A model generated the notes under the pieces. The model worked only from the letters and a program-made list of their open reading frames with translations, was not told the origin of the DNA and searched no databases. 64,000 nt of DNA from Candidatus Binatia bacterium (GTDB lineage Bacteria > Desulfobacterota > Binatia > UBA9968 > JAJDTQ01), in assembly GCA_963666515.2 (NCBI GenBank), contig OY762897.2:160001-224000 (forward strand). Reading direction: 5' to 3'. Every line of letters begins with the position of its first letter. Positions within the stretch are counted from its first letter, which is position 1. Positions 1 through 64,000 of this stretch are shown here, piece after piece. A program made the position numbers and the translations under genes.

Positions 1-1
1 G

Positions 2-346
2 ACTTCCCCCGAGACCCTGGAGGCCGGCGCCATGTCGGGAGCCATGTTCGAGACCCACGTGGTGGCGGATATCCTGAAGAGTTGGTGGCACAGGGGGAGA
101 AGGCCGCAGTTGTACTACTACCGCGACAAGGACGGCCGGGAGGTGGACCTGCTGTTCGTCGCCGATGGGACCCTTTATCCGGTCGAGATCAAGAAGTCGG
201 CTTCGCCCCGGAGATCCTGGTTGCCGGCCTTCGCCGCTCTACGGCGGCTGGACATGCCGGTGGGCGAGGGGGCGGTCGTGTGTCTCTGTGACCAGCCGGT
301 CCCCTTGGACGACCATGTCAATGCTGTCCCGGTCGGGCTGGTGTAA
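2..346 (+). CDS. AAA-family ATP-binding protein, C-terminal DUF4143/PD-(D/E)XK-like part (5' truncated by window edge)
   Basis: Motifs GAMFETHV, YYYRDKDGREVDLL and PVEIK are typical of AAA_14+DUF4143 proteins; frame is open from the window start. Confidence 0.8.
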   Translation, partial: TSPETLEAGAMSGAMFETHVVADILKSWWHRGRRPQLYYYRDKDGREVDLLFVADGTLYPVEIKKSASPRRSWLPAFAALRRLDMPVGEGAVVCLCDQPVPLDDHVNAVPVGLV

Positions 347-427
347 CGGGTTTCGTGTTCGCGTTGTGGGACCGGTGTCCTTCGTGAATGCCGGGTCCGC
401 TAAGGCGGGTACGGACAGACCGCAGGC

Positions 428-456
428 TTGATTTTCGGCGCCTGGAGGTCTAGAGT
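428..456 (+). promoter_or_regulatory. sigma70-type promoter of the NYN gene/leader RNA
   Basis: TTGATT (428-433), 17-bp spacer, TAGAGT (451-456). Confidence 0.55.
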
Positions 457-462
457 GTCGAC

Positions 463-521
463 AATACCCCCTGCGGTTTCGACCGCAGGGCGCGGGGCCT
501 CTTCGGAGGCCCTTGCTTTTT
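463..521 (+). ncRNA. candidate structured leader/small RNA: two UUCG hairpins, the second terminator-like
   Basis: CCCTGCGGT-TTCG-ACCGCAGGG (469-490); GGGCCTC-TTCG-GAGGCCC (495-512) followed by TTGCTTTTT. Confidence 0.45.
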
Positions 522-533
522 CTACGGGCGTTG

Positions 534-1157
534 ATGCGTACCTTCGTCTATGTCGACGGGTTCAATCTGTACTACGGAGCACTCAAGGGCACGTCATGGA
601 AATGGCTGGATCTGCCTGCTCTGTTCGCGAAGGTGCTGCAGCCGCACCACGACATCCTGACGGTCAAATATTACACAGCGCGAGTGTCTGCCACGCCCGC
701 CGACCAGTCGAAACCCCAGCGACAAGACGTCTATCTCCGCGCCCTTCGGCACTATCGACCCGAGGTTGACGTGTATTTCGGGCATTTCCTGAGTCACGCG
801 GTGCGAGCACCCCTCGCTCGTCCGGTGGGGAACCGGCGTGTGGCAGAGGTGATTCGCACCGAGGAGAAGGGCTCGGACGTCAATCTCGCAGTTCATCTGC
901 TCAATGACTGCTGGCTGGACGCGTACGACTGCGCAGTGGTGGTCAGCAACGATAGCGATATCGCGGAAGCGATGCGCTTGGTAAGGCAGTATCACGCCAA
1001 GCGGATTGGTCTGGTGACGCCGGGAAGCAGCAGACCGTCGCGCCAACTGATGGCACATGCGGATTTTTCGAGGCGTGTCCGGCCCAATGCCCTGCGGGAC
1101 TCGCAACTGCCGGACCCGATACCGGGCACCAACATCCGAAAACCCGCAGGCTGGTAG
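534..1157 (+). CDS. NYN domain (PIN-like, LabA/DUF88) ribonuclease
   Basis: YVDGFNLYYG, EEKGSDVNLA and VVSNDSD acidic motifs; ATG at 534. Confidence 0.9.
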   Translation: MRTFVYVDGFNLYYGALKGTSWKWLDLPALFAKVLQPHHDILTVKYYTARVSATPADQSKPQRQDVYLRALRHYRPEVDVYFGHFLSHAVRAPLARPVGNRRVAEVIRTEEKGSDVNLAVHLLNDCWLDAYDCAVVVSNDSDIAEAMRLVRQYHAKRIGLVTPGSSRPSRQLMAHADFSRRVRPNALRDSQLPDPIPGTNIRKPAGW

Positions 1158-1228
1158 CGGGGCGCGACCGCGCCGACATCAGCGGCGTGGCCTTCGTCAA
1201 ACAGATCGGCGTCCGCGATCACGAAGTT

Positions 1229-2695
1229 TCAAACCCGCCTGCCTGATTCAGTAACCGTCGAAGCCGCCTCCAGGTACTCTTCCTCGGCGGCGCGGAGGCG
1301 TTCGGCAATTTCTGGACTGCTCTTGCGGCCGGTCCACTGTTCTCTTGCTTGCGCCACCCTTTCCGCTAACGCCGCGGCTTGGCGGTCCAGCGCGGCCTCG
1401 TCGATGTGCGGGCTTACGCCGTCTTGTAAGACGACCTCGCCGCTCACCAGCACAGTATCGACGCTACGCCCGTTCTCCGAGTAGACAAGGCTCTGCACGA
1501 GGTCCGCGGCCGGCCACATCCGTGTGCCGGGTTTCAGGACGCAGATGTCGGCCAGATGGCCCGGAGCAATCCTGCCGGTTCGCAGCCCCAATGCCTTGGC
1601 GCCGCCGGTGGTGGCCATGGCAAGGCTTTCCGCCGCACTGATCCAGGCGTTGAAGTCCGGCTCGCTCGGGCGCCGCATGAGCGCCGCCATCTTCATCTGA
1701 TCGAACACGGAGTAGCCGTCGCTGGTGTCGCCGCCGTCGGAGCCCAGGGCCACGGTGATGCCGCGGTCCAGCATCTCGCGGATTCGGGCGATGCCGCTCC
1801 CGAGCTTGGCGTTGCTGCACGGGTTGTGAACCACCGCCGGCTGCCTGTCCTTGAGGACATCGAGCTCCCGGTCGGTGAGGTGCACCGCGTGGGCAAGGGA
1901 GGTCCCGGGCCGGAGCAGACCGAGCCGTGACGCCCGCTCCACCGTGGTTTCGCCGGTGACGGTGCGCTGCGTGGCTTCGACCCGAGTTTCCAGGAAATGG
2001 GTGTGCATGAGCAACTCCCTGTCCTCGGCCATGGCCAGACACCGGCTCAGGAAGTCGTCGGTGCAGGTGTGCGGCGAACTGGGCGCGACCACGCCCTGGA
2101 CGTTCGCCGGTCCGCCGGCGATCAAGTCCAGGGCCTGGGTCAGCCGATCCAACTCTTCAAGGGCGGCGGCGGACGCCTCATGATCAGGCACCACGCGCCG
2201 CCAGCCCGCGTCGGCCACCGATGGTGCGATGAAGGTACGGATGCCGATGCGCTCGGCCGCGTCGATGCACGCGCGGATATCCTCCAGGTCGATGGCGCCG
2301 CGCCGCGAGAGGTGGTGCAGCACCGTGGTGGTGCCGTGCTTGAGGTTCTCCAGCAGCGCGATGTGGTTGGCCGCCAGCAAATCGTCGTAGCCCGGTTCCA
2401 GGATGTCCTCGATGCCGCGCCTCTCCGGCAGCCACACCTCGAAGGGCACCCGGTCCCGCAAGCTCCGCTGCAAGGCTTCGGTGTGATGGCAGTGGGTGTT
2501 CACCAGGCCCGGTATCACGACCTTGTCGCGCGCATCGATGATGAGTGCTTCAGCCGAAATCTCCAGGGGCTGGCCCGGCAGGGGCTCGACGCTCTCGATC
2601 AGCTCTCCGCGGATCCGGATCAAACGGTCCCGGAGCACGGGCTCGAAGGCCGCGCCCACCAGCGTTCCCGCCAGGATGACCTTGTCGTCGTTCAT
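1229..2695 (-). CDS. metal-dependent amidohydrolase/deaminase (MTA/SAH deaminase, AtzA/AtzB-like family)
   Basis: PGLVNTHCH, HTHFLET, AHAVH and GSDG motifs. Confidence 0.85.
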   Translation of the reverse strand: MNDDKVILAGTLVGAAFEPVLRDRLIRIRGELIESVEPLPGQPLEISAEALIIDARDKVVIPGLVNTHCHHTEALQRSLRDRVPFEVWLPERRGIEDILEPGYDDLLAANHIALLENLKHGTTTVLHHLSRRGAIDLEDIRACIDAAERIGIRTFIAPSVADAGWRRVVPDHEASAAALEELDRLTQALDLIAGGPANVQGVVAPSSPHTCTDDFLSRCLAMAEDRELLMHTHFLETRVEATQRTVTGETTVERASRLGLLRPGTSLAHAVHLTDRELDVLKDRQPAVVHNPCSNAKLGSGIARIREMLDRGITVALGSDGGDTSDGYSVFDQMKMAALMRRPSEPDFNAWISAAESLAMATTGGAKALGLRTGRIAPGHLADICVLKPGTRMWPAADLVQSLVYSENGRSVDTVLVSGEVVLQDGVSPHIDEAALDRQAAALAERVAQAREQWTGRKSSPEIAERLRAAEEEYLEAASTVTESGRRV

Positions 2696-2771
2696 GGGTT
2701 CTTCTCCGGTGTGGTGGACGGGGACGGTCGCGGCGTCGGCGCGAACCCGCGGCCCCTGATGCCGTGCTCCC

Positions 2772-4082
2772 TCACAGCATGTTCGGCAGCCACAACGCGA
2801 TGCCCGGAAACGCGATCAGCAGGACCAGCACCACCAGGTCGCAGGCCAGGAAGGGCAGGGCGGAGACGTAGACGTCGCGCATGGTGGTGTCGGGCGGCGC
2901 CGCGGCCTTGACGGCAAAGAGGCTCGTGCCGAAGGGCGGGGAGGTCAGCGCCATCTCGGCGTTGAGGAGCATCAGCAGCCCGAACCACACGGGGTCGTAG
3001 CCCAGCGCGATCACCACCGGCAGGAAGATCGGGATGGTGACCATGAAGATGGTCACCACTTCCATGATCATGCCCAGTATGAGCACCACGATCATCATGC
3101 CGATGATGATCAGGATGGGCGCCACGTCGAGGCCGGCGACGAAGCCGCTGATTCCCCGGGTGATGCCGGCGAAGGCCATGATCTGGCTGAAGGTGGCCGA
3201 GGAGGCGAAGATCATCAGGATCATGGTGGAGACCCGTACGGTGCCGCGCAGCGACACCAGCACGAGGTTCCAGTCGAGCTTGCCGTAGACCCCGGCCAGG
3301 ATGAACGCGCCGAGGGCGCCAGTGACCGCGGACTGGGACGGCGTCGCCACCCCGAGGAAGATGAGGCCCAAGGTGAGGAAGACGATCAGCCCCAGGGGCA
3401 CCACGTACACCAGGGTTTCGTACACGCGCCGCGCCAAGGGCGGCCGCTCCACCGCGTACGCGGGAGCGAGGTCCGTCTGGATGGCCGCGCGGGTGACGAT
3501 GTAGATCATGTAGAGGGCGGCGAGCATGAGCCCGGGGACGGCCCCGCCGATGAGGATCTTGGCTACGGATATCTTGGCGATGGCCGCCAGGATGATGGCG
3601 AGCCCGCTGGGCGGGATCATCATGGCGAGTCCGCCGCCGCCGAGGATGGGACCCAGGCTCATGGGTTTCTTGTACCCCTGCTTCTCCATCTCGGGGGTAA
3701 GCACGGTGGCCATGACCGTGGAGCTGGCCAGGGACGAGCCGCTCATGGTGGCGAACAGGGTGGCGAAGGCGATTCCCAGGATCGACAGCCGTCCGGGTAT
3801 GCTGCCGAGCCAGTCGCCCAGCACCCGGAGCATGGTGTTGCCCATGCCGGAGTGGAAGATCACCATGCCCATGAGCGTGAATTCCACGATGGCCAGCAGC
3901 GTGAAGGTGGACAGCGCGGTCTGCATGTTGAGCACCACCAGCTCCATGCCCGGGCCGCCGCCCCAAAGGGTCAGCGCCCCGCCGGCGGTCACCAGCATGA
4001 AGACGAAGGCGATGGGCAGGCCGGTCATCAGCAGCACGACGATGACCGAGAAGAAGGTCAGCAGCAGGAGCGGCCAATCCAT
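2772..4082 (-). CDS. dctM: TRAP transporter large permease
   Basis: Highly hydrophobic; GSSLAS, MIPPS, ATPSQSA, DPVWFG, TSPPFG. Confidence 0.92.
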   Translation of the reverse strand: MDWPLLLLTFFSVIVVLLMTGLPIAFVFMLVTAGGALTLWGGGPGMELVVLNMQTALSTFTLLAIVEFTLMGMVIFHSGMGNTMLRVLGDWLGSIPGRLSILGIAFATLFATMSGSSLASSTVMATVLTPEMEKQGYKKPMSLGPILGGGGLAMMIPPSGLAIILAAIAKISVAKILIGGAVPGLMLAALYMIYIVTRAAIQTDLAPAYAVERPPLARRVYETLVYVVPLGLIVFLTLGLIFLGVATPSQSAVTGALGAFILAGVYGKLDWNLVLVSLRGTVRVSTMILMIFASSATFSQIMAFAGITRGISGFVAGLDVAPILIIIGMMIVVLILGMIMEVVTIFMVTIPIFLPVVIALGYDPVWFGLLMLLNAEMALTSPPFGTSLFAVKAAAPPDTTMRDVYVSALPFLACDLVVLVLLIAFPGIALWLPNML

Positions 4083-4115
4083 GGCGTTAAGGGTTCCAGG
4101 CGGGAGACCGGGCGC

Positions 4116-4646
4116 TCATCTCCGGTCCTCGGATGTTGCCTTGGCGTCTTGCCAGCGCCGGTAGTAGCCGCAGGTCCTACGCATGAACTGGATGCACAGC
4201 GAGGCCGCGCCGACGGGGATGGGGATCAGGAGCGGATACAGTGGCGGCTTGAGGGGACTCTCGTACATCTTCGTGCCGGCCATGTACTCCATGATGGTGG
4301 TGGTGGTGGCGTAGTAGGCCAGCACCCCGGTCACCAGCACCCCGACGGCAGAGGTCATCACCCCCAGGAACGCTTGGCTCCTGGGGCCCAGCACTTCCAC
4401 GACCACCTCCACCTTGACGTGGCCGTCCTCCCGCAACAGCCATGCCGCGCCGAAGAAGGCCAGGTAGAGGAGGCAGTACTCGGCGATCTCGATGGCCCAG
4501 CCCTGAGCCGAGGCAAAGAACTGCCGGCTTGCGATGTCGGAAAGGGTGAGCAGGGAGGCCAGGACCACCGCCACCGCGGAGATCAGCATGGAGACGTCCA
4601 GGAAACGGTCCCAGGCCGCCCCGAGTTTCGTAAGGAATACCTTCAA
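4116..4646 (-). CDS. dctQ: TRAP transporter small permease
   Basis: About 4 TM segments; W..EIAEY and GHVKVE; lies between dctP and dctM. Confidence 0.88.
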   Translation of the reverse strand: MKVFLTKLGAAWDRFLDVSMLISAVAVVLASLLTLSDIASRQFFASAQGWAIEIAEYCLLYLAFFGAAWLLREDGHVKVEVVVEVLGPRSQAFLGVMTSAVGVLVTGVLAYYATTTTIMEYMAGTKMYESPLKPPLYPLLIPIPVGAASLCIQFMRRTCGYYRRWQDAKATSEDRR

Positions 4647-4653
4647 CGCCGGG

Positions 4654-5631
4654 TCACCGGCTCATCATGGGTCGCATCTTGTCAACGAGCTCCTTGCCGA
4701 CGCTCTTCTCGACCCGCGCCCAGGACTTCGTCATGACGTCGTTGAAGAAGCCGTCGTTGACGTCCTTGGGCCAGTCGATGCGCACCATGCCGTTCTTCTT
4801 GGCGACCTGCCAGGCCGCGTCGAACTCCTTTTTCTTGAGGGCGACGAGGCCCTTCTCGGTCTCCGCCGCGGCATCGACCAGGGCTTGCTGCAGGTCGGCG
4901 GGCAGGCTGTTGAACTTCTTGAGGTTGACGCAAAGCACCGTGTTCTGTGCCGTGAAGAAGCCGGGGCCCACCCAGTACTTGAGCACTTCATAGAGCTTCC
5001 CGTCCACCACGGTCGCCATGGGCGCCGGTCTCACGTCGATCAGGCCCCGTTGAAGGGCCGAATAGACTTCCGGACTCGCAACCCGTACCTTGCGCCCGCC
5101 GGCCCGTTCGATGATCGGCTCGTAGATCCCGGAGGTCCGGAATCCCAATCCCTTGAGATCCTCCGGCTTCTCCGCCTTCTTGGTGCTGACGAGCACGTAA
5201 GGCGTGGCCGTCGAGGTCCGTCCCAGGTAGCGGAACCCGTTCTTCGCGAACTCCGCCACGAGAAAGTCGTAGAGTCCGCTCTTCCGCTCCTCCGCCGGGG
5301 TGAGCTGGGAGAGGTGTATCACCTGCGCCGCCTTGACGTGGAGCACGTAGGCCCACGCCACGCTCATGTCGAGCACGCCCTTCTGGACCGCGGCGGGCTG
5401 CTTCCTGCCCGGCGTGATCTCCGGTCCGCCGATCCAGTCGATCTTGAGCTTGCCCTTGGACTTCTCTGCCACCAGCTTGATGAACGTGGGAATGGCAGAC
5501 AGGGTGACCGCCGTCTTGGGGTCATAGGTGGCGAGCTTCAACGTGGTTTCAGCCGCGGCAGGATTCCAGCCAGAGAATGCCAGCACTACGGTCAGGATCA
5601 GGCCCGGTACGAAACCCTTTGCATGCTTCAT
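4654..5631 (-). CDS. dctP: TRAP solute-binding protein
   Basis: Signal peptide, DLKGLGFR, EVYSALQRGLID. Confidence 0.9.
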   Translation of the reverse strand: MKHAKGFVPGLILTVVLAFSGWNPAAAETTLKLATYDPKTAVTLSAIPTFIKLVAEKSKGKLKIDWIGGPEITPGRKQPAAVQKGVLDMSVAWAYVLHVKAAQVIHLSQLTPAEERKSGLYDFLVAEFAKNGFRYLGRTSTATPYVLVSTKKAEKPEDLKGLGFRTSGIYEPIIERAGGRKVRVASPEVYSALQRGLIDVRPAPMATVVDGKLYEVLKYWVGPGFFTAQNTVLCVNLKKFNSLPADLQQALVDAAAETEKGLVALKKKEFDAAWQVAKKNGMVRIDWPKDVNDGFFNDVMTKSWARVEKSVGKELVDKMRPMMSR

Positions 5632-5688
5632 GGCGATACCTCCTCGATACGTCCTTGAAGATTCGTTGGGCGCCCGGAAAACGGCCCG

Positions 5689-5718
5689 ACGTTACTCGCA
5701 ACGCCGAAAGCTTGTCAA
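5689..5718 (-). promoter_or_regulatory. sigma70-type promoter of dctPQM operon 1
   Basis: TTGACA-N18-TAACGT on the minus strand. Confidence 0.5.
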
Positions 5719-5738
5719 GCAGGGTTTCCTGTCGCTGA

Positions 5739-6878
5739 CTACCCGCTGAACTCGAGAACGTCGAGCCCGCACAGCCGGTCCAGCAGGTACAGCCGGCCAT
5801 TGGACCGGTCGAGAAAAATGTCGTTGCTCTGGACGATGGACTCCCCCTGGCCGGGCTCGGGCATGTAGTAACCGATCTCCCGCGGGCTCCAGGGATCGCT
5901 GATGTCCACGGCCCGGAGTCCCCCCGCGAACCAGGTGACGAAGATGGTGTTGCCCTGGACCTGTTCCTGGGGCTGATGGGAGCCGAACCATTCGTCGGGA
6001 TTGAACGGCTCGTCGTTGGGCACCCGGAAGGTGGCGATGGGCACGGGTTGGGTCTCCTCGGTGATGTCGACGATCCACATGAAGGCGTTGGGCGCCGGCG
6101 TCAGCCGGTCCACCACCTCCTCGTCTGTGACCACCAGCAGTCTCCGGCCCTGGATGGTCTGCGGGATCGGCAGCGCGGTGTGGGTGGGGCAGGGGTAGGG
6201 CGGGCTCCAGTCGAGGCCGCCGACCCTTTGCGGGCGGGCCATGTCCGATATGTCGAGGATGACGAAGCCGCCGTGCCAGTAGCTGGTGTACAGCCGGTCG
6301 CCGAGCCGGAGCGGATGGTGGCAGCGGTGCCGGACGCCCTTCCACGTCGGCGTTTCACCGCCCGCGGTCCACTGCCCGGGCATCCACCAGCGCCCCACCT
6401 CCTCGGGCCGGGTGGGGTCCTTCAGGTCCAGGATCATCATGATGTTGCCGACGTAGCCCTCCACCTGGGGCGAGAAGTAGGCGTAGTCGCCGTCGAAGTC
6501 GAAGCGGTGGACGCCGGTGCCCCCGGCCCGGTAGAAGCCGATCTCGCGCGGGCGGGCCTTGTCGGCGACGTCGTAGATCCTGAGCCCGCCCTGAAAGCCG
6601 TTCTTCGCCACGCCGCCGTAGCGTTCGTTGTTGACCAGCATGACGTCGCCGTGGACCCGGACCTTGTGCGAGTGGGTGCCTTCGGGGACCTCGACGTGGG
6701 AGACCACCTTGAGATTGTGCGGGTCGGAAACGTCCACGATGGTCGTGCCGTGGGGCGGTTCGATGTGTCCGACGTAGGCGTAGTCCCCCTGCACCACCAC
6801 CTGGCCCCCGCCCGGGACGTCGATGTGCCCCAGTTGCCTGAAGCCCTTGCTGCTGCCGTAGGGTTCGCGTTGCGTCAT
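5739..6878 (-). CDS. LVIVD-repeat beta-propeller protein
   Basis: Repeated IVDVSDP, IYDVAD, ILDLKDP, ILDISD, IVDITE, AVDISDP blades; no signal peptide. Confidence 0.85.
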   Translation of the reverse strand: MTQREPYGSSKGFRQLGHIDVPGGGQVVVQGDYAYVGHIEPPHGTTIVDVSDPHNLKVVSHVEVPEGTHSHKVRVHGDVMLVNNERYGGVAKNGFQGGLRIYDVADKARPREIGFYRAGGTGVHRFDFDGDYAYFSPQVEGYVGNIMMILDLKDPTRPEEVGRWWMPGQWTAGGETPTWKGVRHRCHHPLRLGDRLYTSYWHGGFVILDISDMARPQRVGGLDWSPPYPCPTHTALPIPQTIQGRRLLVVTDEEVVDRLTPAPNAFMWIVDITEETQPVPIATFRVPNDEPFNPDEWFGSHQPQEQVQGNTIFVTWFAGGLRAVDISDPWSPREIGYYMPEPGQGESIVQSNDIFLDRSNGRLYLLDRLCGLDVLEFSG

Positions 6879-6918
6879 GACGAGCCTCCGTTGGGTGTAT
6901 GCGATGCGTGTAATGACG

Positions 6919-8022
6919 TCAGGCCTTGCGCGCCAGCGCGGCCACCACGCCGCCGCTGGCCGGGCCCTGGTGCTCGGCGCCTGCGGAGACGTAGCACATG
7001 GTGTCGCCGGTGACCGAGGCCACCACCGCGTTGACCGCGCCGCGGATGTGCCGCGTGTAGTTGATGTCCGAGTCCTCGAACACGACGTGCCGCCGCCCGC
7101 GGGTGTTGCCCGACGGATCCGGCTCGCACTTGACGAACATGTTCACCAGCCGCTCCTGGCCGGGCTCCGACAACTCGCCGTTGACCTCCAGGCCCACCTT
7201 GCGGAGCGCTTCCCGCACCGCCGCCGCGTCGATGGCGTCCTTCATCACCGCGTGGTCGATGATGAGGCCGCTGGTGGAGCGCGGCGAGTTGCCGAGGACG
7301 ATGACCTCGCAGTTCATCAGCTCGATGCCGGAAGAAGCCGAGGCCACGTTGGAGAAGACGGCGAGGTCCTGCCCGATGACCGCTTCGCTGACGTTCCCCT
7401 CCGCGATTTCGCCGGTGGCCATGCCGATGCCGAGGGCGGCCACGCTCCGGGCGTAGGACATGGACTTGTAGGTGTCGGTGGTGACGACGCGCGCGTTGCG
7501 CGACCAGGCGTCCTTGATCCGCTCGGTGGTGAGGGCGCCGGTCTTGATCTGGACGAAGTGGATGTCCGAGGGATCGTCGATGCCGGCGTCCTCGATGGCC
7601 GCCTTCACGCCCTCGGCCGCGGACTGCACGTGGGTCATGGTGCCGAACTCCTCGGGCGTCATGTCGCGGGTGTAGGCGGTGCCCACGGTAAAGCCCTTGC
7701 CCTTGCCGCCGCCGTCGCCGTCCGGATCCTTCACGAAGATGGTGGCATGGGGGCTCATCAACCCCTCGGTGCCGCCCGACCAGATGATCGGCACCTTCCG
7801 GGCGATGTCGTCCATGGTGAGGCCCGACTTCTCCGCGATCAGCAACTGGAAGCACTGGGTAGCCAGTGCCCGGGTGTAGTCGTTGACGCCGCCGTTGCCC
7901 TCGGTCTTGCCCAGGATCGCCGCCACGTGCTCGGCCTTGAACGCCCCCGAGTCCAGCAGCCTCCGCCCTTCCGACACGTCGTCGGGTGCGCCCATACCCA
8001 CCTTGTACGCGCTTACGTTCAT
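6919..8022 (-). CDS. atzD: cyclic amide ring-opening amidohydrolase (cyanuric acid amidohydrolase/barbiturase family)
   Basis: GKTEGNGGVNDYTR, SGGTEG, QIKT, SASSG, INYTRHIR, SAGAEHQGP; RBS AAGGAG; ATGA overlap with the upstream gene. Confidence 0.88.
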   Translation of the reverse strand: MNVSAYKVGMGAPDDVSEGRRLLDSGAFKAEHVAAILGKTEGNGGVNDYTRALATQCFQLLIAEKSGLTMDDIARKVPIIWSGGTEGLMSPHATIFVKDPDGDGGGKGKGFTVGTAYTRDMTPEEFGTMTHVQSAAEGVKAAIEDAGIDDPSDIHFVQIKTGALTTERIKDAWSRNARVVTTDTYKSMSYARSVAALGIGMATGEIAEGNVSEAVIGQDLAVFSNVASASSGIELMNCEVIVLGNSPRSTSGLIIDHAVMKDAIDAAAVREALRKVGLEVNGELSEPGQERLVNMFVKCEPDPSGNTRGRRHVVFEDSDINYTRHIRGAVNAVVASVTGDTMCYVSAGAEHQGPASGGVVAALARKA

Positions 8023-9464
8023 GAGGGGACTCCTTGTCGGGTTGTGAGTTCGCCGTCTTCCCGAAGCCGTCGAGCCAATGCGGCGACGGCCTGTTCCATG
8101 CACGCCAGCGGCGCCCGGGTGACCCCGGCGCCGATCTGGCCGATGCCCGCTTCACGGTGGGCGATGCCGGTATTGATGACCGGCGCGATGCCGGTGTCGA
8201 CGCACTTGCGCACGTCGATGCCCGCGGGTGTGCCCTGGAAATCCAGGATCGGCAAGGTCCACGCCGGGTTCCTTCCCAAGGTGATGTGGCCCATCTCGGC
8301 GGTGGCGCCGAGGGCGTCGGCCGCGGCGCCGCCCACGAACCTGACGATGGCCGGGGAAGCGGCCATGGCGAAGCCGCCGATGCCGGCGGTCTCGGTGATG
8401 GCGCTGTCGCCCAGGTCCGGGGCGGCATCCTCCACGTCGTATCCGGCGAAGAAGAGTCCCCGGACCCGCGGCGCCGGGGTGCTGAACCAGGCGTCGCCGG
8501 TGCCGCTGACGCGGATGCCGAACTCCACCCCGTTGCGCGCCATTGCGGTGACCATGCTGCTGCCGGGAACGCCGTGGGCCGCTTCCAGCATGGCCTTGCA
8601 GGCGGCCATGGAGAGGTTGAGGAAGAAGTGGTCGTTGCCGGTGATGAAGCGCACGGTTTCGGCGATGCGGGCCTGCGGAGCGGCGCTCTCCAGCAGGGCC
8701 GGCAGCAGCGCCCGCAGCAGCAGGGAAGAGGCGGCGACGTTGCGGTTGTGGACCTCGTCGCCCATGTGCAGCGCCTGGGCCATGAGGGGCTTGAGCGGCA
8801 GTCCTTCCCGGTGCTCCAGCGCGGCCTTCAGGGTGGGCGCCAGCACGCCCTCCATCCACCGGAGCCGCTCCAGCACCTCGGGCGCATAGGCCCCCATGCG
8901 CAGCACCTTCCCCAGCCCCTCATTGAGGTTGCAGTAGGCGGTGCGGCCGTGCTCGGCATCGCGCACGATCCACACCGGCATGGACGGGCTCGTGACCCCT
9001 GCCATGGGCCCGACGCAGGCGTGATGGTGGTTGGGTTCGAAGATGATCCCGCCGCCGGCCGCCAGCGCCCGGGCGCCGTCCGGGTCGCCGGCCCATCCCT
9101 CCAGCAGGATCGCTCCGGTGACTGCCCCCTGCATGGGCCCGCACATGCGCTCCCACGTCACCGGCGGGCCGGCGTGGAGGATCATGCGCTCGCCCATTCC
9201 GGGGATGTCGTCTCCGGCCGTGCCGATCCCGTCCAGCACCGGCTCGGCGTTCAGATATGCGGCGAACGCGCGGCCGTTGGCCTGCTCCACCGCCGCAAGG
9301 TTCACGATGGACGCGAGCGCCGCGCCGATTTCCCTGTTCCCGCCGGCGGGCGGACGCCAGTCGGTCCGTTGCACCTCGCCGCCAGCGGTGTCGATGGAGT
9401 CCGCAAAGCTCTCGAGGCCTACGTTGACTACCCGCAACTCTTCGCGGAACAAACGCTCAATCAT
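8019..9464 (-). CDS. DUF1116 (YlbE/YahG, AllG-like) protein
   Basis: LHAGPP, GPMAG, NEGLGKVLRMG, LHMGDEVHNRN, DLGDSAITET, INTGIAHREAGIGQIGAG; N-terminal VVNVGL..F...W.PPAGG segment. Confidence 0.88.
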   Translation of the reverse strand: MIERLFREELRVVNVGLESFADSIDTAGGEVQRTDWRPPAGGNREIGAALASIVNLAAVEQANGRAFAAYLNAEPVLDGIGTAGDDIPGMGERMILHAGPPVTWERMCGPMQGAVTGAILLEGWAGDPDGARALAAGGGIIFEPNHHHACVGPMAGVTSPSMPVWIVRDAEHGRTAYCNLNEGLGKVLRMGAYAPEVLERLRWMEGVLAPTLKAALEHREGLPLKPLMAQALHMGDEVHNRNVAASSLLLRALLPALLESAAPQARIAETVRFITGNDHFFLNLSMAACKAMLEAAHGVPGSSMVTAMARNGVEFGIRVSGTGDAWFSTPAPRVRGLFFAGYDVEDAAPDLGDSAITETAGIGGFAMAASPAIVRFVGGAAADALGATAEMGHITLGRNPAWTLPILDFQGTPAGIDVRKCVDTGIAPVINTGIAHREAGIGQIGAGVTRAPLACMEQAVAALARRLREDGELTTRQGVPS

Positions 9465-9511
9465 GGCTTCCCTGTGATTCCCCGCCCCGGCCGATGCACC
9501 CCTCTCCACCT

Positions 9512-9539
9512 CTGGATTCCGGCTTTCGCCAGAATGACG
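9512..9539 (-). repeat. CGTC-tagged REP-like palindrome
   Basis: Minus strand reads CGTCATTCTGGCGAAAGCCGGAATCCAG; same scaffold as the units at 60465-60594. Confidence 0.6.
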
Positions 9540-9587
9540 ATTTCGAGCCGTCGATGTCCTCACCTGATGAATCAGACACGATACTGC

Positions 9588-11150
9588 CTATTCGTGCCGG
9601 TCGTCGCACGCAAGCACCAACGCCATCCGGACGGCGTCGGCGTTGCTGCGGCCCAGGATCACGCCTGCGTCCTCCAACTTGCGTTCCTGTTGCGGCGCGT
9701 TTTGCGGATCGTCGGGGGTTCCGCACACGGACGCCACGAACTCGAGCCGTCTGCCGGCCCGCTCCGCTGCCTCCCCGGCTTTGCGGATGACCGGCGCCAG
9801 CGCCCCCGCGGGATCGTCATGGGCGCCGTAACCCAGCACCACGTCCAGGAGGATCACGGCCACCTCCGGGTCGGCGGCTTCCCGCAGGATGCGCTCGCCG
9901 CGCAGCCGCGGATCGATCATCGGATGCGGGCGTCCCCGCGTCAGCCGCGCGTCGCCCAGGTCCACCACGGCGTTTCCCTGACTCTCCCAGATATCACTCA
10001 GGAACGGCGGCATGGAAGTGTTGCTGTAGACAAGTCCTACCGCCTCACGCATGAGCAACACCGCCTCGGCGGCCAGCGTGCCGCCGCTGTAGAGGCCGCG
10101 GATGAACCGTTGGCTGGGCGCTTTCGGGCGGCCTGCGTCCGCGAGCCTGTCGTCCGGTTCGGTCCGGTGTTCGGGCGTGGTGTCGCGCGAGAACGCAACG
10201 CCTTGGGACAGGGCCACCGCCGCGCGGGCGGCCTCGTCCAAGGTCCGCGCCACGACGAGACCCGGCGCCGGTTGGACGTCCGGGGCCGCCCCGACAAAGT
10301 TCACCACCACGGGCTTGCCGGCGCGCCGGGCCCGTTCGAGGACCCGCTTGGCCACCTCCGGGTCCGGGGGCTTGGAGACCAGCGCGATGACGCGCGTCGC
10401 CGGGTCCTGGGCCAGGGCGTCCAACGCCTGCAAGGTGGAGAGGCCGCCGACGCCCCGTGACAGGTCCCGTCCGCCGGTCCCGATGACCTGGGACAGACCG
10501 CCGCCGTACTGATGGATGAGCGTGGTCACTTCCTGAAGGCCGGTGCCGGCGGCGCCGATGCAGCCGATGTCGCCGCGCCGCACCGCGTTGGCGAAGCCAA
10601 GCGGTATACCGTTGATGATGGCCGTGCCGCAGTCGGGACCCATCACCAGCAGACCGTTGGCGTTGGCATACTGCTTGAGCGCCACCTCGTCCGCCTCGGA
10701 TACGCCGGCGCTGAACAGCATGACGTGAAGCCCCAGGCGCAGGGCCTTCAGGGCCTCGGCAGCCGCGTAGTCACCCGGCACCGAGATGAGCGCCAGGTTG
10801 GCGGGCGTCTCCTCAAGGCTCATGGCCAGGCTGCGGGGCAGGGCGGCATTCGTGCTCGCGGCAGCGCGGGATGCCGGCGTGTCCCGACTCAACTCCTCCT
10901 CAACCGCGGCGAAGACCTGCTCGATGATCTCCCTGTCGTCGCCCCGAACCACCACCAGCATGTCGTTGGCCCCGGCATCGGCTTCACCGGCGAAGAGACC
11001 CGCGTCGCGCAACAGCGCGCGGTTGCCGTCGGTCGCCATCACCACGGCCGCGGCGTCCACTCCCGAGGTCTCGGCGGCCCGCGCGGAGAGCTGCATGAGC
11101 GACAGGGAGTCGTGGTAGCAATTGGGGATGACTCTCGTTAGCGTGATCAT
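9588..11150 (-). CDS. fdrA: FdrA (YahF/AllF-like) succinyl-CoA-synthetase-fold protein
   Basis: YHDSLSLM, ISVPGDYA, MGPDCGT, GTGLQE, IGTGGRD, SKPP, GLYSGGTL, GRPHPMIDP, LDVVLGYG. Confidence 0.9.
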   Translation of the reverse strand: MITLTRVIPNCYHDSLSLMQLSARAAETSGVDAAAVVMATDGNRALLRDAGLFAGEADAGANDMLVVVRGDDREIIEQVFAAVEEELSRDTPASRAAASTNAALPRSLAMSLEETPANLALISVPGDYAAAEALKALRLGLHVMLFSAGVSEADEVALKQYANANGLLVMGPDCGTAIINGIPLGFANAVRRGDIGCIGAAGTGLQEVTTLIHQYGGGLSQVIGTGGRDLSRGVGGLSTLQALDALAQDPATRVIALVSKPPDPEVAKRVLERARRAGKPVVVNFVGAAPDVQPAPGLVVARTLDEAARAAVALSQGVAFSRDTTPEHRTEPDDRLADAGRPKAPSQRFIRGLYSGGTLAAEAVLLMREAVGLVYSNTSMPPFLSDIWESQGNAVVDLGDARLTRGRPHPMIDPRLRGERILREAADPEVAVILLDVVLGYGAHDDPAGALAPVIRKAGEAAERAGRRLEFVASVCGTPDDPQNAPQQERKLEDAGVILGRSNADAVRMALVLACDDRHE

Positions 11151-11221
11151 GGTTCGGATCAGCGAGGGAGGGCGTTCTCCGACTTGGGATGGACGCCGGC
11201 CTCTTCCGTAGTCCCGCGGGG

Positions 11222-11250
11222 ACTCTACTACGAAACCCGTGGAGGGTCCA
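11222..11250 (-). promoter_or_regulatory. possible promoter of the fdrA-atzD operon with an overlapping palindrome
   Basis: TGGACC-N17-TAGAGT on the minus strand; AGTCCC-GCG-GGGACT dyad at 11210-11224. Confidence 0.35.
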
Positions 11251-11317
11251 TTTCGGTTGGATTTTGGTCGGATATCGCCGAAACTTGCCCTGCAATCCCA
11301 AACCACCGGGAGCAACT

Positions 11318-12550
11318 ATGAGCGAACCGTTCGATCTCTTGATCCGGAAGGCGCGGCTGCGGCGCCGGCCGGAAGCGTTGTACGACATCGCCGTGCGCGC
11401 GGGACGAATCGAGGCCATCGACGAATCGTCGGACCGGTCGGCCGCGGTCGTGCTGGACGCGGCCGGGGGTCTCGTCACCGAGCCCTTCGTCAATCCCCAC
11501 CTGCATCTCGACAAGGTCTACACCCTTCAGCGGCTGGACGAGGAGTCGTCCCTGCGCGCCTATCACGGCGAGGGTATGGGCAGCGCCATGAAAGCCATCG
11601 AGGCGGCGTCGCGGGTCAAGGAATCGTACAGCCAGGACTGGATCGTGGAAAACGCCAGACGGGCGCTCCGCGCCGCGGCGGTGCACGGCAACACCCACAT
11701 CCGGGCGTTCGCCGACGTGGATACCAAGGCGCGTCTGGAGGGCGTCAAGGCGCTGCTCCAGGTGAGGGAGGAGTTCCGCGGCATCGTGGAGTTGCAGGTG
11801 GTGGCGTTTCCGCAGGACGGGGTTGTGCGGGAGCCCGGCGCCGCCGAACTGGTGCGCGAGGCCGTGGCGCTGGGCGTGGACGTGGTGGGCGGCATTCCGT
11901 GGATCGAGTACACTGACGCCGCCGCGCGTGAGCACGTGCGCCAAATGTTCGAGATCGCCGTGGCCAACGACAAGCCCGTTTCCATGCTGGTGGACGACGC
12001 CGGCGACCCGGGCCTGCGGACGTTGGAGATGATGGCGGTCCACGCCATCGAGAACGGTTGGCAGGGACGGATCCTGGCGCATCACGCGCGCGCCATGGCG
12101 CTCTACCCCGAGCCCTATTTCCAGAAAGTGGCGGCGCTCCTGCGGCAGGCCGGCATGCCCGTGGTCACCGACCCTCACACCGGGCCGCTCCACGCCCGCG
12201 TCCGTGACCTCCAGGCCGCCGGCGTCCGTGTCTGTCTCGGGCAGGACGACATATCCGACGCCTACTACCCCTTCGGCCGCAACAACATGTTGGAAGTCGC
12301 GTTCCTGGCCTCGCACCTGCTGTGGATGACCACCGAGGACGACATGGAACGCCTCTACGACATGATCACCGTGGACGCCGCCCGCGCCATGGGCCTCGAC
12401 GACCTGCGCCTGGAGGTAGGCGCCCCCGCGGACATGGTGGTGCTGGGGGCCCCGTCCGTGCTGGAAGCCCTGCGCGACCACCGGGCGCCGGTGCACGTCA
12501 TCCGCGGCGGGAAGGTGGTGGACATCGAGATGCTGAGTGATCCCGGATAG
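11318..12550 (+). CDS. cytosine deaminase (CodA)/AtzC/YahJ-like amidohydrolase
   Basis: PHLHLDK, QVVAFPQDG, VGGIP, GQDD and YYPFG motifs. Confidence 0.85.
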   Translation: MSEPFDLLIRKARLRRRPEALYDIAVRAGRIEAIDESSDRSAAVVLDAAGGLVTEPFVNPHLHLDKVYTLQRLDEESSLRAYHGEGMGSAMKAIEAASRVKESYSQDWIVENARRALRAAAVHGNTHIRAFADVDTKARLEGVKALLQVREEFRGIVELQVVAFPQDGVVREPGAAELVREAVALGVDVVGGIPWIEYTDAAAREHVRQMFEIAVANDKPVSMLVDDAGDPGLRTLEMMAVHAIENGWQGRILAHHARAMALYPEPYFQKVAALLRQAGMPVVTDPHTGPLHARVRDLQAAGVRVCLGQDDISDAYYPFGRNNMLEVAFLASHLLWMTTEDDMERLYDMITVDAARAMGLDDLRLEVGAPADMVVLGAPSVLEALRDHRAPVHVIRGGKVVDIEMLSDPG

Positions 12551-12659
12551 CTTGATCCTTTAGGGGTGCGAGTGAGAAGGGAGCCGGTGCCCCAGGCGGG
12601 CAGCGACGTGTTCTGACGCCAGTTGACAACAGATCGGGGTTCGGTCTATCCCGATTGCC

Positions 12660-12932
12660 ATGCAAGTCTTCGCCGTCTTCAATATCTCCCACCGGGACAT
12701 TGTTCTGGAGCGCCTCAAGGAGCACTATCCCCACCAGCACACCGAAACCAACCGCGAGGCTTTCTTCGTCGCCACAGTCGGGGAGACTTCGCAGCAGGTG
12801 GGGGAGAAACTCGGCTTCGGTGCGGACAACCTGTCGTCCGGGATTGTCGTGCCGGTGACGGCTTACTGGGGACGCGCCAATCCGAATCTGTGGGAATGGA
12901 TACAGGCGAAGATGGACGCCAATGGCAAGTAA
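12660..12932 (+). CDS. hypothetical protein (90 aa)
   Basis: Protein-like composition with a C-terminal YWG..W.W segment; overlaps the next ORF by 11 nt. Confidence 0.6.
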   Translation: MQVFAVFNISHRDIVLERLKEHYPHQHTETNREAFFVATVGETSQQVGEKLGFGADNLSSGIVVPVTAYWGRANPNLWEWIQAKMDANGK

Positions 12933-13194
12933 CGGCGATACCAACCCCGAAGCCCAAAGAGAGATTCCGCCAGATCGCCCCACGGGAGAACTGGGCTGGA
13001 TCAGAGAAGCTCTCAACAGGCTGGACGCGCGGTTTGATAAACTTGATACAAGACTGGATGGCCTTGAGGAGCGACTACGCAAGGTGGAGAACAGGATATA
13101 CTGGATCGGCGGAATCATCACCGCCCTGGTGCTCTTGGTCGGCGCCCTCCAGATACTGATGCGGGTAGCTGACATATCGATCACCCTCAAATAG
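12922..13194 (+). CDS. small coiled-coil protein with C-terminal TM anchor (XhlA/DUF1640-like)
   Basis: Heptad run LNRLDARFDKLDTRLDGLEERLRKVENR followed by hydrophobic IYWIGGIITALVLLVG. Confidence 0.65.
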   Translation: MASNGDTNPEAQREIPPDRPTGELGWIREALNRLDARFDKLDTRLDGLEERLRKVENRIYWIGGIITALVLLVGALQILMRVADISITLK

Positions 13195-13405
13195 GTGAAC
13201 CCGCTACGTCCCTTGAGGCTTCGGGAAGCATCCGACTTCTCACGTCCGGCCCCCGCCAGCACCCGCTCCGGCAGGTCGTCCACTGCCTTCATCGGATACG
13301 TCTCCGCCTTGTCCTTCAGGAGCAGCAGTTCGCCAACGAATCAGCCCGCCTTCCAGTTCGCCGGAATGCTTGACACCCATCACCCCGCAGTCCTATGTAG
13401 TCCCC

Positions 13406-14482
13406 ATGCCGGTCATCGACGCAGACGCCCACGTGGACGAGACCGAGGATACCTGGGGTTACATCGACGAGGCATACAAGCGGTACACCCCGGTCACGGT
13501 GATGCAGGATCCCGCCAGCTCGGGCGGCACGCAGCCGCGGGGATACAACCGCTACTGGTGCGTGGACGGCCGTTTTCTGGTGCGGCGCATCCGGGACGAC
13601 AAGCGCACCGAGACGACGGTGGAGACGCGCGAGCTGCTGGACGTGCCGGCGCGGCTGCGCCACATGGACGAGCTGGGCATCGACGTGCAGGTTTGCTACC
13701 CGACCACGTTCCTGCTGCGCTGGAGTCCGCGGGACGACATCGAGCACGCGCTGCGCAGATCCTACAACCGCTGGATGGCGGACCGGTGGAAGCTGAGCGA
13801 CAACCGCCTGCGCTGGGTCTGCCTCCTGCCCATGGGCGACATGGACGAGGCCGTGAAGGAGATGCGCTTCGCCCGCGAAAACGGCGCCTGCGGGTGGATG
13901 AAGAAGGGGATCGAGTGCGGCAACAGGCGCGCGGGCGACCCCTACTTCTTTCCGCTCTACCAGGAGTCGGAGGCTCTGGACATGGCCGTGTGCGTCCACA
14001 CCGGCACGGGCGACCCGGCCCTCACCGACGCCGACGCCACGATCCTGAGCCTCCACAACATCACCGCTCCGGTCATCGACGCCTTCACCTCCCTGGTCAT
14101 GGCGGAGGTGCCGGCGAAGTTTCCCAGGTTGAGGGTGGGTTTCATCGAGGCCATGGCCTCTTGGGTGCCGTTCGCGCTGGCGGAGTTGCGGGCGCGTCAC
14201 GAGCGTTCCCGCTGGTTGTTTTCGTTCGACCTGACCAGGAACCTGCTCAAGGAGTCGCGGTTCTACGTGGCCTGCCAGACGGTGGAGGACCTGCCGTACA
14301 TCATCCAGCACTGCGGCGAGGACAACCTCGTCGCCGGAACCGACTACAGCCACGCGGACCAGTCCGCGGAGATCCGCACCCTGAGCGTGCTGCGGGAGAT
14401 GGGGGAGGAAGGCGTCATCACGGGCCGTCAGGCGGAAAAGATCCTCAACGACAACCCGGCGGCGTTGTACGGCATTTCGTGA
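13406..14482 (+). CDS. amidohydrolase_2 family (ACMSD/LigJ-like TIM barrel)
   Basis: IDADAH, RLRHMDELGID, VHTG, FIEA, GTDYSH, KILNDNP. Confidence 0.87.
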   Translation: MPVIDADAHVDETEDTWGYIDEAYKRYTPVTVMQDPASSGGTQPRGYNRYWCVDGRFLVRRIRDDKRTETTVETRELLDVPARLRHMDELGIDVQVCYPTTFLLRWSPRDDIEHALRRSYNRWMADRWKLSDNRLRWVCLLPMGDMDEAVKEMRFARENGACGWMKKGIECGNRRAGDPYFFPLYQESEALDMAVCVHTGTGDPALTDADATILSLHNITAPVIDAFTSLVMAEVPAKFPRLRVGFIEAMASWVPFALAELRARHERSRWLFSFDLTRNLLKESRFYVACQTVEDLPYIIQHCGEDNLVAGTDYSHADQSAEIRTLSVLREMGEEGVITGRQAEKILNDNPAALYGIS

Positions 14483-14556
14483 GCGGCCGGCGGGTTGCCC
14501 GGACGCTTCGGGCGGACGCGGCGCCATGATCCAGGTTCACACAGGAGGTCCAAGAC

Positions 14557-15357
14557 GTGCCTTTTCTGAAACGCGATGACGTAGAACTCCATTACGAGGT
14601 GACCGGCGAGGGCCGCCCTTTCGTCTTCATCAGCGAGACCGCGTGCGACGGCGAGGTGTGGAAGATGTACCCGGTGCCGGAGTTCTCCAGAGACCACATG
14701 TGCATCACCTCCGACTACCGCGGCACCGGGCAGTCCGGGAAGCCGTCCATCCCCTATACCACCGACATGTTCGCGGCGGACATCGCCGCCATCATGGACC
14801 ACGTGGGGGCCAGTGACGCCGTCGTCTGCGGGCATTCCATGGGCGGCCGCGTGGCGCAGCTCCTGGCCCTGGACCACCCCGGGAAGGTGAGCAAGCTGAT
14901 CCTGGCCTCCAGCGGCGCCTCCTTCCCCAACACCAAGGGCATCCCCCTCAAGCTGGCCAAGGAGATGGTGGAGATGGGCTACGAGCGCTACGTGAGCGAC
15001 AGCTCCGTCGCCGTGGGCTTCACCGACGCCTTCGCCAAGGAACACCCGGAGCGCGTCCAGGCCTACCTGGACGTCCGCATGGCCAACCCGTGCCCGCCGG
15101 AGTTCTACCTGCGCCACGTCATCGCCCGCCAGGAGCACGACACCAGCCACCGGCTCAAGGACATCACCGTGCCGACCCTGATCCTGGTGGGCGAGGACGA
15201 CCGTAGCGTCACCAGCGACATGGACCACCGGACCTCCGCGGACATCCTGGCCAACGGAATCCCCGGCGCCCGCTTGGTGATCCTTCCGGGCGAGCGGCAC
15301 AGCTACTTCTTTGCCAACCCGGAAGCGTCCTTCAAGGCCATCCGGGACTTCCTGTAA
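14557..15357 (+). CDS. alpha/beta fold hydrolase
   Basis: DYRGTG, GHSMGG nucleophile elbow, GEDD and late His; GTG start with RBS AGGAGG. Confidence 0.88.
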   Translation: MPFLKRDDVELHYEVTGEGRPFVFISETACDGEVWKMYPVPEFSRDHMCITSDYRGTGQSGKPSIPYTTDMFAADIAAIMDHVGASDAVVCGHSMGGRVAQLLALDHPGKVSKLILASSGASFPNTKGIPLKLAKEMVEMGYERYVSDSSVAVGFTDAFAKEHPERVQAYLDVRMANPCPPEFYLRHVIARQEHDTSHRLKDITVPTLILVGEDDRSVTSDMDHRTSADILANGIPGARLVILPGERHSYFFANPEASFKAIRDFL

Positions 15358-15395
15358 AGCGAATCGGTTCTCACCATCATCCGGAGGAGGCATCC

Positions 15396-15917
15396 ATGGC
15401 GGATTTCACCGTAGCGCAGTTCAGGGACGTATCCGGCGGCCTGCAGGAGGGCCAGTTTGCCATCGGCGAACGGAGCAAGGCCGCGAGCCTGGAGGACCTG
15501 GACCCTACCTACAAGCAGTTGCTGGACATGCCGATAACGGTCACGCTGGGTCTCACGGGTCCGGACGGGCGGGTGAATCTCACGCCCATGTGGTTCGACT
15601 ACGATGGCGACAAGGTGCTGGTGAACACGGCCTCGCACCGGGCCAAGTGCGGCTGGATCCGCAAGAACCCGCGCCTCACCATGCTGCTGGTGAATCCCCA
15701 GAACCCGTACCACTGGATGAGCATCAAGGCCACGGTGGTGAACGAGATTCGGGAGGGCGAGCCCGGCGGCGAAAGGGCCGCCGAGCACATCGATAAGATG
15801 TGGACCAAGTACACCGGCCAGGAGCCGCCCTACGGCCTCAGGGATCCCATCATCGACGAGAAGCGCGTGTTGTTCGAGTGCCGGGTGGACCGGGTGGCCA
15901 CGTTCGGAACACCGTGA
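15396..15917 (+). CDS. pyridoxamine 5'-phosphate oxidase-like (PPOX class, possibly F420-dependent) protein
   Basis: DGRVNLTPMWF, VNT...R.K...I.KNP, NPYHW. Confidence 0.8.
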   Translation: MADFTVAQFRDVSGGLQEGQFAIGERSKAASLEDLDPTYKQLLDMPITVTLGLTGPDGRVNLTPMWFDYDGDKVLVNTASHRAKCGWIRKNPRLTMLLVNPQNPYHWMSIKATVVNEIREGEPGGERAAEHIDKMWTKYTGQEPPYGLRDPIIDEKRVLFECRVDRVATFGTP

Positions 15918-16004
15918 TCGTCGCGGTTTGAAAGAAGCAAGACCGATGGTCCCGGGCCCGACCCCATCGGGCCCACTCCACGAACCCGAAAGGAGCGTGT
16001 CACG

Positions 16005-17078
16005 ATGCATTTCACCGTAGTGCAAAAGAGATTGGCATGGGCCGTGGTGCTGGGCGGGCTGCTGGTGCTGACGACGCTGGCCGGGTCGGCGTCCGCGGCC
16101 GACAAGCCCTTCTACTCGGGCAAGACCATCAGGGTGATCGTGCCCTTCAGTCCCGGCGGGGGCACGGACAACTACGCGCGTTTCGCCTCCAGGCATTGGG
16201 TCAAGTACATTCCGGGCAATCCCAAAATCCTGGTGCAGAACATGCCGGGCGGCGGCGGCGCGCTGACCTTCGGCTACCTCTACTCCAAGGCGTCCAGGGA
16301 TGGCCTGACGCTTGGGGTGGCCTCCGAAGGGATTCCGGTCCGCCGCCTCTTGCGGCGCCCCGGCCACACGTACAAGTTCACCGAGATGTCGCTCATCGCC
16401 TCGGCCCCCAGCTCCACCACCCACTTCGCCGGCAAGAGTCTGGACATCAAGGAACTCAAGGACCTCAAGAAGACCAGCGGAAAGATCGTCGCCGGAGACA
16501 CGCAGAAGGGATCCACCGTGGCCATCGTCTCCGGCCTGATCTTCGAGCTTCTGGGGCTCGAGTACCGTCAGGTCTATGGCTACAGCAGCTACGGCGAGGC
16601 GCGGCTGGCGCTGCTCAAGGGCGAGGTCAACATGACTGGCGGGGACGCGTTCAACTACGCGCTGGTGGTGAAGCCGCTGGAGGAGAAGGGTGAGGTCACC
16701 ATCCTCTTTCAGTCCGGGCTCCTGGACAGCAAGGGGAACGTAGCTCGGCATCCCGCGATGCCGCACCTGCGCACCGTCCGGGAAGGCTTCGTGGAGTTGT
16801 TCGGCAAGGAGCCGTCCGGGACCGTCTGGGAAGCCATCAAGGGGATCATCGCCGTGAATACCTTGGGCAAGTCCGTCTGGGCTCCTCCCGGCGTGCCCGA
16901 GGCCCGGATACGCGACCTTGAGGACGGGTTCCGCAAGATGGTCGCCGACCCGGCGTTCCAGGCGGATGCGGTGAAGGTGATGGGCGGCAAGAACGACGCC
17001 GTCATCGGCAAGGACGCTCAAGCGGCGCTGAAGCAGTTCTTCGGCCTGCCGGAGGACGTGGTCAAGCTGTATCGTTGA
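16005..17078 (+). CDS. tctC: TTT (Bug/TctC) solute-binding protein
   Basis: Signal peptide, IVPFSPGGGTD, VQNMPGGGG, DGLT. Confidence 0.85.
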   Translation: MHFTVVQKRLAWAVVLGGLLVLTTLAGSASAADKPFYSGKTIRVIVPFSPGGGTDNYARFASRHWVKYIPGNPKILVQNMPGGGGALTFGYLYSKASRDGLTLGVASEGIPVRRLLRRPGHTYKFTEMSLIASAPSSTTHFAGKSLDIKELKDLKKTSGKIVAGDTQKGSTVAIVSGLIFELLGLEYRQVYGYSSYGEARLALLKGEVNMTGGDAFNYALVVKPLEEKGEVTILFQSGLLDSKGNVARHPAMPHLRTVREGFVELFGKEPSGTVWEAIKGIIAVNTLGKSVWAPPGVPEARIRDLEDGFRKMVADPAFQADAVKVMGGKNDAVIGKDAQAALKQFFGLPEDVVKLYR

Positions 17079-17084
17079 AAGGTG

Positions 17085-17119
17085 GCGGCTCGGTTTGAAG
17101 CCTCGTTCAACCGAGCCGC
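17085..17119 (+). other. intercistronic stem-loop between tctC and tctA
   Basis: GCGGCTCGGTT...AACCGAGCCGC 11-bp inverted repeat with no U tract. Confidence 0.5.
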
Positions 17120-17142
17120 TACCCGCTGAATCGACGCGGGGC

Positions 17143-18654
17143 ATGCTTGAATCGCTGCTGACCGCCCTGGGGGTGATCTTCTCCCCCTACCATCTTCTGC
17201 TCCTGTTCCTCGGCGTGCTTCTGGGCATCCTCCTCGGGGCGGTCCCGGGTCTGGGCGGCATCGTCGGCCTCACCATCGTGCTGCCCTTCGTCTTCGAGAT
17301 GTCGCCCTCCGAGGCCATGGTCCTGCTGGTGGGCCTGGTGGCGGTGGTGACCTCTTCCGACAGCATTCCCGCGGTGCTGTTCGCGGTCCCGGGCACCGCC
17401 GCGGCCCAGGCCACCATCATGGACGGCCATCCCATGGCCAAGAAGGGTGAGGCGGGCCGGGCCTTCGGCGCCATCTACAGCGCTTCCATGATGGGCGGCG
17501 TCTTCGGCGCGCTGGCGCTGCTCCTGGCCATCCCCATCATGCGTCCGCTGGTGCTCTCGGTGGGTTCCCCCGAGCTGTTCATGCTGGGGATCGTGGGCAT
17601 CTCCATGGTCGGCGTGCTGAGCGGCCGGGCGCCGCTCCAGGGGCTCATCGCCGGCATGGCTGGCGTGCTCGCCAGCATGGTGGGAATGGATCCGCAGACC
17701 GGGGTGCTGCGCTGGACCTTCGGGGCCCTCTATCTCTGGGAAGGCCTTCCCCTGGTGCCCGCGGTCATGGGCGTGTTCGGCATTCCCGAGATCGTCGAGA
17801 TGGTGATTCGCCGCAGGAGCATCGCCGACGTTCCCCGTCACGCCATCAAGGGTATTCTCGTCGGCATCGGCGACACCTTCCGCCACTGGTTCCTGGTGCT
17901 CCGGTGCAGCGTCCTCGGCACCTGGATCGGCCTGATACCGGGGCTCGGCTCGGACGTGGTGGACTGGTTCGCATACGGCCACACCGTGCAGTCGTCACGT
18001 CCTCGCGAGAGCTTCGGCAAGGGCGACGTCCGCGGGGTCATCGGCCCCGAGAGCGCGGCCAACGCCAAGCTCGGGGGCTCGCTCATCCCCACCATCGCCT
18101 TCGGGATTCCGGGAAGCCTGCAGATGATCATCCTGCTGGGCGCCTTCATGATCCTGGGTCTGAGACCTGGCCCGGAGATGCTTACCGACAACCTGGATGT
18201 GACCTTCACCATCGTCTGGAGCCTGGTGCTGGCCAACGTGTTCGGGACGCTGATCCTGCTTCCCCTCACCGGCCAACTGGCGAAGCTCGCCCTGGTGCGC
18301 ATCCAGGTTCTCGCCCCGGTGATCATCAGCATCCTGTTCCTGGCTTCGTTCCTCACCACCCGCGACTACGGCGACCTCATCGTGCTCATCGGTTTCGGCC
18401 TGTTCGCCTGGGTCATGAAGCTGGCGGGTTGGCCGCGCCCCCCGCTGGTTCTCGGTCTGGTGCTCGGTCCCATCATCGGCAAGTACCTGTTCATCTCGAC
18501 CCACGCCTACAACGGCTTCGGCTGGCTTGCCCGGCCCGGAGTGATATTGCTGTTCCTGGCCATGGTCGCGAGCGTCGCCTTCGGGCTGGTGCGGGAAAGG
18601 CGGGGCGAAACGGCCCCTGAAGGAAGCGTTGCCGGAGGACCCCATGAAGCCTAG
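17143..18654 (+). CDS. tctA: TTT large permease
   Basis: GAVPGLG, PGT....T..DGHPMA, PESAANA, GIPGS, PGP. Confidence 0.92.
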   Translation: MLESLLTALGVIFSPYHLLLLFLGVLLGILLGAVPGLGGIVGLTIVLPFVFEMSPSEAMVLLVGLVAVVTSSDSIPAVLFAVPGTAAAQATIMDGHPMAKKGEAGRAFGAIYSASMMGGVFGALALLLAIPIMRPLVLSVGSPELFMLGIVGISMVGVLSGRAPLQGLIAGMAGVLASMVGMDPQTGVLRWTFGALYLWEGLPLVPAVMGVFGIPEIVEMVIRRRSIADVPRHAIKGILVGIGDTFRHWFLVLRCSVLGTWIGLIPGLGSDVVDWFAYGHTVQSSRPRESFGKGDVRGVIGPESAANAKLGGSLIPTIAFGIPGSLQMIILLGAFMILGLRPGPEMLTDNLDVTFTIVWSLVLANVFGTLILLPLTGQLAKLALVRIQVLAPVIISILFLASFLTTRDYGDLIVLIGFGLFAWVMKLAGWPRPPLVLGLVLGPIIGKYLFISTHAYNGFGWLARPGVILLFLAMVASVAFGLVRERRGETAPEGSVAGGPHEA

Positions 18655-19132
18655 TGTCGGCCGGGGGCTGAACCTGTTCATGGCGGGGCTGTTCGTTGCC
18701 GCCATCCTTTCCGCCACCGAGTGGCCGGTGCACAGCCGCGCGTTCGTGATGGCCATCGCGTTCCCAGGGCTGCTCCTGACGGTGGTGCTGTTTGTCCGCC
18801 AGCGCTGGTGGCCAGGTACGGAAGCGACGGCGGCCTCTCCGGGCCTTGGCGACACGCCGTTGGATGCCGACCTGCCCCCCGCCCTGGCGCGCCGGCGCAT
18901 GGTGAACGTCTTCGGGTGGATTTTCGCCTTGTTCGGGCTGATCTGGCTTGCGGGCTTCGAGATCGCGGTGCCGCTCTTCACCTTCGGCTACCTGAGGTTT
19001 CAGGCGCGGGAAAGCCTCGTCGTGTCGGGATTGGCCGCGGTGGTCATGGTTGCGTTGATCGTCGGGGTCTTCAACTGGATCCTGCACGTGCTCTGGCCGC
19101 AGGGAATGCTGCAAGGCTGGCTCGGGCTGTGA
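18644..19132 (+). CDS. tctB: TTT small permease
   Basis: About 4 TM segments; follows tctA; ends VF...L...WPQG. Confidence 0.8.
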   Translation: MKPSVGRGLNLFMAGLFVAAILSATEWPVHSRAFVMAIAFPGLLLTVVLFVRQRWWPGTEATAASPGLGDTPLDADLPPALARRRMVNVFGWIFALFGLIWLAGFEIAVPLFTFGYLRFQARESLVVSGLAAVVMVALIVGVFNWILHVLWPQGMLQGWLGL

Positions 19133-19178
19133 GGCGCGGTTCCGCACCCGCCGCTGACCGATGGATGGCCGCTCTTGA

Positions 19179-22067
19179 TTATTCCCGCGGCGGGAACTCG
19201 AAGGTGACCTTGCCGGCGTCGTCGGTCGTGAGCCAGGCGGCGAAGGACCGGCCGGACTTGGACGAGACGAAGTTCGGCAGGAGATCGGTCTTGCCCTCGG
19301 CCAGGAGTTTGGCCATCTGGGCGCGCTCCAGGGGCTGCTCCAGGATCACCTTGCCGGCCTTGAAGCGGCACGGTTTCTTCTCCGCCTGGAACTTCTCGCA
19401 CACGTACTGCGAGTTCCACTCGAATACCCGGCCGCCGCAACGGGGGCACTGGCCCAGGGGCTCCTGGCCCGAGAAGTCCGCCTTGACCGCGGCTGGCTTG
19501 TCGCGGGCGGCCGCGGCGTTCTTCCTCGCGGGCCGCGGCTCGAACTCGAACCCGACTTTGCCTTCCTGCATCACCAGGAAGGCCTTGAACGAACGGCCGG
19601 TACGCGACGACACGAAGCCCGGCAACAGGTCGGTCTTGCCTTCCGCGAGCAGTTTCACCATCTGCTCCCGCGCCACTTCCTGCCGCAGGATGATCCTGCC
19701 GGAGCTGAACTCGCACATCCGTGCGTCGCCCACGGCGTTCTCGCAGACGTAGCGCATGGGCAGCTCGAACACGCGCCCGGCGCACCGGGGGCACTGCCCC
19801 AGCGGTTCCTGGCCGTCGAAGTTAGCGGCCGGCTCGGCTTCGCCGTCGCCGTTCCGGGGCTCGTTGCCGAAGTCGAAGGCGATCCGGTATTCCGGGGACA
19901 GCTTCAGCACCGCGGCGAACGGCCGTCCCTGGCGGCTGCGGAATCCCTGCAACGGACCGAGTTGGCCGTCTTCTATTAGCTTCTCGATCTCCTCCGCGCT
20001 CAGCAGGCGTCCGGCGAGGATCTTGGGCAGGCTCACGTCGCAGTTCACGCACTGGTAGTTACGGTAGCGTTCATGCACCTCGCCCCCGCACTTGGGGCAC
20101 GGCGCGGAGAGGGAGCCGAAGTCGCCGGGAATGGTGTCGTGCTCGTACTGCCGCGCCCGGTCCACGATTTGCCGGGTCATCTCGGCGATCTCGCCCATGA
20201 ACTCGTCGCGGCTCTTCCGGCCGCCCTGCATCTGGAAGAGCTGGTACTCCCAGTTGCCGGTAAGCTCGGGCCTGGTCAGTTCCCGGACGCCCAGGCCGTT
20301 CAGCAGCTCCATGAGCATGAACGCCTTGGAAGTGGCGTGAAGCTCCTTGCCGTCGCGGATGAGATAGTCCTCGTCCAGGAGCCCCTCGATGATGGACGCC
20401 CGGGTGGCGGAGGTGCCGAGCCCCTTGCCAGCCATGGCCGCCCGCAGGTCCTCGTCGGTGACGAGCTTGCCGGCGCCTTCCATGGCGCCCAGGAGCGTGG
20501 CCTCGGTGAACCGCGCCGGCGGCCGGGTCTCGTTCTGCTTGACCTCGACGCCGAGGGTCTCGACCGCTACGCCGCCGTCGTCGACCCGCGCGCCGCGGTC
20601 GCCGGCCGTCGCCGCTGCGTCTCCGCCCGCGCCGGTCCCCGGGGCCGCCGCCGTGTCTTCGGCCGCCCGGGTTCGTAGCGGCGCCAGCGTCTCGTCGCCC
20701 TGCTTGTCCCGGCCGTGGACCTCCAGCCAGCCCGCCTTGACCAGGACCTTGCCGGTGGTCTTGAAGGGCTCGTCTTCCACCCGGGTGATGCGGGTGGTCT
20801 CCAGGAATTCGGCCGGCGGGTAGAAAATCGCCAGGAAGCGCCGGGCCACCAGGTCGTAGATCTTCTGCTCGATCTCGCTCAGCCGCCTGGGCGCCTCGGT
20901 GGTGGGGATGATTGCGAAGTGGTCCGACACCTTGGCGTCGTTGAATATCCGCTTGTTGGGCGTGACCCAGCCGTTCTCCAGGATGGCGCCGGCGAACCGT
21001 GCGTAGTCCGTGCCCGTGAGCATCCGCATCGAGTCCTTGACCGTGTTCACGTAGTCTTCCGGCAGCGCCCGCGAATCCGTGCGGGGGTAGGTGAGGACCT
21101 TGTGGCGCTCGTACAGCGCCTGGGCGATCTGCACGGTGCGGTTGGCGCTCAGCCCGAAGCGGGCGTTGGCCTCCCGCTGAAGGCTCGTGAGGTCGAACAG
21201 CGGCGGCGGCGCCTGCCGGGTGGGCTTGCTCTCCTCCGTGGCGCTACCGGGCTTGCCCAGGCATTTCTCGCGGATGGCCTGGGCCGCGGCCTGCTCCCAG
21301 ATGCGTTCGGCGCGGGCGTGGGGTTCGCTGTCCTTCTTCTTGAACCCCTCGTCGAACCAGCGCCCCTCGTACTCGCCGCCCTCGGCCGCGAACCTGGCCG
21401 TCACCTCCCAGTAGGGCTCGGGCTTGAAGTCCCGGATGGCCGCCTCGCGCTCCGCCACGATGGCCAGGGTGGGCGTCTGCACCCGGCCCACGGTGGTCTT
21501 GTAGAAGCCGCCGGGCTTGGAGTTGAACGCGGTCATGGCGCGGGTGCCGTTGATGCCCACCAGCCAGTCGGCCTCGGAGCGGCTCAGCGCGGCGTCCGCC
21601 AGCGGCTGCATCTCGTCGTCCTCGCGGAGCCTCACGAAGCCGTCGCGGATGGCGTCGGGGGTCATGGACTGGAGCCACAGCCGCTTGATGGGCTGCTTGG
21701 CCTTGGCGTGGCGCACGATGTTGCGGAAGATCAGCTCGCCCTCCCGCCCGGCGTCGCAGGCGTTCACCAGCGCGTCCACGTCCTTGCGCTTGATCAGCTT
21801 GACCAGCGCCTTGAGCCGGGTGGCGGTCTTCTGGATGGGCTTGAGGTCGAAGTAGGGCGGTATCACCGGCAGGTTGGCGAAGCTCCACTTGCCGCGCTTG
21901 GCCTCCACTCCCTCCGGCGGGGTCTGCTCCAGCAGGTGCCCCACCGCGGACGACAGCACGTACTCGTCGCTCTCGTAGTAGTCCTGGTGCCGCTTGAAGC
22001 CGCCCAGGGCCCTGGCCACGTCCGCAGCCACGGACGGCTTCTCCGCGATGATCAGCGCCTTACCCAT
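19179..22067 (-). CDS. topB: DNA topoisomerase III
   Basis: IIAEKPS, CDAGREGE, GRVQTPT, TYPRTDS (catalytic Tyr), DHFAIIPT; C-terminal zinc-ribbon/Toprim_Crpt repeats. Confidence 0.95.
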   Translation of the reverse strand: MGKALIIAEKPSVAADVARALGGFKRHQDYYESDEYVLSSAVGHLLEQTPPEGVEAKRGKWSFANLPVIPPYFDLKPIQKTATRLKALVKLIKRKDVDALVNACDAGREGELIFRNIVRHAKAKQPIKRLWLQSMTPDAIRDGFVRLREDDEMQPLADAALSRSEADWLVGINGTRAMTAFNSKPGGFYKTTVGRVQTPTLAIVAEREAAIRDFKPEPYWEVTARFAAEGGEYEGRWFDEGFKKKDSEPHARAERIWEQAAAQAIREKCLGKPGSATEESKPTRQAPPPLFDLTSLQREANARFGLSANRTVQIAQALYERHKVLTYPRTDSRALPEDYVNTVKDSMRMLTGTDYARFAGAILENGWVTPNKRIFNDAKVSDHFAIIPTTEAPRRLSEIEQKIYDLVARRFLAIFYPPAEFLETTRITRVEDEPFKTTGKVLVKAGWLEVHGRDKQGDETLAPLRTRAAEDTAAAPGTGAGGDAAATAGDRGARVDDGGVAVETLGVEVKQNETRPPARFTEATLLGAMEGAGKLVTDEDLRAAMAGKGLGTSATRASIIEGLLDEDYLIRDGKELHATSKAFMLMELLNGLGVRELTRPELTGNWEYQLFQMQGGRKSRDEFMGEIAEMTRQIVDRARQYEHDTIPGDFGSLSAPCPKCGGEVHERYRNYQCVNCDVSLPKILAGRLLSAEEIEKLIEDGQLGPLQGFRSRQGRPFAAVLKLSPEYRIAFDFGNEPRNGDGEAEPAANFDGQEPLGQCPRCAGRVFELPMRYVCENAVGDARMCEFSSGRIILRQEVAREQMVKLLAEGKTDLLPGFVSSRTGRSFKAFLVMQEGKVGFEFEPRPARKNAAAARDKPAAVKADFSGQEPLGQCPRCGGRVFEWNSQYVCEKFQAEKKPCRFKAGKVILEQPLERAQMAKLLAEGKTDLLPNFVSSKSGRSFAAWLTTDDAGKVTFEFPPRE

Positions 22068-22292
22068 TGTTGATGTCTCGACCCGGAGGAACCCCGCAAG
22101 GCCATGGCCTCAGTTCCTTCCGAGCGTGCAGCGTGAGCGTTTGAACAGTGCATATGTCCAAATTGAGGATACCTGTCAAGACGGCGGGGGCAAGCCGTTA
22201 GCGGTGAGGGATGAATACGTGTAATAAGTTGACCGTTGTCTCACGCCTTACCGGAAGGCTGATTCCCCGCCCCTTCAAGGAGGATCGAACCC

Positions 22293-23120
22293 ATGCCCAA
22301 CGTGAAGCTTGCCACCGGCGTCGACCTTTATTACGAGACCCACGGACAGGGCGAGGCCCTGGTCTTCGTGCCCTCCACCGCCTATTCGGGCGAGGTCTGG
22401 AAGCCCTCGCAGATGCCGCTGGCCGACGATTTGAACCTCATCTTTCATGACCCCCGCGGTTGCGGGCGCTCGGTGGCCCAGCAGAGCGTCTACACCATCG
22501 AGCTGATGGCCATGGACATCGTGGCGCTGATGGACCACATCGGCTGCCCGTCGGCCCACTTCATCGGCCACTCCATGGGCGGGCGCATCGCGCTGTCGCT
22601 GGCGCAGAACTTCCCCGGCCGGATCAAGAGCCTGATCATGGCGGCCGCGGGATCGGGCACCGCGGGCCGGGCCGGGCCGGACTGCGTTCCGGGCCTGCCG
22701 CACCAGCTCGTCTACGAACTGGTGGAGATGGGCTTCGAGAAGTTCGTGCGCGAAGAGATCGTCGACTCCGACACCTTCTTCACCGCGGACTACCGGGCCA
22801 GTCACCGCGCCGAGGTGGAGGAATTCTTCAAGCTGGCTTGGGAGACCCACGCCAAGCTGCCGGAGTTCGTCCACCTGGTCATGGCGCGCCACAGCTTCGA
22901 GGGCACCCACCGTCTCCAGGACGTCAAGTGTCCGACCATGGTGCTGATCGGCGACGGCGACACCGTGGGCAGCAACCACGTGGCCCAGGCCCAAGTGCTG
23001 GCCGACCGCATCCCCGGCGCCGAGTTGAAGGTGCTGGAAGGGCAGACCCACGGGTTCTTCTGGCAGGACCCGGACCTCACCAACGACGTGATCCTGTCCT
23101 GGGTGAAGCGCCACGCCTGA
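22293..23120 (+). CDS. alpha/beta fold hydrolase (paralogue of 14557-15357)
   Basis: DPRGCG, GHSMGGR, GDGD, THGFF; RBS AAGGAGG. Confidence 0.88.
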   Translation: MPNVKLATGVDLYYETHGQGEALVFVPSTAYSGEVWKPSQMPLADDLNLIFHDPRGCGRSVAQQSVYTIELMAMDIVALMDHIGCPSAHFIGHSMGGRIALSLAQNFPGRIKSLIMAAAGSGTAGRAGPDCVPGLPHQLVYELVEMGFEKFVREEIVDSDTFFTADYRASHRAEVEEFFKLAWETHAKLPEFVHLVMARHSFEGTHRLQDVKCPTMVLIGDGDTVGSNHVAQAQVLADRIPGAELKVLEGQTHGFFWQDPDLTNDVILSWVKRHA

Positions 23121-23177
23121 CGGCGCCGCGGGCCGCAAGCCGCCGGTAACGACTCCACCCCGGAACACCGAACCTTC

Positions 23178-24446
23178 ATGCCGGATCAGGCTAGGCCGAG
23201 TTTCTGGACGCGCACGTTCATCCTGCTGAGCGCGTCGCAGTTCCTGGCCTACGGGCATCACGCCGTCCTTACGCCCACCCTGCCCCTCTACCTGGACCAC
23301 CTGGGCAGCACGCCCTTCATGGTGGGGCTGCTGCTGGCCTGTTTCAGCGCCACCAGCGTGGTGATCCGGCCGCTGGTGGGCACCTGGGTGGACTCCGGGG
23401 GAGAAATCCGGATCCTCACCCTGAGCTGCATCGGCCTGTGCCTGACCGTGCTGATCTTCGTCGTCCCCAACGTCGAAGGCGCCTTCACGGCCAACATCCT
23501 GCGGGGGTTCTGTTGGGCCGGAATCAACACCAGCGGCTACGCGTTCCTGGCCGCGGTGGTGCCCGACGACCGGCGCGGCGAAGCCAGCGGCTACTACTCC
23601 GGCATCCAGAGCAGCGCCTCCCTGTTCTTTCCCCCGGCGGCGCTGTGGATCATAGGTCTTCCAGCCGGTGGCTACGTCGCGGTGTTCGCGCTGTCGAGCG
23701 CGGTGGCGCTCCTGGCCGCGGTCCTCGCCCAGGTATGCGGCAGGGGGGTCAGGCGGGCGCCCTCGTCCCTCTCCCCGCCGACGGTTCCGACTCCGCCGCC
23801 CGTCCCGAGCCCGCCTCCGCCCCGGGGCGGGACGCTGCGCGGCCGCTTCCGCGACAATTTGCGGACCTACTCCCGCACCTACTTCGACCGGGGAATTCTG
23901 TTCACGGCCCTGCTGCTCTTCTGCATGAACCTGCCGTGGTCGGGCCTCAACTCCTTCATCGTCCTCTACGCCCGGGAGGTGGGCATCGAGAGCCTCGGCT
24001 GGTATTTCGCGGCCATCGGACTGGCCAGCGTCGTGGGCCGGCCGCTTCTCGGCCGTGTATCTGACCGGATCGGCCGGGCGCCGGCGGTGGCGGCGTCGTA
24101 CGTGCTGGAGATCGCCGGCATCGCGCTGGTGTTGCTGGCCTCCGACATCACTCTGATGATGGTCGCCGGAGCGTTGTATTTCTTCGGCTATGCGCTGGGC
24201 GTCTCGACCACGCTGGCGCTGGCCATCGAGCGCGGCGACCCCAGGCGCCGGGGCGTCACCATGGCGACCTTCTCCATCGCTTTCCCGCTGGGTTCGGGGT
24301 TGGGATCGGCGCTCTCGGGCGGTGTCATCGCGCTGGCCGGCTATCGCGGCATGTACGTGAGCCTGATCGGCGTGCTGGCGACGGGGCTGCTGCTATCGCT
24401 GTTCAACCGGGCGGGCCTGACCACGCCGGTGCGCGGAGCGGCATGA
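23178..24446 (+). CDS. MFS transporter
   Basis: About 12 TM segments; GRVSDRIGR motif A; PDDRRGEA. Confidence 0.88.
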   Translation: MPDQARPSFWTRTFILLSASQFLAYGHHAVLTPTLPLYLDHLGSTPFMVGLLLACFSATSVVIRPLVGTWVDSGGEIRILTLSCIGLCLTVLIFVVPNVEGAFTANILRGFCWAGINTSGYAFLAAVVPDDRRGEASGYYSGIQSSASLFFPPAALWIIGLPAGGYVAVFALSSAVALLAAVLAQVCGRGVRRAPSSLSPPTVPTPPPVPSPPPPRGGTLRGRFRDNLRTYSRTYFDRGILFTALLLFCMNLPWSGLNSFIVLYAREVGIESLGWYFAAIGLASVVGRPLLGRVSDRIGRAPAVAASYVLEIAGIALVLLASDITLMMVAGALYFFGYALGVSTTLALAIERGDPRRRGVTMATFSIAFPLGSGLGSALSGGVIALAGYRGMYVSLIGVLATGLLLSLFNRAGLTTPVRGAA

Positions 24447-24544
24447 GCGGAAGGCTTTTTTCATGGGGCGGGGGGTTGTGTTAGCCTGTCGGCTGGTTTA
24501 AGACGGCTATCTTTATGCAAACCAATCAGACGAAGGAGGTATTC

Positions 24545-25645
24545 ATGTTTGCAGAGGCGTTAAAGAGAAAGAGCGCGTCGCTTCGACTCTTCGGCGGACT
24601 GTTCGCCGGGGTGCTGGCGGTGTCGCTGCTGGTTCCCTCCGGCGCGTGGGCGCAGCGCTCCGACGCGGAGTTGAAGAAGCTCTTCGAGTCCAAGCCGGTG
24701 AACATCATCGTCGGCTCGGCGCCGGGCGGCGGCTACGACACGTTCTCCCGGCTGGTGGCCCGTTTCGTGGGCAAGTTTCTGCCGGGCAACCCGTCCTTCA
24801 TCGTCCGCAACGTTCCCGGAGCCGGTCAGCTTCGCGGCCTGCGCCGGGCCATGAAGGCCAAGCCCGACGGCATGACTCTGGGACTGCTTCACCCCCGGTT
24901 CGTCCAGCGCGAGCTGGCGGGCAAGGACGTGCCGGACTTCGACCTCAAGACCGTACGCGTGCTGGGAAGCCCCAGCGCGGGCGAGGTGCCGCGCATCTGG
25001 TGCGTTCGCCGCAGCATCGGCACCACCTACGCGGACCTGGTGAAGCGCGGCAAGCCCGTGACCAACGGCGGCAACGCTCCGGGCGCGGCCTTCGGCATCG
25101 GCCCCCAGTTCGTGCAGGAGATGGGCGGCCCGGTCAAGATGGTCTACGGCTACGGCGGCACCTCCGAGATCATGGCGGCCTTCGACCGGGACGAGGTGGA
25201 AGGCGTCGACCGTTGCGTGGAGGAGAACGTGCCCCGGCTGTTCCCGAAGTGGATCACCGACAAGAAGGTGGCGCCCATCTTCTGGTGGGAGAAGGAGCCC
25301 TCCAAGGACTGGATCGGCAAGCTCGGAGCCACCAAGGTGCCGCACCTGTTCGACGTGGTGAAGTCCACCGAGGAGCAGCAGAACGCCTTTCTCGTGGCTC
25401 AGAGGTTCAATACGTTCAGCCGGATTTACGTGCTTCAGCCCAAGGTGCCGGATGACATGTACAACGCGTGGAAGAAGGCTTTCGAGGCGACCACCAAGGA
25501 CGCCGGCTTCCTGAAGGCCGCGGGGGTGGCGGGCTACGAGGTCGCGCTCGGCACCGCGGAAGACTTCAACGATGGGCTCAAGCGCTACCAGTCGCTCACG
25601 CCGGACGGTGAGAAGCTCCTGAAGAGGCTGATGGGCATCAAATAG
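24545..25645 (+). CDS. tctC: TTT (Bug/TctC) solute-binding protein
   Basis: IIVGSAPGGGYD, VRNVPGAG, KPDG; RBS AAGGAGGT. Confidence 0.85.
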   Translation: MFAEALKRKSASLRLFGGLFAGVLAVSLLVPSGAWAQRSDAELKKLFESKPVNIIVGSAPGGGYDTFSRLVARFVGKFLPGNPSFIVRNVPGAGQLRGLRRAMKAKPDGMTLGLLHPRFVQRELAGKDVPDFDLKTVRVLGSPSAGEVPRIWCVRRSIGTTYADLVKRGKPVTNGGNAPGAAFGIGPQFVQEMGGPVKMVYGYGGTSEIMAAFDRDEVEGVDRCVEENVPRLFPKWITDKKVAPIFWWEKEPSKDWIGKLGATKVPHLFDVVKSTEEQQNAFLVAQRFNTFSRIYVLQPKVPDDMYNAWKKAFEATTKDAGFLKAAGVAGYEVALGTAEDFNDGLKRYQSLTPDGEKLLKRLMGIK

Positions 25646-25646
25646 G

Positions 25647-25673
25647 GTAGGGGCGACCGCCGGTCGCCCCTAC
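25647..25673. repeat. GTAG-tagged REP-like palindrome
   Basis: GTAGGGGCGACCG-C-CGGTCGCCCCTAC, perfect 13-bp arms. Confidence 0.65.
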
Positions 25674-25712
25674 GGGAGCCCGCCGTGGGTAGGCTCCCAA
25701 GGGTTCTAACGG

Positions 25713-25753
25713 GAAACGGCCATCCGTCATGGACGGATGGCCGTTTCATTTTT
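25713..25753 (+). terminator. intrinsic terminator between convergent genes
   Basis: GAAACGGCCATCCGTC-ATG-GACGGATGGCCGTTTC 16-bp stem followed by ATTTTT. Confidence 0.75.
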
Positions 25754-25755
25754 CC

Positions 25756-26283
25756 TTATCCCCAGAACAGCCTGAGAAACGGCGGGTCGTGCCAGGTGGC
25801 GTTCAGGAACCGGTCGTAGACCCCCACGATCAGCGCCAGGAACAGGAGCCCCAGGATCGCGGACCAGATCCACCCGGCGCGGCCCCAGACCTTTACGTAG
25901 AAGAAAACGCCGAGGGGGATGGCGATGTGGAAACCCACCAGCCAGATGGCGGCGTAAAGGCCCACGATGTAGAGACAGATGCGGGCGAAACGCAAGCGTT
26001 CGCCGCGGGGGTCGGCGCCGGTGCGAAAGCCCAGGTCCATGATCATGTCGGACGAGGTTTCCCGCGTGCTGCGGACCAGCGCGACCAGACGCGCGACCCA
26101 GAAGGGCGTGCCTATCACGATGGCGATACGCGGCATCAGGGCCGAGCCGGTAGGCCAGGAGAAGGACTCGATGAACATGTAGAGGAAGAGGGCGCCGACG
26201 ATAGCCAGCAGGATGATCTCCCCCACCACCTCAAGGGAGAAGCCGCGCCGCGCCGTTCCCGCCGGATCGTTGCCCGGGCTCAT
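25756..26283 (-). CDS. tctB: TTT small permease (alternative start 26301)
   Basis: Multi-TM protein directly downstream of tctA; IMDLG motif. Confidence 0.75.
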   Translation of the reverse strand: MSPGNDPAGTARRGFSLEVVGEIILLAIVGALFLYMFIESFSWPTGSALMPRIAIVIGTPFWVARLVALVRSTRETSSDMIMDLGFRTGADPRGERLRFARICLYIVGLYAAIWLVGFHIAIPLGVFFYVKVWGRAGWIWSAILGLLFLALIVGVYDRFLNATWHDPPFLRLFWG

Positions 26284-26300
26284 ATTCTCGCCTCCGTCCA

Positions 26301-27836
26301 TCAGTCGTCATCCAGGTCAGCTTCCTGCCTTCCGCCCGTGGACTCCTCCGCGGCCCTCTTGGCGCCTTGCTGCATCCGCAGGCTCACCACCATCACTGCG
26401 ATCATGATCACGACGATGGACAGGAACTGCGGGCGCGAGAACATGGACCAGCCGTAGGTGTTGGCCGAAAGCCACAGGTACTTCTCCACGATGTCGGCCA
26501 GCACCACCGCGATGAGGATCGGCGGGCGGGGCCAGCCGTAGCGCTTCATGAACAGGCCCAGCACGCCGAAGGCCAGGACCAGGCCCAGGTCCTCCATGGA
26601 ATAGGTGGCCTGGAACGCGGCCAGGGTCACCAGGCCGATGATGATGGGCGCGAGGATGTTGGGGGAGATGGCAGCGACGCGCGTCAGGTAGGGCGCGAAA
26701 TAGAGCATGATGGGCACGACGATGACGTTGCCCAGCACGATGGTGTAGACCAGGCTGACGGTGAGGTCGAGGTTCTCGGTCAGCATGGCCGGGCCCGGCT
26801 GCACCCCCGAAAGCACCAGGATCGCCAGCAGGATGGCCATGCCGCCGCTGCCCGGTATCCCGAACACCACCGTGGGGATCAGCACGCCCCCGTCCACCGA
26901 GTTGTTGGCCGAGTCGGCCGCGATGACGCCGCGCACGTCGCCCGTGCCGAAGGTCTCCATGGCGCCCTTCTCGGTATGGCGCGCCTGGGCGTAGGCGATC
27001 CAGTGAGCCCCGGAGGAGCCGATGCCCGGCATCATCCCCACGAAGGTGCCGATGAGCGACGAGCGCACCAGCAGCCACTTGTTGTTGAGGGCTTCCTTCA
27101 TGCCCTTGTAGACGTCCTTGTCCGCCTCCTTCAGCATGGTCTCCAGGCGTTCGCGGGCGATGGGGGTGTTGGACACCACCAGGTCCACCACCTCGGGCAG
27201 GGCGAACAGGCCGATGACCACCGGAGCCAGGGGGATGCCGTCCCAGAGGTAGTCGATGCCGAAGGTGGTGCGAACGTTGCCGCCGATGACGGAGAATCCG
27301 ATCATGGAGATGGCGAGCCCGAAGCAGGCCGTCAGCATGCCCTTGACGAAGGCGCCCGAGCTGACGATGGCCACGCACATGAGGCCCAGCAGTGACAACA
27401 GGAAGAATTCGGCGGCGCCGAACAGCCTCAGCAGCTCACGGGAGATGGGCAGGGCCAGCAAGAGCGCCATCGCGCCGATGATGCCGCCCACCAGCGTGCA
27501 CATGTAGCTGGCGCCCAGGGCCACGCCCGCCAGCCCCTTGCGCGCCAGCGGGTAGCCGTCGAGGATGGTCGCCTGGGCCGAGCGGGCGCCGGGAATGCCC
27601 ATGAGGATGGAGGGGACGGGCTCGGTGATGTCGCTGGCCGCCAGGAAGAAGACCACCGCGGTCACGGTGATCCACGGGTCCACGTACCCGGCGAACCCCA
27701 GCAGCACCACGGCGACCGGCAGGTTTCCGCCGGGCATCAGCCCCGACACCAGCGCGATGGGCAGCATCAGCAGGATCACCAGCAGCGGCCCGAGGGAAAA
27801 CAGCTTCTCCGCCGCCTCTATGGACGCTTCCCACAT
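26301..27836 (-). CDS. tctA: TTT large permease
   Basis: IPGA..AQATILDGYPLA, DSANNS, GIPGS, GWPRPP. Confidence 0.9.
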   Translation of the reverse strand: MWEASIEAAEKLFSLGPLLVILLMLPIALVSGLMPGGNLPVAVVLLGFAGYVDPWITVTAVVFFLAASDITEPVPSILMGIPGARSAQATILDGYPLARKGLAGVALGASYMCTLVGGIIGAMALLLALPISRELLRLFGAAEFFLLSLLGLMCVAIVSSGAFVKGMLTACFGLAISMIGFSVIGGNVRTTFGIDYLWDGIPLAPVVIGLFALPEVVDLVVSNTPIARERLETMLKEADKDVYKGMKEALNNKWLLVRSSLIGTFVGMMPGIGSSGAHWIAYAQARHTEKGAMETFGTGDVRGVIAADSANNSVDGGVLIPTVVFGIPGSGGMAILLAILVLSGVQPGPAMLTENLDLTVSLVYTIVLGNVIVVPIMLYFAPYLTRVAAISPNILAPIIIGLVTLAAFQATYSMEDLGLVLAFGVLGLFMKRYGWPRPPILIAVVLADIVEKYLWLSANTYGWSMFSRPQFLSIVVIMIAVMVVSLRMQQGAKRAAEESTGGRQEADLDDD

Positions 27837-27974
27837 TGGTTCCTCATGAGTTCTCGTTCAGGGAGGTCTTGAAATGCCTGGAATGTGAAGTGCTGACTTG
27901 CCATGACCGGCGTGCCGTGTCAACTTCCCGGCGATGCCGGCGATCCATGTTCGCCTGCGTCCGTTGGGAAAGAG

Positions 27975-28844
27975 ATGTCCGCCGAACTGCTCGCGCTCCT
28001 CACCGCCTTGTCCTACGCCACGTCGAACATCTCGGCCCGGTGGGGGATGCGGTATTCGACACCCAATACCGCGACGCTTTTTTCGTTGTCGATTCACGCC
28101 GTCGGGCTGCCCGCGATCGTGTTGATCACCCAGGGGCTCCCGGCCGTTCCCGGCACCGCGCTCTACCTGGTGGCCGCCACCGGCCTGTTGCAGGCGGTGC
28201 TGCGCACCTGCCACTACTTGGCCATTTCCAAGGTGGGCGTGTCCCGGGCCGTCACCCTGCGCAATACGCACCCCATGCTCACGGTGGTGATCGGCGTCAC
28301 GGTGCTGGGGGAGCAGACCAATGCCCTCAATCTCGCGGGCGTGTTGCTGATCGTCGGCGGCACGGCGCTCACCTCATGGAGAATGGACGAGCAGATCCCC
28401 AACTTTCGTCCCTGGTACCTGCTGTTGCCGGTGGCGACCTCGGTCATGACCTCCACCGTGCATCCCATCCGGCGATACGCCATGCTCCTGGCCGACGAGC
28501 CCCTCTTCTTCGCCGCGCTGGTGGGGATCGTCTCCCTGGGCTGCTTCACCACCTATCTGGCGCTGCCGCTGCCGCGGGACCCCATCGTCTGGCACCGCAA
28601 GGCGATGCTCCCCCTCGCCATCTCCGGCGCCTGCGAGACCCTGGCGATCCTGCTCCTGTTCTTCGCCCTGGCGGCGGGCCCGACGGTGGTCGTCTCGCCC
28701 ATGACCGCCACCTCGCCGGTATGGACCGTGCTCCTGGCCAGCATCGTGCTGCGCCGCATCGAGAACACCACCCCGGCCGTGGTCTTCGGCACGGTGCTGG
28801 TGGTGGGCGGCGCCATCTGCGTGACCCTCGGACGGCACTGGTAA
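27975..28844 (+). CDS. DMT/EamA family transporter
   Basis: Two EamA repeats, about 10 TM segments, LGE motif. Confidence 0.85.
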   Translation: MSAELLALLTALSYATSNISARWGMRYSTPNTATLFSLSIHAVGLPAIVLITQGLPAVPGTALYLVAATGLLQAVLRTCHYLAISKVGVSRAVTLRNTHPMLTVVIGVTVLGEQTNALNLAGVLLIVGGTALTSWRMDEQIPNFRPWYLLLPVATSVMTSTVHPIRRYAMLLADEPLFFAALVGIVSLGCFTTYLALPLPRDPIVWHRKAMLPLAISGACETLAILLLFFALAAGPTVVVSPMTATSPVWTVLLASIVLRRIENTTPAVVFGTVLVVGGAICVTLGRHW

Positions 28845-28869
28845 GGGAGGCGGCCTGACGAGACGCCGG

Positions 28870-29529
28870 TTACACCGCTGTCAGGTGTCCGGTCTTGGTG
28901 TAGAAGACGCACCCCGCGTGGGTGCGAAGCGCGTACGAACTGCCCGGAGGGTTTCGAAGCCAAGTTCCCTTGGGGTGGGCGCCGTCGTCGTCCTCGAGGA
29001 CGCCTTCGAGCACCCAGATCTCCTCGCCGGCGGGATGATGGCGCCGCTCCAGGCGGGTTCCGGCCTCAAGCTTCGTCAATGCCACGGTTTCGGACTCCGA
29101 TGAGTGAAGCGGCATGACGAGAAGCCCGGGTTCGCTTCCCGGAGCCCACGGTGTGCCGGCGGTATCGACGCGCACGAACTGGCGCTCTTCCATGTCCATC
29201 TGCCGGAGCTTCACGAACAGCGTGCAGCCGTCGCGGCTGTGGGGACTGTGCCGGGAGCCCGGCGGGTTCCGCACGTAGGTGCCGGTGGGATAGTCCCCAT
29301 GCTCGTCGGAGAACACGCCGTCGAGCACCAGGAACTCCTCGCCCAACCCGTGGGAGTGTGCCGGGAAGCGGCTTCCGGGCGCATAGCGGACGATGCTCGT
29401 GGCCCGCGCCACCTCCTCGCCGTCGCGCTCCAGCATGCGCCGCTGGACCCCAGCAAGCGGCGAGTCGGTCCACGGCATGTCCTCCGTGTAAAGGACCACG
29501 CGTCGCGATATGTCCGCGTTCAGCAGCAT
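28870..29529 (-). CDS. ChrR-like double cupin (cupin_7) protein
   Basis: GVQRRML, ATSIVRYAPGS.FPAH.H..GEEFLVL.G, YVRNPPGS.H.P. Confidence 0.88.
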   Translation of the reverse strand: MLLNADISRRVVLYTEDMPWTDSPLAGVQRRMLERDGEEVARATSIVRYAPGSRFPAHSHGLGEEFLVLDGVFSDEHGDYPTGTYVRNPPGSRHSPHSRDGCTLFVKLRQMDMEERQFVRVDTAGTPWAPGSEPGLLVMPLHSSESETVALTKLEAGTRLERRHHPAGEEIWVLEGVLEDDDGAHPKGTWLRNPPGSSYALRTHAGCVFYTKTGHLTAV

Positions 29530-29646
29530 GTCGGTGGTTCCCGTATCGCAGGCCGCCGGTTGACCTGTCCGGCCGGGTCATATTAACTTTCGTGGCTCAA
29601 TACAACCTTCGACACCAAGTCGGCACGACGATACAGGAGGAATCCG

Positions 29647-30714
29647 ATGGCCAAAGCCAAAGTGTTCATATTCGCTCCCAACGATGAGAAGGGGGACTCC
29701 CACAGGAAGCTCGAGAGCAACGGCTGCGAGCTGGTCCTGGGCAAGGCCGGCTGGCACACGCCCCAGGGTGACAACGAGGCGGAGATGGTCGGCATGGCCC
29801 AGGGAGCCCACGCATTGGTCGGCACGTCCATCCGCAGCTCTCCCATCAGCCAGACCATCATGCAGTCCTCCAAAGATCTCCGGGTGGTGGCCAAGTACAC
29901 CATCGGCGTGGACGACGTGGACGTGGACGCGGCCACGGAGATGGGCATCATGGTGTGCCACGCGCCTACGGAGTCCAATTGGGGCGGCGTCGCCGAGGGC
30001 ACCATCACCGGCATGCTGACCATGCTCAAGCGTACGCGCGAGCGCGACCGGCACCTGAAGTCGGGCGGCGAGTGGCGCGACTTGAGCCACCAGGGAACCT
30101 ACGTGGGGTCCCGCGAGATGGACGGCTACCCCGGCATCGTGCTGGGCATCATCGGCCTGGGGCGCATCGGCACCCGCGTGGCCAAGCTCATGAAGCCCTG
30201 GGGCATGCGCATGATCGCCTGCGATCCCTACGTGCCCGACGAGAAGTTCGCCGAGGCCGGCGTCGAGAAGGTGGACCTGGCGACGCTGCTGCGCGAGTCC
30301 GACGTGGTGACGCTCCACGTCGTCCTCACCAAGGAGACCCGCCACATGATGGGAATGGCGCAGTTCTCGCAGATGAAGAAGGACGCCATCTTCATCAACA
30401 CGTCGCGCGGCTACTGCTGCAACGAGCCGGACCTCGCCGAGGCGCTGGAAAACGACGTCATCTCGGGCGCGGTCCTCGACGTCTTCGAGGACGAGCCCCT
30501 GTCCATGGACAGCCCGCTACGGAAGCTCGGCGACAAGGTGATCCTGTCGCCCCACATGGTCTCCTCCAACAAGGGCAGCGGACTCCATCCCGGCGTGGTC
30601 TGGGCCACCGAATCGGTCCTCACCGCGCTCCGCGGCGAGGTCCCGGACAACGTCTACAACAAGGAGGTCATCGAGCAGTGGAAAAGCCGCTTCGGCGGCA
30701 AGAGCCTGCTGTGA
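29647..30714 (+). CDS. D-isomer-specific 2-hydroxyacid dehydrogenase
   Basis: GIIGLGRIG, SDVVTLH, INTSRG, LDVFEDEP, LSPH. Confidence 0.9.
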   Translation: MAKAKVFIFAPNDEKGDSHRKLESNGCELVLGKAGWHTPQGDNEAEMVGMAQGAHALVGTSIRSSPISQTIMQSSKDLRVVAKYTIGVDDVDVDAATEMGIMVCHAPTESNWGGVAEGTITGMLTMLKRTRERDRHLKSGGEWRDLSHQGTYVGSREMDGYPGIVLGIIGLGRIGTRVAKLMKPWGMRMIACDPYVPDEKFAEAGVEKVDLATLLRESDVVTLHVVLTKETRHMMGMAQFSQMKKDAIFINTSRGYCCNEPDLAEALENDVISGAVLDVFEDEPLSMDSPLRKLGDKVILSPHMVSSNKGSGLHPGVVWATESVLTALRGEVPDNVYNKEVIEQWKSRFGGKSLL

Positions 30715-30796
30715 GGGTGGGTTGACCGGTCAGGTGCCAGGAGCCTGCGTCGCATTGCTACGGCGCCAAAGACAGGTTGAGATTGCTGTGGCCCGG

Positions 30797-31104
30797 TTAT
30801 TGGTCAAGTAGTCCCAACTTGTCTGCAAGTCGCCGTGCCAGTTCCTGGTCATGTTCGGCGATCATGGCGATATCGCCGCTGTCCATATCCGCGACATTGG
30901 GGAAGTCCTCACCCGGAACGCCGGACTGGACCCAGACGATATAAGCCCCATTATAGCAATCCAGGTGAGAGCGTATTGTGTGGATATTGTCGCCGTTGGC
31001 CTGTTTCGTGAATAGATGAACCTCGCCTTTTCAATGGCCAGTTCGCAAGAGTCGCACGGGTAACTCTTGCCTGCCCTCCTCTCTTCCTGTGTCAGGATTT
31101 CCAT
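30797..31104 (-). pseudogene. frameshifted small zinc-finger protein (CxxC...IEKGE...HxxC)
   Basis: Adding one A to the A4 run at 31028-31031 joins two frames into one 102-aa ORF ending at TAA 30797-30799. Confidence 0.55.
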
Positions 31105-31207
31105 TCTCCCGATGCCCTTCCCCCTAATCGACTCGCTGGGAGAAACCTCATAGCATCAAGTCCATTAATGAGCCAACGAAAGTACTGGGTGTAGTGGAGG
31201 GCGACGC

Positions 31208-31894
31208 ATGTCGAATGGGCAGCCATGGAATTGGGATGAGATAGTCCTCGTGCTAGAGGCCCACCTGTCAGGGGCAGTTCCCACGGAGAAAGACCAACGA
31301 GTGGTTGAATTAACCCAGCTTCTTCCTCACTCATCTGGCAGCATCCGTGCGCTGCTCAGGAATTTTCATTCGCTCGATCCAGAAAAGACAAGCGGCGCTC
31401 CCCATGGATCAAGGACTACTAAGCAGGTATGGGATGAGTTCTCCAACGACCGGCCCCGCCTCGGGTCTGTCGCCGCCACCTTACGAAAAGAAGCCAAGGA
31501 AATGCGAGGGTCCGGCGGGTCGCTGGATACGGAGCTAATAGATGACGTCGCTGAGGCGCCTGAGGGAAGAATCGCCACGCGGGTTCATATGGTCCGTGAA
31601 CGCAACCAGGGACTGGTAAAGCGCAAGAAGCAGCGCGAACTCAAGAAAACTGGTCGGCTGGTTTGTGAGGTGTGCCGGTTCGATTTTGCAGAACGGTATG
31701 GAGAAAGAGGCAAGGAGTTCATCGAGTGCCACCACACCAAGCCTTTGAGCGACCTAAAGCGCGAAACCAAAATTCCTCTGAGGGATTTGGCGCTGTTGTG
31801 TTCAAACTGCCACCGGATGATTCACGTAAGACGGCCATGGTTAGAGGTGGCGGATCTCATAAAGCTGATCAATAGTCCTCACCCGTCTTCCTGA
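31208..31894 (+). CDS. HNH endonuclease, McrA-like (type IV restriction-like)
   Basis: EG...H..RERN, CEVC.FDF...YG, IECHH..PL, LCSNCHRMIH; lower GC than the flanks. Confidence 0.88.
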   Translation: MSNGQPWNWDEIVLVLEAHLSGAVPTEKDQRVVELTQLLPHSSGSIRALLRNFHSLDPEKTSGAPHGSRTTKQVWDEFSNDRPRLGSVAATLRKEAKEMRGSGGSLDTELIDDVAEAPEGRIATRVHMVRERNQGLVKRKKQRELKKTGRLVCEVCRFDFAERYGERGKEFIECHHTKPLSDLKRETKIPLRDLALLCSNCHRMIHVRRPWLEVADLIKLINSPHPSS

Positions 31895-31980
31895 CTCCCT
31901 GTAAGGACCGTCCGGCGGTAGTCGCAGTTAGGGAGACTCCGATCGCAGTAGGTTCCGGCCGGGTCACATAGCGCCGGTGC

Positions 31981-32049
31981 TTGTCGCGGCCCCCAGAGGA
32001 AGAACGTTTCTGTCCCGGACTCCGGCAATATGGGCATACGCTGGAACAT
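31981..32049 (-). pseudogene. N-terminal remnant of an AAA_14/DUF4143 ATPase
   Basis: MFQRMPILPESGTETFFLWGPRQ breaks off inside the Walker A motif (expected GPRQxGK[S/T]). Confidence 0.55.
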
Positions 32050-32051
32050 CA

Positions 32052-32079
32052 ACTTCCAAATATCATGATAAATGGAAGT
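32052..32079. promoter_or_regulatory. operator-like dyad upstream of the ATPase remnant
   Basis: ACTTCCA-AA-TATCATGATA-AA-TGGAAGT. Confidence 0.4.
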
Positions 32080-32281
32080 GCCACAAGCAAGAATCCCGTG
32101 TTGGAAACTGCTGTCCGAGTTCATGGTTGCGGGAAACCTGCAAATCGGGTGCGCTGGTGCTATGCTAACGGGTTTCTGGCTGGTGAGGGCAGGGTGTCCG
32201 CTGACGCCCGTGCGTATTCCCCCTGAGAACACTTCATCGCGCCGGCCGGCTTGAGACGAATTGGGAAGCGGGAACCACCCC

Positions 32282-34213
32282 ATGGGGAGCCAGGACGTAC
32301 AACGCGACGAGGACGCCGTCGAGTTGCGCTCGTTCATTGCGCACCTGCTACGGGATGTGCAGGCGCTGGAGCGGATGCTCGACGAGGGTATGATCGAGTC
32401 CGGGGTGCACCGGATCGGGGCGGAGCAGGAGGTGTTCCTGGTGGACGCGGCCCGGCGGCCGGCGATGCTGGCCATGGAGCTGCTGGAGCGGGTGGCGGAC
32501 CCCCATTACACCACCGAGCTGGGGCTGTTCAACCTGGAGATCAACCTCGATCCGCTTTTGTTCGGCGGCGACTGCCTCAGCCGGCTGGAGGGGCAGCTCG
32601 AATCCACCCTGCAACGGCTCAGGGAGGCGGCCCGCGAGCACGGCGCCGAGGTGGTGCTGGTGGGTATCCTGCCGACCCTGCGCAAATCCGACCTGGCGAT
32701 GGCGCACATGACCCCGAGGCCGCGCTACCGGGCGCTCAACGCGGTGCTCACCCAGCTCCGGGGCGGCGACTACGAGTTCCGGCTCAAGGGCGCCGACGAG
32801 TTGAGCATCCGGCACGACTCGGTGATGCTGGAATCCGGGTGCACGAGCTTTCAGGTGCACTACCAGGTGGACCCCGCGGAGTTCGCCCGGTGCTACAACT
32901 TGGCTCAACTCGTGACCGCGCCGCTCCTGGCCGCGGCGGCCAACTCGCCGCTCCTGTTCGGCCGCAGGCTGTGGCGCGAGACCCGCATCCCGCTGTTCCA
33001 GCAGTCCATCGACACCCGCAGGGCGGGCCATCACATGCGCGAGCGCGCGGCCCGGGTGAGCTTCGGCCAGAACTGGGTGCGCGAGTCCATCCTGGAATTG
33101 ATCCGGGAAGACCTGGCGCGCTTTCGCGTGCTGCTGGGGGCGTCTTTGGAGGAGGACTCGCTGGAGGTGCTGGCCCGGGGCGGACTGCCGACGCTCCAGG
33201 CGTTGCGCACCCATACCGGCACGGTCTACCGCTGGAACCGGGCCTGCTTCGGCACCGGCGAGGGCAGGGCCCACATCCGCATCGAGAACCGGGTGCTGCC
33301 ATCGGGTCCCACGATCCTGGACGAGGTGGCCAACGCCGCCTTCTTCCTGGGCATGCTCCGGGGCGGGGCGGAGGCGTACGGCGACGTGGGCGGGACCATG
33401 CCCTTCCACGACGCCGAGGCCAACTTCCTGGCCGCGGCGCAGCGGGGCCTGAGCGCCCAGTTCACCTGGGTGGACGGCGCGACCGCGCCCGCGGACGACC
33501 TGATCCGCCGGGAGCTGCTGCCGCTGGCATGGCAGGGGCTGCGCTCCGCCGGTCTCGATTCCGCGGACGTGGACCGCTACCTGGGGGTCATCGAGCAGCG
33601 GGTGGCGTCACGCCGGAACGGCGCCTCCTGGCTGCTGCGCTCGCTCGCGGACATGCAGGGTGCGGACACGCAGGACGCCCTGTTGAGCGCCCTCACCGCG
33701 GCGACCGTCACCCGGCAATGGGAGGGAACGCCGGTGCACGAATGGCCGTTGGCGAAAGTCGAGGAGGGCCGCGGCGGCAAGCCCCAGGCCCTGCGCATCG
33801 AGGAGTTCATGACCACGGACTTGATCACGGTCCACCCGGACGAACCGATGGACCTCGTGATCCGGCTCATGGACTGGCGGCGCATCCGCCACGTGCCGGT
33901 GGAGGACGAGGACGGCAAGGTGGCGGGCCTGCTCTCTTGCTTCGAGGCCCTGCGGCAGTGGGCGCCGGCCGCGCCCGACGCGGACGGTGAGCCGGTGCCG
34001 GTGCGGGAAGTCATGCAGCCGGATCCGGTGACCATCGCTCCGGAGGCCACGGTCACTCAGGCGGTGGCGCGGATGCGGGAGGCACGGAGCGACTACCTGC
34101 TGGTGGTCAAGGAGGATCGGCTGGTGGGGATCGTGACGGAAAGCGACGTCCTTCAGCTTACGGCGCGCCTGCTGGAGCAGCTCGCCGGCGAGGACGGTGC
34201 GGATGGCGGCTGA
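32282..34213 (+). CDS. glutamate-cysteine ligase (GCS2)-family carboxylate-amine ligase fused to a CBS pair
   Basis: IGAEQE, TTELGLFNLEIN, TSFQVH, NSP, YRWNR, HIRIENR; C-terminal MTTDLITV..IRHVPVED and LVGIVTESD CBS motifs. Confidence 0.87.
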   Translation: MGSQDVQRDEDAVELRSFIAHLLRDVQALERMLDEGMIESGVHRIGAEQEVFLVDAARRPAMLAMELLERVADPHYTTELGLFNLEINLDPLLFGGDCLSRLEGQLESTLQRLREAAREHGAEVVLVGILPTLRKSDLAMAHMTPRPRYRALNAVLTQLRGGDYEFRLKGADELSIRHDSVMLESGCTSFQVHYQVDPAEFARCYNLAQLVTAPLLAAAANSPLLFGRRLWRETRIPLFQQSIDTRRAGHHMRERAARVSFGQNWVRESILELIREDLARFRVLLGASLEEDSLEVLARGGLPTLQALRTHTGTVYRWNRACFGTGEGRAHIRIENRVLPSGPTILDEVANAAFFLGMLRGGAEAYGDVGGTMPFHDAEANFLAAAQRGLSAQFTWVDGATAPADDLIRRELLPLAWQGLRSAGLDSADVDRYLGVIEQRVASRRNGASWLLRSLADMQGADTQDALLSALTAATVTRQWEGTPVHEWPLAKVEEGRGGKPQALRIEEFMTTDLITVHPDEPMDLVIRLMDWRRIRHVPVEDEDGKVAGLLSCFEALRQWAPAAPDADGEPVPVREVMQPDPVTIAPEATVTQAVARMREARSDYLLVVKEDRLVGIVTESDVLQLTARLLEQLAGEDGADGG

Positions 34214-35144
34214 TTCCCCCGGTTCCGGGCACGTCTTCCCGCGGCTTCTGGGCAGGTACGGCGGCGGCACCGCCGGCCCGCTGGTGATCGGCATCGGCGG
34301 CATGCACGGCAACGAGCCGGCCGGCGCGCTGGCGCTCCAACAGGCGTTGCGGGCGCTACGGGCGGCCGAGGCGCCGTTCCGGGGCTCCTTCGTCGCGCTT
34401 GCCGGCAACCGCGCCGCCCTCGCCCGCGGCTGCCGCTACATCGACGAGGATTTCAATCGCGCGTGGTCGCGCGAACGCGTCATCCGGCTCAGGAGCCGCT
34501 GCCCGTCCCCGGACGCGACCTCCGAGGAACTCGAGCAGCGCGACCTGCTGGCGCGCCTGGACGCCGAGCTGGCGCGGCGCCGCGGGCCGGCCGTCTGTCT
34601 GGATCTGCACACCACCTCGGCCGCGGGCACCCCGTTCGCGGTCATCGGCGACACGCCGCAGAACCGGCGGTTCGCCTTTCGCCTCCGCGCTCCGGTGGTT
34701 CTCGGCCTGGAAGAGCGTCTGGAGAGCACCATCCTGAACCATCTGGGCGAGGAGGGGCACGCGGCCGTGGGTTTCGAAGGGGGACAGCATGATTCGCCGT
34801 CCGCCGCGGCCATCCACATGGCGGTCATCCGGACGGTGCTGTTGACCGCGGGGTGCATACGGACCGGGGACCTGCCGCCACCGGCCCACACGGACGCGGA
34901 CCCGGACGCGCCGCCGCCGGTGGTCGAGGTCCGCCATCACCACGTGATCCGGGAAGGCGACGAATTCGTCATGGAGCCCGGGTTCACGAACTTCCAGCCG
35001 GTGGAGCGCGGACAGGTCCTGGCCCGCGACCGCCGGGGACCGATCCTCGCCGCCGAGTCCGGCCAGATCCTCATGCCGCTCTACCAGGGACAGGGGACCG
35101 ACGGCTTCTTCCTCGTGAGGCGGGTCGAGCGCCTCCTGCCGTAG
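34203..35144 (+). CDS. succinylglutamate desuccinylase/aspartoacylase (M14) family protein
   Basis: HGNE, DFNR, DLHTT, FEGG; overlaps the upstream gene by 11 nt. Confidence 0.87.
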   Translation: MAADSPGSGHVFPRLLGRYGGGTAGPLVIGIGGMHGNEPAGALALQQALRALRAAEAPFRGSFVALAGNRAALARGCRYIDEDFNRAWSRERVIRLRSRCPSPDATSEELEQRDLLARLDAELARRRGPAVCLDLHTTSAAGTPFAVIGDTPQNRRFAFRLRAPVVLGLEERLESTILNHLGEEGHAAVGFEGGQHDSPSAAAIHMAVIRTVLLTAGCIRTGDLPPPAHTDADPDAPPPVVEVRHHHVIREGDEFVMEPGFTNFQPVERGQVLARDRRGPILAAESGQILMPLYQGQGTDGFFLVRRVERLLP

Positions 35145-35275
35145 CGATCCGGCCCTTCCGAGCCGCCTGTCCCGCCCCCAAATCGCCCGCCTCAGGGACC
35201 TTGCAACCCGTCCACAAATGAAGTAGGTAGGGCGCTTGCTCTACGGGGAAGATTGAGAACGCGCAGTTCGATACC

Positions 35276-37126
35276 GTGACTTATACGAGAACAATTGCCG
35301 CAGCAGCGGCCCTTTTGATCGGGGCAAGCAGTTGGCTTGCCGCCGGGACCGCGGCCGCGCAGCCGCCGCCCGAGGTCAGGACGGCGTCGTTGAGCGTGCC
35401 GGACGCCGCGGAGGCGCGTGCGGGCAGCCTGCCGAAGCTGCTGTCCGGGCATGATGCGTCTCTGTACCGGAGGATTTTCGCGCTTCAGGAGGAAGGGCAC
35501 TGGAGCCGGGCCGATGCCTTGATCAAGCGGCTTCGGGACCCGCTGCTCATGGGCCATGTGCGGTTCCAGCGCTTGATGCATCCCACCCTTTACCGGTCGT
35601 CCTACGGAGAGCTGTGGACCTGGATGGAGGCGTACGCGGACCATCCGGGCGCCCGGCGAGTCCACCGGCTGGCCAAGCGGCGTCAACCCAAGGGCTGGAA
35701 GTCGCCGCGGTCTCCGGCCCGGGCGGTGCTGGTATCCGATCTCAAGTCCGACCCGGCGCCGGCGGCCCCGCAGGCGCGCGCCGGCGGCCGACGCCAAGCC
35801 TCAGCGGATGCCGGGGACCGTTCGAGGCGGGACCCTCAGGCGGTCCGCAAGGTCCACAGACAGATACGGAGGATGGTGTCCGGCGGCTACGTGACAAGGG
35901 CCCTCCGTTTCCTGGAGCAACCGCGCCACGTCCGTTTGCTGGACGCCGCCAGCTTCGACGAGAACCTGGCGTGGATTGCCAGAGGATACTACTTCTGGGA
36001 CAAGGACCGCAAAGCGTTGAAGGTTGCAAGGCGCGCGATTGCGCGGTCGGGAGACCGGGTTCCGCTGGCCTACTGGTGGGGCGGTCTGGCGGCGTGGCGC
36101 CTGGGACAATACGGTGATGCGGCGAAGTTGTTCCGGGCGTTGGCCGAGTCGAAGTCGATGACGCCGTGGCTGGTATCCGCGGGCGGCTACTGGGCGAGCC
36201 GCGCGTACCAGGTGACCGGCGACTCGGGGCAGGTGGGGGCCATGTTGCGAATCGCCGCCGGGCACCCGCGGACGTTCTACGGGCTCCTGGCCGTTACAGC
36301 CCTCGGAGAGCGGGCGCCGCTGGATTTCGGCCTGCGCAGGCTCAGCGCCGCGGACGTCAACGCCTTGCTGGGAATGCAACCCGTGCGTCGGGCTCTCGCG
36401 CTGACTCAGGTCGGCCAGCACGTCCGGGCGGGCGCCGAGTTGAGGCGATTCGCCCACCGCCTGTCGCCCCGGCTGGCGCGGGTGGTCCTGGCCCTGGCTT
36501 CGGAGTCGGGACTGGCCGACCTCTCCTATCAGGCCGCTGAGAGCCTGCTGCAGCGGACCGGCGTCACCGTGGACGCGGGGCTCTATCCGCTGCCGGTGTG
36601 GGAGCCCGACGGCGGCTACGTGCTCGACCGCGCGTTCCTGTTCGCCGTGATGCGGCAGGAGTCCAATTTTCGTGCCGGCGCCCGCAGCTCCCGCGGCGCC
36701 AGAGGCCTGATGCAGCTCATGCCGCGGACCGCCGGGGTCATGGCCGGCCGGAAGTACCGCGGGGCCGAGCGCCGGCAACTGCTGGACCCGGTGCTCAACG
36801 TCACCCTGGGTCAGAAGTATCTTCGCTACCTGCTTTCGCGGGAGGACGTCGACGGCAACCTGTTCTACGCGTTGACGGCCTACAACAGCGGTCCGGCAAA
36901 GCTCCGGGAGTGGCAGCGCAGGGTTGACTACCGGGACGACCCGCTGTTGTTCATCGAGAGCATTCCGAGTTGGGAAACGCGCATCTTCATCGAACGGGTG
37001 CTGACCAACCTGTGGATCTATCGCATCCGGTTCGGACAGGCGACGCACTCCCTCGAGATCATCGTGTCAGGCGGCTGGCCCACCTATGTCCCGCTGGACC
37101 GCCGGCGCCCGCCCGCCCGCTCCTGA
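35276..37126 (+). CDS. soluble lytic transglycosylase (SLT domain)
   Basis: Signal peptide, helical repeats, RQESNF, GLMQLMP, AYNSG, FIESIP..ETR. Confidence 0.9.
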   Translation: MTYTRTIAAAAALLIGASSWLAAGTAAAQPPPEVRTASLSVPDAAEARAGSLPKLLSGHDASLYRRIFALQEEGHWSRADALIKRLRDPLLMGHVRFQRLMHPTLYRSSYGELWTWMEAYADHPGARRVHRLAKRRQPKGWKSPRSPARAVLVSDLKSDPAPAAPQARAGGRRQASADAGDRSRRDPQAVRKVHRQIRRMVSGGYVTRALRFLEQPRHVRLLDAASFDENLAWIARGYYFWDKDRKALKVARRAIARSGDRVPLAYWWGGLAAWRLGQYGDAAKLFRALAESKSMTPWLVSAGGYWASRAYQVTGDSGQVGAMLRIAAGHPRTFYGLLAVTALGERAPLDFGLRRLSAADVNALLGMQPVRRALALTQVGQHVRAGAELRRFAHRLSPRLARVVLALASESGLADLSYQAAESLLQRTGVTVDAGLYPLPVWEPDGGYVLDRAFLFAVMRQESNFRAGARSSRGARGLMQLMPRTAGVMAGRKYRGAERRQLLDPVLNVTLGQKYLRYLLSREDVDGNLFYALTAYNSGPAKLREWQRRVDYRDDPLLFIESIPSWETRIFIERVLTNLWIYRIRFGQATHSLEIIVSGGWPTYVPLDRRRPPARS

Positions 37127-37235
37127 CCCGGAAAGGGGCGGCCCCGTCCCGCCAGTGCTTGCAGTCCGCTCGCCGGTGCGATAGTGCTGAGCGCATCTCA
37201 ACCGGTAGCTCCGGAAACGATTCACACGGGAGGTC

Positions 37236-38282
37236 ATGATGAGGACGCATCCGCAAATCCGCGGGGTCACGCTTTTCGTTGCATTTGCCGCGCTGGTCTT
37301 CACCGGCTCCATCGCCGTTGCGGCCGACTACTACGCCGGCAAGACCATCACCATCGTCTGTCCCTATTCCACCGGCGGCACCTACGACCGCATGTCGCGG
37401 CTGGCGGCGAAGTTCCTGCCCAGGCACATACCGGGCAACCCGGCCGCCATCGTGCACAACCGTCCCGGCGCCGGCGGCGTCATCGGGCTGCGGTCGGTCT
37501 ACAAGGCCAAGCCCGACGGCCTGTCGCTGATCCACTTCACCAGTCCCATGGTGGTGCGGAGCCTCACCGGCGGCATCGAGGACATCGACTTCAAGAAGCT
37601 CACGTGGCTCGGCAGCGTGGGCGGCGCGCACTACATCTTCGCGATCCGTTCCGACCGGCCCGAGCGCAGCATCCAGGACTTCCAGACGACCAAGACGCCC
37701 GTTCGCGTCGGCGCGTCCGGGCCGAGCTCGCTGCTGACCCAGGCGCCGAAGTTCCTGCAGCGCGCCGGCAAGTTCAACCTCCGGCTGGTGCCGGGCTACA
37801 AGGGCTACAATCCCATGGCGCTGGCGATGAAGCAGAACGAGGTGGACGCCGTCTCCACCGCGGGGGTGGCCATCAGGGTCAACACCGCGACGCGGGAGAT
37901 GCACAAGGACGGCACCATCAAGCTGGTGCTGTCCATGGGCGGCGCCCCGCCCCCGGCGCCCCTCAAGGCGGAGGTAGCGGCGCTGCCCAAGTTCGTCGAC
38001 GCCATCGCCGACCCCAAGGACCGCGACGCCTGGGTGGCGTTCTCGGGGCTCCTGAGCGCCAGCCGCCCGTTCGCGGCGACCCCAGGACTGCCGGCGGAGC
38101 CGGCCGCCATCCTCAAGAAGGCCATGGCGGACATGATGGCGGACCCCGAGTTCGTGAAGACCGCCACCGACCAGGGGTTCGTGCTGAACACGTTGAACTC
38201 CCAGGAGGCGGAGAAGCTGATCCTCTCGGTTTTCAACCTGCCCGCGGAAATACAGGACCGGTTGAAGGCGCTCCTGAAGTAG
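37236..38282 (+). CDS. tctC: TTT (Bug/TctC) solute-binding protein
   Basis: YYAGKTITIV, GGTYD, NRPGAGG, KPDGL, GYKG. Confidence 0.87.
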   Translation: MMRTHPQIRGVTLFVAFAALVFTGSIAVAADYYAGKTITIVCPYSTGGTYDRMSRLAAKFLPRHIPGNPAAIVHNRPGAGGVIGLRSVYKAKPDGLSLIHFTSPMVVRSLTGGIEDIDFKKLTWLGSVGGAHYIFAIRSDRPERSIQDFQTTKTPVRVGASGPSSLLTQAPKFLQRAGKFNLRLVPGYKGYNPMALAMKQNEVDAVSTAGVAIRVNTATREMHKDGTIKLVLSMGGAPPPAPLKAEVAALPKFVDAIADPKDRDAWVAFSGLLSASRPFAATPGLPAEPAAILKKAMADMMADPEFVKTATDQGFVLNTLNSQEAEKLILSVFNLPAEIQDRLKALLK

Positions 38283-38333
38283 CCGCGTTTGAACCGAGCG
38301 TCCCGCGTCCGCAACGCGGGGCGCTTCCGCGAA

Positions 38334-39809
38334 ATGGCTTTTGAGGCCTTCTTCGAGGCCCTCGGCATCACCTTCACCCTGCCGGTGCTCGGCGGGATGC
38401 TGCTGGGGTTGCTGCTGGGGCTCGTCTTCGGTGCGGTGCCGGGCCTGAACGCCGTGCTCGGCATCGTGCTGCTGCTGCCGTTCGTCTGGACGCTGTCGCC
38501 CTTCGTGGCGTTCGCCATCATGCTCTCGCTGGTGTCGGCGGTGCATACCTCCAACACCTTCCCGGCGTTCTTCTTCAACGTGCCCGGCAGCCCCAGCGCC
38601 GCCGCCACCATCCTGGACGGCTATCCCATGGCCCGCAACGGCGACGCCGCCCGCGGTCTGACCGCGGCCTTCATGGTCTCGGCCGTGGGCGGCGTCATCG
38701 GCGCGCTGGTGCTGCTCATCGCGCTGCCGGCGCTCCAGCCGGTGGTGCTGGCCTTCGCGGCGCCGGAGCGGTTCATGCTGGTGGTGCTGGGCATCCTCAT
38801 GATCAGCTTCCTCAGCGGCGTGAAGCCGGTGAAGGGGCTGCTGGCCGGCGCCCTGGGCCTTTGGCTCGGCACCGTCGGGCAGGACCCGCAACTGGGGGTG
38901 GCGCGGTTCACCTTCGGTTCGGACTACCTGCTGGACGGGCTCAAGACCGTGCCCATCATCATGGGGTTGTTCGCGCTGCCCGAGGTGGTGTCCCTGGCCA
39001 TCCGCGGGCGCATCGCGGAGCGGACGCACGTGGATATGGGCGAGGGGTTCCGGCCCGGCCTCCGGGCGTGCCTCCTGAACCGCTGGCTGGTGGTGCGGAG
39101 CGCGGTGGTGGGGGTGGTGGGCGGCGCCATCCCGGGCATCGGCGGCACCGCCGCGGCCTTCTACGCCTACGGCATGGCGGTCCAGGGGGCGGAGGGCGCC
39201 GACCGTGAGCGCTTCGGCAGGGGCGAGATCAAGGGCGTCATTGCGCCCGAGAGCGCCAACAACGCCTCCGCGGGCGGAGAGCTGGTGCCGCTGCTGGCGT
39301 TCGGCGTGCCCGGCGGCGCCACCTCGGCCATCCTGCTGGCCGCCTTCCTGATCCTCGGCGTCAATCCCGGTCCCGAGATGCTCGGGGAAAAGCTCTCCCT
39401 GAGCTTCTCCATGGTCATCGTGCTGGTGCTGTCGAACCTCCTGGCCACCGCGGTGTGCATCGCCATCACCCGTCCGGCCGCGCGCATCGCCTTCCTCAGG
39501 AGCAACCTGCTGATCCCGGCGCTGATGCTGTTCGTGCTGTTCGGCTCCTACGTCGCCTATCCCCACCCCTACACGCTGGTGCTCACGCTGGCGTTCGGCG
39601 TGCTGGGTTACCTGATGATGCGGTTCGATTGGGCCCGGGCGCCGTTGCTGGTGGGGTTCATCCTGGGCCCGCTGGCGGAGAACAACCTGGCCATCTCGCT
39701 GGCAAGCTACGGTGCGGCTTTCCTGGTCCGGCCGATCCCGCTGGCCTGTATGGCGGTGATGGCGCTGGTGGTCTTCGTGGCGGTGCGCCGGGGGATGGTC
39801 CGGAAATGA
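38334..39809 (+). CDS. tctA: TTT large permease
   Basis: GAVPGL, PGSP..AATILDGYPMA, PESANNA, GVPG. Confidence 0.92.
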   Translation: MAFEAFFEALGITFTLPVLGGMLLGLLLGLVFGAVPGLNAVLGIVLLLPFVWTLSPFVAFAIMLSLVSAVHTSNTFPAFFFNVPGSPSAAATILDGYPMARNGDAARGLTAAFMVSAVGGVIGALVLLIALPALQPVVLAFAAPERFMLVVLGILMISFLSGVKPVKGLLAGALGLWLGTVGQDPQLGVARFTFGSDYLLDGLKTVPIIMGLFALPEVVSLAIRGRIAERTHVDMGEGFRPGLRACLLNRWLVVRSAVVGVVGGAIPGIGGTAAAFYAYGMAVQGAEGADRERFGRGEIKGVIAPESANNASAGGELVPLLAFGVPGGATSAILLAAFLILGVNPGPEMLGEKLSLSFSMVIVLVLSNLLATAVCIAITRPAARIAFLRSNLLIPALMLFVLFGSYVAYPHPYTLVLTLAFGVLGYLMMRFDWARAPLLVGFILGPLAENNLAISLASYGAAFLVRPIPLACMAVMALVVFVAVRRGMVRK

Positions 39810-40249
39810 GCGCCGGCCGCGAAATCGCCCTGGGCTGCGCCGTCGCTGCGCTGTTCGCCGCCGTGGTCTTCACTGCCGCGGACTGGCAGCCGGAGACCGC
39901 CACGTTTCCCCTGCTCATCGGCGTCACCGGGCTGGGGCTGTCCGTCTGGACGGTCGCCGGAGATGTGCTGCGCTGGCGGAAAGGGTCCGGCGCGGGAGAC
40001 GGCACCCGCGCCGAGGACACCGCCCGTGCCCGCGCGGCGTTCGGCTGGATCGCGGTGTTCTTCGCCCTGGTGCTGCTGACCGGCTTCCGCTTGGGACTGC
40101 CCCTAGCGGTGCTGGCATACTACCGGCTGGAAGCGCGCGTGGGCTGGGTCGCCGCGGTCAGCGCCGCCGTCGTGTGCGCGGCTTTCCTGCACGTGGCGGT
40201 GGTCTACCTCTACCTGCCGCTGTATGCAGGCGTCCTGTTCGAACCCTAG
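39806..40249 (+). CDS. tctB: TTT small permease
   Basis: ATGA-coupled to tctA; about 4 TM segments; MSAGREIALG start. Confidence 0.78.
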   Translation: MSAGREIALGCAVAALFAAVVFTAADWQPETATFPLLIGVTGLGLSVWTVAGDVLRWRKGSGAGDGTRAEDTARARAAFGWIAVFFALVLLTGFRLGLPLAVLAYYRLEARVGWVAAVSAAVVCAAFLHVAVVYLYLPLYAGVLFEP

Positions 40250-40277
40250 GAGGTTGTCGGGAAGCTCCGAGCCCCGC

Positions 40278-41396
40278 TCAGATCCCGTAGAGCCGTTTCG
40301 GGTTGGCGTTGAGGATCTTCTCCTTGGCCGATTCGCTGATGTCCTGCCGCTTGTGAAACTCCCGCACCGCGAAGCGGTCCCGGTCGCCGTGGGGCATGTC
40401 CGAGCCGAAGACGACGCGGTCGTCGCCCACCAGCTCCAGCACCTGCGGCAGCAGCGGGTCCTCCACCTCGGTGCTGAGGAACAGGTTGCCCCGGCTCATG
40501 TACTCCGCGGGGGAAACCGCGGCCCGGGGCGCGGCCTCGGGAATGGATTTGCCGAAGCGGTTGGTGAACGCGAAGCGGTGCTCCAGCCGGTCCATGAGGA
40601 AGTGGACCCAGAGGCAGCCGGCTTCCAGGAACGCCACCCGCAGGGTCGGGAAGCGGTCCAGCACGCCGCCGGTGATCATGGCCGTGAACCCCATGAGCAG
40701 CGGCACCAGGAACGGGATGATGGTGCCGGGGTACAGGTGGTCGTACATGTTGCTCAAGGGCGGGCACGACCATCCCACGTGAACGGCCAGCGTCAGGTCC
40801 TCTTCCGCCAGCGCTTCGTAGAAGGGGAAGAAACTCGGGTGGTCCAGGGTGCGCTCGCCCACGGTGCCGAGGATCATCACCGCCACCGCTCCCAGGCGCT
40901 TGGCCTCGCGCACCTGCTCCACCGAGGCGGGGACGTTGTCCAGGTCCACGACGGCTGCCCAGTGAAGCTGTTCGGTGGAGCCGGTGGCGTCCGCGAGCCA
41001 GCGGTTGTAGGAGCCGCACAGGGCCGCGCCGAGACCGGGATCGTCCACCAGCGGATGGACCAGGAAGAAGCTCGGGTAGATGACCTGCACGCCCAGGTCC
41101 TCGTCGGCCATGTCCTTGAGGCGCGCCTCCGGGTGGCTGATCTCGATGCTCTCGATGCTTTCCGGCTTGGACGCGGTGTAGAAAGAGCGTTGCCCTTCGT
41201 AGTGGGCCGGCGTTCCCATGTTGTGGCAGCCGCGCCCGAACAGCCGGGGGTATATCTGGTCTTCCACGCGCCAGTAGAGCCGCCCTTCCGAGTTGACCAC
41301 CTGAGGTCTGCGCTTGCGGAATGCCGGGTCCAGGTAGGTGTCGCTGAAAGTGGCCGGAGACTCTTCCACGTGCGCGTCGGCGTCGATTACGATCAT
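40278..41396 (-). CDS. amidohydrolase_2 family protein
   Basis: IDADAHVEE, ARLKDM, VHVG, FLEAG, GSDMPHGD. Confidence 0.87.
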   Translation of the reverse strand: MIVIDADAHVEESPATFSDTYLDPAFRKRRPQVVNSEGRLYWRVEDQIYPRLFGRGCHNMGTPAHYEGQRSFYTASKPESIESIEISHPEARLKDMADEDLGVQVIYPSFFLVHPLVDDPGLGAALCGSYNRWLADATGSTEQLHWAAVVDLDNVPASVEQVREAKRLGAVAVMILGTVGERTLDHPSFFPFYEALAEEDLTLAVHVGWSCPPLSNMYDHLYPGTIIPFLVPLLMGFTAMITGGVLDRFPTLRVAFLEAGCLWVHFLMDRLEHRFAFTNRFGKSIPEAAPRAAVSPAEYMSRGNLFLSTEVEDPLLPQVLELVGDDRVVFGSDMPHGDRDRFAVREFHKRQDISESAKEKILNANPKRLYGI

Positions 41397-41523
41397 TGGA
41401 GGGTCCTCCTCTTTGTCCAGTGGACCGTGCCGTGGCACGATCGTGGGACACGACACTAGAGAACGCACCCATACCGCAAATCCGAAACGAGAGGCAAGAA
41501 GACGGCCGGACCGGGAGGTGATC

Positions 41524-42594
41524 ATGCCGATTCTGTTGACCAACAGCGACGTGCGGGAACTGATCTCGCCGGAGACCGCGGTGGAGGTCATGCGGGAAAC
41601 CTATCGCAGCCTCGCCGAGGGCACGGCGGTCACCCGCACCCGGAGCCAGACCTTCGCCGAGACCACTCAAACCGGAACCTTCGTGGAACTGCGCACGATG
41701 GACGGCATCGTCCCCGCCTTCGGCTCGGTCGGCATGCGGATCCTGCCCGACCTGCACCGCTGGCCGCGGATCGGCGACAACCGGCGATACGACAAGGTGC
41801 CCAAGGAGAACGGCAGGTTCCTCGCCTTCGACCTGATCTTCGACCTGGATACCGCCGACCTCCAGGCGGTGGTTCAGGACGCCTATCTCCAGAAGCTGCG
41901 CATCGCCGGCACCCACGGGGTGGCCGCCGACTATCTGGCCCCCGCAGACGCCGCGCGCGTCGGCGTCATCGGATCGGGGTGGCTGGCCGAGGGCGTGCTC
42001 ATGGGCCTCGGCGTGGTCCGGGCGCTGAAGTCCGTGAAGGTGTTCAGCCCCAATTCCGCCAACCGGGAGCGGTTCGCCAGGAACGCGCGCGAAAATCTCC
42101 ACCTCGATGCCGCCGCGGTCGATGATCCCGTGGCGGCCACCCGGGACGTGGACGTCATCGTCGTCTGCACCAACACCATCGACCCCGTGTTCGTCGGCGA
42201 ATGGCTTGTCCCGGGCGTGCATCTCGACGCCATCTCGGGGCGGGACATCGACGAGGCGTGTTTCGCGCGCGCCGACTACACGGTGCTGAGCATGCGCGAA
42301 GGGCGCTGCAACGAGGGGCTCAACTTCGCGCCGCCGGTGCTGCGCGAGGCGCTGGCGCCGCGTTTCGCGCCTTTCGAAAAGAACGTCCCGTGGGACGAGT
42401 ACGCCGAGCTGGGGGAGGTGATCTCCGGACAGGCGCGCTCGCGAGCGAACGATCAGGAGATCACGTTCTTCTGCAACAACGTGGGCTTTGGCGCCCAGTT
42501 CGCGGCGTTGGGAGGCAAGGCCGTGGTCCTGGCGCGAGAACGCGGGTTGGGCAAGGAGTTCTCCATCGACGACTGGTACGAGGACGAGCGGTAG
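41524..42594 (+). CDS. ornithine cyclodeaminase/mu-crystallin family protein
   Basis: LR.AG, VIGSGWLA, VFSPN, PGVH, NNVGFGAQFAA. Confidence 0.85.
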   Translation: MPILLTNSDVRELISPETAVEVMRETYRSLAEGTAVTRTRSQTFAETTQTGTFVELRTMDGIVPAFGSVGMRILPDLHRWPRIGDNRRYDKVPKENGRFLAFDLIFDLDTADLQAVVQDAYLQKLRIAGTHGVAADYLAPADAARVGVIGSGWLAEGVLMGLGVVRALKSVKVFSPNSANRERFARNARENLHLDAAAVDDPVAATRDVDVIVVCTNTIDPVFVGEWLVPGVHLDAISGRDIDEACFARADYTVLSMREGRCNEGLNFAPPVLREALAPRFAPFEKNVPWDEYAELGEVISGQARSRANDQEITFFCNNVGFGAQFAALGGKAVVLARERGLGKEFSIDDWYEDER

Positions 42595-42622
42595 TATGGG
42601 CTGGCGCCGCGCCCGCGATTGC

Positions 42623-42651
42623 TTGAGGTAGGAAAGCGGACGCACTATATT
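42623..42651 (+). promoter_or_regulatory. sigma70-type promoter of the small gene at 42678
   Basis: TTGAGG-N17-TATATT; RBS GGAGG downstream. Confidence 0.45.
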
Positions 42652-42677
42652 GCTGGGATGGATGGACGGAGGCTCCT

Positions 42678-42878
42678 ATGAGCACGATGAACAGCGAGGT
42701 CTACGATGCGCTCATTGACGCCGGTGCCGACAAGAACAAGGCGCGTGAAGCAGCGAAGTCCGTTGCTCAGTACGACAACGACATCGCCGAGATCAAGGCG
42801 AGCCTGCTTGTGCTCAAATGGATGGCTGGCTTCATCCTGGCATTCGTGGTGGCACTGACTTGGCGGGTGTTCCAATAG
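42678..42878 (+). CDS. small membrane-anchored coiled-coil protein (DUF1640/CCDC90-like)
   Basis: EVYDAL..AGA...KA..AA head, short coiled coil, LKWM followed by a TM segment. Confidence 0.7.
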   Translation: MSTMNSEVYDALIDAGADKNKAREAAKSVAQYDNDIAEIKASLLVLKWMAGFILAFVVALTWRVFQ

Positions 42879-42979
42879 CAGACTGCTTGTGACCGATTCG
42901 CCGCCCCTTGCTCCCACGGGCAAGGACACCTCCTACGCATAGTTTAGGTGTTCACCAAATCGGGTCGACTCCACCATCC

Positions 42980-44062
42980 CTACGGGTGCACGTCCTGGGT
43001 GAACCATTCCGTGGGCAGGGTGCGGCCGACACCCTTGGCTACGGCCTCGCGGTAGACCCGTTGCGCCACCGCGGCGAACTGGAGGCCTTGGCCGACGTTG
43101 TTGACGAAGGCGGTGGTCTGGTCGGGGGATTGCCGTCCCTCGGCGGCGCCGATGATGGCCTGCGGCAACTCCTGGATGCGGTCCCACAGCGGCGTGGTGC
43201 GCTCGGACCACCAGCCGCCGGCGCCTTCCGGCGTCTCCACGGCCGGGGTGCGGTAGACCTGCGGGCGGATGTTGGCGGGGTTCCTGGAGAACAGGAACAC
43301 GCGGTCCACCGCGTCGAGAAAGTCGTAGTCCATCTCCTGCACCTTGACGGCGCTGTAGTGGACGCCGGGGCGCAGCCACTCGCGCCGGTGCACCGGTTCC
43401 ATGGAGTTGGTGCCGGTGACGATCATGTCGGCCCCCTCCACGGCCGCGTCCGCGGACTCCACCGGGGTGAGCCGGGCTTCGACCCGCGGCGCCAGCTCCC
43501 GGCAGAAGCGCTCCCGGTTGGCGGGGTTGGGACTGAACACCCGGACCTCGGTGATGGGCCGCACCGCGCAGTGGGCCATCAACTGCCCGCCGGCCTGCCA
43601 CCCGGTCCCCAGCAGCGCCATGACCGCGGCGTCCTCCCGCGCCAGATAGCGGGCCGCCAGTCCGTTGGCCGCGCCCACGCGGATGCGCGAGATGTAGCCG
43701 TCCGGGCAGATCATCACCGGCGCGCCGGTCTCCATGCTGAACAGCAGCATGAGCCCGTTCCAGCGGCCGTCGGCGGAGGGCAGCCGGTCGCGCCGGACGT
43801 TGCCCGCCACTTCCGGCCAGATCAGCACGTCGCTGTTGATGCGCAACGCGGCCATGCCCTCGTCCGGCCAGAGCCCGCTCATGGCCTTGAGGCTGTACAC
43901 GCCCTTGGTCTCCCCCACGGCGGTGGGCGCCAGCGTGTCCACCCGCGGGCTGTTGACCGCTTCCTGGGCCTCCAGCGACCGTTGTGATCGCTCGACGCAG
44001 TCCAGCGCCATCTCCATGGTCAGTATCCCGTCGATTTCTTCATTGCTCAGCAGCAGTGTCAT
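42980..44062 (-). CDS. ornithine cyclodeaminase/mu-crystallin family protein
   Basis: RVGA, LLGTGWQA, VFSPN, PGVH, NNVGQGLQFAA, FTQDVHP. Confidence 0.87.
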   Translation of the reverse strand: MTLLLSNEEIDGILTMEMALDCVERSQRSLEAQEAVNSPRVDTLAPTAVGETKGVYSLKAMSGLWPDEGMAALRINSDVLIWPEVAGNVRRDRLPSADGRWNGLMLLFSMETGAPVMICPDGYISRIRVGAANGLAARYLAREDAAVMALLGTGWQAGGQLMAHCAVRPITEVRVFSPNPANRERFCRELAPRVEARLTPVESADAAVEGADMIVTGTNSMEPVHRREWLRPGVHYSAVKVQEMDYDFLDAVDRVFLFSRNPANIRPQVYRTPAVETPEGAGGWWSERTTPLWDRIQELPQAIIGAAEGRQSPDQTTAFVNNVGQGLQFAAVAQRVYREAVAKGVGRTLPTEWFTQDVHP

Positions 44063-44103
44063 CGGAGAACCTCTCGAAACGACGGGGCCGGACTCGGACC
44101 GTG

Positions 44104-44132
44104 TTGACGCACCCCGTATTTTCGGCCATAGT
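44104..44132 (+). promoter_or_regulatory. tRNA promoter
   Basis: TTGACG-N17-CATAGT, 10 nt upstream of the tRNA. Confidence 0.55.
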
Positions 44133-44142
44133 TTTTACCTCT

Positions 44143-44215
<73 letters not shown>

Positions 44216-44240
44216 CTTCCCCAACCCTTTCACCGGCGGC

Positions 44241-44567
44241 CTACAGCCGCGCCTCCAGGTCCTTGAACTGCTTGTTCAGGGCGTCCACTTCTTCCTTGGC
44301 CTGCTTCCGGTATTCGAGGATCCGGCTCAGTTCCTCGAGGGTCGGCAGCGTCACCTGCCTGTGCGGGATGCCGCTGTGAGGGCGGTTGTGGACATGGTAG
44401 GTGCCGTCGTCGTCGAAGTGGCCGGTCTCCTTCCCGCTCAGCAGGCTGACGGCCAGGTTGAGGTTGTTGATCATCTTCTTGATCTCACTATCCATGACCG
44501 AGAGGCGTTGTTTGGCCGCCAGGAGACGCAGGTAGTCCGCGCCGATCTTTTCTTCGACTTCGCCCAT
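44241..44567 (-). CDS. hypothetical protein (108 aa, helical)
   Basis: RBS GGAGGAGG, ATG start, protein-like composition. Confidence 0.6.
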   Translation of the reverse strand: MGEVEEKIGADYLRLLAAKQRLSVMDSEIKKMINNLNLAVSLLSGKETGHFDDDGTYHVHNRPHSGIPHRQVTLPTLEELSRILEYRKQAKEEVDALNKQFKDLEARL

Positions 44568-44733
44568 GGTGACCTCCTCCCGCGCCCCTATGCCACGAAC
44601 TCGATTATTCCTTATGCGCTCCTACCGATACCCCGAAACGCGGTCCCGGAGCAAATCCGCCGCGTTGTTCCGGGCGCGCGCGGCGTTCTTTCCGGATGTC
44701 CCTTCCAGCGGTCCCAGCAAGAGAAATAAGTCC

Positions 44734-44763
44734 TTGACAGCTTTCCGGCAACGATACTAGTCT
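44734..44763 (+). promoter_or_regulatory. sigma70-type promoter of dctPQM operon 2
   Basis: TTGACA-N18-TAGTCT. Confidence 0.5.
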
Positions 44764-44850
44764 GGCCCGGCGTCCGACAGGGACCCTACGAATCTACGGG
44801 ACGAGGGGCAGGTCCGAACCCGACGAACCGACGCAAGGGAGGATGAATCC

Positions 44851-45840
44851 ATGAGAAGGGCACTTGGCTGTATCGTTGTATTCTTCACTCTGGGTATTTT
44901 TGTCGTGACGGCCGCTCCGGCGGCCGACTTGGTGCTCAAGGGCGCCACCGCCTGGAAGAAGGACTACGTCTTCAATGCCGGATACTGGGAGTTCTCGCGC
45001 CAAGTCGAAAAACGGTCCGGCGGCAAGATCAAGGTGGAGTGGAAGGGCGGTCCCGAGATCTCGTCACCCTTCGAGATGCTCGGTCTCGTGCAACGTGGGG
45101 TGCTGGATGTCCTGGGGGGAGCCGGCGCTTATGATTCCGCCAAGATACCGGAGGGAGTCTTCCTGGAGTACTTTGTCGGGAGCACCAGTGACTTGCGCAA
45201 AGCCGGCGTTACCAAGTTCTTCGACGAAGTGACCCAGAAACGGGCCGGAGTGAAGCTCCTCGGGCTCAGCTCCGGGCCGGTGGAGTTCGCCATCTTCACC
45301 AAGACGCCGGTGACCAGCATCGGCCAATTCAAGGGCATGAAGATGCGCAGCACGCCCACGTATCTGCCCCTGGGCCAGGCCCTCGGGGCCACCATGATCC
45401 AGGTGCCGTGGCCCGACGTCTACAACGCCCTGGAGCGGGGGGTCGTGGACGGATACTTCGCTCCGGTCATCGGCACCCTGTCGACGAAGCTCTACGAGCA
45501 GGTCTGCTGCATGCTCAAGCCGCACTTCTGGACCGTGCGCACGTGGATGTACATCAGCCTGGACAAGTGGAACAAGCTCACGCCGGAGCAGCAGAAGGTC
45601 CTGACGGACTCCATGATCGCAGTCGAGCAATGGACGCCGGGCTTCTACAATGACTACATCGGCAAGGAGATCGATACGCTGGTGAACAAGCACGGCCTCA
45701 AGATCCATGAGCTCAAGGGCGACGAGGCCAAGCGCTTCCGCACCATGGCCTACGAGTCGTCGTGGAAGAAGTACCTGCCCAACTCGCCGGAATACGGCAA
45801 GCAGATCCGGGAAATGGCGCGGAAGCTCGAGGACCGTTGA
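44851..45840 (+). CDS. dctP: TRAP solute-binding protein
   Basis: Signal peptide, KGMKMRS, DVYNALERGVVDG. Confidence 0.9.
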   Translation: MRRALGCIVVFFTLGIFVVTAAPAADLVLKGATAWKKDYVFNAGYWEFSRQVEKRSGGKIKVEWKGGPEISSPFEMLGLVQRGVLDVLGGAGAYDSAKIPEGVFLEYFVGSTSDLRKAGVTKFFDEVTQKRAGVKLLGLSSGPVEFAIFTKTPVTSIGQFKGMKMRSTPTYLPLGQALGATMIQVPWPDVYNALERGVVDGYFAPVIGTLSTKLYEQVCCMLKPHFWTVRTWMYISLDKWNKLTPEQQKVLTDSMIAVEQWTPGFYNDYIGKEIDTLVNKHGLKIHELKGDEAKRFRTMAYESSWKKYLPNSPEYGKQIREMARKLEDR

Positions 45841-45951
45841 CGTCCCGGATGAGGCGCCTCTTCACGGCGAAGGCCCTCACGCACTGAACCACCCGCCGGG
45901 CTGTCCGCGCGCGCCGCGGACGGCCCGGACAGGGGATAGCCGAATCTCATC

Positions 45952-46500
45952 ATGTCGCAACTCGGGCAGACTCTGGAGCGAGCCTGGGACTCGCTGCTGA
46001 ACGGCCTCGCCTATTTTGCGGGGCTGCTGGTGGTCACGGTAACCTTCTCCGTGCTCTACGAGATAGTGGCGCGTTACTTCTTCAACAGCCCGACCATCTG
46101 GGCGGTGGATCTGACCGAATACTCGCTGGTCTACATCACATTCCTCGGCACCCCCTGGGTGCTGCGCGACCATGCGCACACGCGCGTGGAGCTGGTGGTG
46201 GAAAGGCTCCGGCCCAGGGTGCGCGTGACCCTGGGCGTCGTGGTGTCGCTGGTGGCGGCAACGGGCGCGCTCGTGATGGCGTGGGAAGGCCTTTGGGAGA
46301 CCTGGGAGTCCTACCTGGGCGGCCATGCGGAACTCAAGGCGTGGCGGGTGTACCGCTGGCCGCTCATTCTTCCCATCTGCGTCGGCAGCACCATGCTGGT
46401 CATCGAGTTCCTGCGCCAGGCGTGGCACAACGTCGGGATGCTGCGCCGGGGCGACCCGATCCCGGACGAATCGGGCCCCGTGGGCCAGGATTCCCTCTGA
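45952..46500 (+). CDS. dctQ: TRAP small permease
   Basis: RYFFNSPTIW, HTRVE, about 4 TM segments. Confidence 0.88.
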   Translation: MSQLGQTLERAWDSLLNGLAYFAGLLVVTVTFSVLYEIVARYFFNSPTIWAVDLTEYSLVYITFLGTPWVLRDHAHTRVELVVERLRPRVRVTLGVVVSLVAATGALVMAWEGLWETWESYLGGHAELKAWRVYRWPLILPICVGSTMLVIEFLRQAWHNVGMLRRGDPIPDESGPVGQDSL

Positions 46501-46507
46501 GCACGAG

Positions 46508-47818
46508 ATGGAGTGGTACGAAGTACTGATCCTGATGCTCGCCGTGCTGATGGTCCTTTTCGTGGCCGGCACGCCGGTGGCGTTCGCCTTCCTCCTGATC
46601 AACATCGGCGGGCTCTTCCTGTTCATGGGCGGGTTGCCGGCGCTGCGGCTCATGGTCACCAGCGCCTTCGCGACGCTGGCGAGCTTCGTGCTGGCCCCGG
46701 TGCTGCTCTTCATCTTGATGGGCGAGATCATGTTCCGATCAGGGCTCGCGGTGCGTACCCTGGACGCCCTGGACAAGTGGATCGGCGGCATACCCGGGCG
46801 GTTGAGCCTCCTGGCGGTGAGCGGCGGCACCCTGTTCTCCACCCTCAGCGGCTCCAGCATGGCCACGACCGCCATGCTGGGAACGACGCTGGTGCCGGAG
46901 ATGCGTCGTCGCGGTTACAGCTACCTGATGTCCGTGGGCCCCATCTCGGCGGCCGGCGGGCTGGCCGCCATCGTCCCGCCCACGGCCATGGGCGTCCTGC
47001 TCGGCAGCCTCGCCGAGATCTCCATCGCCAAGCTGTTGATCGCCGGCATTGGCCCAGGCCTGTTCATGGCCGGCCTCTACGCCGTCTACATCGTCGTCCG
47101 GGCCAAGCTGCGTCCGGAGTCGGCGCCCACCTATGACGTCGCGCACGTGTCCACCCGCGAGAAGGTCGTCAGCCTGCTGCACCTGGCGCCCCTGAGCCTC
47201 ATCGTGTTCATGGTCCTGGGAGTCATCTTCATCGGCGTGGCGACGCCCACGGAGGCGGCGGCCCTGGGAGCGCTGAGCACTGCCCTGGTGGCGGCCATGT
47301 ACCGCAGCCTGACCTTCAAGGTCATCGCGCAGTCGGTGATGAGCACCGTGCGCGTGTCGGTAGTGGTGCTCATGATCATCCTGGCGTCCAATGCCTTCAG
47401 CCAGGTGCTGGCGTTCACCGGAGCCAGCCGGGGACTGGTGGAGATGGTGGCGGGATTCCAGGCGCCGCCGGTGGTCATCCTGGTGCTCATGATGGTGATC
47501 GTGCTGGTGCTGGGCATGTTCGTGGACCAGATCTCCATCATGATGATCACGGTGCCCATCTACTTCCCGCTGGCCGCTCAGCTTGGCTTCGACCCTATCT
47601 GGTTCGGCATCCTGATGCTGCTGAACATGGAGGTGGCCAACACCACGCCCCCCTTCGGCCTTCAGTTGTTTGTCCTCAAGGGGGTCGTCCCGGACGCTCC
47701 CATGATAGAGATATACAAGAGCTGCTTTCCCTTCGTGTTGCTCGACATGTTGAATCTGGCGGTCATGATCGTCTTCCCCGCCCTGGTGCTGACCCTGCCC
47801 CGGCTCATGCTGAGTTGA
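46508..47818 (+). CDS. dctM: TRAP large permease
   Basis: SGSSMA, IVPPT, ATPTEAA, DPIWFG, TPPFG. Confidence 0.92.
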   Translation: MEWYEVLILMLAVLMVLFVAGTPVAFAFLLINIGGLFLFMGGLPALRLMVTSAFATLASFVLAPVLLFILMGEIMFRSGLAVRTLDALDKWIGGIPGRLSLLAVSGGTLFSTLSGSSMATTAMLGTTLVPEMRRRGYSYLMSVGPISAAGGLAAIVPPTAMGVLLGSLAEISIAKLLIAGIGPGLFMAGLYAVYIVVRAKLRPESAPTYDVAHVSTREKVVSLLHLAPLSLIVFMVLGVIFIGVATPTEAAALGALSTALVAAMYRSLTFKVIAQSVMSTVRVSVVVLMIILASNAFSQVLAFTGASRGLVEMVAGFQAPPVVILVLMMVIVLVLGMFVDQISIMMITVPIYFPLAAQLGFDPIWFGILMLLNMEVANTTPPFGLQLFVLKGVVPDAPMIEIYKSCFPFVLLDMLNLAVMIVFPALVLTLPRLMLS

Positions 47819-47863
47819 CACCCGCGCGCGGGTGGAACAAGTTTGCATGGCAGGGCACCACCG

Positions 47864-49009
47864 ATGTCATCCAGGAATCATCCCATGCTGGAGGCGGCCA
47901 GGTCGCTGGCTCCGCAAATCCGGGCCTGCGCGGACCGGATCGAGGCGGAGCGCGAGCTGCCTCGGGAACTGTTCGACACGCTGGCGGATGCCGGCCTCTT
48001 CAAGCTCGGACTGCCGCGGTCCCTGGAAGGGGTCGAGATCGACCTGCCGTCCTATGTCGACGTGCTGGAGGAGCTGGGCAAGGCCGATGCCAGCACCGCG
48101 TGGCTGGTGAACCAGTGCTCGATCTTCGCCACTTACGCGGCGCGCATGGCGCCGGATGTGGCACGGGAAATCTGGACCGATACCCCGCGCTGCGTGGTGG
48201 CCAACACGTCCATGCCCACGGCCGAGGCCGTGCCGGCGCCGGGCGGGTACCGGGTCACCGGCCGCCACCGCTTCAGCTCGGGTTCCCTGCACGCGTCGTG
48301 GTTCGCCGCGCGCGCGTGGCTGCCGGAACCGGACGGCGAGCGGGTGCAGAAGTTCCTTTTCGTGCCGGCCGCGGAGGTGGAGGTGGTGGACATCTGGAAG
48401 GTGCGCGGCATGCGCGGCACCGGCACCAATGACTTCATCGTGGACGGCGCCTTCGTCCCCGAAGAGCGCGTTATCCGTCAGCTCGGCAGTCCGGTGCGGG
48501 AGCCGGGGCCGCTGTACAAGATCGCCCTGGTGCTCCTGTTCGCCTCGGGCGACGCCGCGCTGGCCCTGGGCGCGGCTCAGGCGTGCCTGGACGCGTTCCT
48601 GGAACTGGCCGGGGCCAAGACGCCCCACGCCATGCAGGCCATGCTGCGGGACCAGTCGCCGGTGCAGGTGGCCGTGGGGCAGATCCAGGCCTCGCTCTCG
48701 TCGAGCCGGGCCTACATCCGGGAAGCCGTGCGGGCCCTCTGGTCAGAGGCCGTGTCGCCGGACCCCCTCACCCTGGACCGGCGCCTCGGTTTGCGCCTGG
48801 CCGCCACCCACTGCATCCGCTCGGCGATCCAGGCGGTGGAGACCCTCTACAACCTCTCCGGCACCACCGCCGTCTTCGAGGGCAACGTCATCCAGCGGAT
48901 CTTCCAGGACCTCCACGTCATCAGCCAGCACCAGCAGGTGCGCCTGGCCAACTACGAGCTGGCGGGCAAGCACGTCCTGGGACTGGAGATCGAGACGACG
49001 CGGCTCTGA
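47864..49009 (+). CDS. acyl-CoA-dehydrogenase-fold flavin-dependent monooxygenase (HsaA/HpaH-C2-like)
   Basis: IEAERELP, DASTAW, FSSG, W.V.GMRGTG, IQRIFQD.H...QH. Confidence 0.85.
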   Translation: MSSRNHPMLEAARSLAPQIRACADRIEAERELPRELFDTLADAGLFKLGLPRSLEGVEIDLPSYVDVLEELGKADASTAWLVNQCSIFATYAARMAPDVAREIWTDTPRCVVANTSMPTAEAVPAPGGYRVTGRHRFSSGSLHASWFAARAWLPEPDGERVQKFLFVPAAEVEVVDIWKVRGMRGTGTNDFIVDGAFVPEERVIRQLGSPVREPGPLYKIALVLLFASGDAALALGAAQACLDAFLELAGAKTPHAMQAMLRDQSPVQVAVGQIQASLSSSRAYIREAVRALWSEAVSPDPLTLDRRLGLRLAATHCIRSAIQAVETLYNLSGTTAVFEGNVIQRIFQDLHVISQHQQVRLANYELAGKHVLGLEIETTRL

Positions 49010-49041
49010 CCCTGGTGACCGGACAGGACGCCAGGCTCTCC

Positions 49042-50157
49042 CTACAAACGCCAGAGCCTTCTGGGGTTGTCGTTCAGGATCTTGCGCTTGGACTCCTCGT
49101 CGATGTCGGTGCGCTGCCGCATCACGCGCAAGGCGTCCATTTGGCTCGACCCGTCGTAGTGGCCGTAGTCGCTGCCGATGACGAGGTTGTCCGGCCCGCA
49201 GCGGTGGGTGTAGGCGAACTCGTCGTCGTTCTGGCAGGTGACGAAGATGTTGAACTCCTTGAGCACGTCGTCGGGCAGGGGCGTGCCGCGCTGCAGGCTG
49301 CGCCGCTTGGCCTCGTGGAGCATCCAGGGAAGCCACATGGAGCCAGCCTCGATGAAGGCCCAGCGGAGGTCGGGGTACTTGAGCGGTAGCTGGCTCTCGA
49401 TCAGGCCCTCGCACGAGCCCGCGGTCAACAGGCGGAACCGCATGAGGCCGAAGGCGTTGGGATCGTAGGCCGGGCGGGTGATGTCGATGATGTCCTGGTT
49501 GCCGTTGCCGATGTGGGTGGCGATGACCATGTCGAGGCGCTGGGCCTCTTCGAAGAGCGGGTGGAAGTAGGGATCGATGGGAAGCCGCCGCCCCAGGATC
49601 GGCGGGATGGCGACCCCCACCGCGCCGTGGTCGCGAGCCCAGTTGAGGAGTTCCAGGGAGGCGTCCATGCTCATCAACGGCAGCACCGAGCACCACCGCA
49701 GGCGCCCGTCCGCCCGTTCCCACATGTCCGCCACCCAGCGGTTCCAGCTCTTGCACAGCGCCAGCTCCACCTCGGGCCGGTCGGTGGTGGGCACCGTCCA
49801 CAGCGTGTGGAACAGCACCTGGGTGTCGATGCCCAGGCGGTCCATGTGCCGGAGCCGCCGCTCCACGTCGTCTTCGCGCGAGCCGATGGGGGTCACGAGG
49901 TCCCGGCCCTGCTCGCGCGACCGCTCCGCCATCTCTTCCTCGGTGAGGGTGATGAACCGGAAGCCCCGGGCCTGCCCGTTGATGATCCACCACTGGAAGT
50001 GGGGGTCGGTGGGGTGCGCCGCCAACACCGGGCGGTACTTCTCGTCCTCCGGATCCATGAACTCCCAGGTCCGCTCCGTTTCCACCACGTGGGCGTCGGA
50101 GTCGATGAGGGTGTAGTCCGCATCCGATTCGACAACCGGTCGGGCGTTGATGGCCAT
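49042..50157 (-). CDS. amidohydrolase_2 family protein
   Basis: IDSDAHVVE, RLRHMDRLGID, FIEAG, GSDYGH; RBS AGGAGGAG. Confidence 0.87.
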   Translation of the reverse strand: MAINARPVVESDADYTLIDSDAHVVETERTWEFMDPEDEKYRPVLAAHPTDPHFQWWIINGQARGFRFITLTEEEMAERSREQGRDLVTPIGSREDDVERRLRHMDRLGIDTQVLFHTLWTVPTTDRPEVELALCKSWNRWVADMWERADGRLRWCSVLPLMSMDASLELLNWARDHGAVGVAIPPILGRRLPIDPYFHPLFEEAQRLDMVIATHIGNGNQDIIDITRPAYDPNAFGLMRFRLLTAGSCEGLIESQLPLKYPDLRWAFIEAGSMWLPWMLHEAKRRSLQRGTPLPDDVLKEFNIFVTCQNDDEFAYTHRCGPDNLVIGSDYGHYDGSSQMDALRVMRQRTDIDEESKRKILNDNPRRLWRL

Positions 50158-50213
50158 GATCTCCTCCTGTCGTTGGCCGGAAGGGGAGTACGGTTTTCGG
50201 GAGTACGGTTTCG

Positions 50214-51074
50214 CTACAGCGCCACCGCCGACTCGTAGGGTTCGTCCAGAGGCGTGTCTTCGCCGAAGAGGTTCCGGGTCGCGATCCAGCGGTGCGTCTT
50301 CTCGTACACTTCCTGGGTGTAGGGCTCGAAGACCATGCGCTCGCCGACTCCCATGGCCCTGACGTCCACCAGTTCGTGGTAGCGCTCGGGAATCTCCCTC
50401 AGGAGATAGTGCCGGAAACGCTCCGGCTCCATGTCGATGTCGCGTTGCGCGCGTTGCAGCGCCTTGAAGTACTTCTTCGCGTCCTCTTCGTCGGCGTCCG
50501 GCTCCAGCAGGAAGCCGATCATGAAGGTGGTATCGACGATCTTGCGGAAACCCTGCTGCTCCAGCACGTACATGGGCGCGCCGAAGACGTTGCCCGCCGG
50601 CACGTCGCGTTCCAGCAGCCGCGCCATGCGGTCCAGCGGCCGGCCGGCGAACTGCAGCTTGACCTCGGAAGAATCGAGAATGGGCTCTAGCGCCTGCAGC
50701 GCCGAGAAATGGCTCCCGGAGTGATACCCTACCGCGATCTCCACGTTGGCCAGGTCGCTGGGCTTGCGGATTTCGGACTCGGGCGGCACGAAGATGCCCG
50801 AAGGCGTCACAGAGTAGGCGTGTCCCCACATGCGGCCGTGCTGCCCGGTGGCGGCCACGTTGACCATCCAGTGACACGCTGAACTGATGTCGCAGGCACG
50901 GCCGTCCTTCATGTCCTCCAGGGCTCCGTGACGGACTTCCTTGGGCTTTTCGGACTGCTGCGAAACGATGCCGAAGACGAACTCGTAGTCCAGCCCTTCG
51001 GCCTTGAAATAGCCCAGCTCCTCCGCCACCCATTCCTGGAGCCTGCCGTGCGGCTGTACGCGAAATTTTGCCAT
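50214..51074 (-). CDS. type II periplasmic-binding-fold (NMT1/SsuA-like) protein without signal peptide
   Basis: VAEELGYFKAEGLD, SEI.KP.DL, AVGYHSGSH; no hydrophobic N-terminus. Confidence 0.75.
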   Translation of the reverse strand: MAKFRVQPHGRLQEWVAEELGYFKAEGLDYEFVFGIVSQQSEKPKEVRHGALEDMKDGRACDISSACHWMVNVAATGQHGRMWGHAYSVTPSGIFVPPESEIRKPSDLANVEIAVGYHSGSHFSALQALEPILDSSEVKLQFAGRPLDRMARLLERDVPAGNVFGAPMYVLEQQGFRKIVDTTFMIGFLLEPDADEEDAKKYFKALQRAQRDIDMEPERFRHYLLREIPERYHELVDVRAMGVGERMVFEPYTQEVYEKTHRWIATRNLFGEDTPLDEPYESAVAL

Positions 51075-51182
51075 GGTTCCGTTCCTTCCGAGTGCGTGAT
51101 TCCGACGAAACGTCGATGACACCACGTTAATGGAAGGGCGGCGGCGCGTCAACGGCTACAGGGCCGAGCCGGCCGGAACCAT

Positions 51183-51220
51183 GAAAGGGGGCCTCCCGCC
51201 ACCGGGCGGGAAGCCCCTTC
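51183..51220. terminator. probable terminator hairpin
   Basis: GGGGCCTCCCGCC-ACCG-GGCGGGAAGCCCC, imperfect stem flanked by GAAA and TTCT. Confidence 0.45.
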
Positions 51221-51250
51221 TATTCCGGCAAGCCGGAGCCGGACGTGCAC

Positions 51251-51898
51251 TCAGCGGTTCTCCTTCACCACCTCCACGTGCTCGGAAGTCGTCCGCTCGT
51301 CGCCGCTGGTCTCCCCGGGTGAGGCTATGAATGTCTGGTCGGCGTTAACCAATCCGGGGGTAGCGCGATCCGGCCCATGCCAGGCGAAGTCGGCCAGGGC
51401 ATTGCCGGAGCCCCTGAGCTGGAGCGAATGGCCGGGCTGCGTGTTGTTGGTCTCGCGGACGCCGATGTCCGTGGCCGCAAGGCCCTCCGCCGGTCCGGAA
51501 ACCGCGGTAAAGCCGCCCTCGTAGCTCATGAACTGGACTACTTCGTTGTCCGGGTTGACCAGCGCGACGCCGTCCGGCGCTCCGTTCTCCAAACGGTTGA
51601 TGGGAACGGCTACCGTGCCGTAGCCTGCCTGCTGGTCGGGAATGGACCCCTTCAGAGCGACCGTCCGGTAGGGCAGGCCGTTCTTGCCGTTGTAGAGCAC
51701 CAGGCTCCAGCCCTTCATGTCGGTGCCGGCCGGTCCGGCGACCTCCAGGCCCTCGTCGGCGTCCGCGCCGCGGTTGTCGTAGTGGATCTCGTTGATGAAC
51801 ACGTTCTGCCCCCAAGCGGGATACGCGGCCCACAGGAACAGTCCCAAAATCGCCGTGGCCGACAGCCACCGGCTCAAGCCTCTCGAAACTTCGCGCAT
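51251..51898 (-). CDS. secreted lamin-tail-like domain protein (normally N-terminal to ExeM/NucH nucleases)
   Basis: Signal peptide, then VFINEIHYDN.G.D, EVAGPAGTD, LYNG, QFMSYEG, SLQL.G, TPG. Confidence 0.75.
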   Translation of the reverse strand: MREVSRGLSRWLSATAILGLFLWAAYPAWGQNVFINEIHYDNRGADADEGLEVAGPAGTDMKGWSLVLYNGKNGLPYRTVALKGSIPDQQAGYGTVAVPINRLENGAPDGVALVNPDNEVVQFMSYEGGFTAVSGPAEGLAATDIGVRETNNTQPGHSLQLRGSGNALADFAWHGPDRATPGLVNADQTFIASPGETSGDERTTSEHVEVVKENR

Positions 51899-52064
51899 GG
51901 TTGCACCTCCTTCGCGCAAGGCGTTTGATCATGCCGGGTCGTGATGTCCCGGCCCCTGTATTATTGAATCGCCGGAAACGCCGGAAACTTTAGCCCGGAT
52001 TTCCGATTTCGAAGATGTGGGGACGGCGTGTATCGACCGGCAGCGCGGTTTTCGGAGCGGCGGA

Positions 52065-53378
52065 TCAGTTCATCAGCCCCGGCAGCCACAGCACCAGGGC
52101 GGGAAAGAGGATCATCAGCGCCATCACCAGGAGGTTCAGCCCGACGAAGGGGAGGGCGGCCCGGTAGATGTCGCCCATGGTGGTGCCGGGCGAGGCGATG
52201 CCCTTCATGACGAACAGCGAGAGCCCGAAGGGCGGCGAGATGGTGGCCAGCTCCAGATTGAGGAGCATGATGGCCCCGAACCAGACCGGGTCCCATCCCA
52301 GGGCGTTGACGATGGGCATGTAGATGGGGATGGTCACCAGCACGATGGAGGTCTGCTCGATGAACATGCCCAGGAACACCAGCACCACCTGCATCAGGAT
52401 GAGGATGACGATGGGGTGAACCGGAAGACCCACCACCAGGTTGGTGATCCCCGCGGTGACGCCGGTGAAGGCCAGCACTTGGCTGAAGGCGGCGGAGCCG
52501 GTGAGGATGATCAGCACCATCACCGCGATGGAGGTGGTGGCGCCCACCGCCTCCTTGGTGACGCTCCAGGTCAGCTTGCCGTAGGCCATGGCCAGCAGGA
52601 AGCAGAACAGCGCGCCCACGGCCGCGGCCTCGGTGGGCGTGGCCACGCCGAAGAAGATCGTCCCGATGACGATGATGATGACCGACACCAGCGGCACGAC
52701 GTAGCGGAAGGTGTCCGCGATACGGCGCCCCAGGGGGGTCGGCGCCACGTCATAGGCCGGCGCCAGCGAGGGTTGGAGGGTGCACCGGATGACGATGTAG
52801 GCGGCGTAGACGCCGGCCAGCAGCAGGCCGGGGATGATGATCCCCACCAGGAGCTTCCCCACCGAGATCTTGCCCAGGCTCGCCAGGATGACGCCCAGGG
52901 CGGTGGGCGGGATCATGATGGCGAGGCTGCCGCTGGCCAGGATGGGGCCGTAGGACATGGACTTGCTGTAGCCGCGCTTCTCCATGTCCGGCACCAGGGT
53001 GGAGCCCAGCATGGCCACGCTGCCCATGGCCACGCCGGTGAGGGTGGCGAACAGCGCGCCGGCGCCCACCGCGAGCAGCGACAGCCGGCCGGCGATGCGG
53101 CCCAGCCACTCGTCCAGGACGTCGATCATCTTGTAGGCCACGCCGGAGTGGAACATGACCGCCCCCATGAGGATGAACATGGGCACGGGCACCAGCACGA
53201 AGGTGGAGATGGAGCTGTCGATGCTCAAGACGAGCTGCTGCAGGCCGATGGCGCCGCCCCAGAACACGTAGACCCCGATGATGTTCACCAGCGTGAAGGC
53301 GAAGGCCACCGGCAGCCCGGTCAGCAGCAGCACGGTCAGGCCGCCGAAGAAGAACAGCATGTAGGCCCACCACTCCAC
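52065..53378 (-). CDS. dctM: TRAP large permease
   Basis: MIPPT, ATPTEAA, DPVWFG, SPPFG; GTG start. Confidence 0.92.
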   Translation of the reverse strand: MEWWAYMLFFFGGLTVLLLTGLPVAFAFTLVNIIGVYVFWGGAIGLQQLVLSIDSSISTFVLVPVPMFILMGAVMFHSGVAYKMIDVLDEWLGRIAGRLSLLAVGAGALFATLTGVAMGSVAMLGSTLVPDMEKRGYSKSMSYGPILASGSLAIMIPPTALGVILASLGKISVGKLLVGIIIPGLLLAGVYAAYIVIRCTLQPSLAPAYDVAPTPLGRRIADTFRYVVPLVSVIIIVIGTIFFGVATPTEAAAVGALFCFLLAMAYGKLTWSVTKEAVGATTSIAVMVLIILTGSAAFSQVLAFTGVTAGITNLVVGLPVHPIVILILMQVVLVFLGMFIEQTSIVLVTIPIYMPIVNALGWDPVWFGAIMLLNLELATISPPFGLSLFVMKGIASPGTTMGDIYRAALPFVGLNLLVMALMILFPALVLWLPGLMN

Positions 53379-53389
53379 CGGCGGTCACC

Positions 53390-53914
53390 TCAATGGCCCG
53401 GGTCGGCGACGGCGGCGGGCGGCGCGCCGCCGTCGAGGGCGCGCCGGGCCCGTCTCATGAACTGGAAGGAGAGGAGAAAGCAGCCAAGTGGAATGACGCC
53501 CAGGTTGATGACCCTGGGGATCTCGATCTCCGCCGGGATGAGGATGCCCCGCTGCCAGGACGTCACCGCCTCGACGGTGCCGTAGTAGGCGATCACCAGG
53601 CAGATCAGGGCGCCGATGACGGAATTGACGCAGGTCAGCCGGCGGCGGGTCGCGGTTCCGAGCCGGGTGACCAGCAGGTCGATGGTGACGTGCTCCTCAC
53701 GCCGGAGCACCCAGGCGGCGCCCAGGAAGGCGATGTAGACCAGCAGCGTGCCGCTGATCTGGTCGACCCCCAGCAGGCCCTCCCGGAGACCGTACCGGAA
53801 GAAGACCTTGACGGAGGTCAGGAGCATGACGGCCACCAAGAGGGCGCCCGACAGCGCCGCGCCGGCATCCAGGAGCCAGTCGAAGACGCGGATGATTTTC
53901 TTGCCGGCCGTCAT
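53390..53914 (-). CDS. dctQ: TRAP small permease
   Basis: FLGAAWVL..EHVTID, about 4 TM segments. Confidence 0.88.
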   Translation of the reverse strand: MTAGKKIIRVFDWLLDAGAALSGALLVAVMLLTSVKVFFRYGLREGLLGVDQISGTLLVYIAFLGAAWVLRREEHVTIDLLVTRLGTATRRRLTCVNSVIGALICLVIAYYGTVEAVTSWQRGILIPAEIEIPRVINLGVIPLGCFLLSFQFMRRARRALDGGAPPAAVADPGH

Positions 53915-53930
53915 GCAGAGGCGTGAGCCG

Positions 53931-54932
53931 TCAGTTGTATCCCATCAGCTTCCTGGCCGTGGCATAGTCGTCCGCGCTCATCACGGTCTTGAAGTGCGCC
54001 CACAGGGCCTCGTTGGAGGTCTTGGCCCAGTTCTTCGCCTCGGCGTCCGAGAACTTGATGACCTTCATGCCGGCCTTCTTCATGGCCGCCAACTGATAGG
54101 CCTGGTGCGCGGACATCCATCCGGCGGACCAGCGCTGGACCGGAGCGACGGAATCCAGCATGGCCTGCTGCACGTCCTTGGACAGGCTGTTCCACTTCTT
54201 CAGGTTCACCGCGATGCCGATGCCGTCCCGGTACAGCGGGTGGCCGATGAGGAACTTGGTCACCTTGTGCCAGCCGAAGTTGGTGAAGCCGTCGTAGTAC
54301 GGCCAGGTGAAGCCTTCCACCGTGCCCCTCTCCAGGGCGAGGTAGACTTCCGACGGCGGAAGGGTCACGGGCTCCGCGCCCACCGCCTTGACGAAGAAGC
54401 GCGTCAGCGGCGGCACCCGGATCTTCATGCCCTTCAGGTCGGCCGGGCTCGAAACCTCCTTCTGGGTGGACATGAAATGGTTGCCGGTGTTCCGGTCGCC
54501 CGAGAAGGCGCCGAGGTAGCGGACGCCCTGCTTCTCGTACATCTTGACCATGAAGTCGTGCAGCGCGTTCCCCGGCCCGCCGTCGGGAGGCTCCATGGGC
54601 GACAGCTCGGTCACGTATCCCGGCTTGACCACGCCCGCCCAGTAGTTCAGGGCGCCGTACCAGACGTCGAACACGCCCCGCACCAGCGCTTCGGGCTGGT
54701 CGAAGGTCGGCACGACCTCCCGCGCGCCCTTGAAGTTGATCACCACCTTGCCGTTGGCGCGCCGGTTCACCTCTTCCATGTAGCGGATGCCGACGTCGGC
54801 CGCGGACGAGACCCCCGGAGGCCATGAGCCCACCATGTTCAATTTCGTCTGGGCGGATGCTTGTTCGGCTCCGCTCCAGAACAGCGCCAGAGCCGCCACC
54901 ACGAATACTCCGATCAAGCCGTTTCGCTTCAT
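53931..54932 (-). CDS. dctP: TRAP solute-binding protein
   Basis: Signal peptide MKRNGLIG..., DLKGMKIRV, EVYLALERG; RBS GAGGAGG. Confidence 0.9.
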   Translation of the reverse strand: MKRNGLIGVFVVAALALFWSGAEQASAQTKLNMVGSWPPGVSSAADVGIRYMEEVNRRANGKVVINFKGAREVVPTFDQPEALVRGVFDVWYGALNYWAGVVKPGYVTELSPMEPPDGGPGNALHDFMVKMYEKQGVRYLGAFSGDRNTGNHFMSTQKEVSSPADLKGMKIRVPPLTRFFVKAVGAEPVTLPPSEVYLALERGTVEGFTWPYYDGFTNFGWHKVTKFLIGHPLYRDGIGIAVNLKKWNSLSKDVQQAMLDSVAPVQRWSAGWMSAHQAYQLAAMKKAGMKVIKFSDAEAKNWAKTSNEALWAHFKTVMSADDYATARKLMGYN

Positions 54933-55022
54933 CTTCGCTCCTCCTCTCGGGACGCCCACTTGCAGAGGCGTCCACAACGCGAAAGTTCCGGGAACTCGCG
55001 GTTCCCGCCGAAGCCCGGCCCG

Positions 55023-55051
55023 ATTAGACGCCTTTGCCGGAACCCTGTCAA
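55023..55051 (-). promoter_or_regulatory. sigma70-type promoter of dctPQM operon 3
   Basis: TTGACA-N17-TCTAAT on the minus strand. Confidence 0.5.
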
Positions 55052-55096
55052 CATGTTTCGGCGGCGGGAAAGGTCCTTGATTCGGTATGCGAAGAC

Positions 55097-55705
55097 TCAG
55101 GTGCGGAACATGGCGGGCACGTAGCGCGGCGCCCCGATGGCGTCCATGAAGCGCTGCTTCATCATGGGCGGGTTCATGGGGAACGCCGGCTTCACCGGCG
55201 GTATGTCGGGCTCGGTGGCCAGCACCAGGAAGGAGGGACTCTCCTCCGCCAGGGCCGGCGGCAGGAGCGCCCGGAAGGCTTCGAGGGAGGCCACGTTCTG
55301 TGCCTTGCCGATGCCGGCGGAACGGGCTAGGGCCGCCAGGTCCAGTTCGGTGCTGGTGAGCGGCTGACCCCCGGACGCCGCGTGGATGTTGTTGTTCACC
55401 AGCAGCACGGTGAGGTTTTTCGGAGCGACCGATCCCACCGTGATCAGCGTTCCCAGATGCATCATCAGGCCGCCGTCGCCTTCCACCGCCACCACTCGCC
55501 GTTGCGGCTGGGATACGGCCAGACCCAGGGCCAGCGGCAGGGCCAGCCCCATGGCGTCTTCCAGGTAGAAGTTCTCCGGGCGGTCGCAGACGTTGGACCA
55601 GACGTACGAGGCGTTGCCCAGGGAGGTGACCACCAGGGTCTCGGCCGACACGCACTCGGCGAGCACGCGGTAGTAGGCTTTCCGTGTCGGTCTTGATTCG
55701 CTCAC
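55097..55705 (-). CDS. ThDP-dependent decarboxylase beta subunit (ComE/phosphonopyruvate decarboxylase-like)
   Basis: NFYL..AMGLA, GDGG...NN ThDP motif, SGGQP; GTGA-coupled to the alpha subunit. Confidence 0.82.
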   Translation of the reverse strand: MSESRPTRKAYYRVLAECVSAETLVVTSLGNASYVWSNVCDRPENFYLEDAMGLALPLALGLAVSQPQRRVVAVEGDGGLMMHLGTLITVGSVAPKNLTVLLVNNNIHAASGGQPLTSTELDLAALARSAGIGKAQNVASLEAFRALLPPALAEESPSFLVLATEPDIPPVKPAFPMNPPMMKQRFMDAIGAPRYVPAMFRT

Positions 55706-56217
55706 CAGCGGATGTCCTCGCTGTCCAGCAACAGCACGAAGGGCGCCGAGCCCTCCTCGGCAAAGGTCGCGGCGCGTTCCACCTGCGCGCCGATGGGGCG
55801 GTCCGGTTGGGCCACGGCATACGAGACCCCGTACGCCCGCAGCACCGGCTCCGTCGCCCGCCCCTTGGGGACGTGGTAGAAGACCGGGTCCCGCGGCGAC
55901 CCCCGGTACGAGGCCAGGATAAGGATGGGGAACTGGTAGCGCTGGGCCAAGCATACCATGCCGGCGCCGGTGGTCAGAAGCCCGACGTTCTGAATCAGCA
56001 GCACCGTGCGCGCCCCGCCAAGCCGCGCGCCGCAGGAGATGGACAGGGCCTCCTCCTCGTGGGTGGCGCGGATGAGGGTCATCTCGGGATCCTCCTCGAT
56101 CTTCTCCATGAAGACCCCGATCCAACTGTCGGGAACCGAGACCACGACGCTCACGCCGGCCCGCTTCAGGGCGGCCAGCAGCTCGCTCGGCCGATGGTTC
56201 GTGGTTTCCTCGCTCAT
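55702..56217 (-). CDS. ThDP-dependent decarboxylase alpha subunit (ComD-like)
   Basis: SVPDS, HEEEA, IQNVG, SYRG. Confidence 0.82.
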   Translation of the reverse strand: MSEETTNHRPSELLAALKRAGVSVVVSVPDSWIGVFMEKIEEDPEMTLIRATHEEEALSISCGARLGGARTVLLIQNVGLLTTGAGMVCLAQRYQFPILILASYRGSPRDPVFYHVPKGRATEPVLRAYGVSYAVAQPDRPIGAQVERAATFAEEGSAPFVLLLDSEDIRW

Positions 56218-56237
56218 GTATTCGCACCCCGGCGTCG

Positions 56238-56301
56238 CCCGCGGTGGAACAGCGCCTTCCGCCGTCCCCCGCGGTGGAACAGCGCCTTCCGCCGTCCCCC
56301 G
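56238..56301. repeat. 30-bp tandem duplication
   Basis: GCGGTGGAACAGCGCCTTCCGCCGTCCCCC identical at 56241-56270 and 56271-56300. Confidence 0.9.
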
Positions 56302-56392
56302 GCGGGTCGGACCGGATCATATCCAACGTGACTACGGATCACAAGACGGAACTGGTATGAAGGCGAGTGAAGGGACCCGCCAGAAACCCGCC

Positions 56393-57253
56393 ATGCGTAT
56401 TTTCGCCATATCCGACGTGCACGCGGACTACCCGGAGAACATGGCCCTGCTGCAGGCCCTCTCCGGTCAGGAGCACCAGCGGGACACCTTGCTGTTGGCG
56501 GGGGACGTGACCGACAACCTCGCCAGGCTGACCCGGGTCCTCCAAGGTCTGCGCGAACGGTTTGCCCACGTCTTCTTCGTGCCCGGGAACCACGAGCTGT
56601 GGGTGCGCGGCGGCGAGTCCGGAGACTCCGTGGCCAAGTTCGAGAGAATCATGCGGTTGTGCGCCGACCTCGGGGTGGCAACGAGCCCGGCCAAGGTCGC
56701 TACCGGCGCCGGGGACCCCGGAGCCTGGGTGGTGCCGCTTTTCTCGTGGTACGTGAAGCCCGAGCAGGGCGACGACAGCCTCTACATCCCCGGGGACGGC
56801 GACGACCCGAGCCTCTCGATGTGGGTGGATGAATTCCTCACCCGGTGGCCGGAACGCCTGTCCGTGGCGGACTACTTCCTCGACATGAACAAGCCCCACC
56901 TCCATCGCGAATACGACGCGCCGGTCCTGTCGTTCAGCCACTTCCTGCCCAGACAGGAGATGATGTTTCGCTCGCCGGCCCTACCATCCCCGCGAGTCGT
57001 CCGCGCCGTTCGCACCGCCCGTGCCGCCCGGTTCAACTTCAGCCGGGTGGCGGGCAGCGTCCGGATCGAGGCGCAGATCCGAGCGTTGGGCTCGGTGCTG
57101 CACGTCCACGGCCACCAGCACCGCAACCGCGACCGGGTCATCGACGGCGTGCGCTACGTCTCCAACTGCCTGGGCTATCCGCCGGAGCGCGCCCGGGGCG
57201 AGATCGGTGAATCGGCCGGCAGTCTCAAGCTCGTGTGGGACACGGGCTCTTAG
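56393..57253 (+). CDS. calcineurin-like metallophosphoesterase (alternative start 56357)
   Basis: ISDVH, AGD, GNHE, SHF, GHQH motifs. Confidence 0.87.
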   Translation: MRIFAISDVHADYPENMALLQALSGQEHQRDTLLLAGDVTDNLARLTRVLQGLRERFAHVFFVPGNHELWVRGGESGDSVAKFERIMRLCADLGVATSPAKVATGAGDPGAWVVPLFSWYVKPEQGDDSLYIPGDGDDPSLSMWVDEFLTRWPERLSVADYFLDMNKPHLHREYDAPVLSFSHFLPRQEMMFRSPALPSPRVVRAVRTARAARFNFSRVAGSVRIEAQIRALGSVLHVHGHQHRNRDRVIDGVRYVSNCLGYPPERARGEIGESAGSLKLVWDTGS

Positions 57254-58011
57254 TGGATGATCCCGCCGCCTTCCACCACCAGCAACTGCCCGGTCATGAA
57301 GTCGCTGTCGGCGCTGGCGAGGAACAGCGCGGTGCCGGTGACGTCCTCCGGCACCTCGACGCGCTTGAAGGCGCGGCGGCCAGCGCTGTCGGCGCGGCGC
57401 TTGCGTATTTCGTCGGTGATGACGTCCTCGCTCATAGTGGAGCCGGGGGTCATGCAGTTCACGTTGATGTTCCAGTCGCCGAGTTGGCGGGCCATCACCC
57501 GTGTTAGCCCGACCACGCCGCCCTTGGAACTGGTGTAGTGGGGCATGTTGCTGGTGCCGTTAAGGAAGGTGCCGGAGGCGATGGTGATGATCTTCCCGGA
57601 CTTCTGCTCCTTCATGACCGGGATGACCGCGCGGCAGCACATGAAGACACCCTTGAGGTTCACCTCCATGACCCGGTCCCACTCGTCCAGCGGGCAGTCC
57701 TCGACCCGGCCCATCCACATCTTCTGGGTCACGTAGATGGCCGCGTTGTTGAGCAGCACGTCGATGCGGCCGAACCGGTCGAGGGTTTCGGCTACGAGTC
57801 CCTCGATGCTGTCGTATTTCGTGACGTCGGTGGTTCTGGCCCACCCTGTCTGGCCCGCGCGATTCAACTCGTCGGCAACTGATTCTCCGGCCGCAGCATC
57901 GATGTCGGCGATGACCACCCGCGCTCCTTCCTCCGCGAACCGCTTGGCGTAAGCCTTGCCGAGCCCGTGTCCGCCCCCCGTGATGATGGTGACCTTGTCC
58001 TTGAGTCGCAT
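57250..58011 (-). CDS. short-chain dehydrogenase/reductase
   Basis: TGGGHGLG, NNAA, YTSSK, TGQ. Confidence 0.9.
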   Translation of the reverse strand: MRLKDKVTIITGGGHGLGKAYAKRFAEEGARVVIADIDAAAGESVADELNRAGQTGWARTTDVTKYDSIEGLVAETLDRFGRIDVLLNNAAIYVTQKMWMGRVEDCPLDEWDRVMEVNLKGVFMCCRAVIPVMKEQKSGKIITIASGTFLNGTSNMPHYTSSKGGVVGLTRVMARQLGDWNINVNCMTPGSTMSEDVITDEIRKRRADSAGRRAFKRVEVPEDVTGTALFLASADSDFMTGQLLVVEGGGIIH

Positions 58012-58167
58012 GGCGCCTCCCCGTTTCGGATGGCGGCGAGTATAGCACACGGCCCGGACAATCCCGTGGCGCTCCGCGCCGATTGATCTAACCCTGCCGG
58101 AAGGCGTACAAAGGGAGACGCGGCGGCGCCGCGCATTCGGACCATTCGGACACACAGGAGGTTCACC

Positions 58168-58497
58168 GTGCAATTCGTTCGATTGTTCACCGGGGACGAC
58201 GGCCAATCCCATTTCGAGGATATGGACATGAGCGCCGAGGGCGGCTACTTCTTCGAGACCCTGCCGGTCACCGGGCTGGTGCTGAAGAACGATCCGGCCA
58301 CCCATCTGGGCGACTTTCACACCGCGCCCCGGCGGCAGTACTGCATCACCCTATCGGGCTCCGCCGAAATCCGGGTGGGCGACGGCACGTCTCGGACCTT
58401 CGTGGCCGGAGACGTCTTTCTCGCCGAGGACGTCACCGGGCAGGGCCACACGCTGACGCCGAACGACTGGGCCAGGGCTTTCGTTCACATCGAATAG
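58168..58497 (+). CDS. cupin domain protein
   Basis: DDGQSHF, HTAPRRQ, EDVTGQGH; RBS AGGAGG with GTG start. Confidence 0.8.
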   Translation: MQFVRLFTGDDGQSHFEDMDMSAEGGYFFETLPVTGLVLKNDPATHLGDFHTAPRRQYCITLSGSAEIRVGDGTSRTFVAGDVFLAEDVTGQGHTLTPNDWARAFVHIE

Positions 58498-58571
58498 AGA
58501 ACGGGTCAAAATGGTCACGGGTGGCGCCACGCCCGAGACTTCTCAACGCATGTACGGAAAGGAGACGCAGC

Positions 58572-59084
58572 ATGAGCAGTGAGGAAAAATCCCCGATCAA
58601 GGTCAAGAAGATCGGCCACGTGGTGTTCAACGTGAGCGACCTGGAGCGCAGCACGAAGTTCTGGACGGAGATCATGGGCTTCAAGGTATCGGACGTGAAT
58701 GAGCGCGGCATGGTGTTCCTGCGCAACGCGTCGGACCACCATGCCGTGGCGTTGTTCCCCTCCAAGTCGAACAAGGGGCAGCCCGAGCCGGATCAGGTGG
58801 CGTTCAACCACTTCGCGATGGAGGTAGGAAGCGTCACCGAGCTGTTCAATATCCGCGAGTTTCTGAAGGCCAACAACGTGCCCATCCTGTACGAGGGCCG
58901 CAGGGGTCCGGGCTGCAACCCGGGAGTAGAGTTCACCGATCCCGACGGCTTCCAGATCGAGCTGTACGCCTCCATGGACCAGATCGGCTGGGAAGGCGAG
59001 AGCCGGCCGGCCGAGCAGTGGTCCCGCGCCACCACGCTGGAGGAAGTGCTGGAGAAGCCGATCCCGGGCGTTTCCTACGAGTAA
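58572..59084 (+). CDS. VOC/glyoxalase (extradiol dioxygenase-like) protein
   Basis: IGHVV..VSDLERS, DHH, NHFA, DPDG..IE. Confidence 0.87.
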   Translation: MSSEEKSPIKVKKIGHVVFNVSDLERSTKFWTEIMGFKVSDVNERGMVFLRNASDHHAVALFPSKSNKGQPEPDQVAFNHFAMEVGSVTELFNIREFLKANNVPILYEGRRGPGCNPGVEFTDPDGFQIELYASMDQIGWEGESRPAEQWSRATTLEEVLEKPIPGVSYE

Positions 59085-59168
59085 TCTGCATCACCGTGGA
59101 GGGAGGGGCGGGCACGCGGGTCTCCTCCCTCCGCTCCATCCAACTAATCGCTGAGGGACAGAGGCGCG

Positions 59169-60401
59169 ATGGCGGTGGACGTGATCATGCCGGCCATGGG
59201 CGCGACCCAGGAGACGGGCCGCCTGGTACGCTGGTTCAAGCGGGAAGGGGACTCCGTCACCAAGGGCGAGATGCTCATGGAGGTGGAGACGGACAAGTCC
59301 GTGGTGGAGGTGGAGGCGCCGGCTTCCGGAGTCCTGGCCCAGGTCACTGCCGCGCCGGATGACGAGATCCCCGTTGGACAAGTCATCGCGCTCATCGTGG
59401 AGCCGGGCGAGAGCGTGTCTCCGTCGGAGCAGTCTATCCCGTCCGCGCCGAAGGCACCGAAATCCCCCGACACGACCGTTGCCGGGCCCGTGCCGAGACC
59501 GCGGCGCAGGCATACGGCGCCACGGCGGAAGGCGGCGAAGTCACCGGTCGCCGCAACCGAGGTCCCCGCGGCAGGCCCTGACGCCGGCCGGCTTCTCGCG
59601 TCCCCCGCGGCCAAACGTCTGGCAAGGGAGAGGGGTGTGGATATCTCCGGGATGGCCGGCACCGGGCCGGAAGGCGCGGTGCTGGCGCGTGACGTAACAT
59701 CCATGGCTCCGAGCGCTTCCGCCGAAGCCGGTGTCCCGGTCCCTCTCACCCGCATGCGCCGCCTAATCGGCGAACGCATGACGTCGAGCAAGCGAACGGC
59801 ACCGCATTTCTACCTAAGCATGGAAGTGGACATGACCGGTGTCGAGGCCCGGCGTGACGCGATGAAGCAGCAGGAGGCCGGGCCGGTCCCGTCCTTCAAC
59901 GATTTCATCCTCGAGGCCGTGGCCCGGGCGCTGGCGGAATCACCGTCCATGAACGCATCCTGGACGGACGAGGGGATCGAGCAGCACGGCGAGGTGAACA
60001 TCGGCATGGCCGTTGCCGTGGACGACGGCCTCGTGGTCCCCGTCATCCGCAACGCCGACAAGCTCCCGCTGGAGGAGCTGGCGCTGCACAGCCGCGAGCT
60101 GGCGACCCGGGCTCAGAACCGCAGGCTGACGCCCGCCAACTACCAGGGCGGCACGTTCACGGTCTCCAACCTCGGCATGTTCGGCGTCGACAGCTTCACC
60201 GCCATCCTCAACCCGCCGCAATGCGGCATCCTGGCCGTGGGCCGCGTCGCGTCCCGGGTCGTCCCCCACGGCGACGCCATCGCCGTCCGCCCCATGATGA
60301 CCATGACCCTGTCCGCCGACCACCGCGTCGTGGACGGCGCCATCGGCGCCCGGTTCCTGCAGCGCGTCAAGCAGCACCTGGAAGAGATTCAGGGACGCTG
60401 A
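59169..60401 (+). CDS. dihydrolipoamide acyltransferase (E2 of a 2-oxoacid/acetoin dehydrogenase complex)
   Basis: Lipoyl ETDKS, ASPAAKRLA subunit-binding domain, GGTFTVSNLG, DHRVVDG. Confidence 0.92.
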   Translation: MAVDVIMPAMGATQETGRLVRWFKREGDSVTKGEMLMEVETDKSVVEVEAPASGVLAQVTAAPDDEIPVGQVIALIVEPGESVSPSEQSIPSAPKAPKSPDTTVAGPVPRPRRRHTAPRRKAAKSPVAATEVPAAGPDAGRLLASPAAKRLARERGVDISGMAGTGPEGAVLARDVTSMAPSASAEAGVPVPLTRMRRLIGERMTSSKRTAPHFYLSMEVDMTGVEARRDAMKQQEAGPVPSFNDFILEAVARALAESPSMNASWTDEGIEQHGEVNIGMAVAVDDGLVVPVIRNADKLPLEELALHSRELATRAQNRRLTPANYQGGTFTVSNLGMFGVDSFTAILNPPQCGILAVGRVASRVVPHGDAIAVRPMMTMTLSADHRVVDGAIGARFLQRVKQHLEEIQGR

Positions 60402-60464
60402 CAGGGACGCTGACGAATACGGGAACGGCACGCCGCCCCGCAACCTCCATTCCAACCCGTATCC

Positions 60465-60594
60465 CGTCATTCCGGGCTTGAGCCAATCCAGGGGTGCCGC
60501 CCCCGCCTCTGGACCCCGGATCAAGCTTGCCCCGGGCTTGACCCGGGGTCCGGGGTGACGCTTTCCGTCATTCCGGGCTTGACCCGGAATCCAG
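60465..60594. repeat. cluster of CGTC-tagged REP-like palindromes
   Basis: CGTCATTCCGGGCTTGACCCGGAATCCAG (60566-60594), degenerate copy 60465-60491, inverted interrupted copy 60509-60560. Confidence 0.75.
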
Positions 60595-60616
60595 GGGGGC
60601 GTTGGGGCAGTCCCCG

Positions 60617-61711
60617 TTACATCCCCGGCCAGCTCTCCATCGGGTCGGTGGAGCGCACCAGGTGCATGCCGGCGGAGGCGGCTTCGTCCAGGGTTTGCTC
60701 GGCGGATTCGGTGAAGTCGGCGGCGATGTCGCCGTTCTCGGTTCGCACCACTACAGACGACATGCAGTCGGTCATGATGTAGACTTTTTTCGCGAGCGAC
60801 GGGTCCTCGTGCCGGATTTCTTCCAGCAGGTCCTGCACCGTGCTCTTGACGCAGTGGCTGGCGGCCTGTCCGGCCACGATCAAGGCGTCCGCCTCCACAA
60901 GGGTCCTGTAGAACCGGGCGTTCCTCTCGGCGAGAATGCCGCCGTCCCAGGTGGTCAGGACCTCGGGACGCAGGACCGAGTAGTTCTCCGTCAGGCTGTG
61001 GGTCCCCTTGATCTCCTCCCAGGACTGTGACGCCCGGGTGAGGGAGTGCAGTGTCCTTGCCTCGTCCACCACGCCGGTGACGGTGTGGCCGGGGCTGCCC
61101 ACCAGACAGTGGGGCGGCCATAGGTAAAGCGTGTAGCGTCCGCCCGCCGCCAGCTCGCGGTTATAGAAGCGGCACTGCTCCACCAGCCAGTCGTAGCCTT
61201 TGTCCGTGACCCAGGACGTGAGGGCGGGGTTGGGGTTGACGTCCTCCTTGAGGACGTTGCCCAAGGGGTCGGTGTTGACCAGCCGCTTGGCGTCACGGCC
61301 GTCCACCGTGATGAGGGTGTGGGGCGAAAGCGGTTCCCCGTGGGAGTCCACCCAGAACCAGGGAAAGAAGATCTGGAAGTTGTTGTGGCTGTCCAGGGTG
61401 CAGCGGATGTGAGTGATCCGCGCTAAGTTGCGGTAGATGAACTCGGCGATGCGCCGGCTGTCCTTGACCGCGCCTTGCCCGCTACGGCCACCGACGTACA
61501 GCGTGCCCTCGGGATGGCAGAAGTCACGCTGCACGTCGATGAGGAGGAAATCGATTCGCCTCGAGTCGGCGGCGGCTGGCGCGATCGCGAATTCCCGCCG
61601 GAACCGGTTGGCTTCTTCAAAGATGGCAATGCGGTCCGGCGTATGGGAAAAGTCGCTGGCCCGGTCGGAGTCGTAGAAGGCGGGCGTTTCGTTGATCTCG
61701 GAGGATTTCAT
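60617..61711 (-). CDS. long isochorismatase/nicotinamidase-family cysteine hydrolase
   Basis: IDVQRDF, TLDSH, WPPHC, KG, SHCV (Asp-Lys-Cys triad). Confidence 0.85.
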   Translation of the reverse strand: MKSSEINETPAFYDSDRASDFSHTPDRIAIFEEANRFRREFAIAPAAADSRRIDFLLIDVQRDFCHPEGTLYVGGRSGQGAVKDSRRIAEFIYRNLARITHIRCTLDSHNNFQIFFPWFWVDSHGEPLSPHTLITVDGRDAKRLVNTDPLGNVLKEDVNPNPALTSWVTDKGYDWLVEQCRFYNRELAAGGRYTLYLWPPHCLVGSPGHTVTGVVDEARTLHSLTRASQSWEEIKGTHSLTENYSVLRPEVLTTWDGGILAERNARFYRTLVEADALIVAGQAASHCVKSTVQDLLEEIRHEDPSLAKKVYIMTDCMSSVVVRTENGDIAADFTESAEQTLDEAASAGMHLVRSTDPMESWPGM

Positions 61712-61723
61712 GGTCGCTCCCGG

Positions 61724-61948
61724 CTACAGGAGCTTCACTAGCGCAGCCACCGCTCCGACTGCTACCACCATCATTGAGCCAAGTCGTATGGTGAGCCGCA
61801 GTTCCAGATCCTTCAGGTCCTGCTTGATGGTCGCTTCCAACTCCTTCAGGTCCCGCCTCAAGGCAAGTCCCACCTCCTTCATGTCTCGCTTCAAGGCCAG
61901 TTCCACCTCCTTTACGAAGGCGTGGGTGTCGAATGGAACGGTGCTCAC
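61724..61948 (-). CDS. DUF1640/CCDC90-like small coiled-coil membrane protein
   Basis: FDTHAFVK N-terminus; LELRLTIRLG followed by a C-terminal TM segment. Confidence 0.75.
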   Translation of the reverse strand: MSTVPFDTHAFVKEVELALKRDMKEVGLALRRDLKELEATIKQDLKDLELRLTIRLGSMMVVAVGAVAALVKLL

Positions 61949-62035
61949 GATGAAATTCTATCTTGCTTGTGGGGCAAAGTCCATGCGTGTCGAGCCGGTT
62001 GCCTGCCAACAGGCCCGTGACATAAAAAGGGAGTC

Positions 62036-62893
62036 ATGCCCGCCCGCTGGTTCGAGCTTTCCGTCCAGGCCCAAGGCCCGGCGCAGGACACGATTTCCAG
62101 CTTCCTGGTGGAGCAGGGTTCGACCGGTGTCGTCTGCGGCGAGCGCTCCCTGCGGGCGTTCTTCCCGGAGACAGTAGACGATGCCGTCCTCAGATCCGCG
62201 GTCCGGCGCTATCTGCGCGGTCTCCGGGGCATTCTCCCGGACGGTTTCGTGGGCCGCACCCGCTGGCGGGTGATCGCGGAGCAGAACTGGCACGACGGCT
62301 GGCGCGAACACTTCAAGCCGCAACGGATCGGCAAACGGTTCCTGATAATGCCACCCTGGATTCGTCCGGAGGAAAAACGCCGGCACGTCATCTTCATTGA
62401 GCCGGCCATGGCCTTCGGCACCGGCACGCACGAGACCACCCGGTCTTGTCTCGAGTTCATCGACGAACTTTGTGCGGAGACCGTGCCCGCCAAGTCCTTG
62501 GACGTGGGCACGGGGTCGGGCGTCCTGGCCATCGGCATGGCCCGGCTCGGGGTGCGCGAGGTGCTGGCGTTGGACAACGACCCCGCGGCGCTGGAAGCGG
62601 CCGAGGCGAACCTCCGGCTCAACGGGGTGGACGGCGCGGTGACCCTCAGTGACACGAGCCTCGGCCGCGTGCGGCGCCGGTTCCCGCTGGTGGTAGCCAA
62701 CATCATCCTGGAGACCCTCGTGGAGTTGGCTGGCCCGCTGAAACGGTGTGTGGCTGCCAGCGGCTCGCTGATCCTGTCGGGGCTGCTTCATGACCACGTT
62801 CCGGTGGTGGTGAGGCATTTCCAGGATTTTCGATTGGCGCAACGCAAGGATCGCAAGGAGTGGAGCACGCTGCTGCTCCGCAAAGAATCATGA
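62036..62893 (+). CDS. prmA: 50S ribosomal protein L11 methyltransferase
   Basis: EPAMAFGTGTHETT, LDVGTGSGVLAI, VANI, ILSG. Confidence 0.93.
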   Translation: MPARWFELSVQAQGPAQDTISSFLVEQGSTGVVCGERSLRAFFPETVDDAVLRSAVRRYLRGLRGILPDGFVGRTRWRVIAEQNWHDGWREHFKPQRIGKRFLIMPPWIRPEEKRRHVIFIEPAMAFGTGTHETTRSCLEFIDELCAETVPAKSLDVGTGSGVLAIGMARLGVREVLALDNDPAALEAAEANLRLNGVDGAVTLSDTSLGRVRRRFPLVVANIILETLVELAGPLKRCVAASGSLILSGLLHDHVPVVVRHFQDFRLAQRKDRKEWSTLLLRKES

Positions 62894-63636
62894 GCCTCCC
62901 GCGCTTCCTCGTTTCGCCGGATGCGGTACGCGACGGCGCCGCTATTGTGGAAGGCTCCGAGCTTGCGCACATGCGCAAGGTGTTGCGCCTCCGCCCCGGC
63001 GCCAGGGTGCTGCTATGGGACGGCGAGGGGACCGAGCACGAGGCCTTGATCCGCGCCTATGAAGGTGGAGTTGCGGCCATGACCGTGATACGGTCCTATC
63101 GCCCCGAGCGGGAGTCGCCCCTGACCGTCACACTGGCCCAAGCCGTGGGCAAGGGCGACAAGATGGACTGGATCGTGGAGAAGTCCACGGAGCTGGGGGT
63201 GACGTGCGTGGCGCCGTTCTTCTCGTCGCATACCGTGCCCCGGTACGACGGCGGCAAGGGCGAGCGGCGACGCGAGCGCTGGGAGAAGATCGCAGCCGCC
63301 GCGGCGAGACAATCCGGTCGCACCCGGATCCCCGAGATCCGCGAACCGGACCGGTTCGACGCGGTGCTCGCCCGTGACTGGCAGTGCGACGCCAGGCTGT
63401 TGTTATGGGAAGGCCCGTCGGGCCGGGGGCTGGCGTCTCTGCGGGAAGAAACCGGCAGCCTGCGTTCGGTTCTGGTGATGGTAGGCCCGGAAGGCGGGTT
63501 CAGCGAGGAGGAGGCGTCGCGGGCCGCGGCCCACGGATTCCACACCGTCGGGCTCGGCAGGCGCATCCTGCGCACGGAGACCGCAGCCGTGGCCGCGGTC
63601 TGCGCCGTGCAGTTGCTGTGGGGCGACCTGGGGTGA
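62890..63636 (+). CDS. rsmE: 16S rRNA (uracil-1498-N3)-methyltransferase
   Basis: HM.KVLRL, KSTELG, QSGR, VGPEGG, LGRRILRTETA; ATGA-coupled to prmA. Confidence 0.95.
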   Translation: MSLPRFLVSPDAVRDGAAIVEGSELAHMRKVLRLRPGARVLLWDGEGTEHEALIRAYEGGVAAMTVIRSYRPERESPLTVTLAQAVGKGDKMDWIVEKSTELGVTCVAPFFSSHTVPRYDGGKGERRRERWEKIAAAAARQSGRTRIPEIREPDRFDAVLARDWQCDARLLLWEGPSGRGLASLREETGSLRSVLVMVGPEGGFSEEEASRAAAHGFHTVGLGRRILRTETAAVAAVCAVQLLWGDLG

Positions 63637-63676
63637 GGCGGGGCGGTAGGGCGTTATCAAGAGCAGGAGGTTCATC

Positions 63677-63871
63677 ATGGACAAGGATACCGAAGAGACC
63701 CTGAACCGGATGCTGCGGCGGGCTGGCCTGGAAATGGCCGAGAGCGATCGCGCGCGTTTCATCCCGATGCTGGAGACCTACATGGAGAGCCTGGACAAGC
63801 TCCACTCCATCAACCTCGCCGGCGAGCAGGTCGGCGGGGTCTTCCGGCCCGAGACGGACGAGGACCGGTAG
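63677..63871 (+). CDS. small amidase partner (AtzG/DUF4089/GatC-like)
   Basis: 64-aa helical protein ending L..E....VF.P; RBS AGGAGG; directly before an amidase. Confidence 0.6.
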   Translation: MDKDTEETLNRMLRRAGLEMAESDRARFIPMLETYMESLDKLHSINLAGEQVGGVFRPETDEDR

Positions 63872-63900
63872 GGCGGTTCGGGGGACAGCGAGGAACGGAC

Positions 63901-64000
63901 ATGTCGGATTTGTGTTTTTCCAGCATCGACAGCATGGCGCCGCGCCTGCAAAAGGGCGAGGTCTCTCCGGTCGAGTTGACGCAAGCCTACCTCGACCGCA
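63901..64000 (+). CDS. amidase signature family protein (3' truncated by window edge)
   Basis: MSDLCFSSIDSMAPRLQKGEVSPVELTQAYLDR is a typical amidase N-terminus. Confidence 0.75.
   Translation, partial: MSDLCFSSIDSMAPRLQKGEVSPVELTQAYLDR

Follow-up and report, generated by a model that had tools for sequence, protein, structure and literature searches.

The pathways known for cyanuric acid begin with ring opening by AtzD and continue through BiuH and AtzF in Rhizobium or through AtzEG, AtzH and AtzF in Pseudomonas sp. ADP. Because opening the ring by itself frees no ammonia, the pathway needs a further enzyme downstream. Which enzyme takes over the ring-opened product is the question raised by a locus in which atzD adjoins genes for FdrA and DUF1116 (AllG) subunits of the kind found in E. 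coli oxamate carbamoyltransferase. The locus lies in a 64,000-nucleotide stretch of a Candidatus Binatia genome (contig OY762897.2), hereafter the window; the host bacterium is sponge-associated. The best explanation, which we hold with modest confidence, is that its eight co-directional genes and one divergent deaminase gene form a single catabolic unit for a cyanuric-acid-type N heterocycle. The pairing of AtzD with subunits of a carbamoyl-phosphate-forming type in several phyla points to an undescribed breakdown route for nitrogen-rich rings.

Gene organization of the locus

Pfam and NCBIfam profiles confirmed all of the genes, and their strands, that had been named in a first-pass annotation of the sequence. 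The minus-strand run comprises fdrA (9588..11150; 520 aa, allF/yahF-like; NF004760, PF00549, PF02629), the DUF1116 gene allG (8019..9464; 481 aa, yahG-like; PF06545), atzD (6919..8022; 367 aa; PF09663, NF052395), a gene for an LVIVD seven-bladed β-propeller protein (5739..6878; 379 aa; PF08309), the TRAP transporter genes dctP (solute-binding protein, 4654..5631; PF03480, 101.5 bits), dctQ (small permease, 4116..4646; PF04290, 89 bits) and dctM (large permease, 2772..4082; PF06808, 238.6 bits), and a gene for a TRZ/ATZ-type amidohydrolase (1229..2695; 488 aa, Amidohydro_1; PF01979, 185.4 bits). From fdrA to the amidohydrolase gene the intergenic gaps are 123, −4, 40, 107, 7, 33 and 76 nt. The allG stop overlaps the atzD start in the ATGA at 8019-8022, as had been noticed before, and atzD is judged from this overlap to be translationally coupled to allG. 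A gene for a CodA/AtzC-like amidohydrolase (11318..12550, plus strand; 410 aa; PF07969, 146.3 bits) diverges from fdrA across 167 bp (11151..11317) presumed to hold the promoters; a scan found no sigma-70 consensus in this region and no terminator-like site in the locus. The start of fdrA was corrected from 11315 to the ATG at 11150 and that of the CodA-like gene to the ATG at 11318. For allG the likely start is the ATG (Met) at 9464, because the longer reading frame crosses a 30-nt palindromic repeat element (9509..9538, minus strand) in the fdrA-allG spacer (9465-9587). This element occurs once in the window, its bin reaches a depth of 24,448 in run X1 compared with about 60 elsewhere, and a contig from a related strain joins 9464 to 9617 with the element absent. 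It lies outside the pathway.

The CodA/AtzC-like protein matches E. coli cytosine deaminase at 183 bits and AtzC at 174 bits, and is 35% identical to the amidohydrolase within the allF-allG-atzD-allK operon of genome G302. Such a deaminase is present in three architectures, a recurrence that fits the earlier suggestion that deaminases feed in an aminated ring. The 488-aa amidohydrolase is probably a deaminase or a dechlorinase-like enzyme; all its NCBIfam matches fall under their cut-offs, and among solved structures it is related to MTA/SAH deaminase (140 bits), 8-oxoguanine deaminase (120 bits) and TrzN (108 bits). DctP has 4mnc as its best solved relative (100.9 bits). The LVIVD protein matches PF08309 at 70.7 bits, has no evident signal peptide and has 4455 homologues, every one unnamed or 'hypothetical'. 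Its invariant residues include H38, H69, H71, H124, C186, H187, H188, H233 and H301, and the best Foldseek match of its AF2 model (pLDDT 86.5) is the Sphingobium TCM1 phosphotriesterase (5hrm; E = 1.8e-15). It is probably a metalloenzyme with an accessory part in the version of the pathway found in this genus. The LVIVD protein and this TRAP system are confined to the window's genus, which corrects the earlier interpretation.

The ring-opening enzyme, its partner subunits and the rest of the genome

AtzD is encoded by a single-copy gene, scores 447 bits against PF09663 and exceeds the cut-off of the 'cyanuric acid amidohydrolase' equivalog NF052395 (460.8 bits compared with 360). Its translation contains the motifs NDYTR, SGGTEG and AEHQGP reported earlier, and the Ser-Lys dyads and three Arg residues are kept in the alignment. 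The best solved relative is the Moorella cyanuric acid hydrolase (6bum, 376 bits); the TrzD structure 5t13 scores 362 bits, and three cyanuric acid hydrolases (362-376 bits) all outscore barbiturase (285 bits). Cyanuric acid is not certain as the substrate, since the clade of the enzyme is divergent, with 44-52% identity to the ten other AtzDs compared, and since the segments VPIIWSGGT, GNGGVNDYTR and FVKCE are common to it and barbiturase, unlike four aligned cyanuric acid hydrolases. At the position at which the barbiturase subgroup has Gln (PMC4051656), the window AtzD has Arg and the solved barbiturase shows Asn in our alignment.

FdrA scores 514.9 bits against NF004760 (cut-off 433); it combines CoA_binding and Ligase_CoA domains (PF02629, PF00549) and gives weak matches to the succinyl-CoA synthetase alpha subunit. 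AllG scores 334.8 bits against PF06545 and is the sole AllG in the genome.

The genome (98.35% complete, two contigs) was searched at curated profile cut-offs. AllH (DUF2877, PF11392) gave no match here and was also not found in two complete genomes of the genus; the best carbamate kinase match in the genome reached 23 bits (TIGR00746, cut-off 358), so that the absence of both from the cluster, stated in the first-pass annotation, holds genome-wide. The best genome matches to the canonical hydrolases and to urease likewise fell under their cut-offs: BiuH 97 bits (370), AtzE 342.6 bits (425.75), AtzF 241 bits (511) and urease 20 bits (680). No AllD was found in the genome at the curated cut-off, and there is thus no evident internal source of oxalurate. 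Several points count against our preferred reading. The genome holds 13 amidase-signature paralogues, which could process carboxybiuret, biuret or allophanate; AllH, not found here, is also required by E. coli oxamate carbamoyltransferase according to the available part of PMC11326118; and biochemical support for substrates of the FdrA/DUF1116 pair extends to oxalurate alone.

Linkage of AtzD and AllF/AllG across genomes

A neighbourhood survey, in which lack of conservation would have spoken against the earlier proposal, found the linkage conserved: among 36 loci encoding an AtzD relative, in five phyla, 29 had AllG and/or FdrA nearby. Both were present in 24 loci and AllG alone in five, four of which are cut by a contig end; the remaining seven, three of them on truncated contigs, had neither. 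AtzD stands beside AllF/AllG in Binatia, Rokubacteria/Methylomirabilota, Acholeplasmataceae/Bacillota, one alphaproteobacterium and one Casimicrobiaceae genome, and in G302 atzD is inside the operon allF-allG-atzD-allK-amidohydrolase-allH. Of the 123 genomes in the window's own order, 17 carry AtzD and these same 17 carry AllG, always adjacent (≤1.6 kb), and the other 106 carry neither; related genomes are not independent, and as few as two or three gains or losses may underlie this 17/17 co-occurrence. Within the order of G422 (Acholeplasma-type), AtzD occurs in four of 201 sampled genomes, in all four of which AllG lies on the same contig at a distance of 7-10 kb, and the AtzD-linked copy is the single AllG of G422, G423 and G424.

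The link is only partial, and weak, in the Rokubacteria order, for which the counts take in two unpublished genomes (G656 and G707). Among the matches listed, AllG lies within 4 kb of AtzD in ten, and within 30 kb in 15, of the 51 AtzD-bearing genomes. It occurs in at least 121 of the 151 sampled genomes, mostly distant from AtzD among the matches listed, and in at least 73 of the 100 without AtzD, so AllG must have other roles. The two genes co-occur exactly in the window's order; most Rokubacteria AtzD genes, among the matches listed, are not beside AllG. A CoxL-like molybdenum hydroxylase gene lies between allG and atzD in the Rokubacteria (5/5 such loci), and locus L011 has kept AtzD and AllG and lost FdrA.

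Other lineages have AllH and carbamate kinase in addition, often together with a BiuH-like gene, the carbamate kinase genes accompanying the module in Bacillota/Acholeplasma-type, proteobacterial and G302 clusters. Judged by score, the AtzDs of the lineages with AllH and carbamate kinase closely resemble proven cyanuric acid hydrolases (L020, 515 bits to the Moorella enzyme; G302, 495 bits to TrzD). A Mariniplasma locus (L034) has kept AtzD, a transporter, a permease and the BiuH-like gene, with an amidase in the place that allHFGK occupies in its relatives, which fits one function displacing another.

Proposed route, alternatives and relation to known systems

In the route that we propose, the TRAP transporter would import the heterocycle itself or an aminated precursor, from which the CodA/AtzC-like and TRZ/ATZ-like amidohydrolases would remove exocyclic amino groups to give a trione ring. 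Opening of this ring by AtzD would give a linear acyl-urea, which with cyanuric acid as substrate would be carboxybiuret. A chemical analogy supports the next step, in that each of oxalurate, carboxybiuret, allophanate and ureidomalonate is a carboxylate ending in an N-acyl urea. The FdrA/DUF1116 pair, as a YahF/YahG-type relative of E. coli oxamate carbamoyltransferase, would cleave the terminal ureido group of the AtzD product, or of biuret or allophanate from its breakdown. On balance, we slightly favour cleavage with phosphate, forming carbamoyl phosphate, over hydrolysis of the bond; a literature search found no paper proposing this reaction for a ring-opened acyl-urea. Carbamoyl phosphate would yield ATP in lineages with AllH and carbamate kinase and would enter arginine and pyrimidine synthesis in the window's genus, which has neither, making the pathway one of nitrogen scavenging. 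Taken as a whole, the earlier interpretation is partly supported.

The island might instead house two separate salvage functions, with FdrA/AllG working as in E. coli, on oxalurate or some other ureide that is imported, and AtzD acting on cyanuric acid. The AtzD product would then go to unlinked amidases, for which the 13 paralogues are candidates, and the genes would travel together only through co-occurring substrates, namely purine oxidation products. The usual ligands of TRAP binding proteins are carboxylates, and oxalurate is one. The window AllG is equally close to E. coli AllG (51% identity) and to other AtzD-linked AllGs, Rokubacteria AllG is mostly away from AtzD, and the authors of PMC12625717, in the part available, treat allFGHK beside biuH as a separate oxalurate pathway. 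We nevertheless regard two functions as unlikely in view of the G302 operon, the ATGA overlap in the window, the exact or one-sided co-occurrence of AtzD and AllG in two orders, the lack of AllD or another evident oxalurate source in the genome, and the failure of BiuH, AtzE and AtzF to reach curated cut-offs.

Somewhat more doubtful is that AtzD of the window's genus and the Rokubacteria clade opens the ring of a different cyclic ureide, for instance barbiturate or a substituted triazinedione, and that FdrA/AllG take the corresponding product, perhaps ureidomalonate, which is the product of the barbiturase pathway and a one-carbon homologue of oxalurate. The divergence of the clade and its barbiturase-like segments would suit this, the CoxL-like hydroxylase of Rokubacteria could turn a dione into a trione ring, and AllH is missing from both lineages; the equivalog score, the ranking of cyanuric acid hydrolases above barbiturase and the retained Arg argue for cyanuric acid. 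It is very improbable that FdrA/DUF1116 is a CoA ligase or acyl-CoA-forming enzyme acting on the ring-opened acid with no carbamoyl transfer: the domains of FdrA and its weak synthetase matches would agree with this, but the sole characterized member of the family is, going by the accessible text of PMC11326118, a phosphorolytic carbamoyltransferase, and carbamate kinase genes lie alongside the module in three kinds of cluster.

The single unit that we favour resembles the canonical cyanuric acid pathways in its AtzD-family first step and its upstream AtzC-like and TRZ/ATZ-like amidohydrolases, and differs in having AllF/AllG-type genes in the neighbouring positions and no BiuH, AtzE or AtzF above curated cut-offs in the genome. 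Its AtzD has the Moorella thermoacetica and TrzD hydrolases as best solved relatives but is more divergent than the AtzDs of L020 and G302; with barbiturase, of the oxidative pyrimidine pathway, it shares the family and some motifs, at a lower score and with the discriminating Arg kept. Comammox Nitrospira and ammonia-oxidizing archaea have allFGHK beside biuH, without upstream allantoin genes; a ureide hydrolase gene of the cyanuric acid/triuret pathway thus adjoins an AllFGHK module there too, whereas no atzD was found in those nitrifier genomes, as far as the available part of the report indicates (PMC12625717). To E. coli AllFGH and the carbamate kinase AllK (Kim & Kim, 2024; PMC11326118, available in part), the likeness lies in FdrA (41% identity), AllG (51%) and the DUF2877 and carbamate kinase genes of related clusters in other phyla. 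The window genome differs in lacking AllH, AllK and allantoin genes such as AllD, in its gene boundaries (F about 520 aa and G about 480 aa, compared with 555 and 419 aa) and in having atzD as a partner gene.

By bit score, the window module appears closer to E. coli yahE-yahF-yahG-yahI-yahJ, a cluster of unknown function, than to allFGHK, so that YahF/YahG replace the originally chosen FdrA/YlbE as comparators. This cluster differs in that a control search found no AtzD in E. coli, YahE and YahI homologues are missing from the window and YahJ is just 26% identical to the CodA-like protein. The window FdrA scores 395 bits to YahF compared with 313 bits to E. coli FdrA, and AllG 445 bits to YahG compared with 401 bits to YlbE/AllG; YahF (515 aa) and YahG (472 aa) also agree with the window subunits in length. 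The window FdrA and AllG are unresolved in the trees, in which YahF clusters with Bacillota AtzD-linked FdrAs (support 100/99), and the yah cluster also has its own carbamate-kinase-like gene and an amidohydrolase, YahJ.

Gene organization and surroundings of the cluster

The window's genome (4.67 Mb in two contigs, 98.35% complete) carries an eight-gene array on the minus strand which, according to GC3-guided ORF calling combined with Pfam and NCBIfam, comprises fdrA (9588–11150; NF004760), allG, encoding a DUF1116 protein (8019–9464; PF06545), atzD (6919–8022; PF09663 and NF052395), a gene for an LVIVD propeller protein (5739–6878), dctP (4654–5631; PF03480), dctQ (4116–4646; PF04290), dctM (2772–4082; PF06808) and a gene for a TRZ/ATZ-type Amidohydro_1 protein (1229–2695). 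A CodA/AtzC-like amidohydrolase gene (11318–12550) lies on the plus strand, divergent from fdrA and separated from it by 167 bp. The allG stop codon overlaps the atzD start codon (ATGA), and the remaining gaps in the array measure 123, 40, 107, 7, 33 and 76 nt. The three adjacent dct genes make up a complete TRAP transporter set. Scans of the cluster for promoters and terminators returned none. The gene array and AtzD motifs described in the first-pass annotation are borne out by the ORF calls, Pfam, NCBIfam and the AtzD translation; gene content, order and strands stood, and three wrong start codons were corrected. In the stretch 2–1157, a DUF4143 fragment lies at the start of the window and an NYN-domain ORF (513–1157) just upstream of the last gene of the cluster.

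Contigs from runs X5, X1 and X23 were mapped to the region. The spacer between fdrA and allG (9465–9587) contains a 30-nt palindromic element (9509–9538), in whose bin the metagenome contig depth reaches 24,448 in X1 and 25,323 in X5 versus about 50–400 elsewhere; in a contig from a related strain, position 9464 is joined to 9617 and the element is absent. The element has the look of a small, highly abundant repeat that inserted between fdrA and allG, and because of it the allG ORF appears 33 codons too long. A related-strain contig of X5 joins 12527 to 13367, without the 839 bp (12528–13366) between the CodA-like gene and an Amidohydro_2 gene. This stretch, which may be an insertion, has merely a weak 17-nt inverted repeat, and the ORFs in 12551–13369 gave no Pfam match. 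After the CodA-like gene, the window carries Amidohydro_2, alpha/beta-hydrolase and TctC-TctA-TctB genes (13370–19132); at least the Amidohydro_2 and alpha/beta-hydrolase genes are kept at that position in six other loci (L006, L008, L010, L011, L013 and L017), and Tct genes were seen beyond the CodA-like gene in L006 and L011. RNA-library contigs of X23, matching 22 of 30 bins at 90–99% identity, were considered as evidence of transcription or of an operon transcript and rejected, since contigs from such a library show neither. Most runs containing parts of the window stretch (X5, X11–X20, X22 and X23) are labelled as sponge metagenomes; for the small-share runs, this label is not taken as evidence of habitat.

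The ring-opening hydrolase and the recurrence of its linkage

Cyanuric acid hydrolase has been studied for the clean-up of herbicides and pool water, and its natural role and presence in anaerobes are puzzling. AtzD, the sole copy in the window's genome, matches PF09663 over profile positions 3–358 with 447 bits (cut-off 25), the AtzD/TrzD/barbiturase family TIGR02714 with 427.2 bits (cut-off 153.1) and the cyanuric acid amidohydrolase equivalog NF052395 with 460.8 bits (cut-off 360). It scores highest with the solved Moorella cyanuric acid hydrolase (376 bits); the scores with the solved TrzD, AtzD and barbiturase are 362, 304 and 285 bits. PMC4051656 gives the catalytic residues of cyanuric acid hydrolase, in Azorhizobium numbering, as the dyads S79/K40, S226/K156 and S333/K285 together with R52, R188, R314 and E230, and places Gln at the Arg188 position in the barbiturase subgroup. 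The corresponding residues were read off HMMER alignments to 6bum, 5t13, 4bvq and 5hwe and the translation, with positions matched by motif and not by structural superposition; on this basis the window's AtzD retains the three Ser-Lys dyads, the three active-site Arg residues and the Glu next to the central Lys. The matching motifs are GKTEG, NDYTR, WSGGTEG, QIKTG, SYAR, ASSGIE, FVKCE, YTRH and VSAGAEHQGP. In the Arg188 column the window's protein reads SYAR and four cyanuric acid hydrolases read YSR; the barbiturase 5hwe reads LSN, with Asn and not Gln. Several motifs of the window's AtzD are barbiturase-like in the alignment. Its identity is 71% to Rokubacteria proteins and 44–52% to the other AtzDs compared, and by sequence it is a divergent family member; the nearest AtzD loci belong to MAGs labelled Candidatus Binatia. 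In the AllFGHK-bearing clusters, the closeness of the AtzDs to proven cyanuric acid hydrolases (515 and 495 bits) supports cyanuric acid as substrate; for the divergent clade of the window's protein this assignment is less sure.

The linkage was surveyed by tblastn in 36 loci with an AtzD relative, one genome per species, a set biased towards relatives of the window's protein. Both FdrA and AllG are present in 24 of them. AllG occurs alone in five, four of which are cut by a contig end (L004, L012, L026 and L036); the fifth, L011, has an internal loss of FdrA. In this locus, from the window's genus, allG adjoins the CodA-like gene (about 7805–8550) with ∼745 bp between and fdrA absent, a natural subunit loss. 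Neither gene is found in the remaining seven, namely the truncated L015, L019 and L027, the cyanobacterial L028 and L032, L033, where AtzD adjoins AllH only, and L034 (Mariniplasma), which keeps AtzD, the transporter, the permease and a BiuH-like gene and has an amidase in place of its relatives' allHFGK.

Four architectures emerged from Pfam and NCBIfam scans of 96 ORFs in ten loci and a second tblastn matrix. The clusters of Acholeplasmataceae, Bacilli and Bacillota have PucR, followed by divergent genes for AtzD and a 433-residue transporter, and end in AllH-AllF-AllG-carbamate kinase (370 bits versus a cut-off of 358); a xanthine/uracil permease and a BiuH-like isochorismatase (278 bits versus 370) often stand between the transporter and AllH. 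In an alphaproteobacterium and a Casimicrobiaceae genome, AllK-AllG-AllF is divergent from transporter-AtzD, and in the latter AllH is found on the same contig at a distance of 8 kb. All five loci of Rokubacteria/Methylomirabilota (L035, L014, L016, L036 and L037) have the order AllF-AllG-CoxL-like molybdenum hydroxylase-AtzD. The CoxL-like large subunit matches NF040766 with 1067 bits, and no genes for the medium or small molybdenum hydroxylase subunits were seen near it in L035, where a methyltransferase and an EamA exporter lie downstream. AllH was not found in G424, a Rokubacteria genome. Within the window's genus (13 loci), AllG occurs in 13, LVIVD in 12 and DctPQM in 11. In G302, a genome of another family in the window's order, the TRAP genes diverge from allF-allG-atzD-allK-(CodA-like amidohydrolase)-allH, and the ring opener sits inside a carbamoyltransferase operon. 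Between the window and G302, the binding proteins of the TRAP systems show no detectable likeness, and the TRAP link is therefore not orthologous.

Co-occurrence was counted in three orders. Within the window's order, AtzD was found in 17 of 123 genomes (15 of the 28 of the window's genus and both of a second genus); AllG was found in the same 17, at most 1.6 kb away, and neither protein in the other 106. In the order of the Acholeplasma-type genome G422, AtzD occurs in four of 201 sampled genomes and AllG in six, including all four, on the same contig and 7–10 kb away. The link is weaker in the Rokubacteria order: of the 151 genomes sampled, 51 have AtzD and 121 have AllG, with up to five AllG matches per genome; AllG is found in 48 of the 51 genomes with AtzD versus 73 of the 100 without it. 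Among the matches listed, the distance between AtzD and AllG is at most 4 kb in at least ten of those 51 genomes and at most 30 kb in at least 15, a lower bound because 27 AllG matches fall outside those listed and many contigs are short. The two unpublished genomes G656 and G707 are counted in these totals; the adjacent cases include neither of them. That AllG is far commoner than AtzD suggests a diversified FdrA/DUF1116 family in this order. In G702, the AtzD adjoining AllG is split, with one internal TGA. A 301-genome sample of the phylum contained AtzD only in the window's own genome and is uninformative on linkage. Since related genomes are not independent, the counts describe a recurrent association and not a statistic. 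The cluster linkage put forward in the first-pass annotation holds for AtzD and AllF/AllG, which are linked well beyond chance, though not universally; the LVIVD protein and this TRAP system proved to be lineage-specific.

The FdrA/DUF1116 pair and the accessory proteins

The window's FdrA matches NF004760 with 514.9 bits (cut-off 433), and AllG, encoded by a single copy in the genome, matches PF06545 with 334.8 bits (cut-off 27). Both score higher with the second Escherichia coli set, Yah, than with All (395 versus 313 bits for FdrA and 445 versus 401 for AllG), as does the AllK of L023 (226–258 versus 156 bits). Eight-row trees group YahF with the Bacillota AtzD-linked FdrAs (100/99) and leave AllF and AllK as long outliers; the window's FdrA and AllG fall in unresolved forks. 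A subfamily of AtzD-linked AllG apart from E. coli AllG was considered and rejected, as identity gives it no support and the AllG tree lacks resolution. The absence of DUF2877 and carbamate kinase, noted at first for the cluster, extends to the whole genome: a six-frame search for AllH (PF11392) returned no match and found the E. coli control, and the best TIGR00746 match reached 23 bits versus a cut-off of 358. Two complete genomes of the window's genus, G308 and G321, likewise yielded no AllH, and AllD (TIGR03175) gave no match in the window's genome.

The LVIVD protein belongs to an unnamed family of 4455 homologues (E ≤ 1e-10); among 24 aligned sequences, identity to the window's protein is 59–82%, and one Cys and many of the His residues never vary. 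Its model (pLDDT 86.5) is a seven-bladed propeller that by fold comes closest to the Sphingobium TCM1 phosphotriesterase (E = 1.8e-15, TM = 0.71), the other matches being generic WD40 propellers, and the protein is read as a putative accessory metalloenzyme. A paralogue with 61% identity (L060; contig C1 of the window's genome, 3535622–3536716) lies in an unrelated catabolic neighbourhood, and the family seems to serve several catabolic clusters. The neighbours in L060 are GrdB-like and glycine-reductase-B-like genes, a family III CoA-transferase, Amidohydro_2, an HMGL-like carboxylase and a cupin. Kinship of LVIVD with the 433–445-residue AtzD neighbour of other phyla was rejected; the latter is a membrane transporter with weak DcuC similarity. 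The window's TRAP binding protein has distant solved relatives only. The CodA-like protein is equally near to cytosine deaminase and AtzC, and the Amidohydro_1 protein is nearest to MTA/SAH, 8-oxoguanine and triazine hydrolases.

A candidate phosphorolytic route and its relation to known systems

Opening of the cyanuric ring releases no ammonia, and a downstream enzyme is therefore needed. In the window's genome, the best matches for the canonical candidates stay below the curated cut-offs (BiuH, 97 versus 370 bits; allophanate hydrolase AtzF, 241 versus 511; AtzE, 342.6 versus 425.75; urease, 20 versus 680), and no ureidoglycolate dehydrogenase able to make oxalurate was found. Thirteen amidase-signature paralogues below cut-off are possible substitutes for the canonical enzymes. 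A reading by carbamoyl transfer, which draws on gene context and chemical analogy, is the most economical, and the likeliest mechanism would run as follows. Deaminases would turn an aminated ring into a trione, AtzD would open the trione to an acyl-urea (carboxybiuret in the case of cyanuric acid), and FdrA/AllG would cleave a terminal ureido group with phosphate to give carbamoyl phosphate. The route would yield ATP in clusters bearing carbamate kinase; in the window's genus, the carbamoyl phosphate formed would need to be used in biosynthesis. A carboxylate-plus-acyl-urea pattern is common to oxalurate, carboxybiuret, allophanate and ureidomalonate, any of which may be the FdrA/AllG substrate. 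Carboxybiuret decarboxylates spontaneously to biuret with a half-life of about 20 min, according to PMC7948467. For comammox and archaeal ammonia oxidisers, PMC12625717 reports biuH beside allFGHK with the upstream allantoin genes absent; both this arrangement and the gene swap in L034 point towards the biuret/allophanate end of the route. The full proposal, a phosphorolytic route for cyanuric acid and related ring ureides in which AtzD is followed by a YahF/YahG-type carbamoyltransferase that converts the acyl-urea to carbamoyl phosphate, is put forward tentatively, with doubt somewhat outweighing belief.

Were this route to operate, ATP would be gained from cyanuric acid by substrate-level phosphorylation in clusters with carbamate kinase, among them those of Acholeplasma type and those of Bacillota, Casimicrobiaceae and G302, the orphan yahEFGIJ genes of E. 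coli would acquire a substrate class, and the two-subunit AllH-less form in the window's genus and Rokubacteria would be a distinct enzyme. Alongside BiuH/AtzF and AtzEGH/AtzF, a conserved genetic link to a carbamoyl-phosphate-forming enzyme would make for a third downstream route, one that could conserve energy, and the AllFGH enzymes, a family identified recently, would have a wider range of substrates. Such a link would also hint at the way in which bacteria of sponges and soil obtain nitrogen from ring ureides, and it would provide a testable lead for the uncharacterised yahEFGIJ genes and the large LVIVD propeller family, of interest to research on the metabolism of s-triazines, ureides and carbamoyl phosphate.

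AtzD gene contexts were analysed in Aukema 2020 and Seffernick 2012, which may have recorded FdrA-type neighbours. Our literature search, whose scope lay outside these two papers and supplements, found no paper linking AtzD to the FdrA/DUF1116 module and no proposal of phosphorolysis of these ureides, biuret and allophanate included; among the results listed for the yah genes, none dealt with their function. The nearest precedent in the literature is the set of clusters in PMC12625717, in whose account biuH and allFGHK are treated as adjacent, separate pathways. According to PMC11326118, E. coli AllF, AllG and AllH form an oxamate carbamoyltransferase that converts oxalurate and phosphate to oxamate and carbamoyl phosphate; their operon also encodes carbamate kinase, and activity required the genes of all three subunits. 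The F and G subunits are common to this system and the window's cluster; AllH, AllK and AllD were not found in the window's genome. The yah genes of E. coli K-12 (yahE-yahF-yahG-yahI-yahJ; L062, 335925–342507), which are uncharacterised, encode DUF2877, FdrA-like, DUF1116, carbamate-kinase-like and amidohydrolase proteins and have the make-up of an AtzD-linked cluster minus AtzD. The window's F and G subunits match YahF and YahG in length, and the DUF2877 (YahE) and carbamate-kinase-like (YahI) partners, not found in the window's genome, set the two systems apart.
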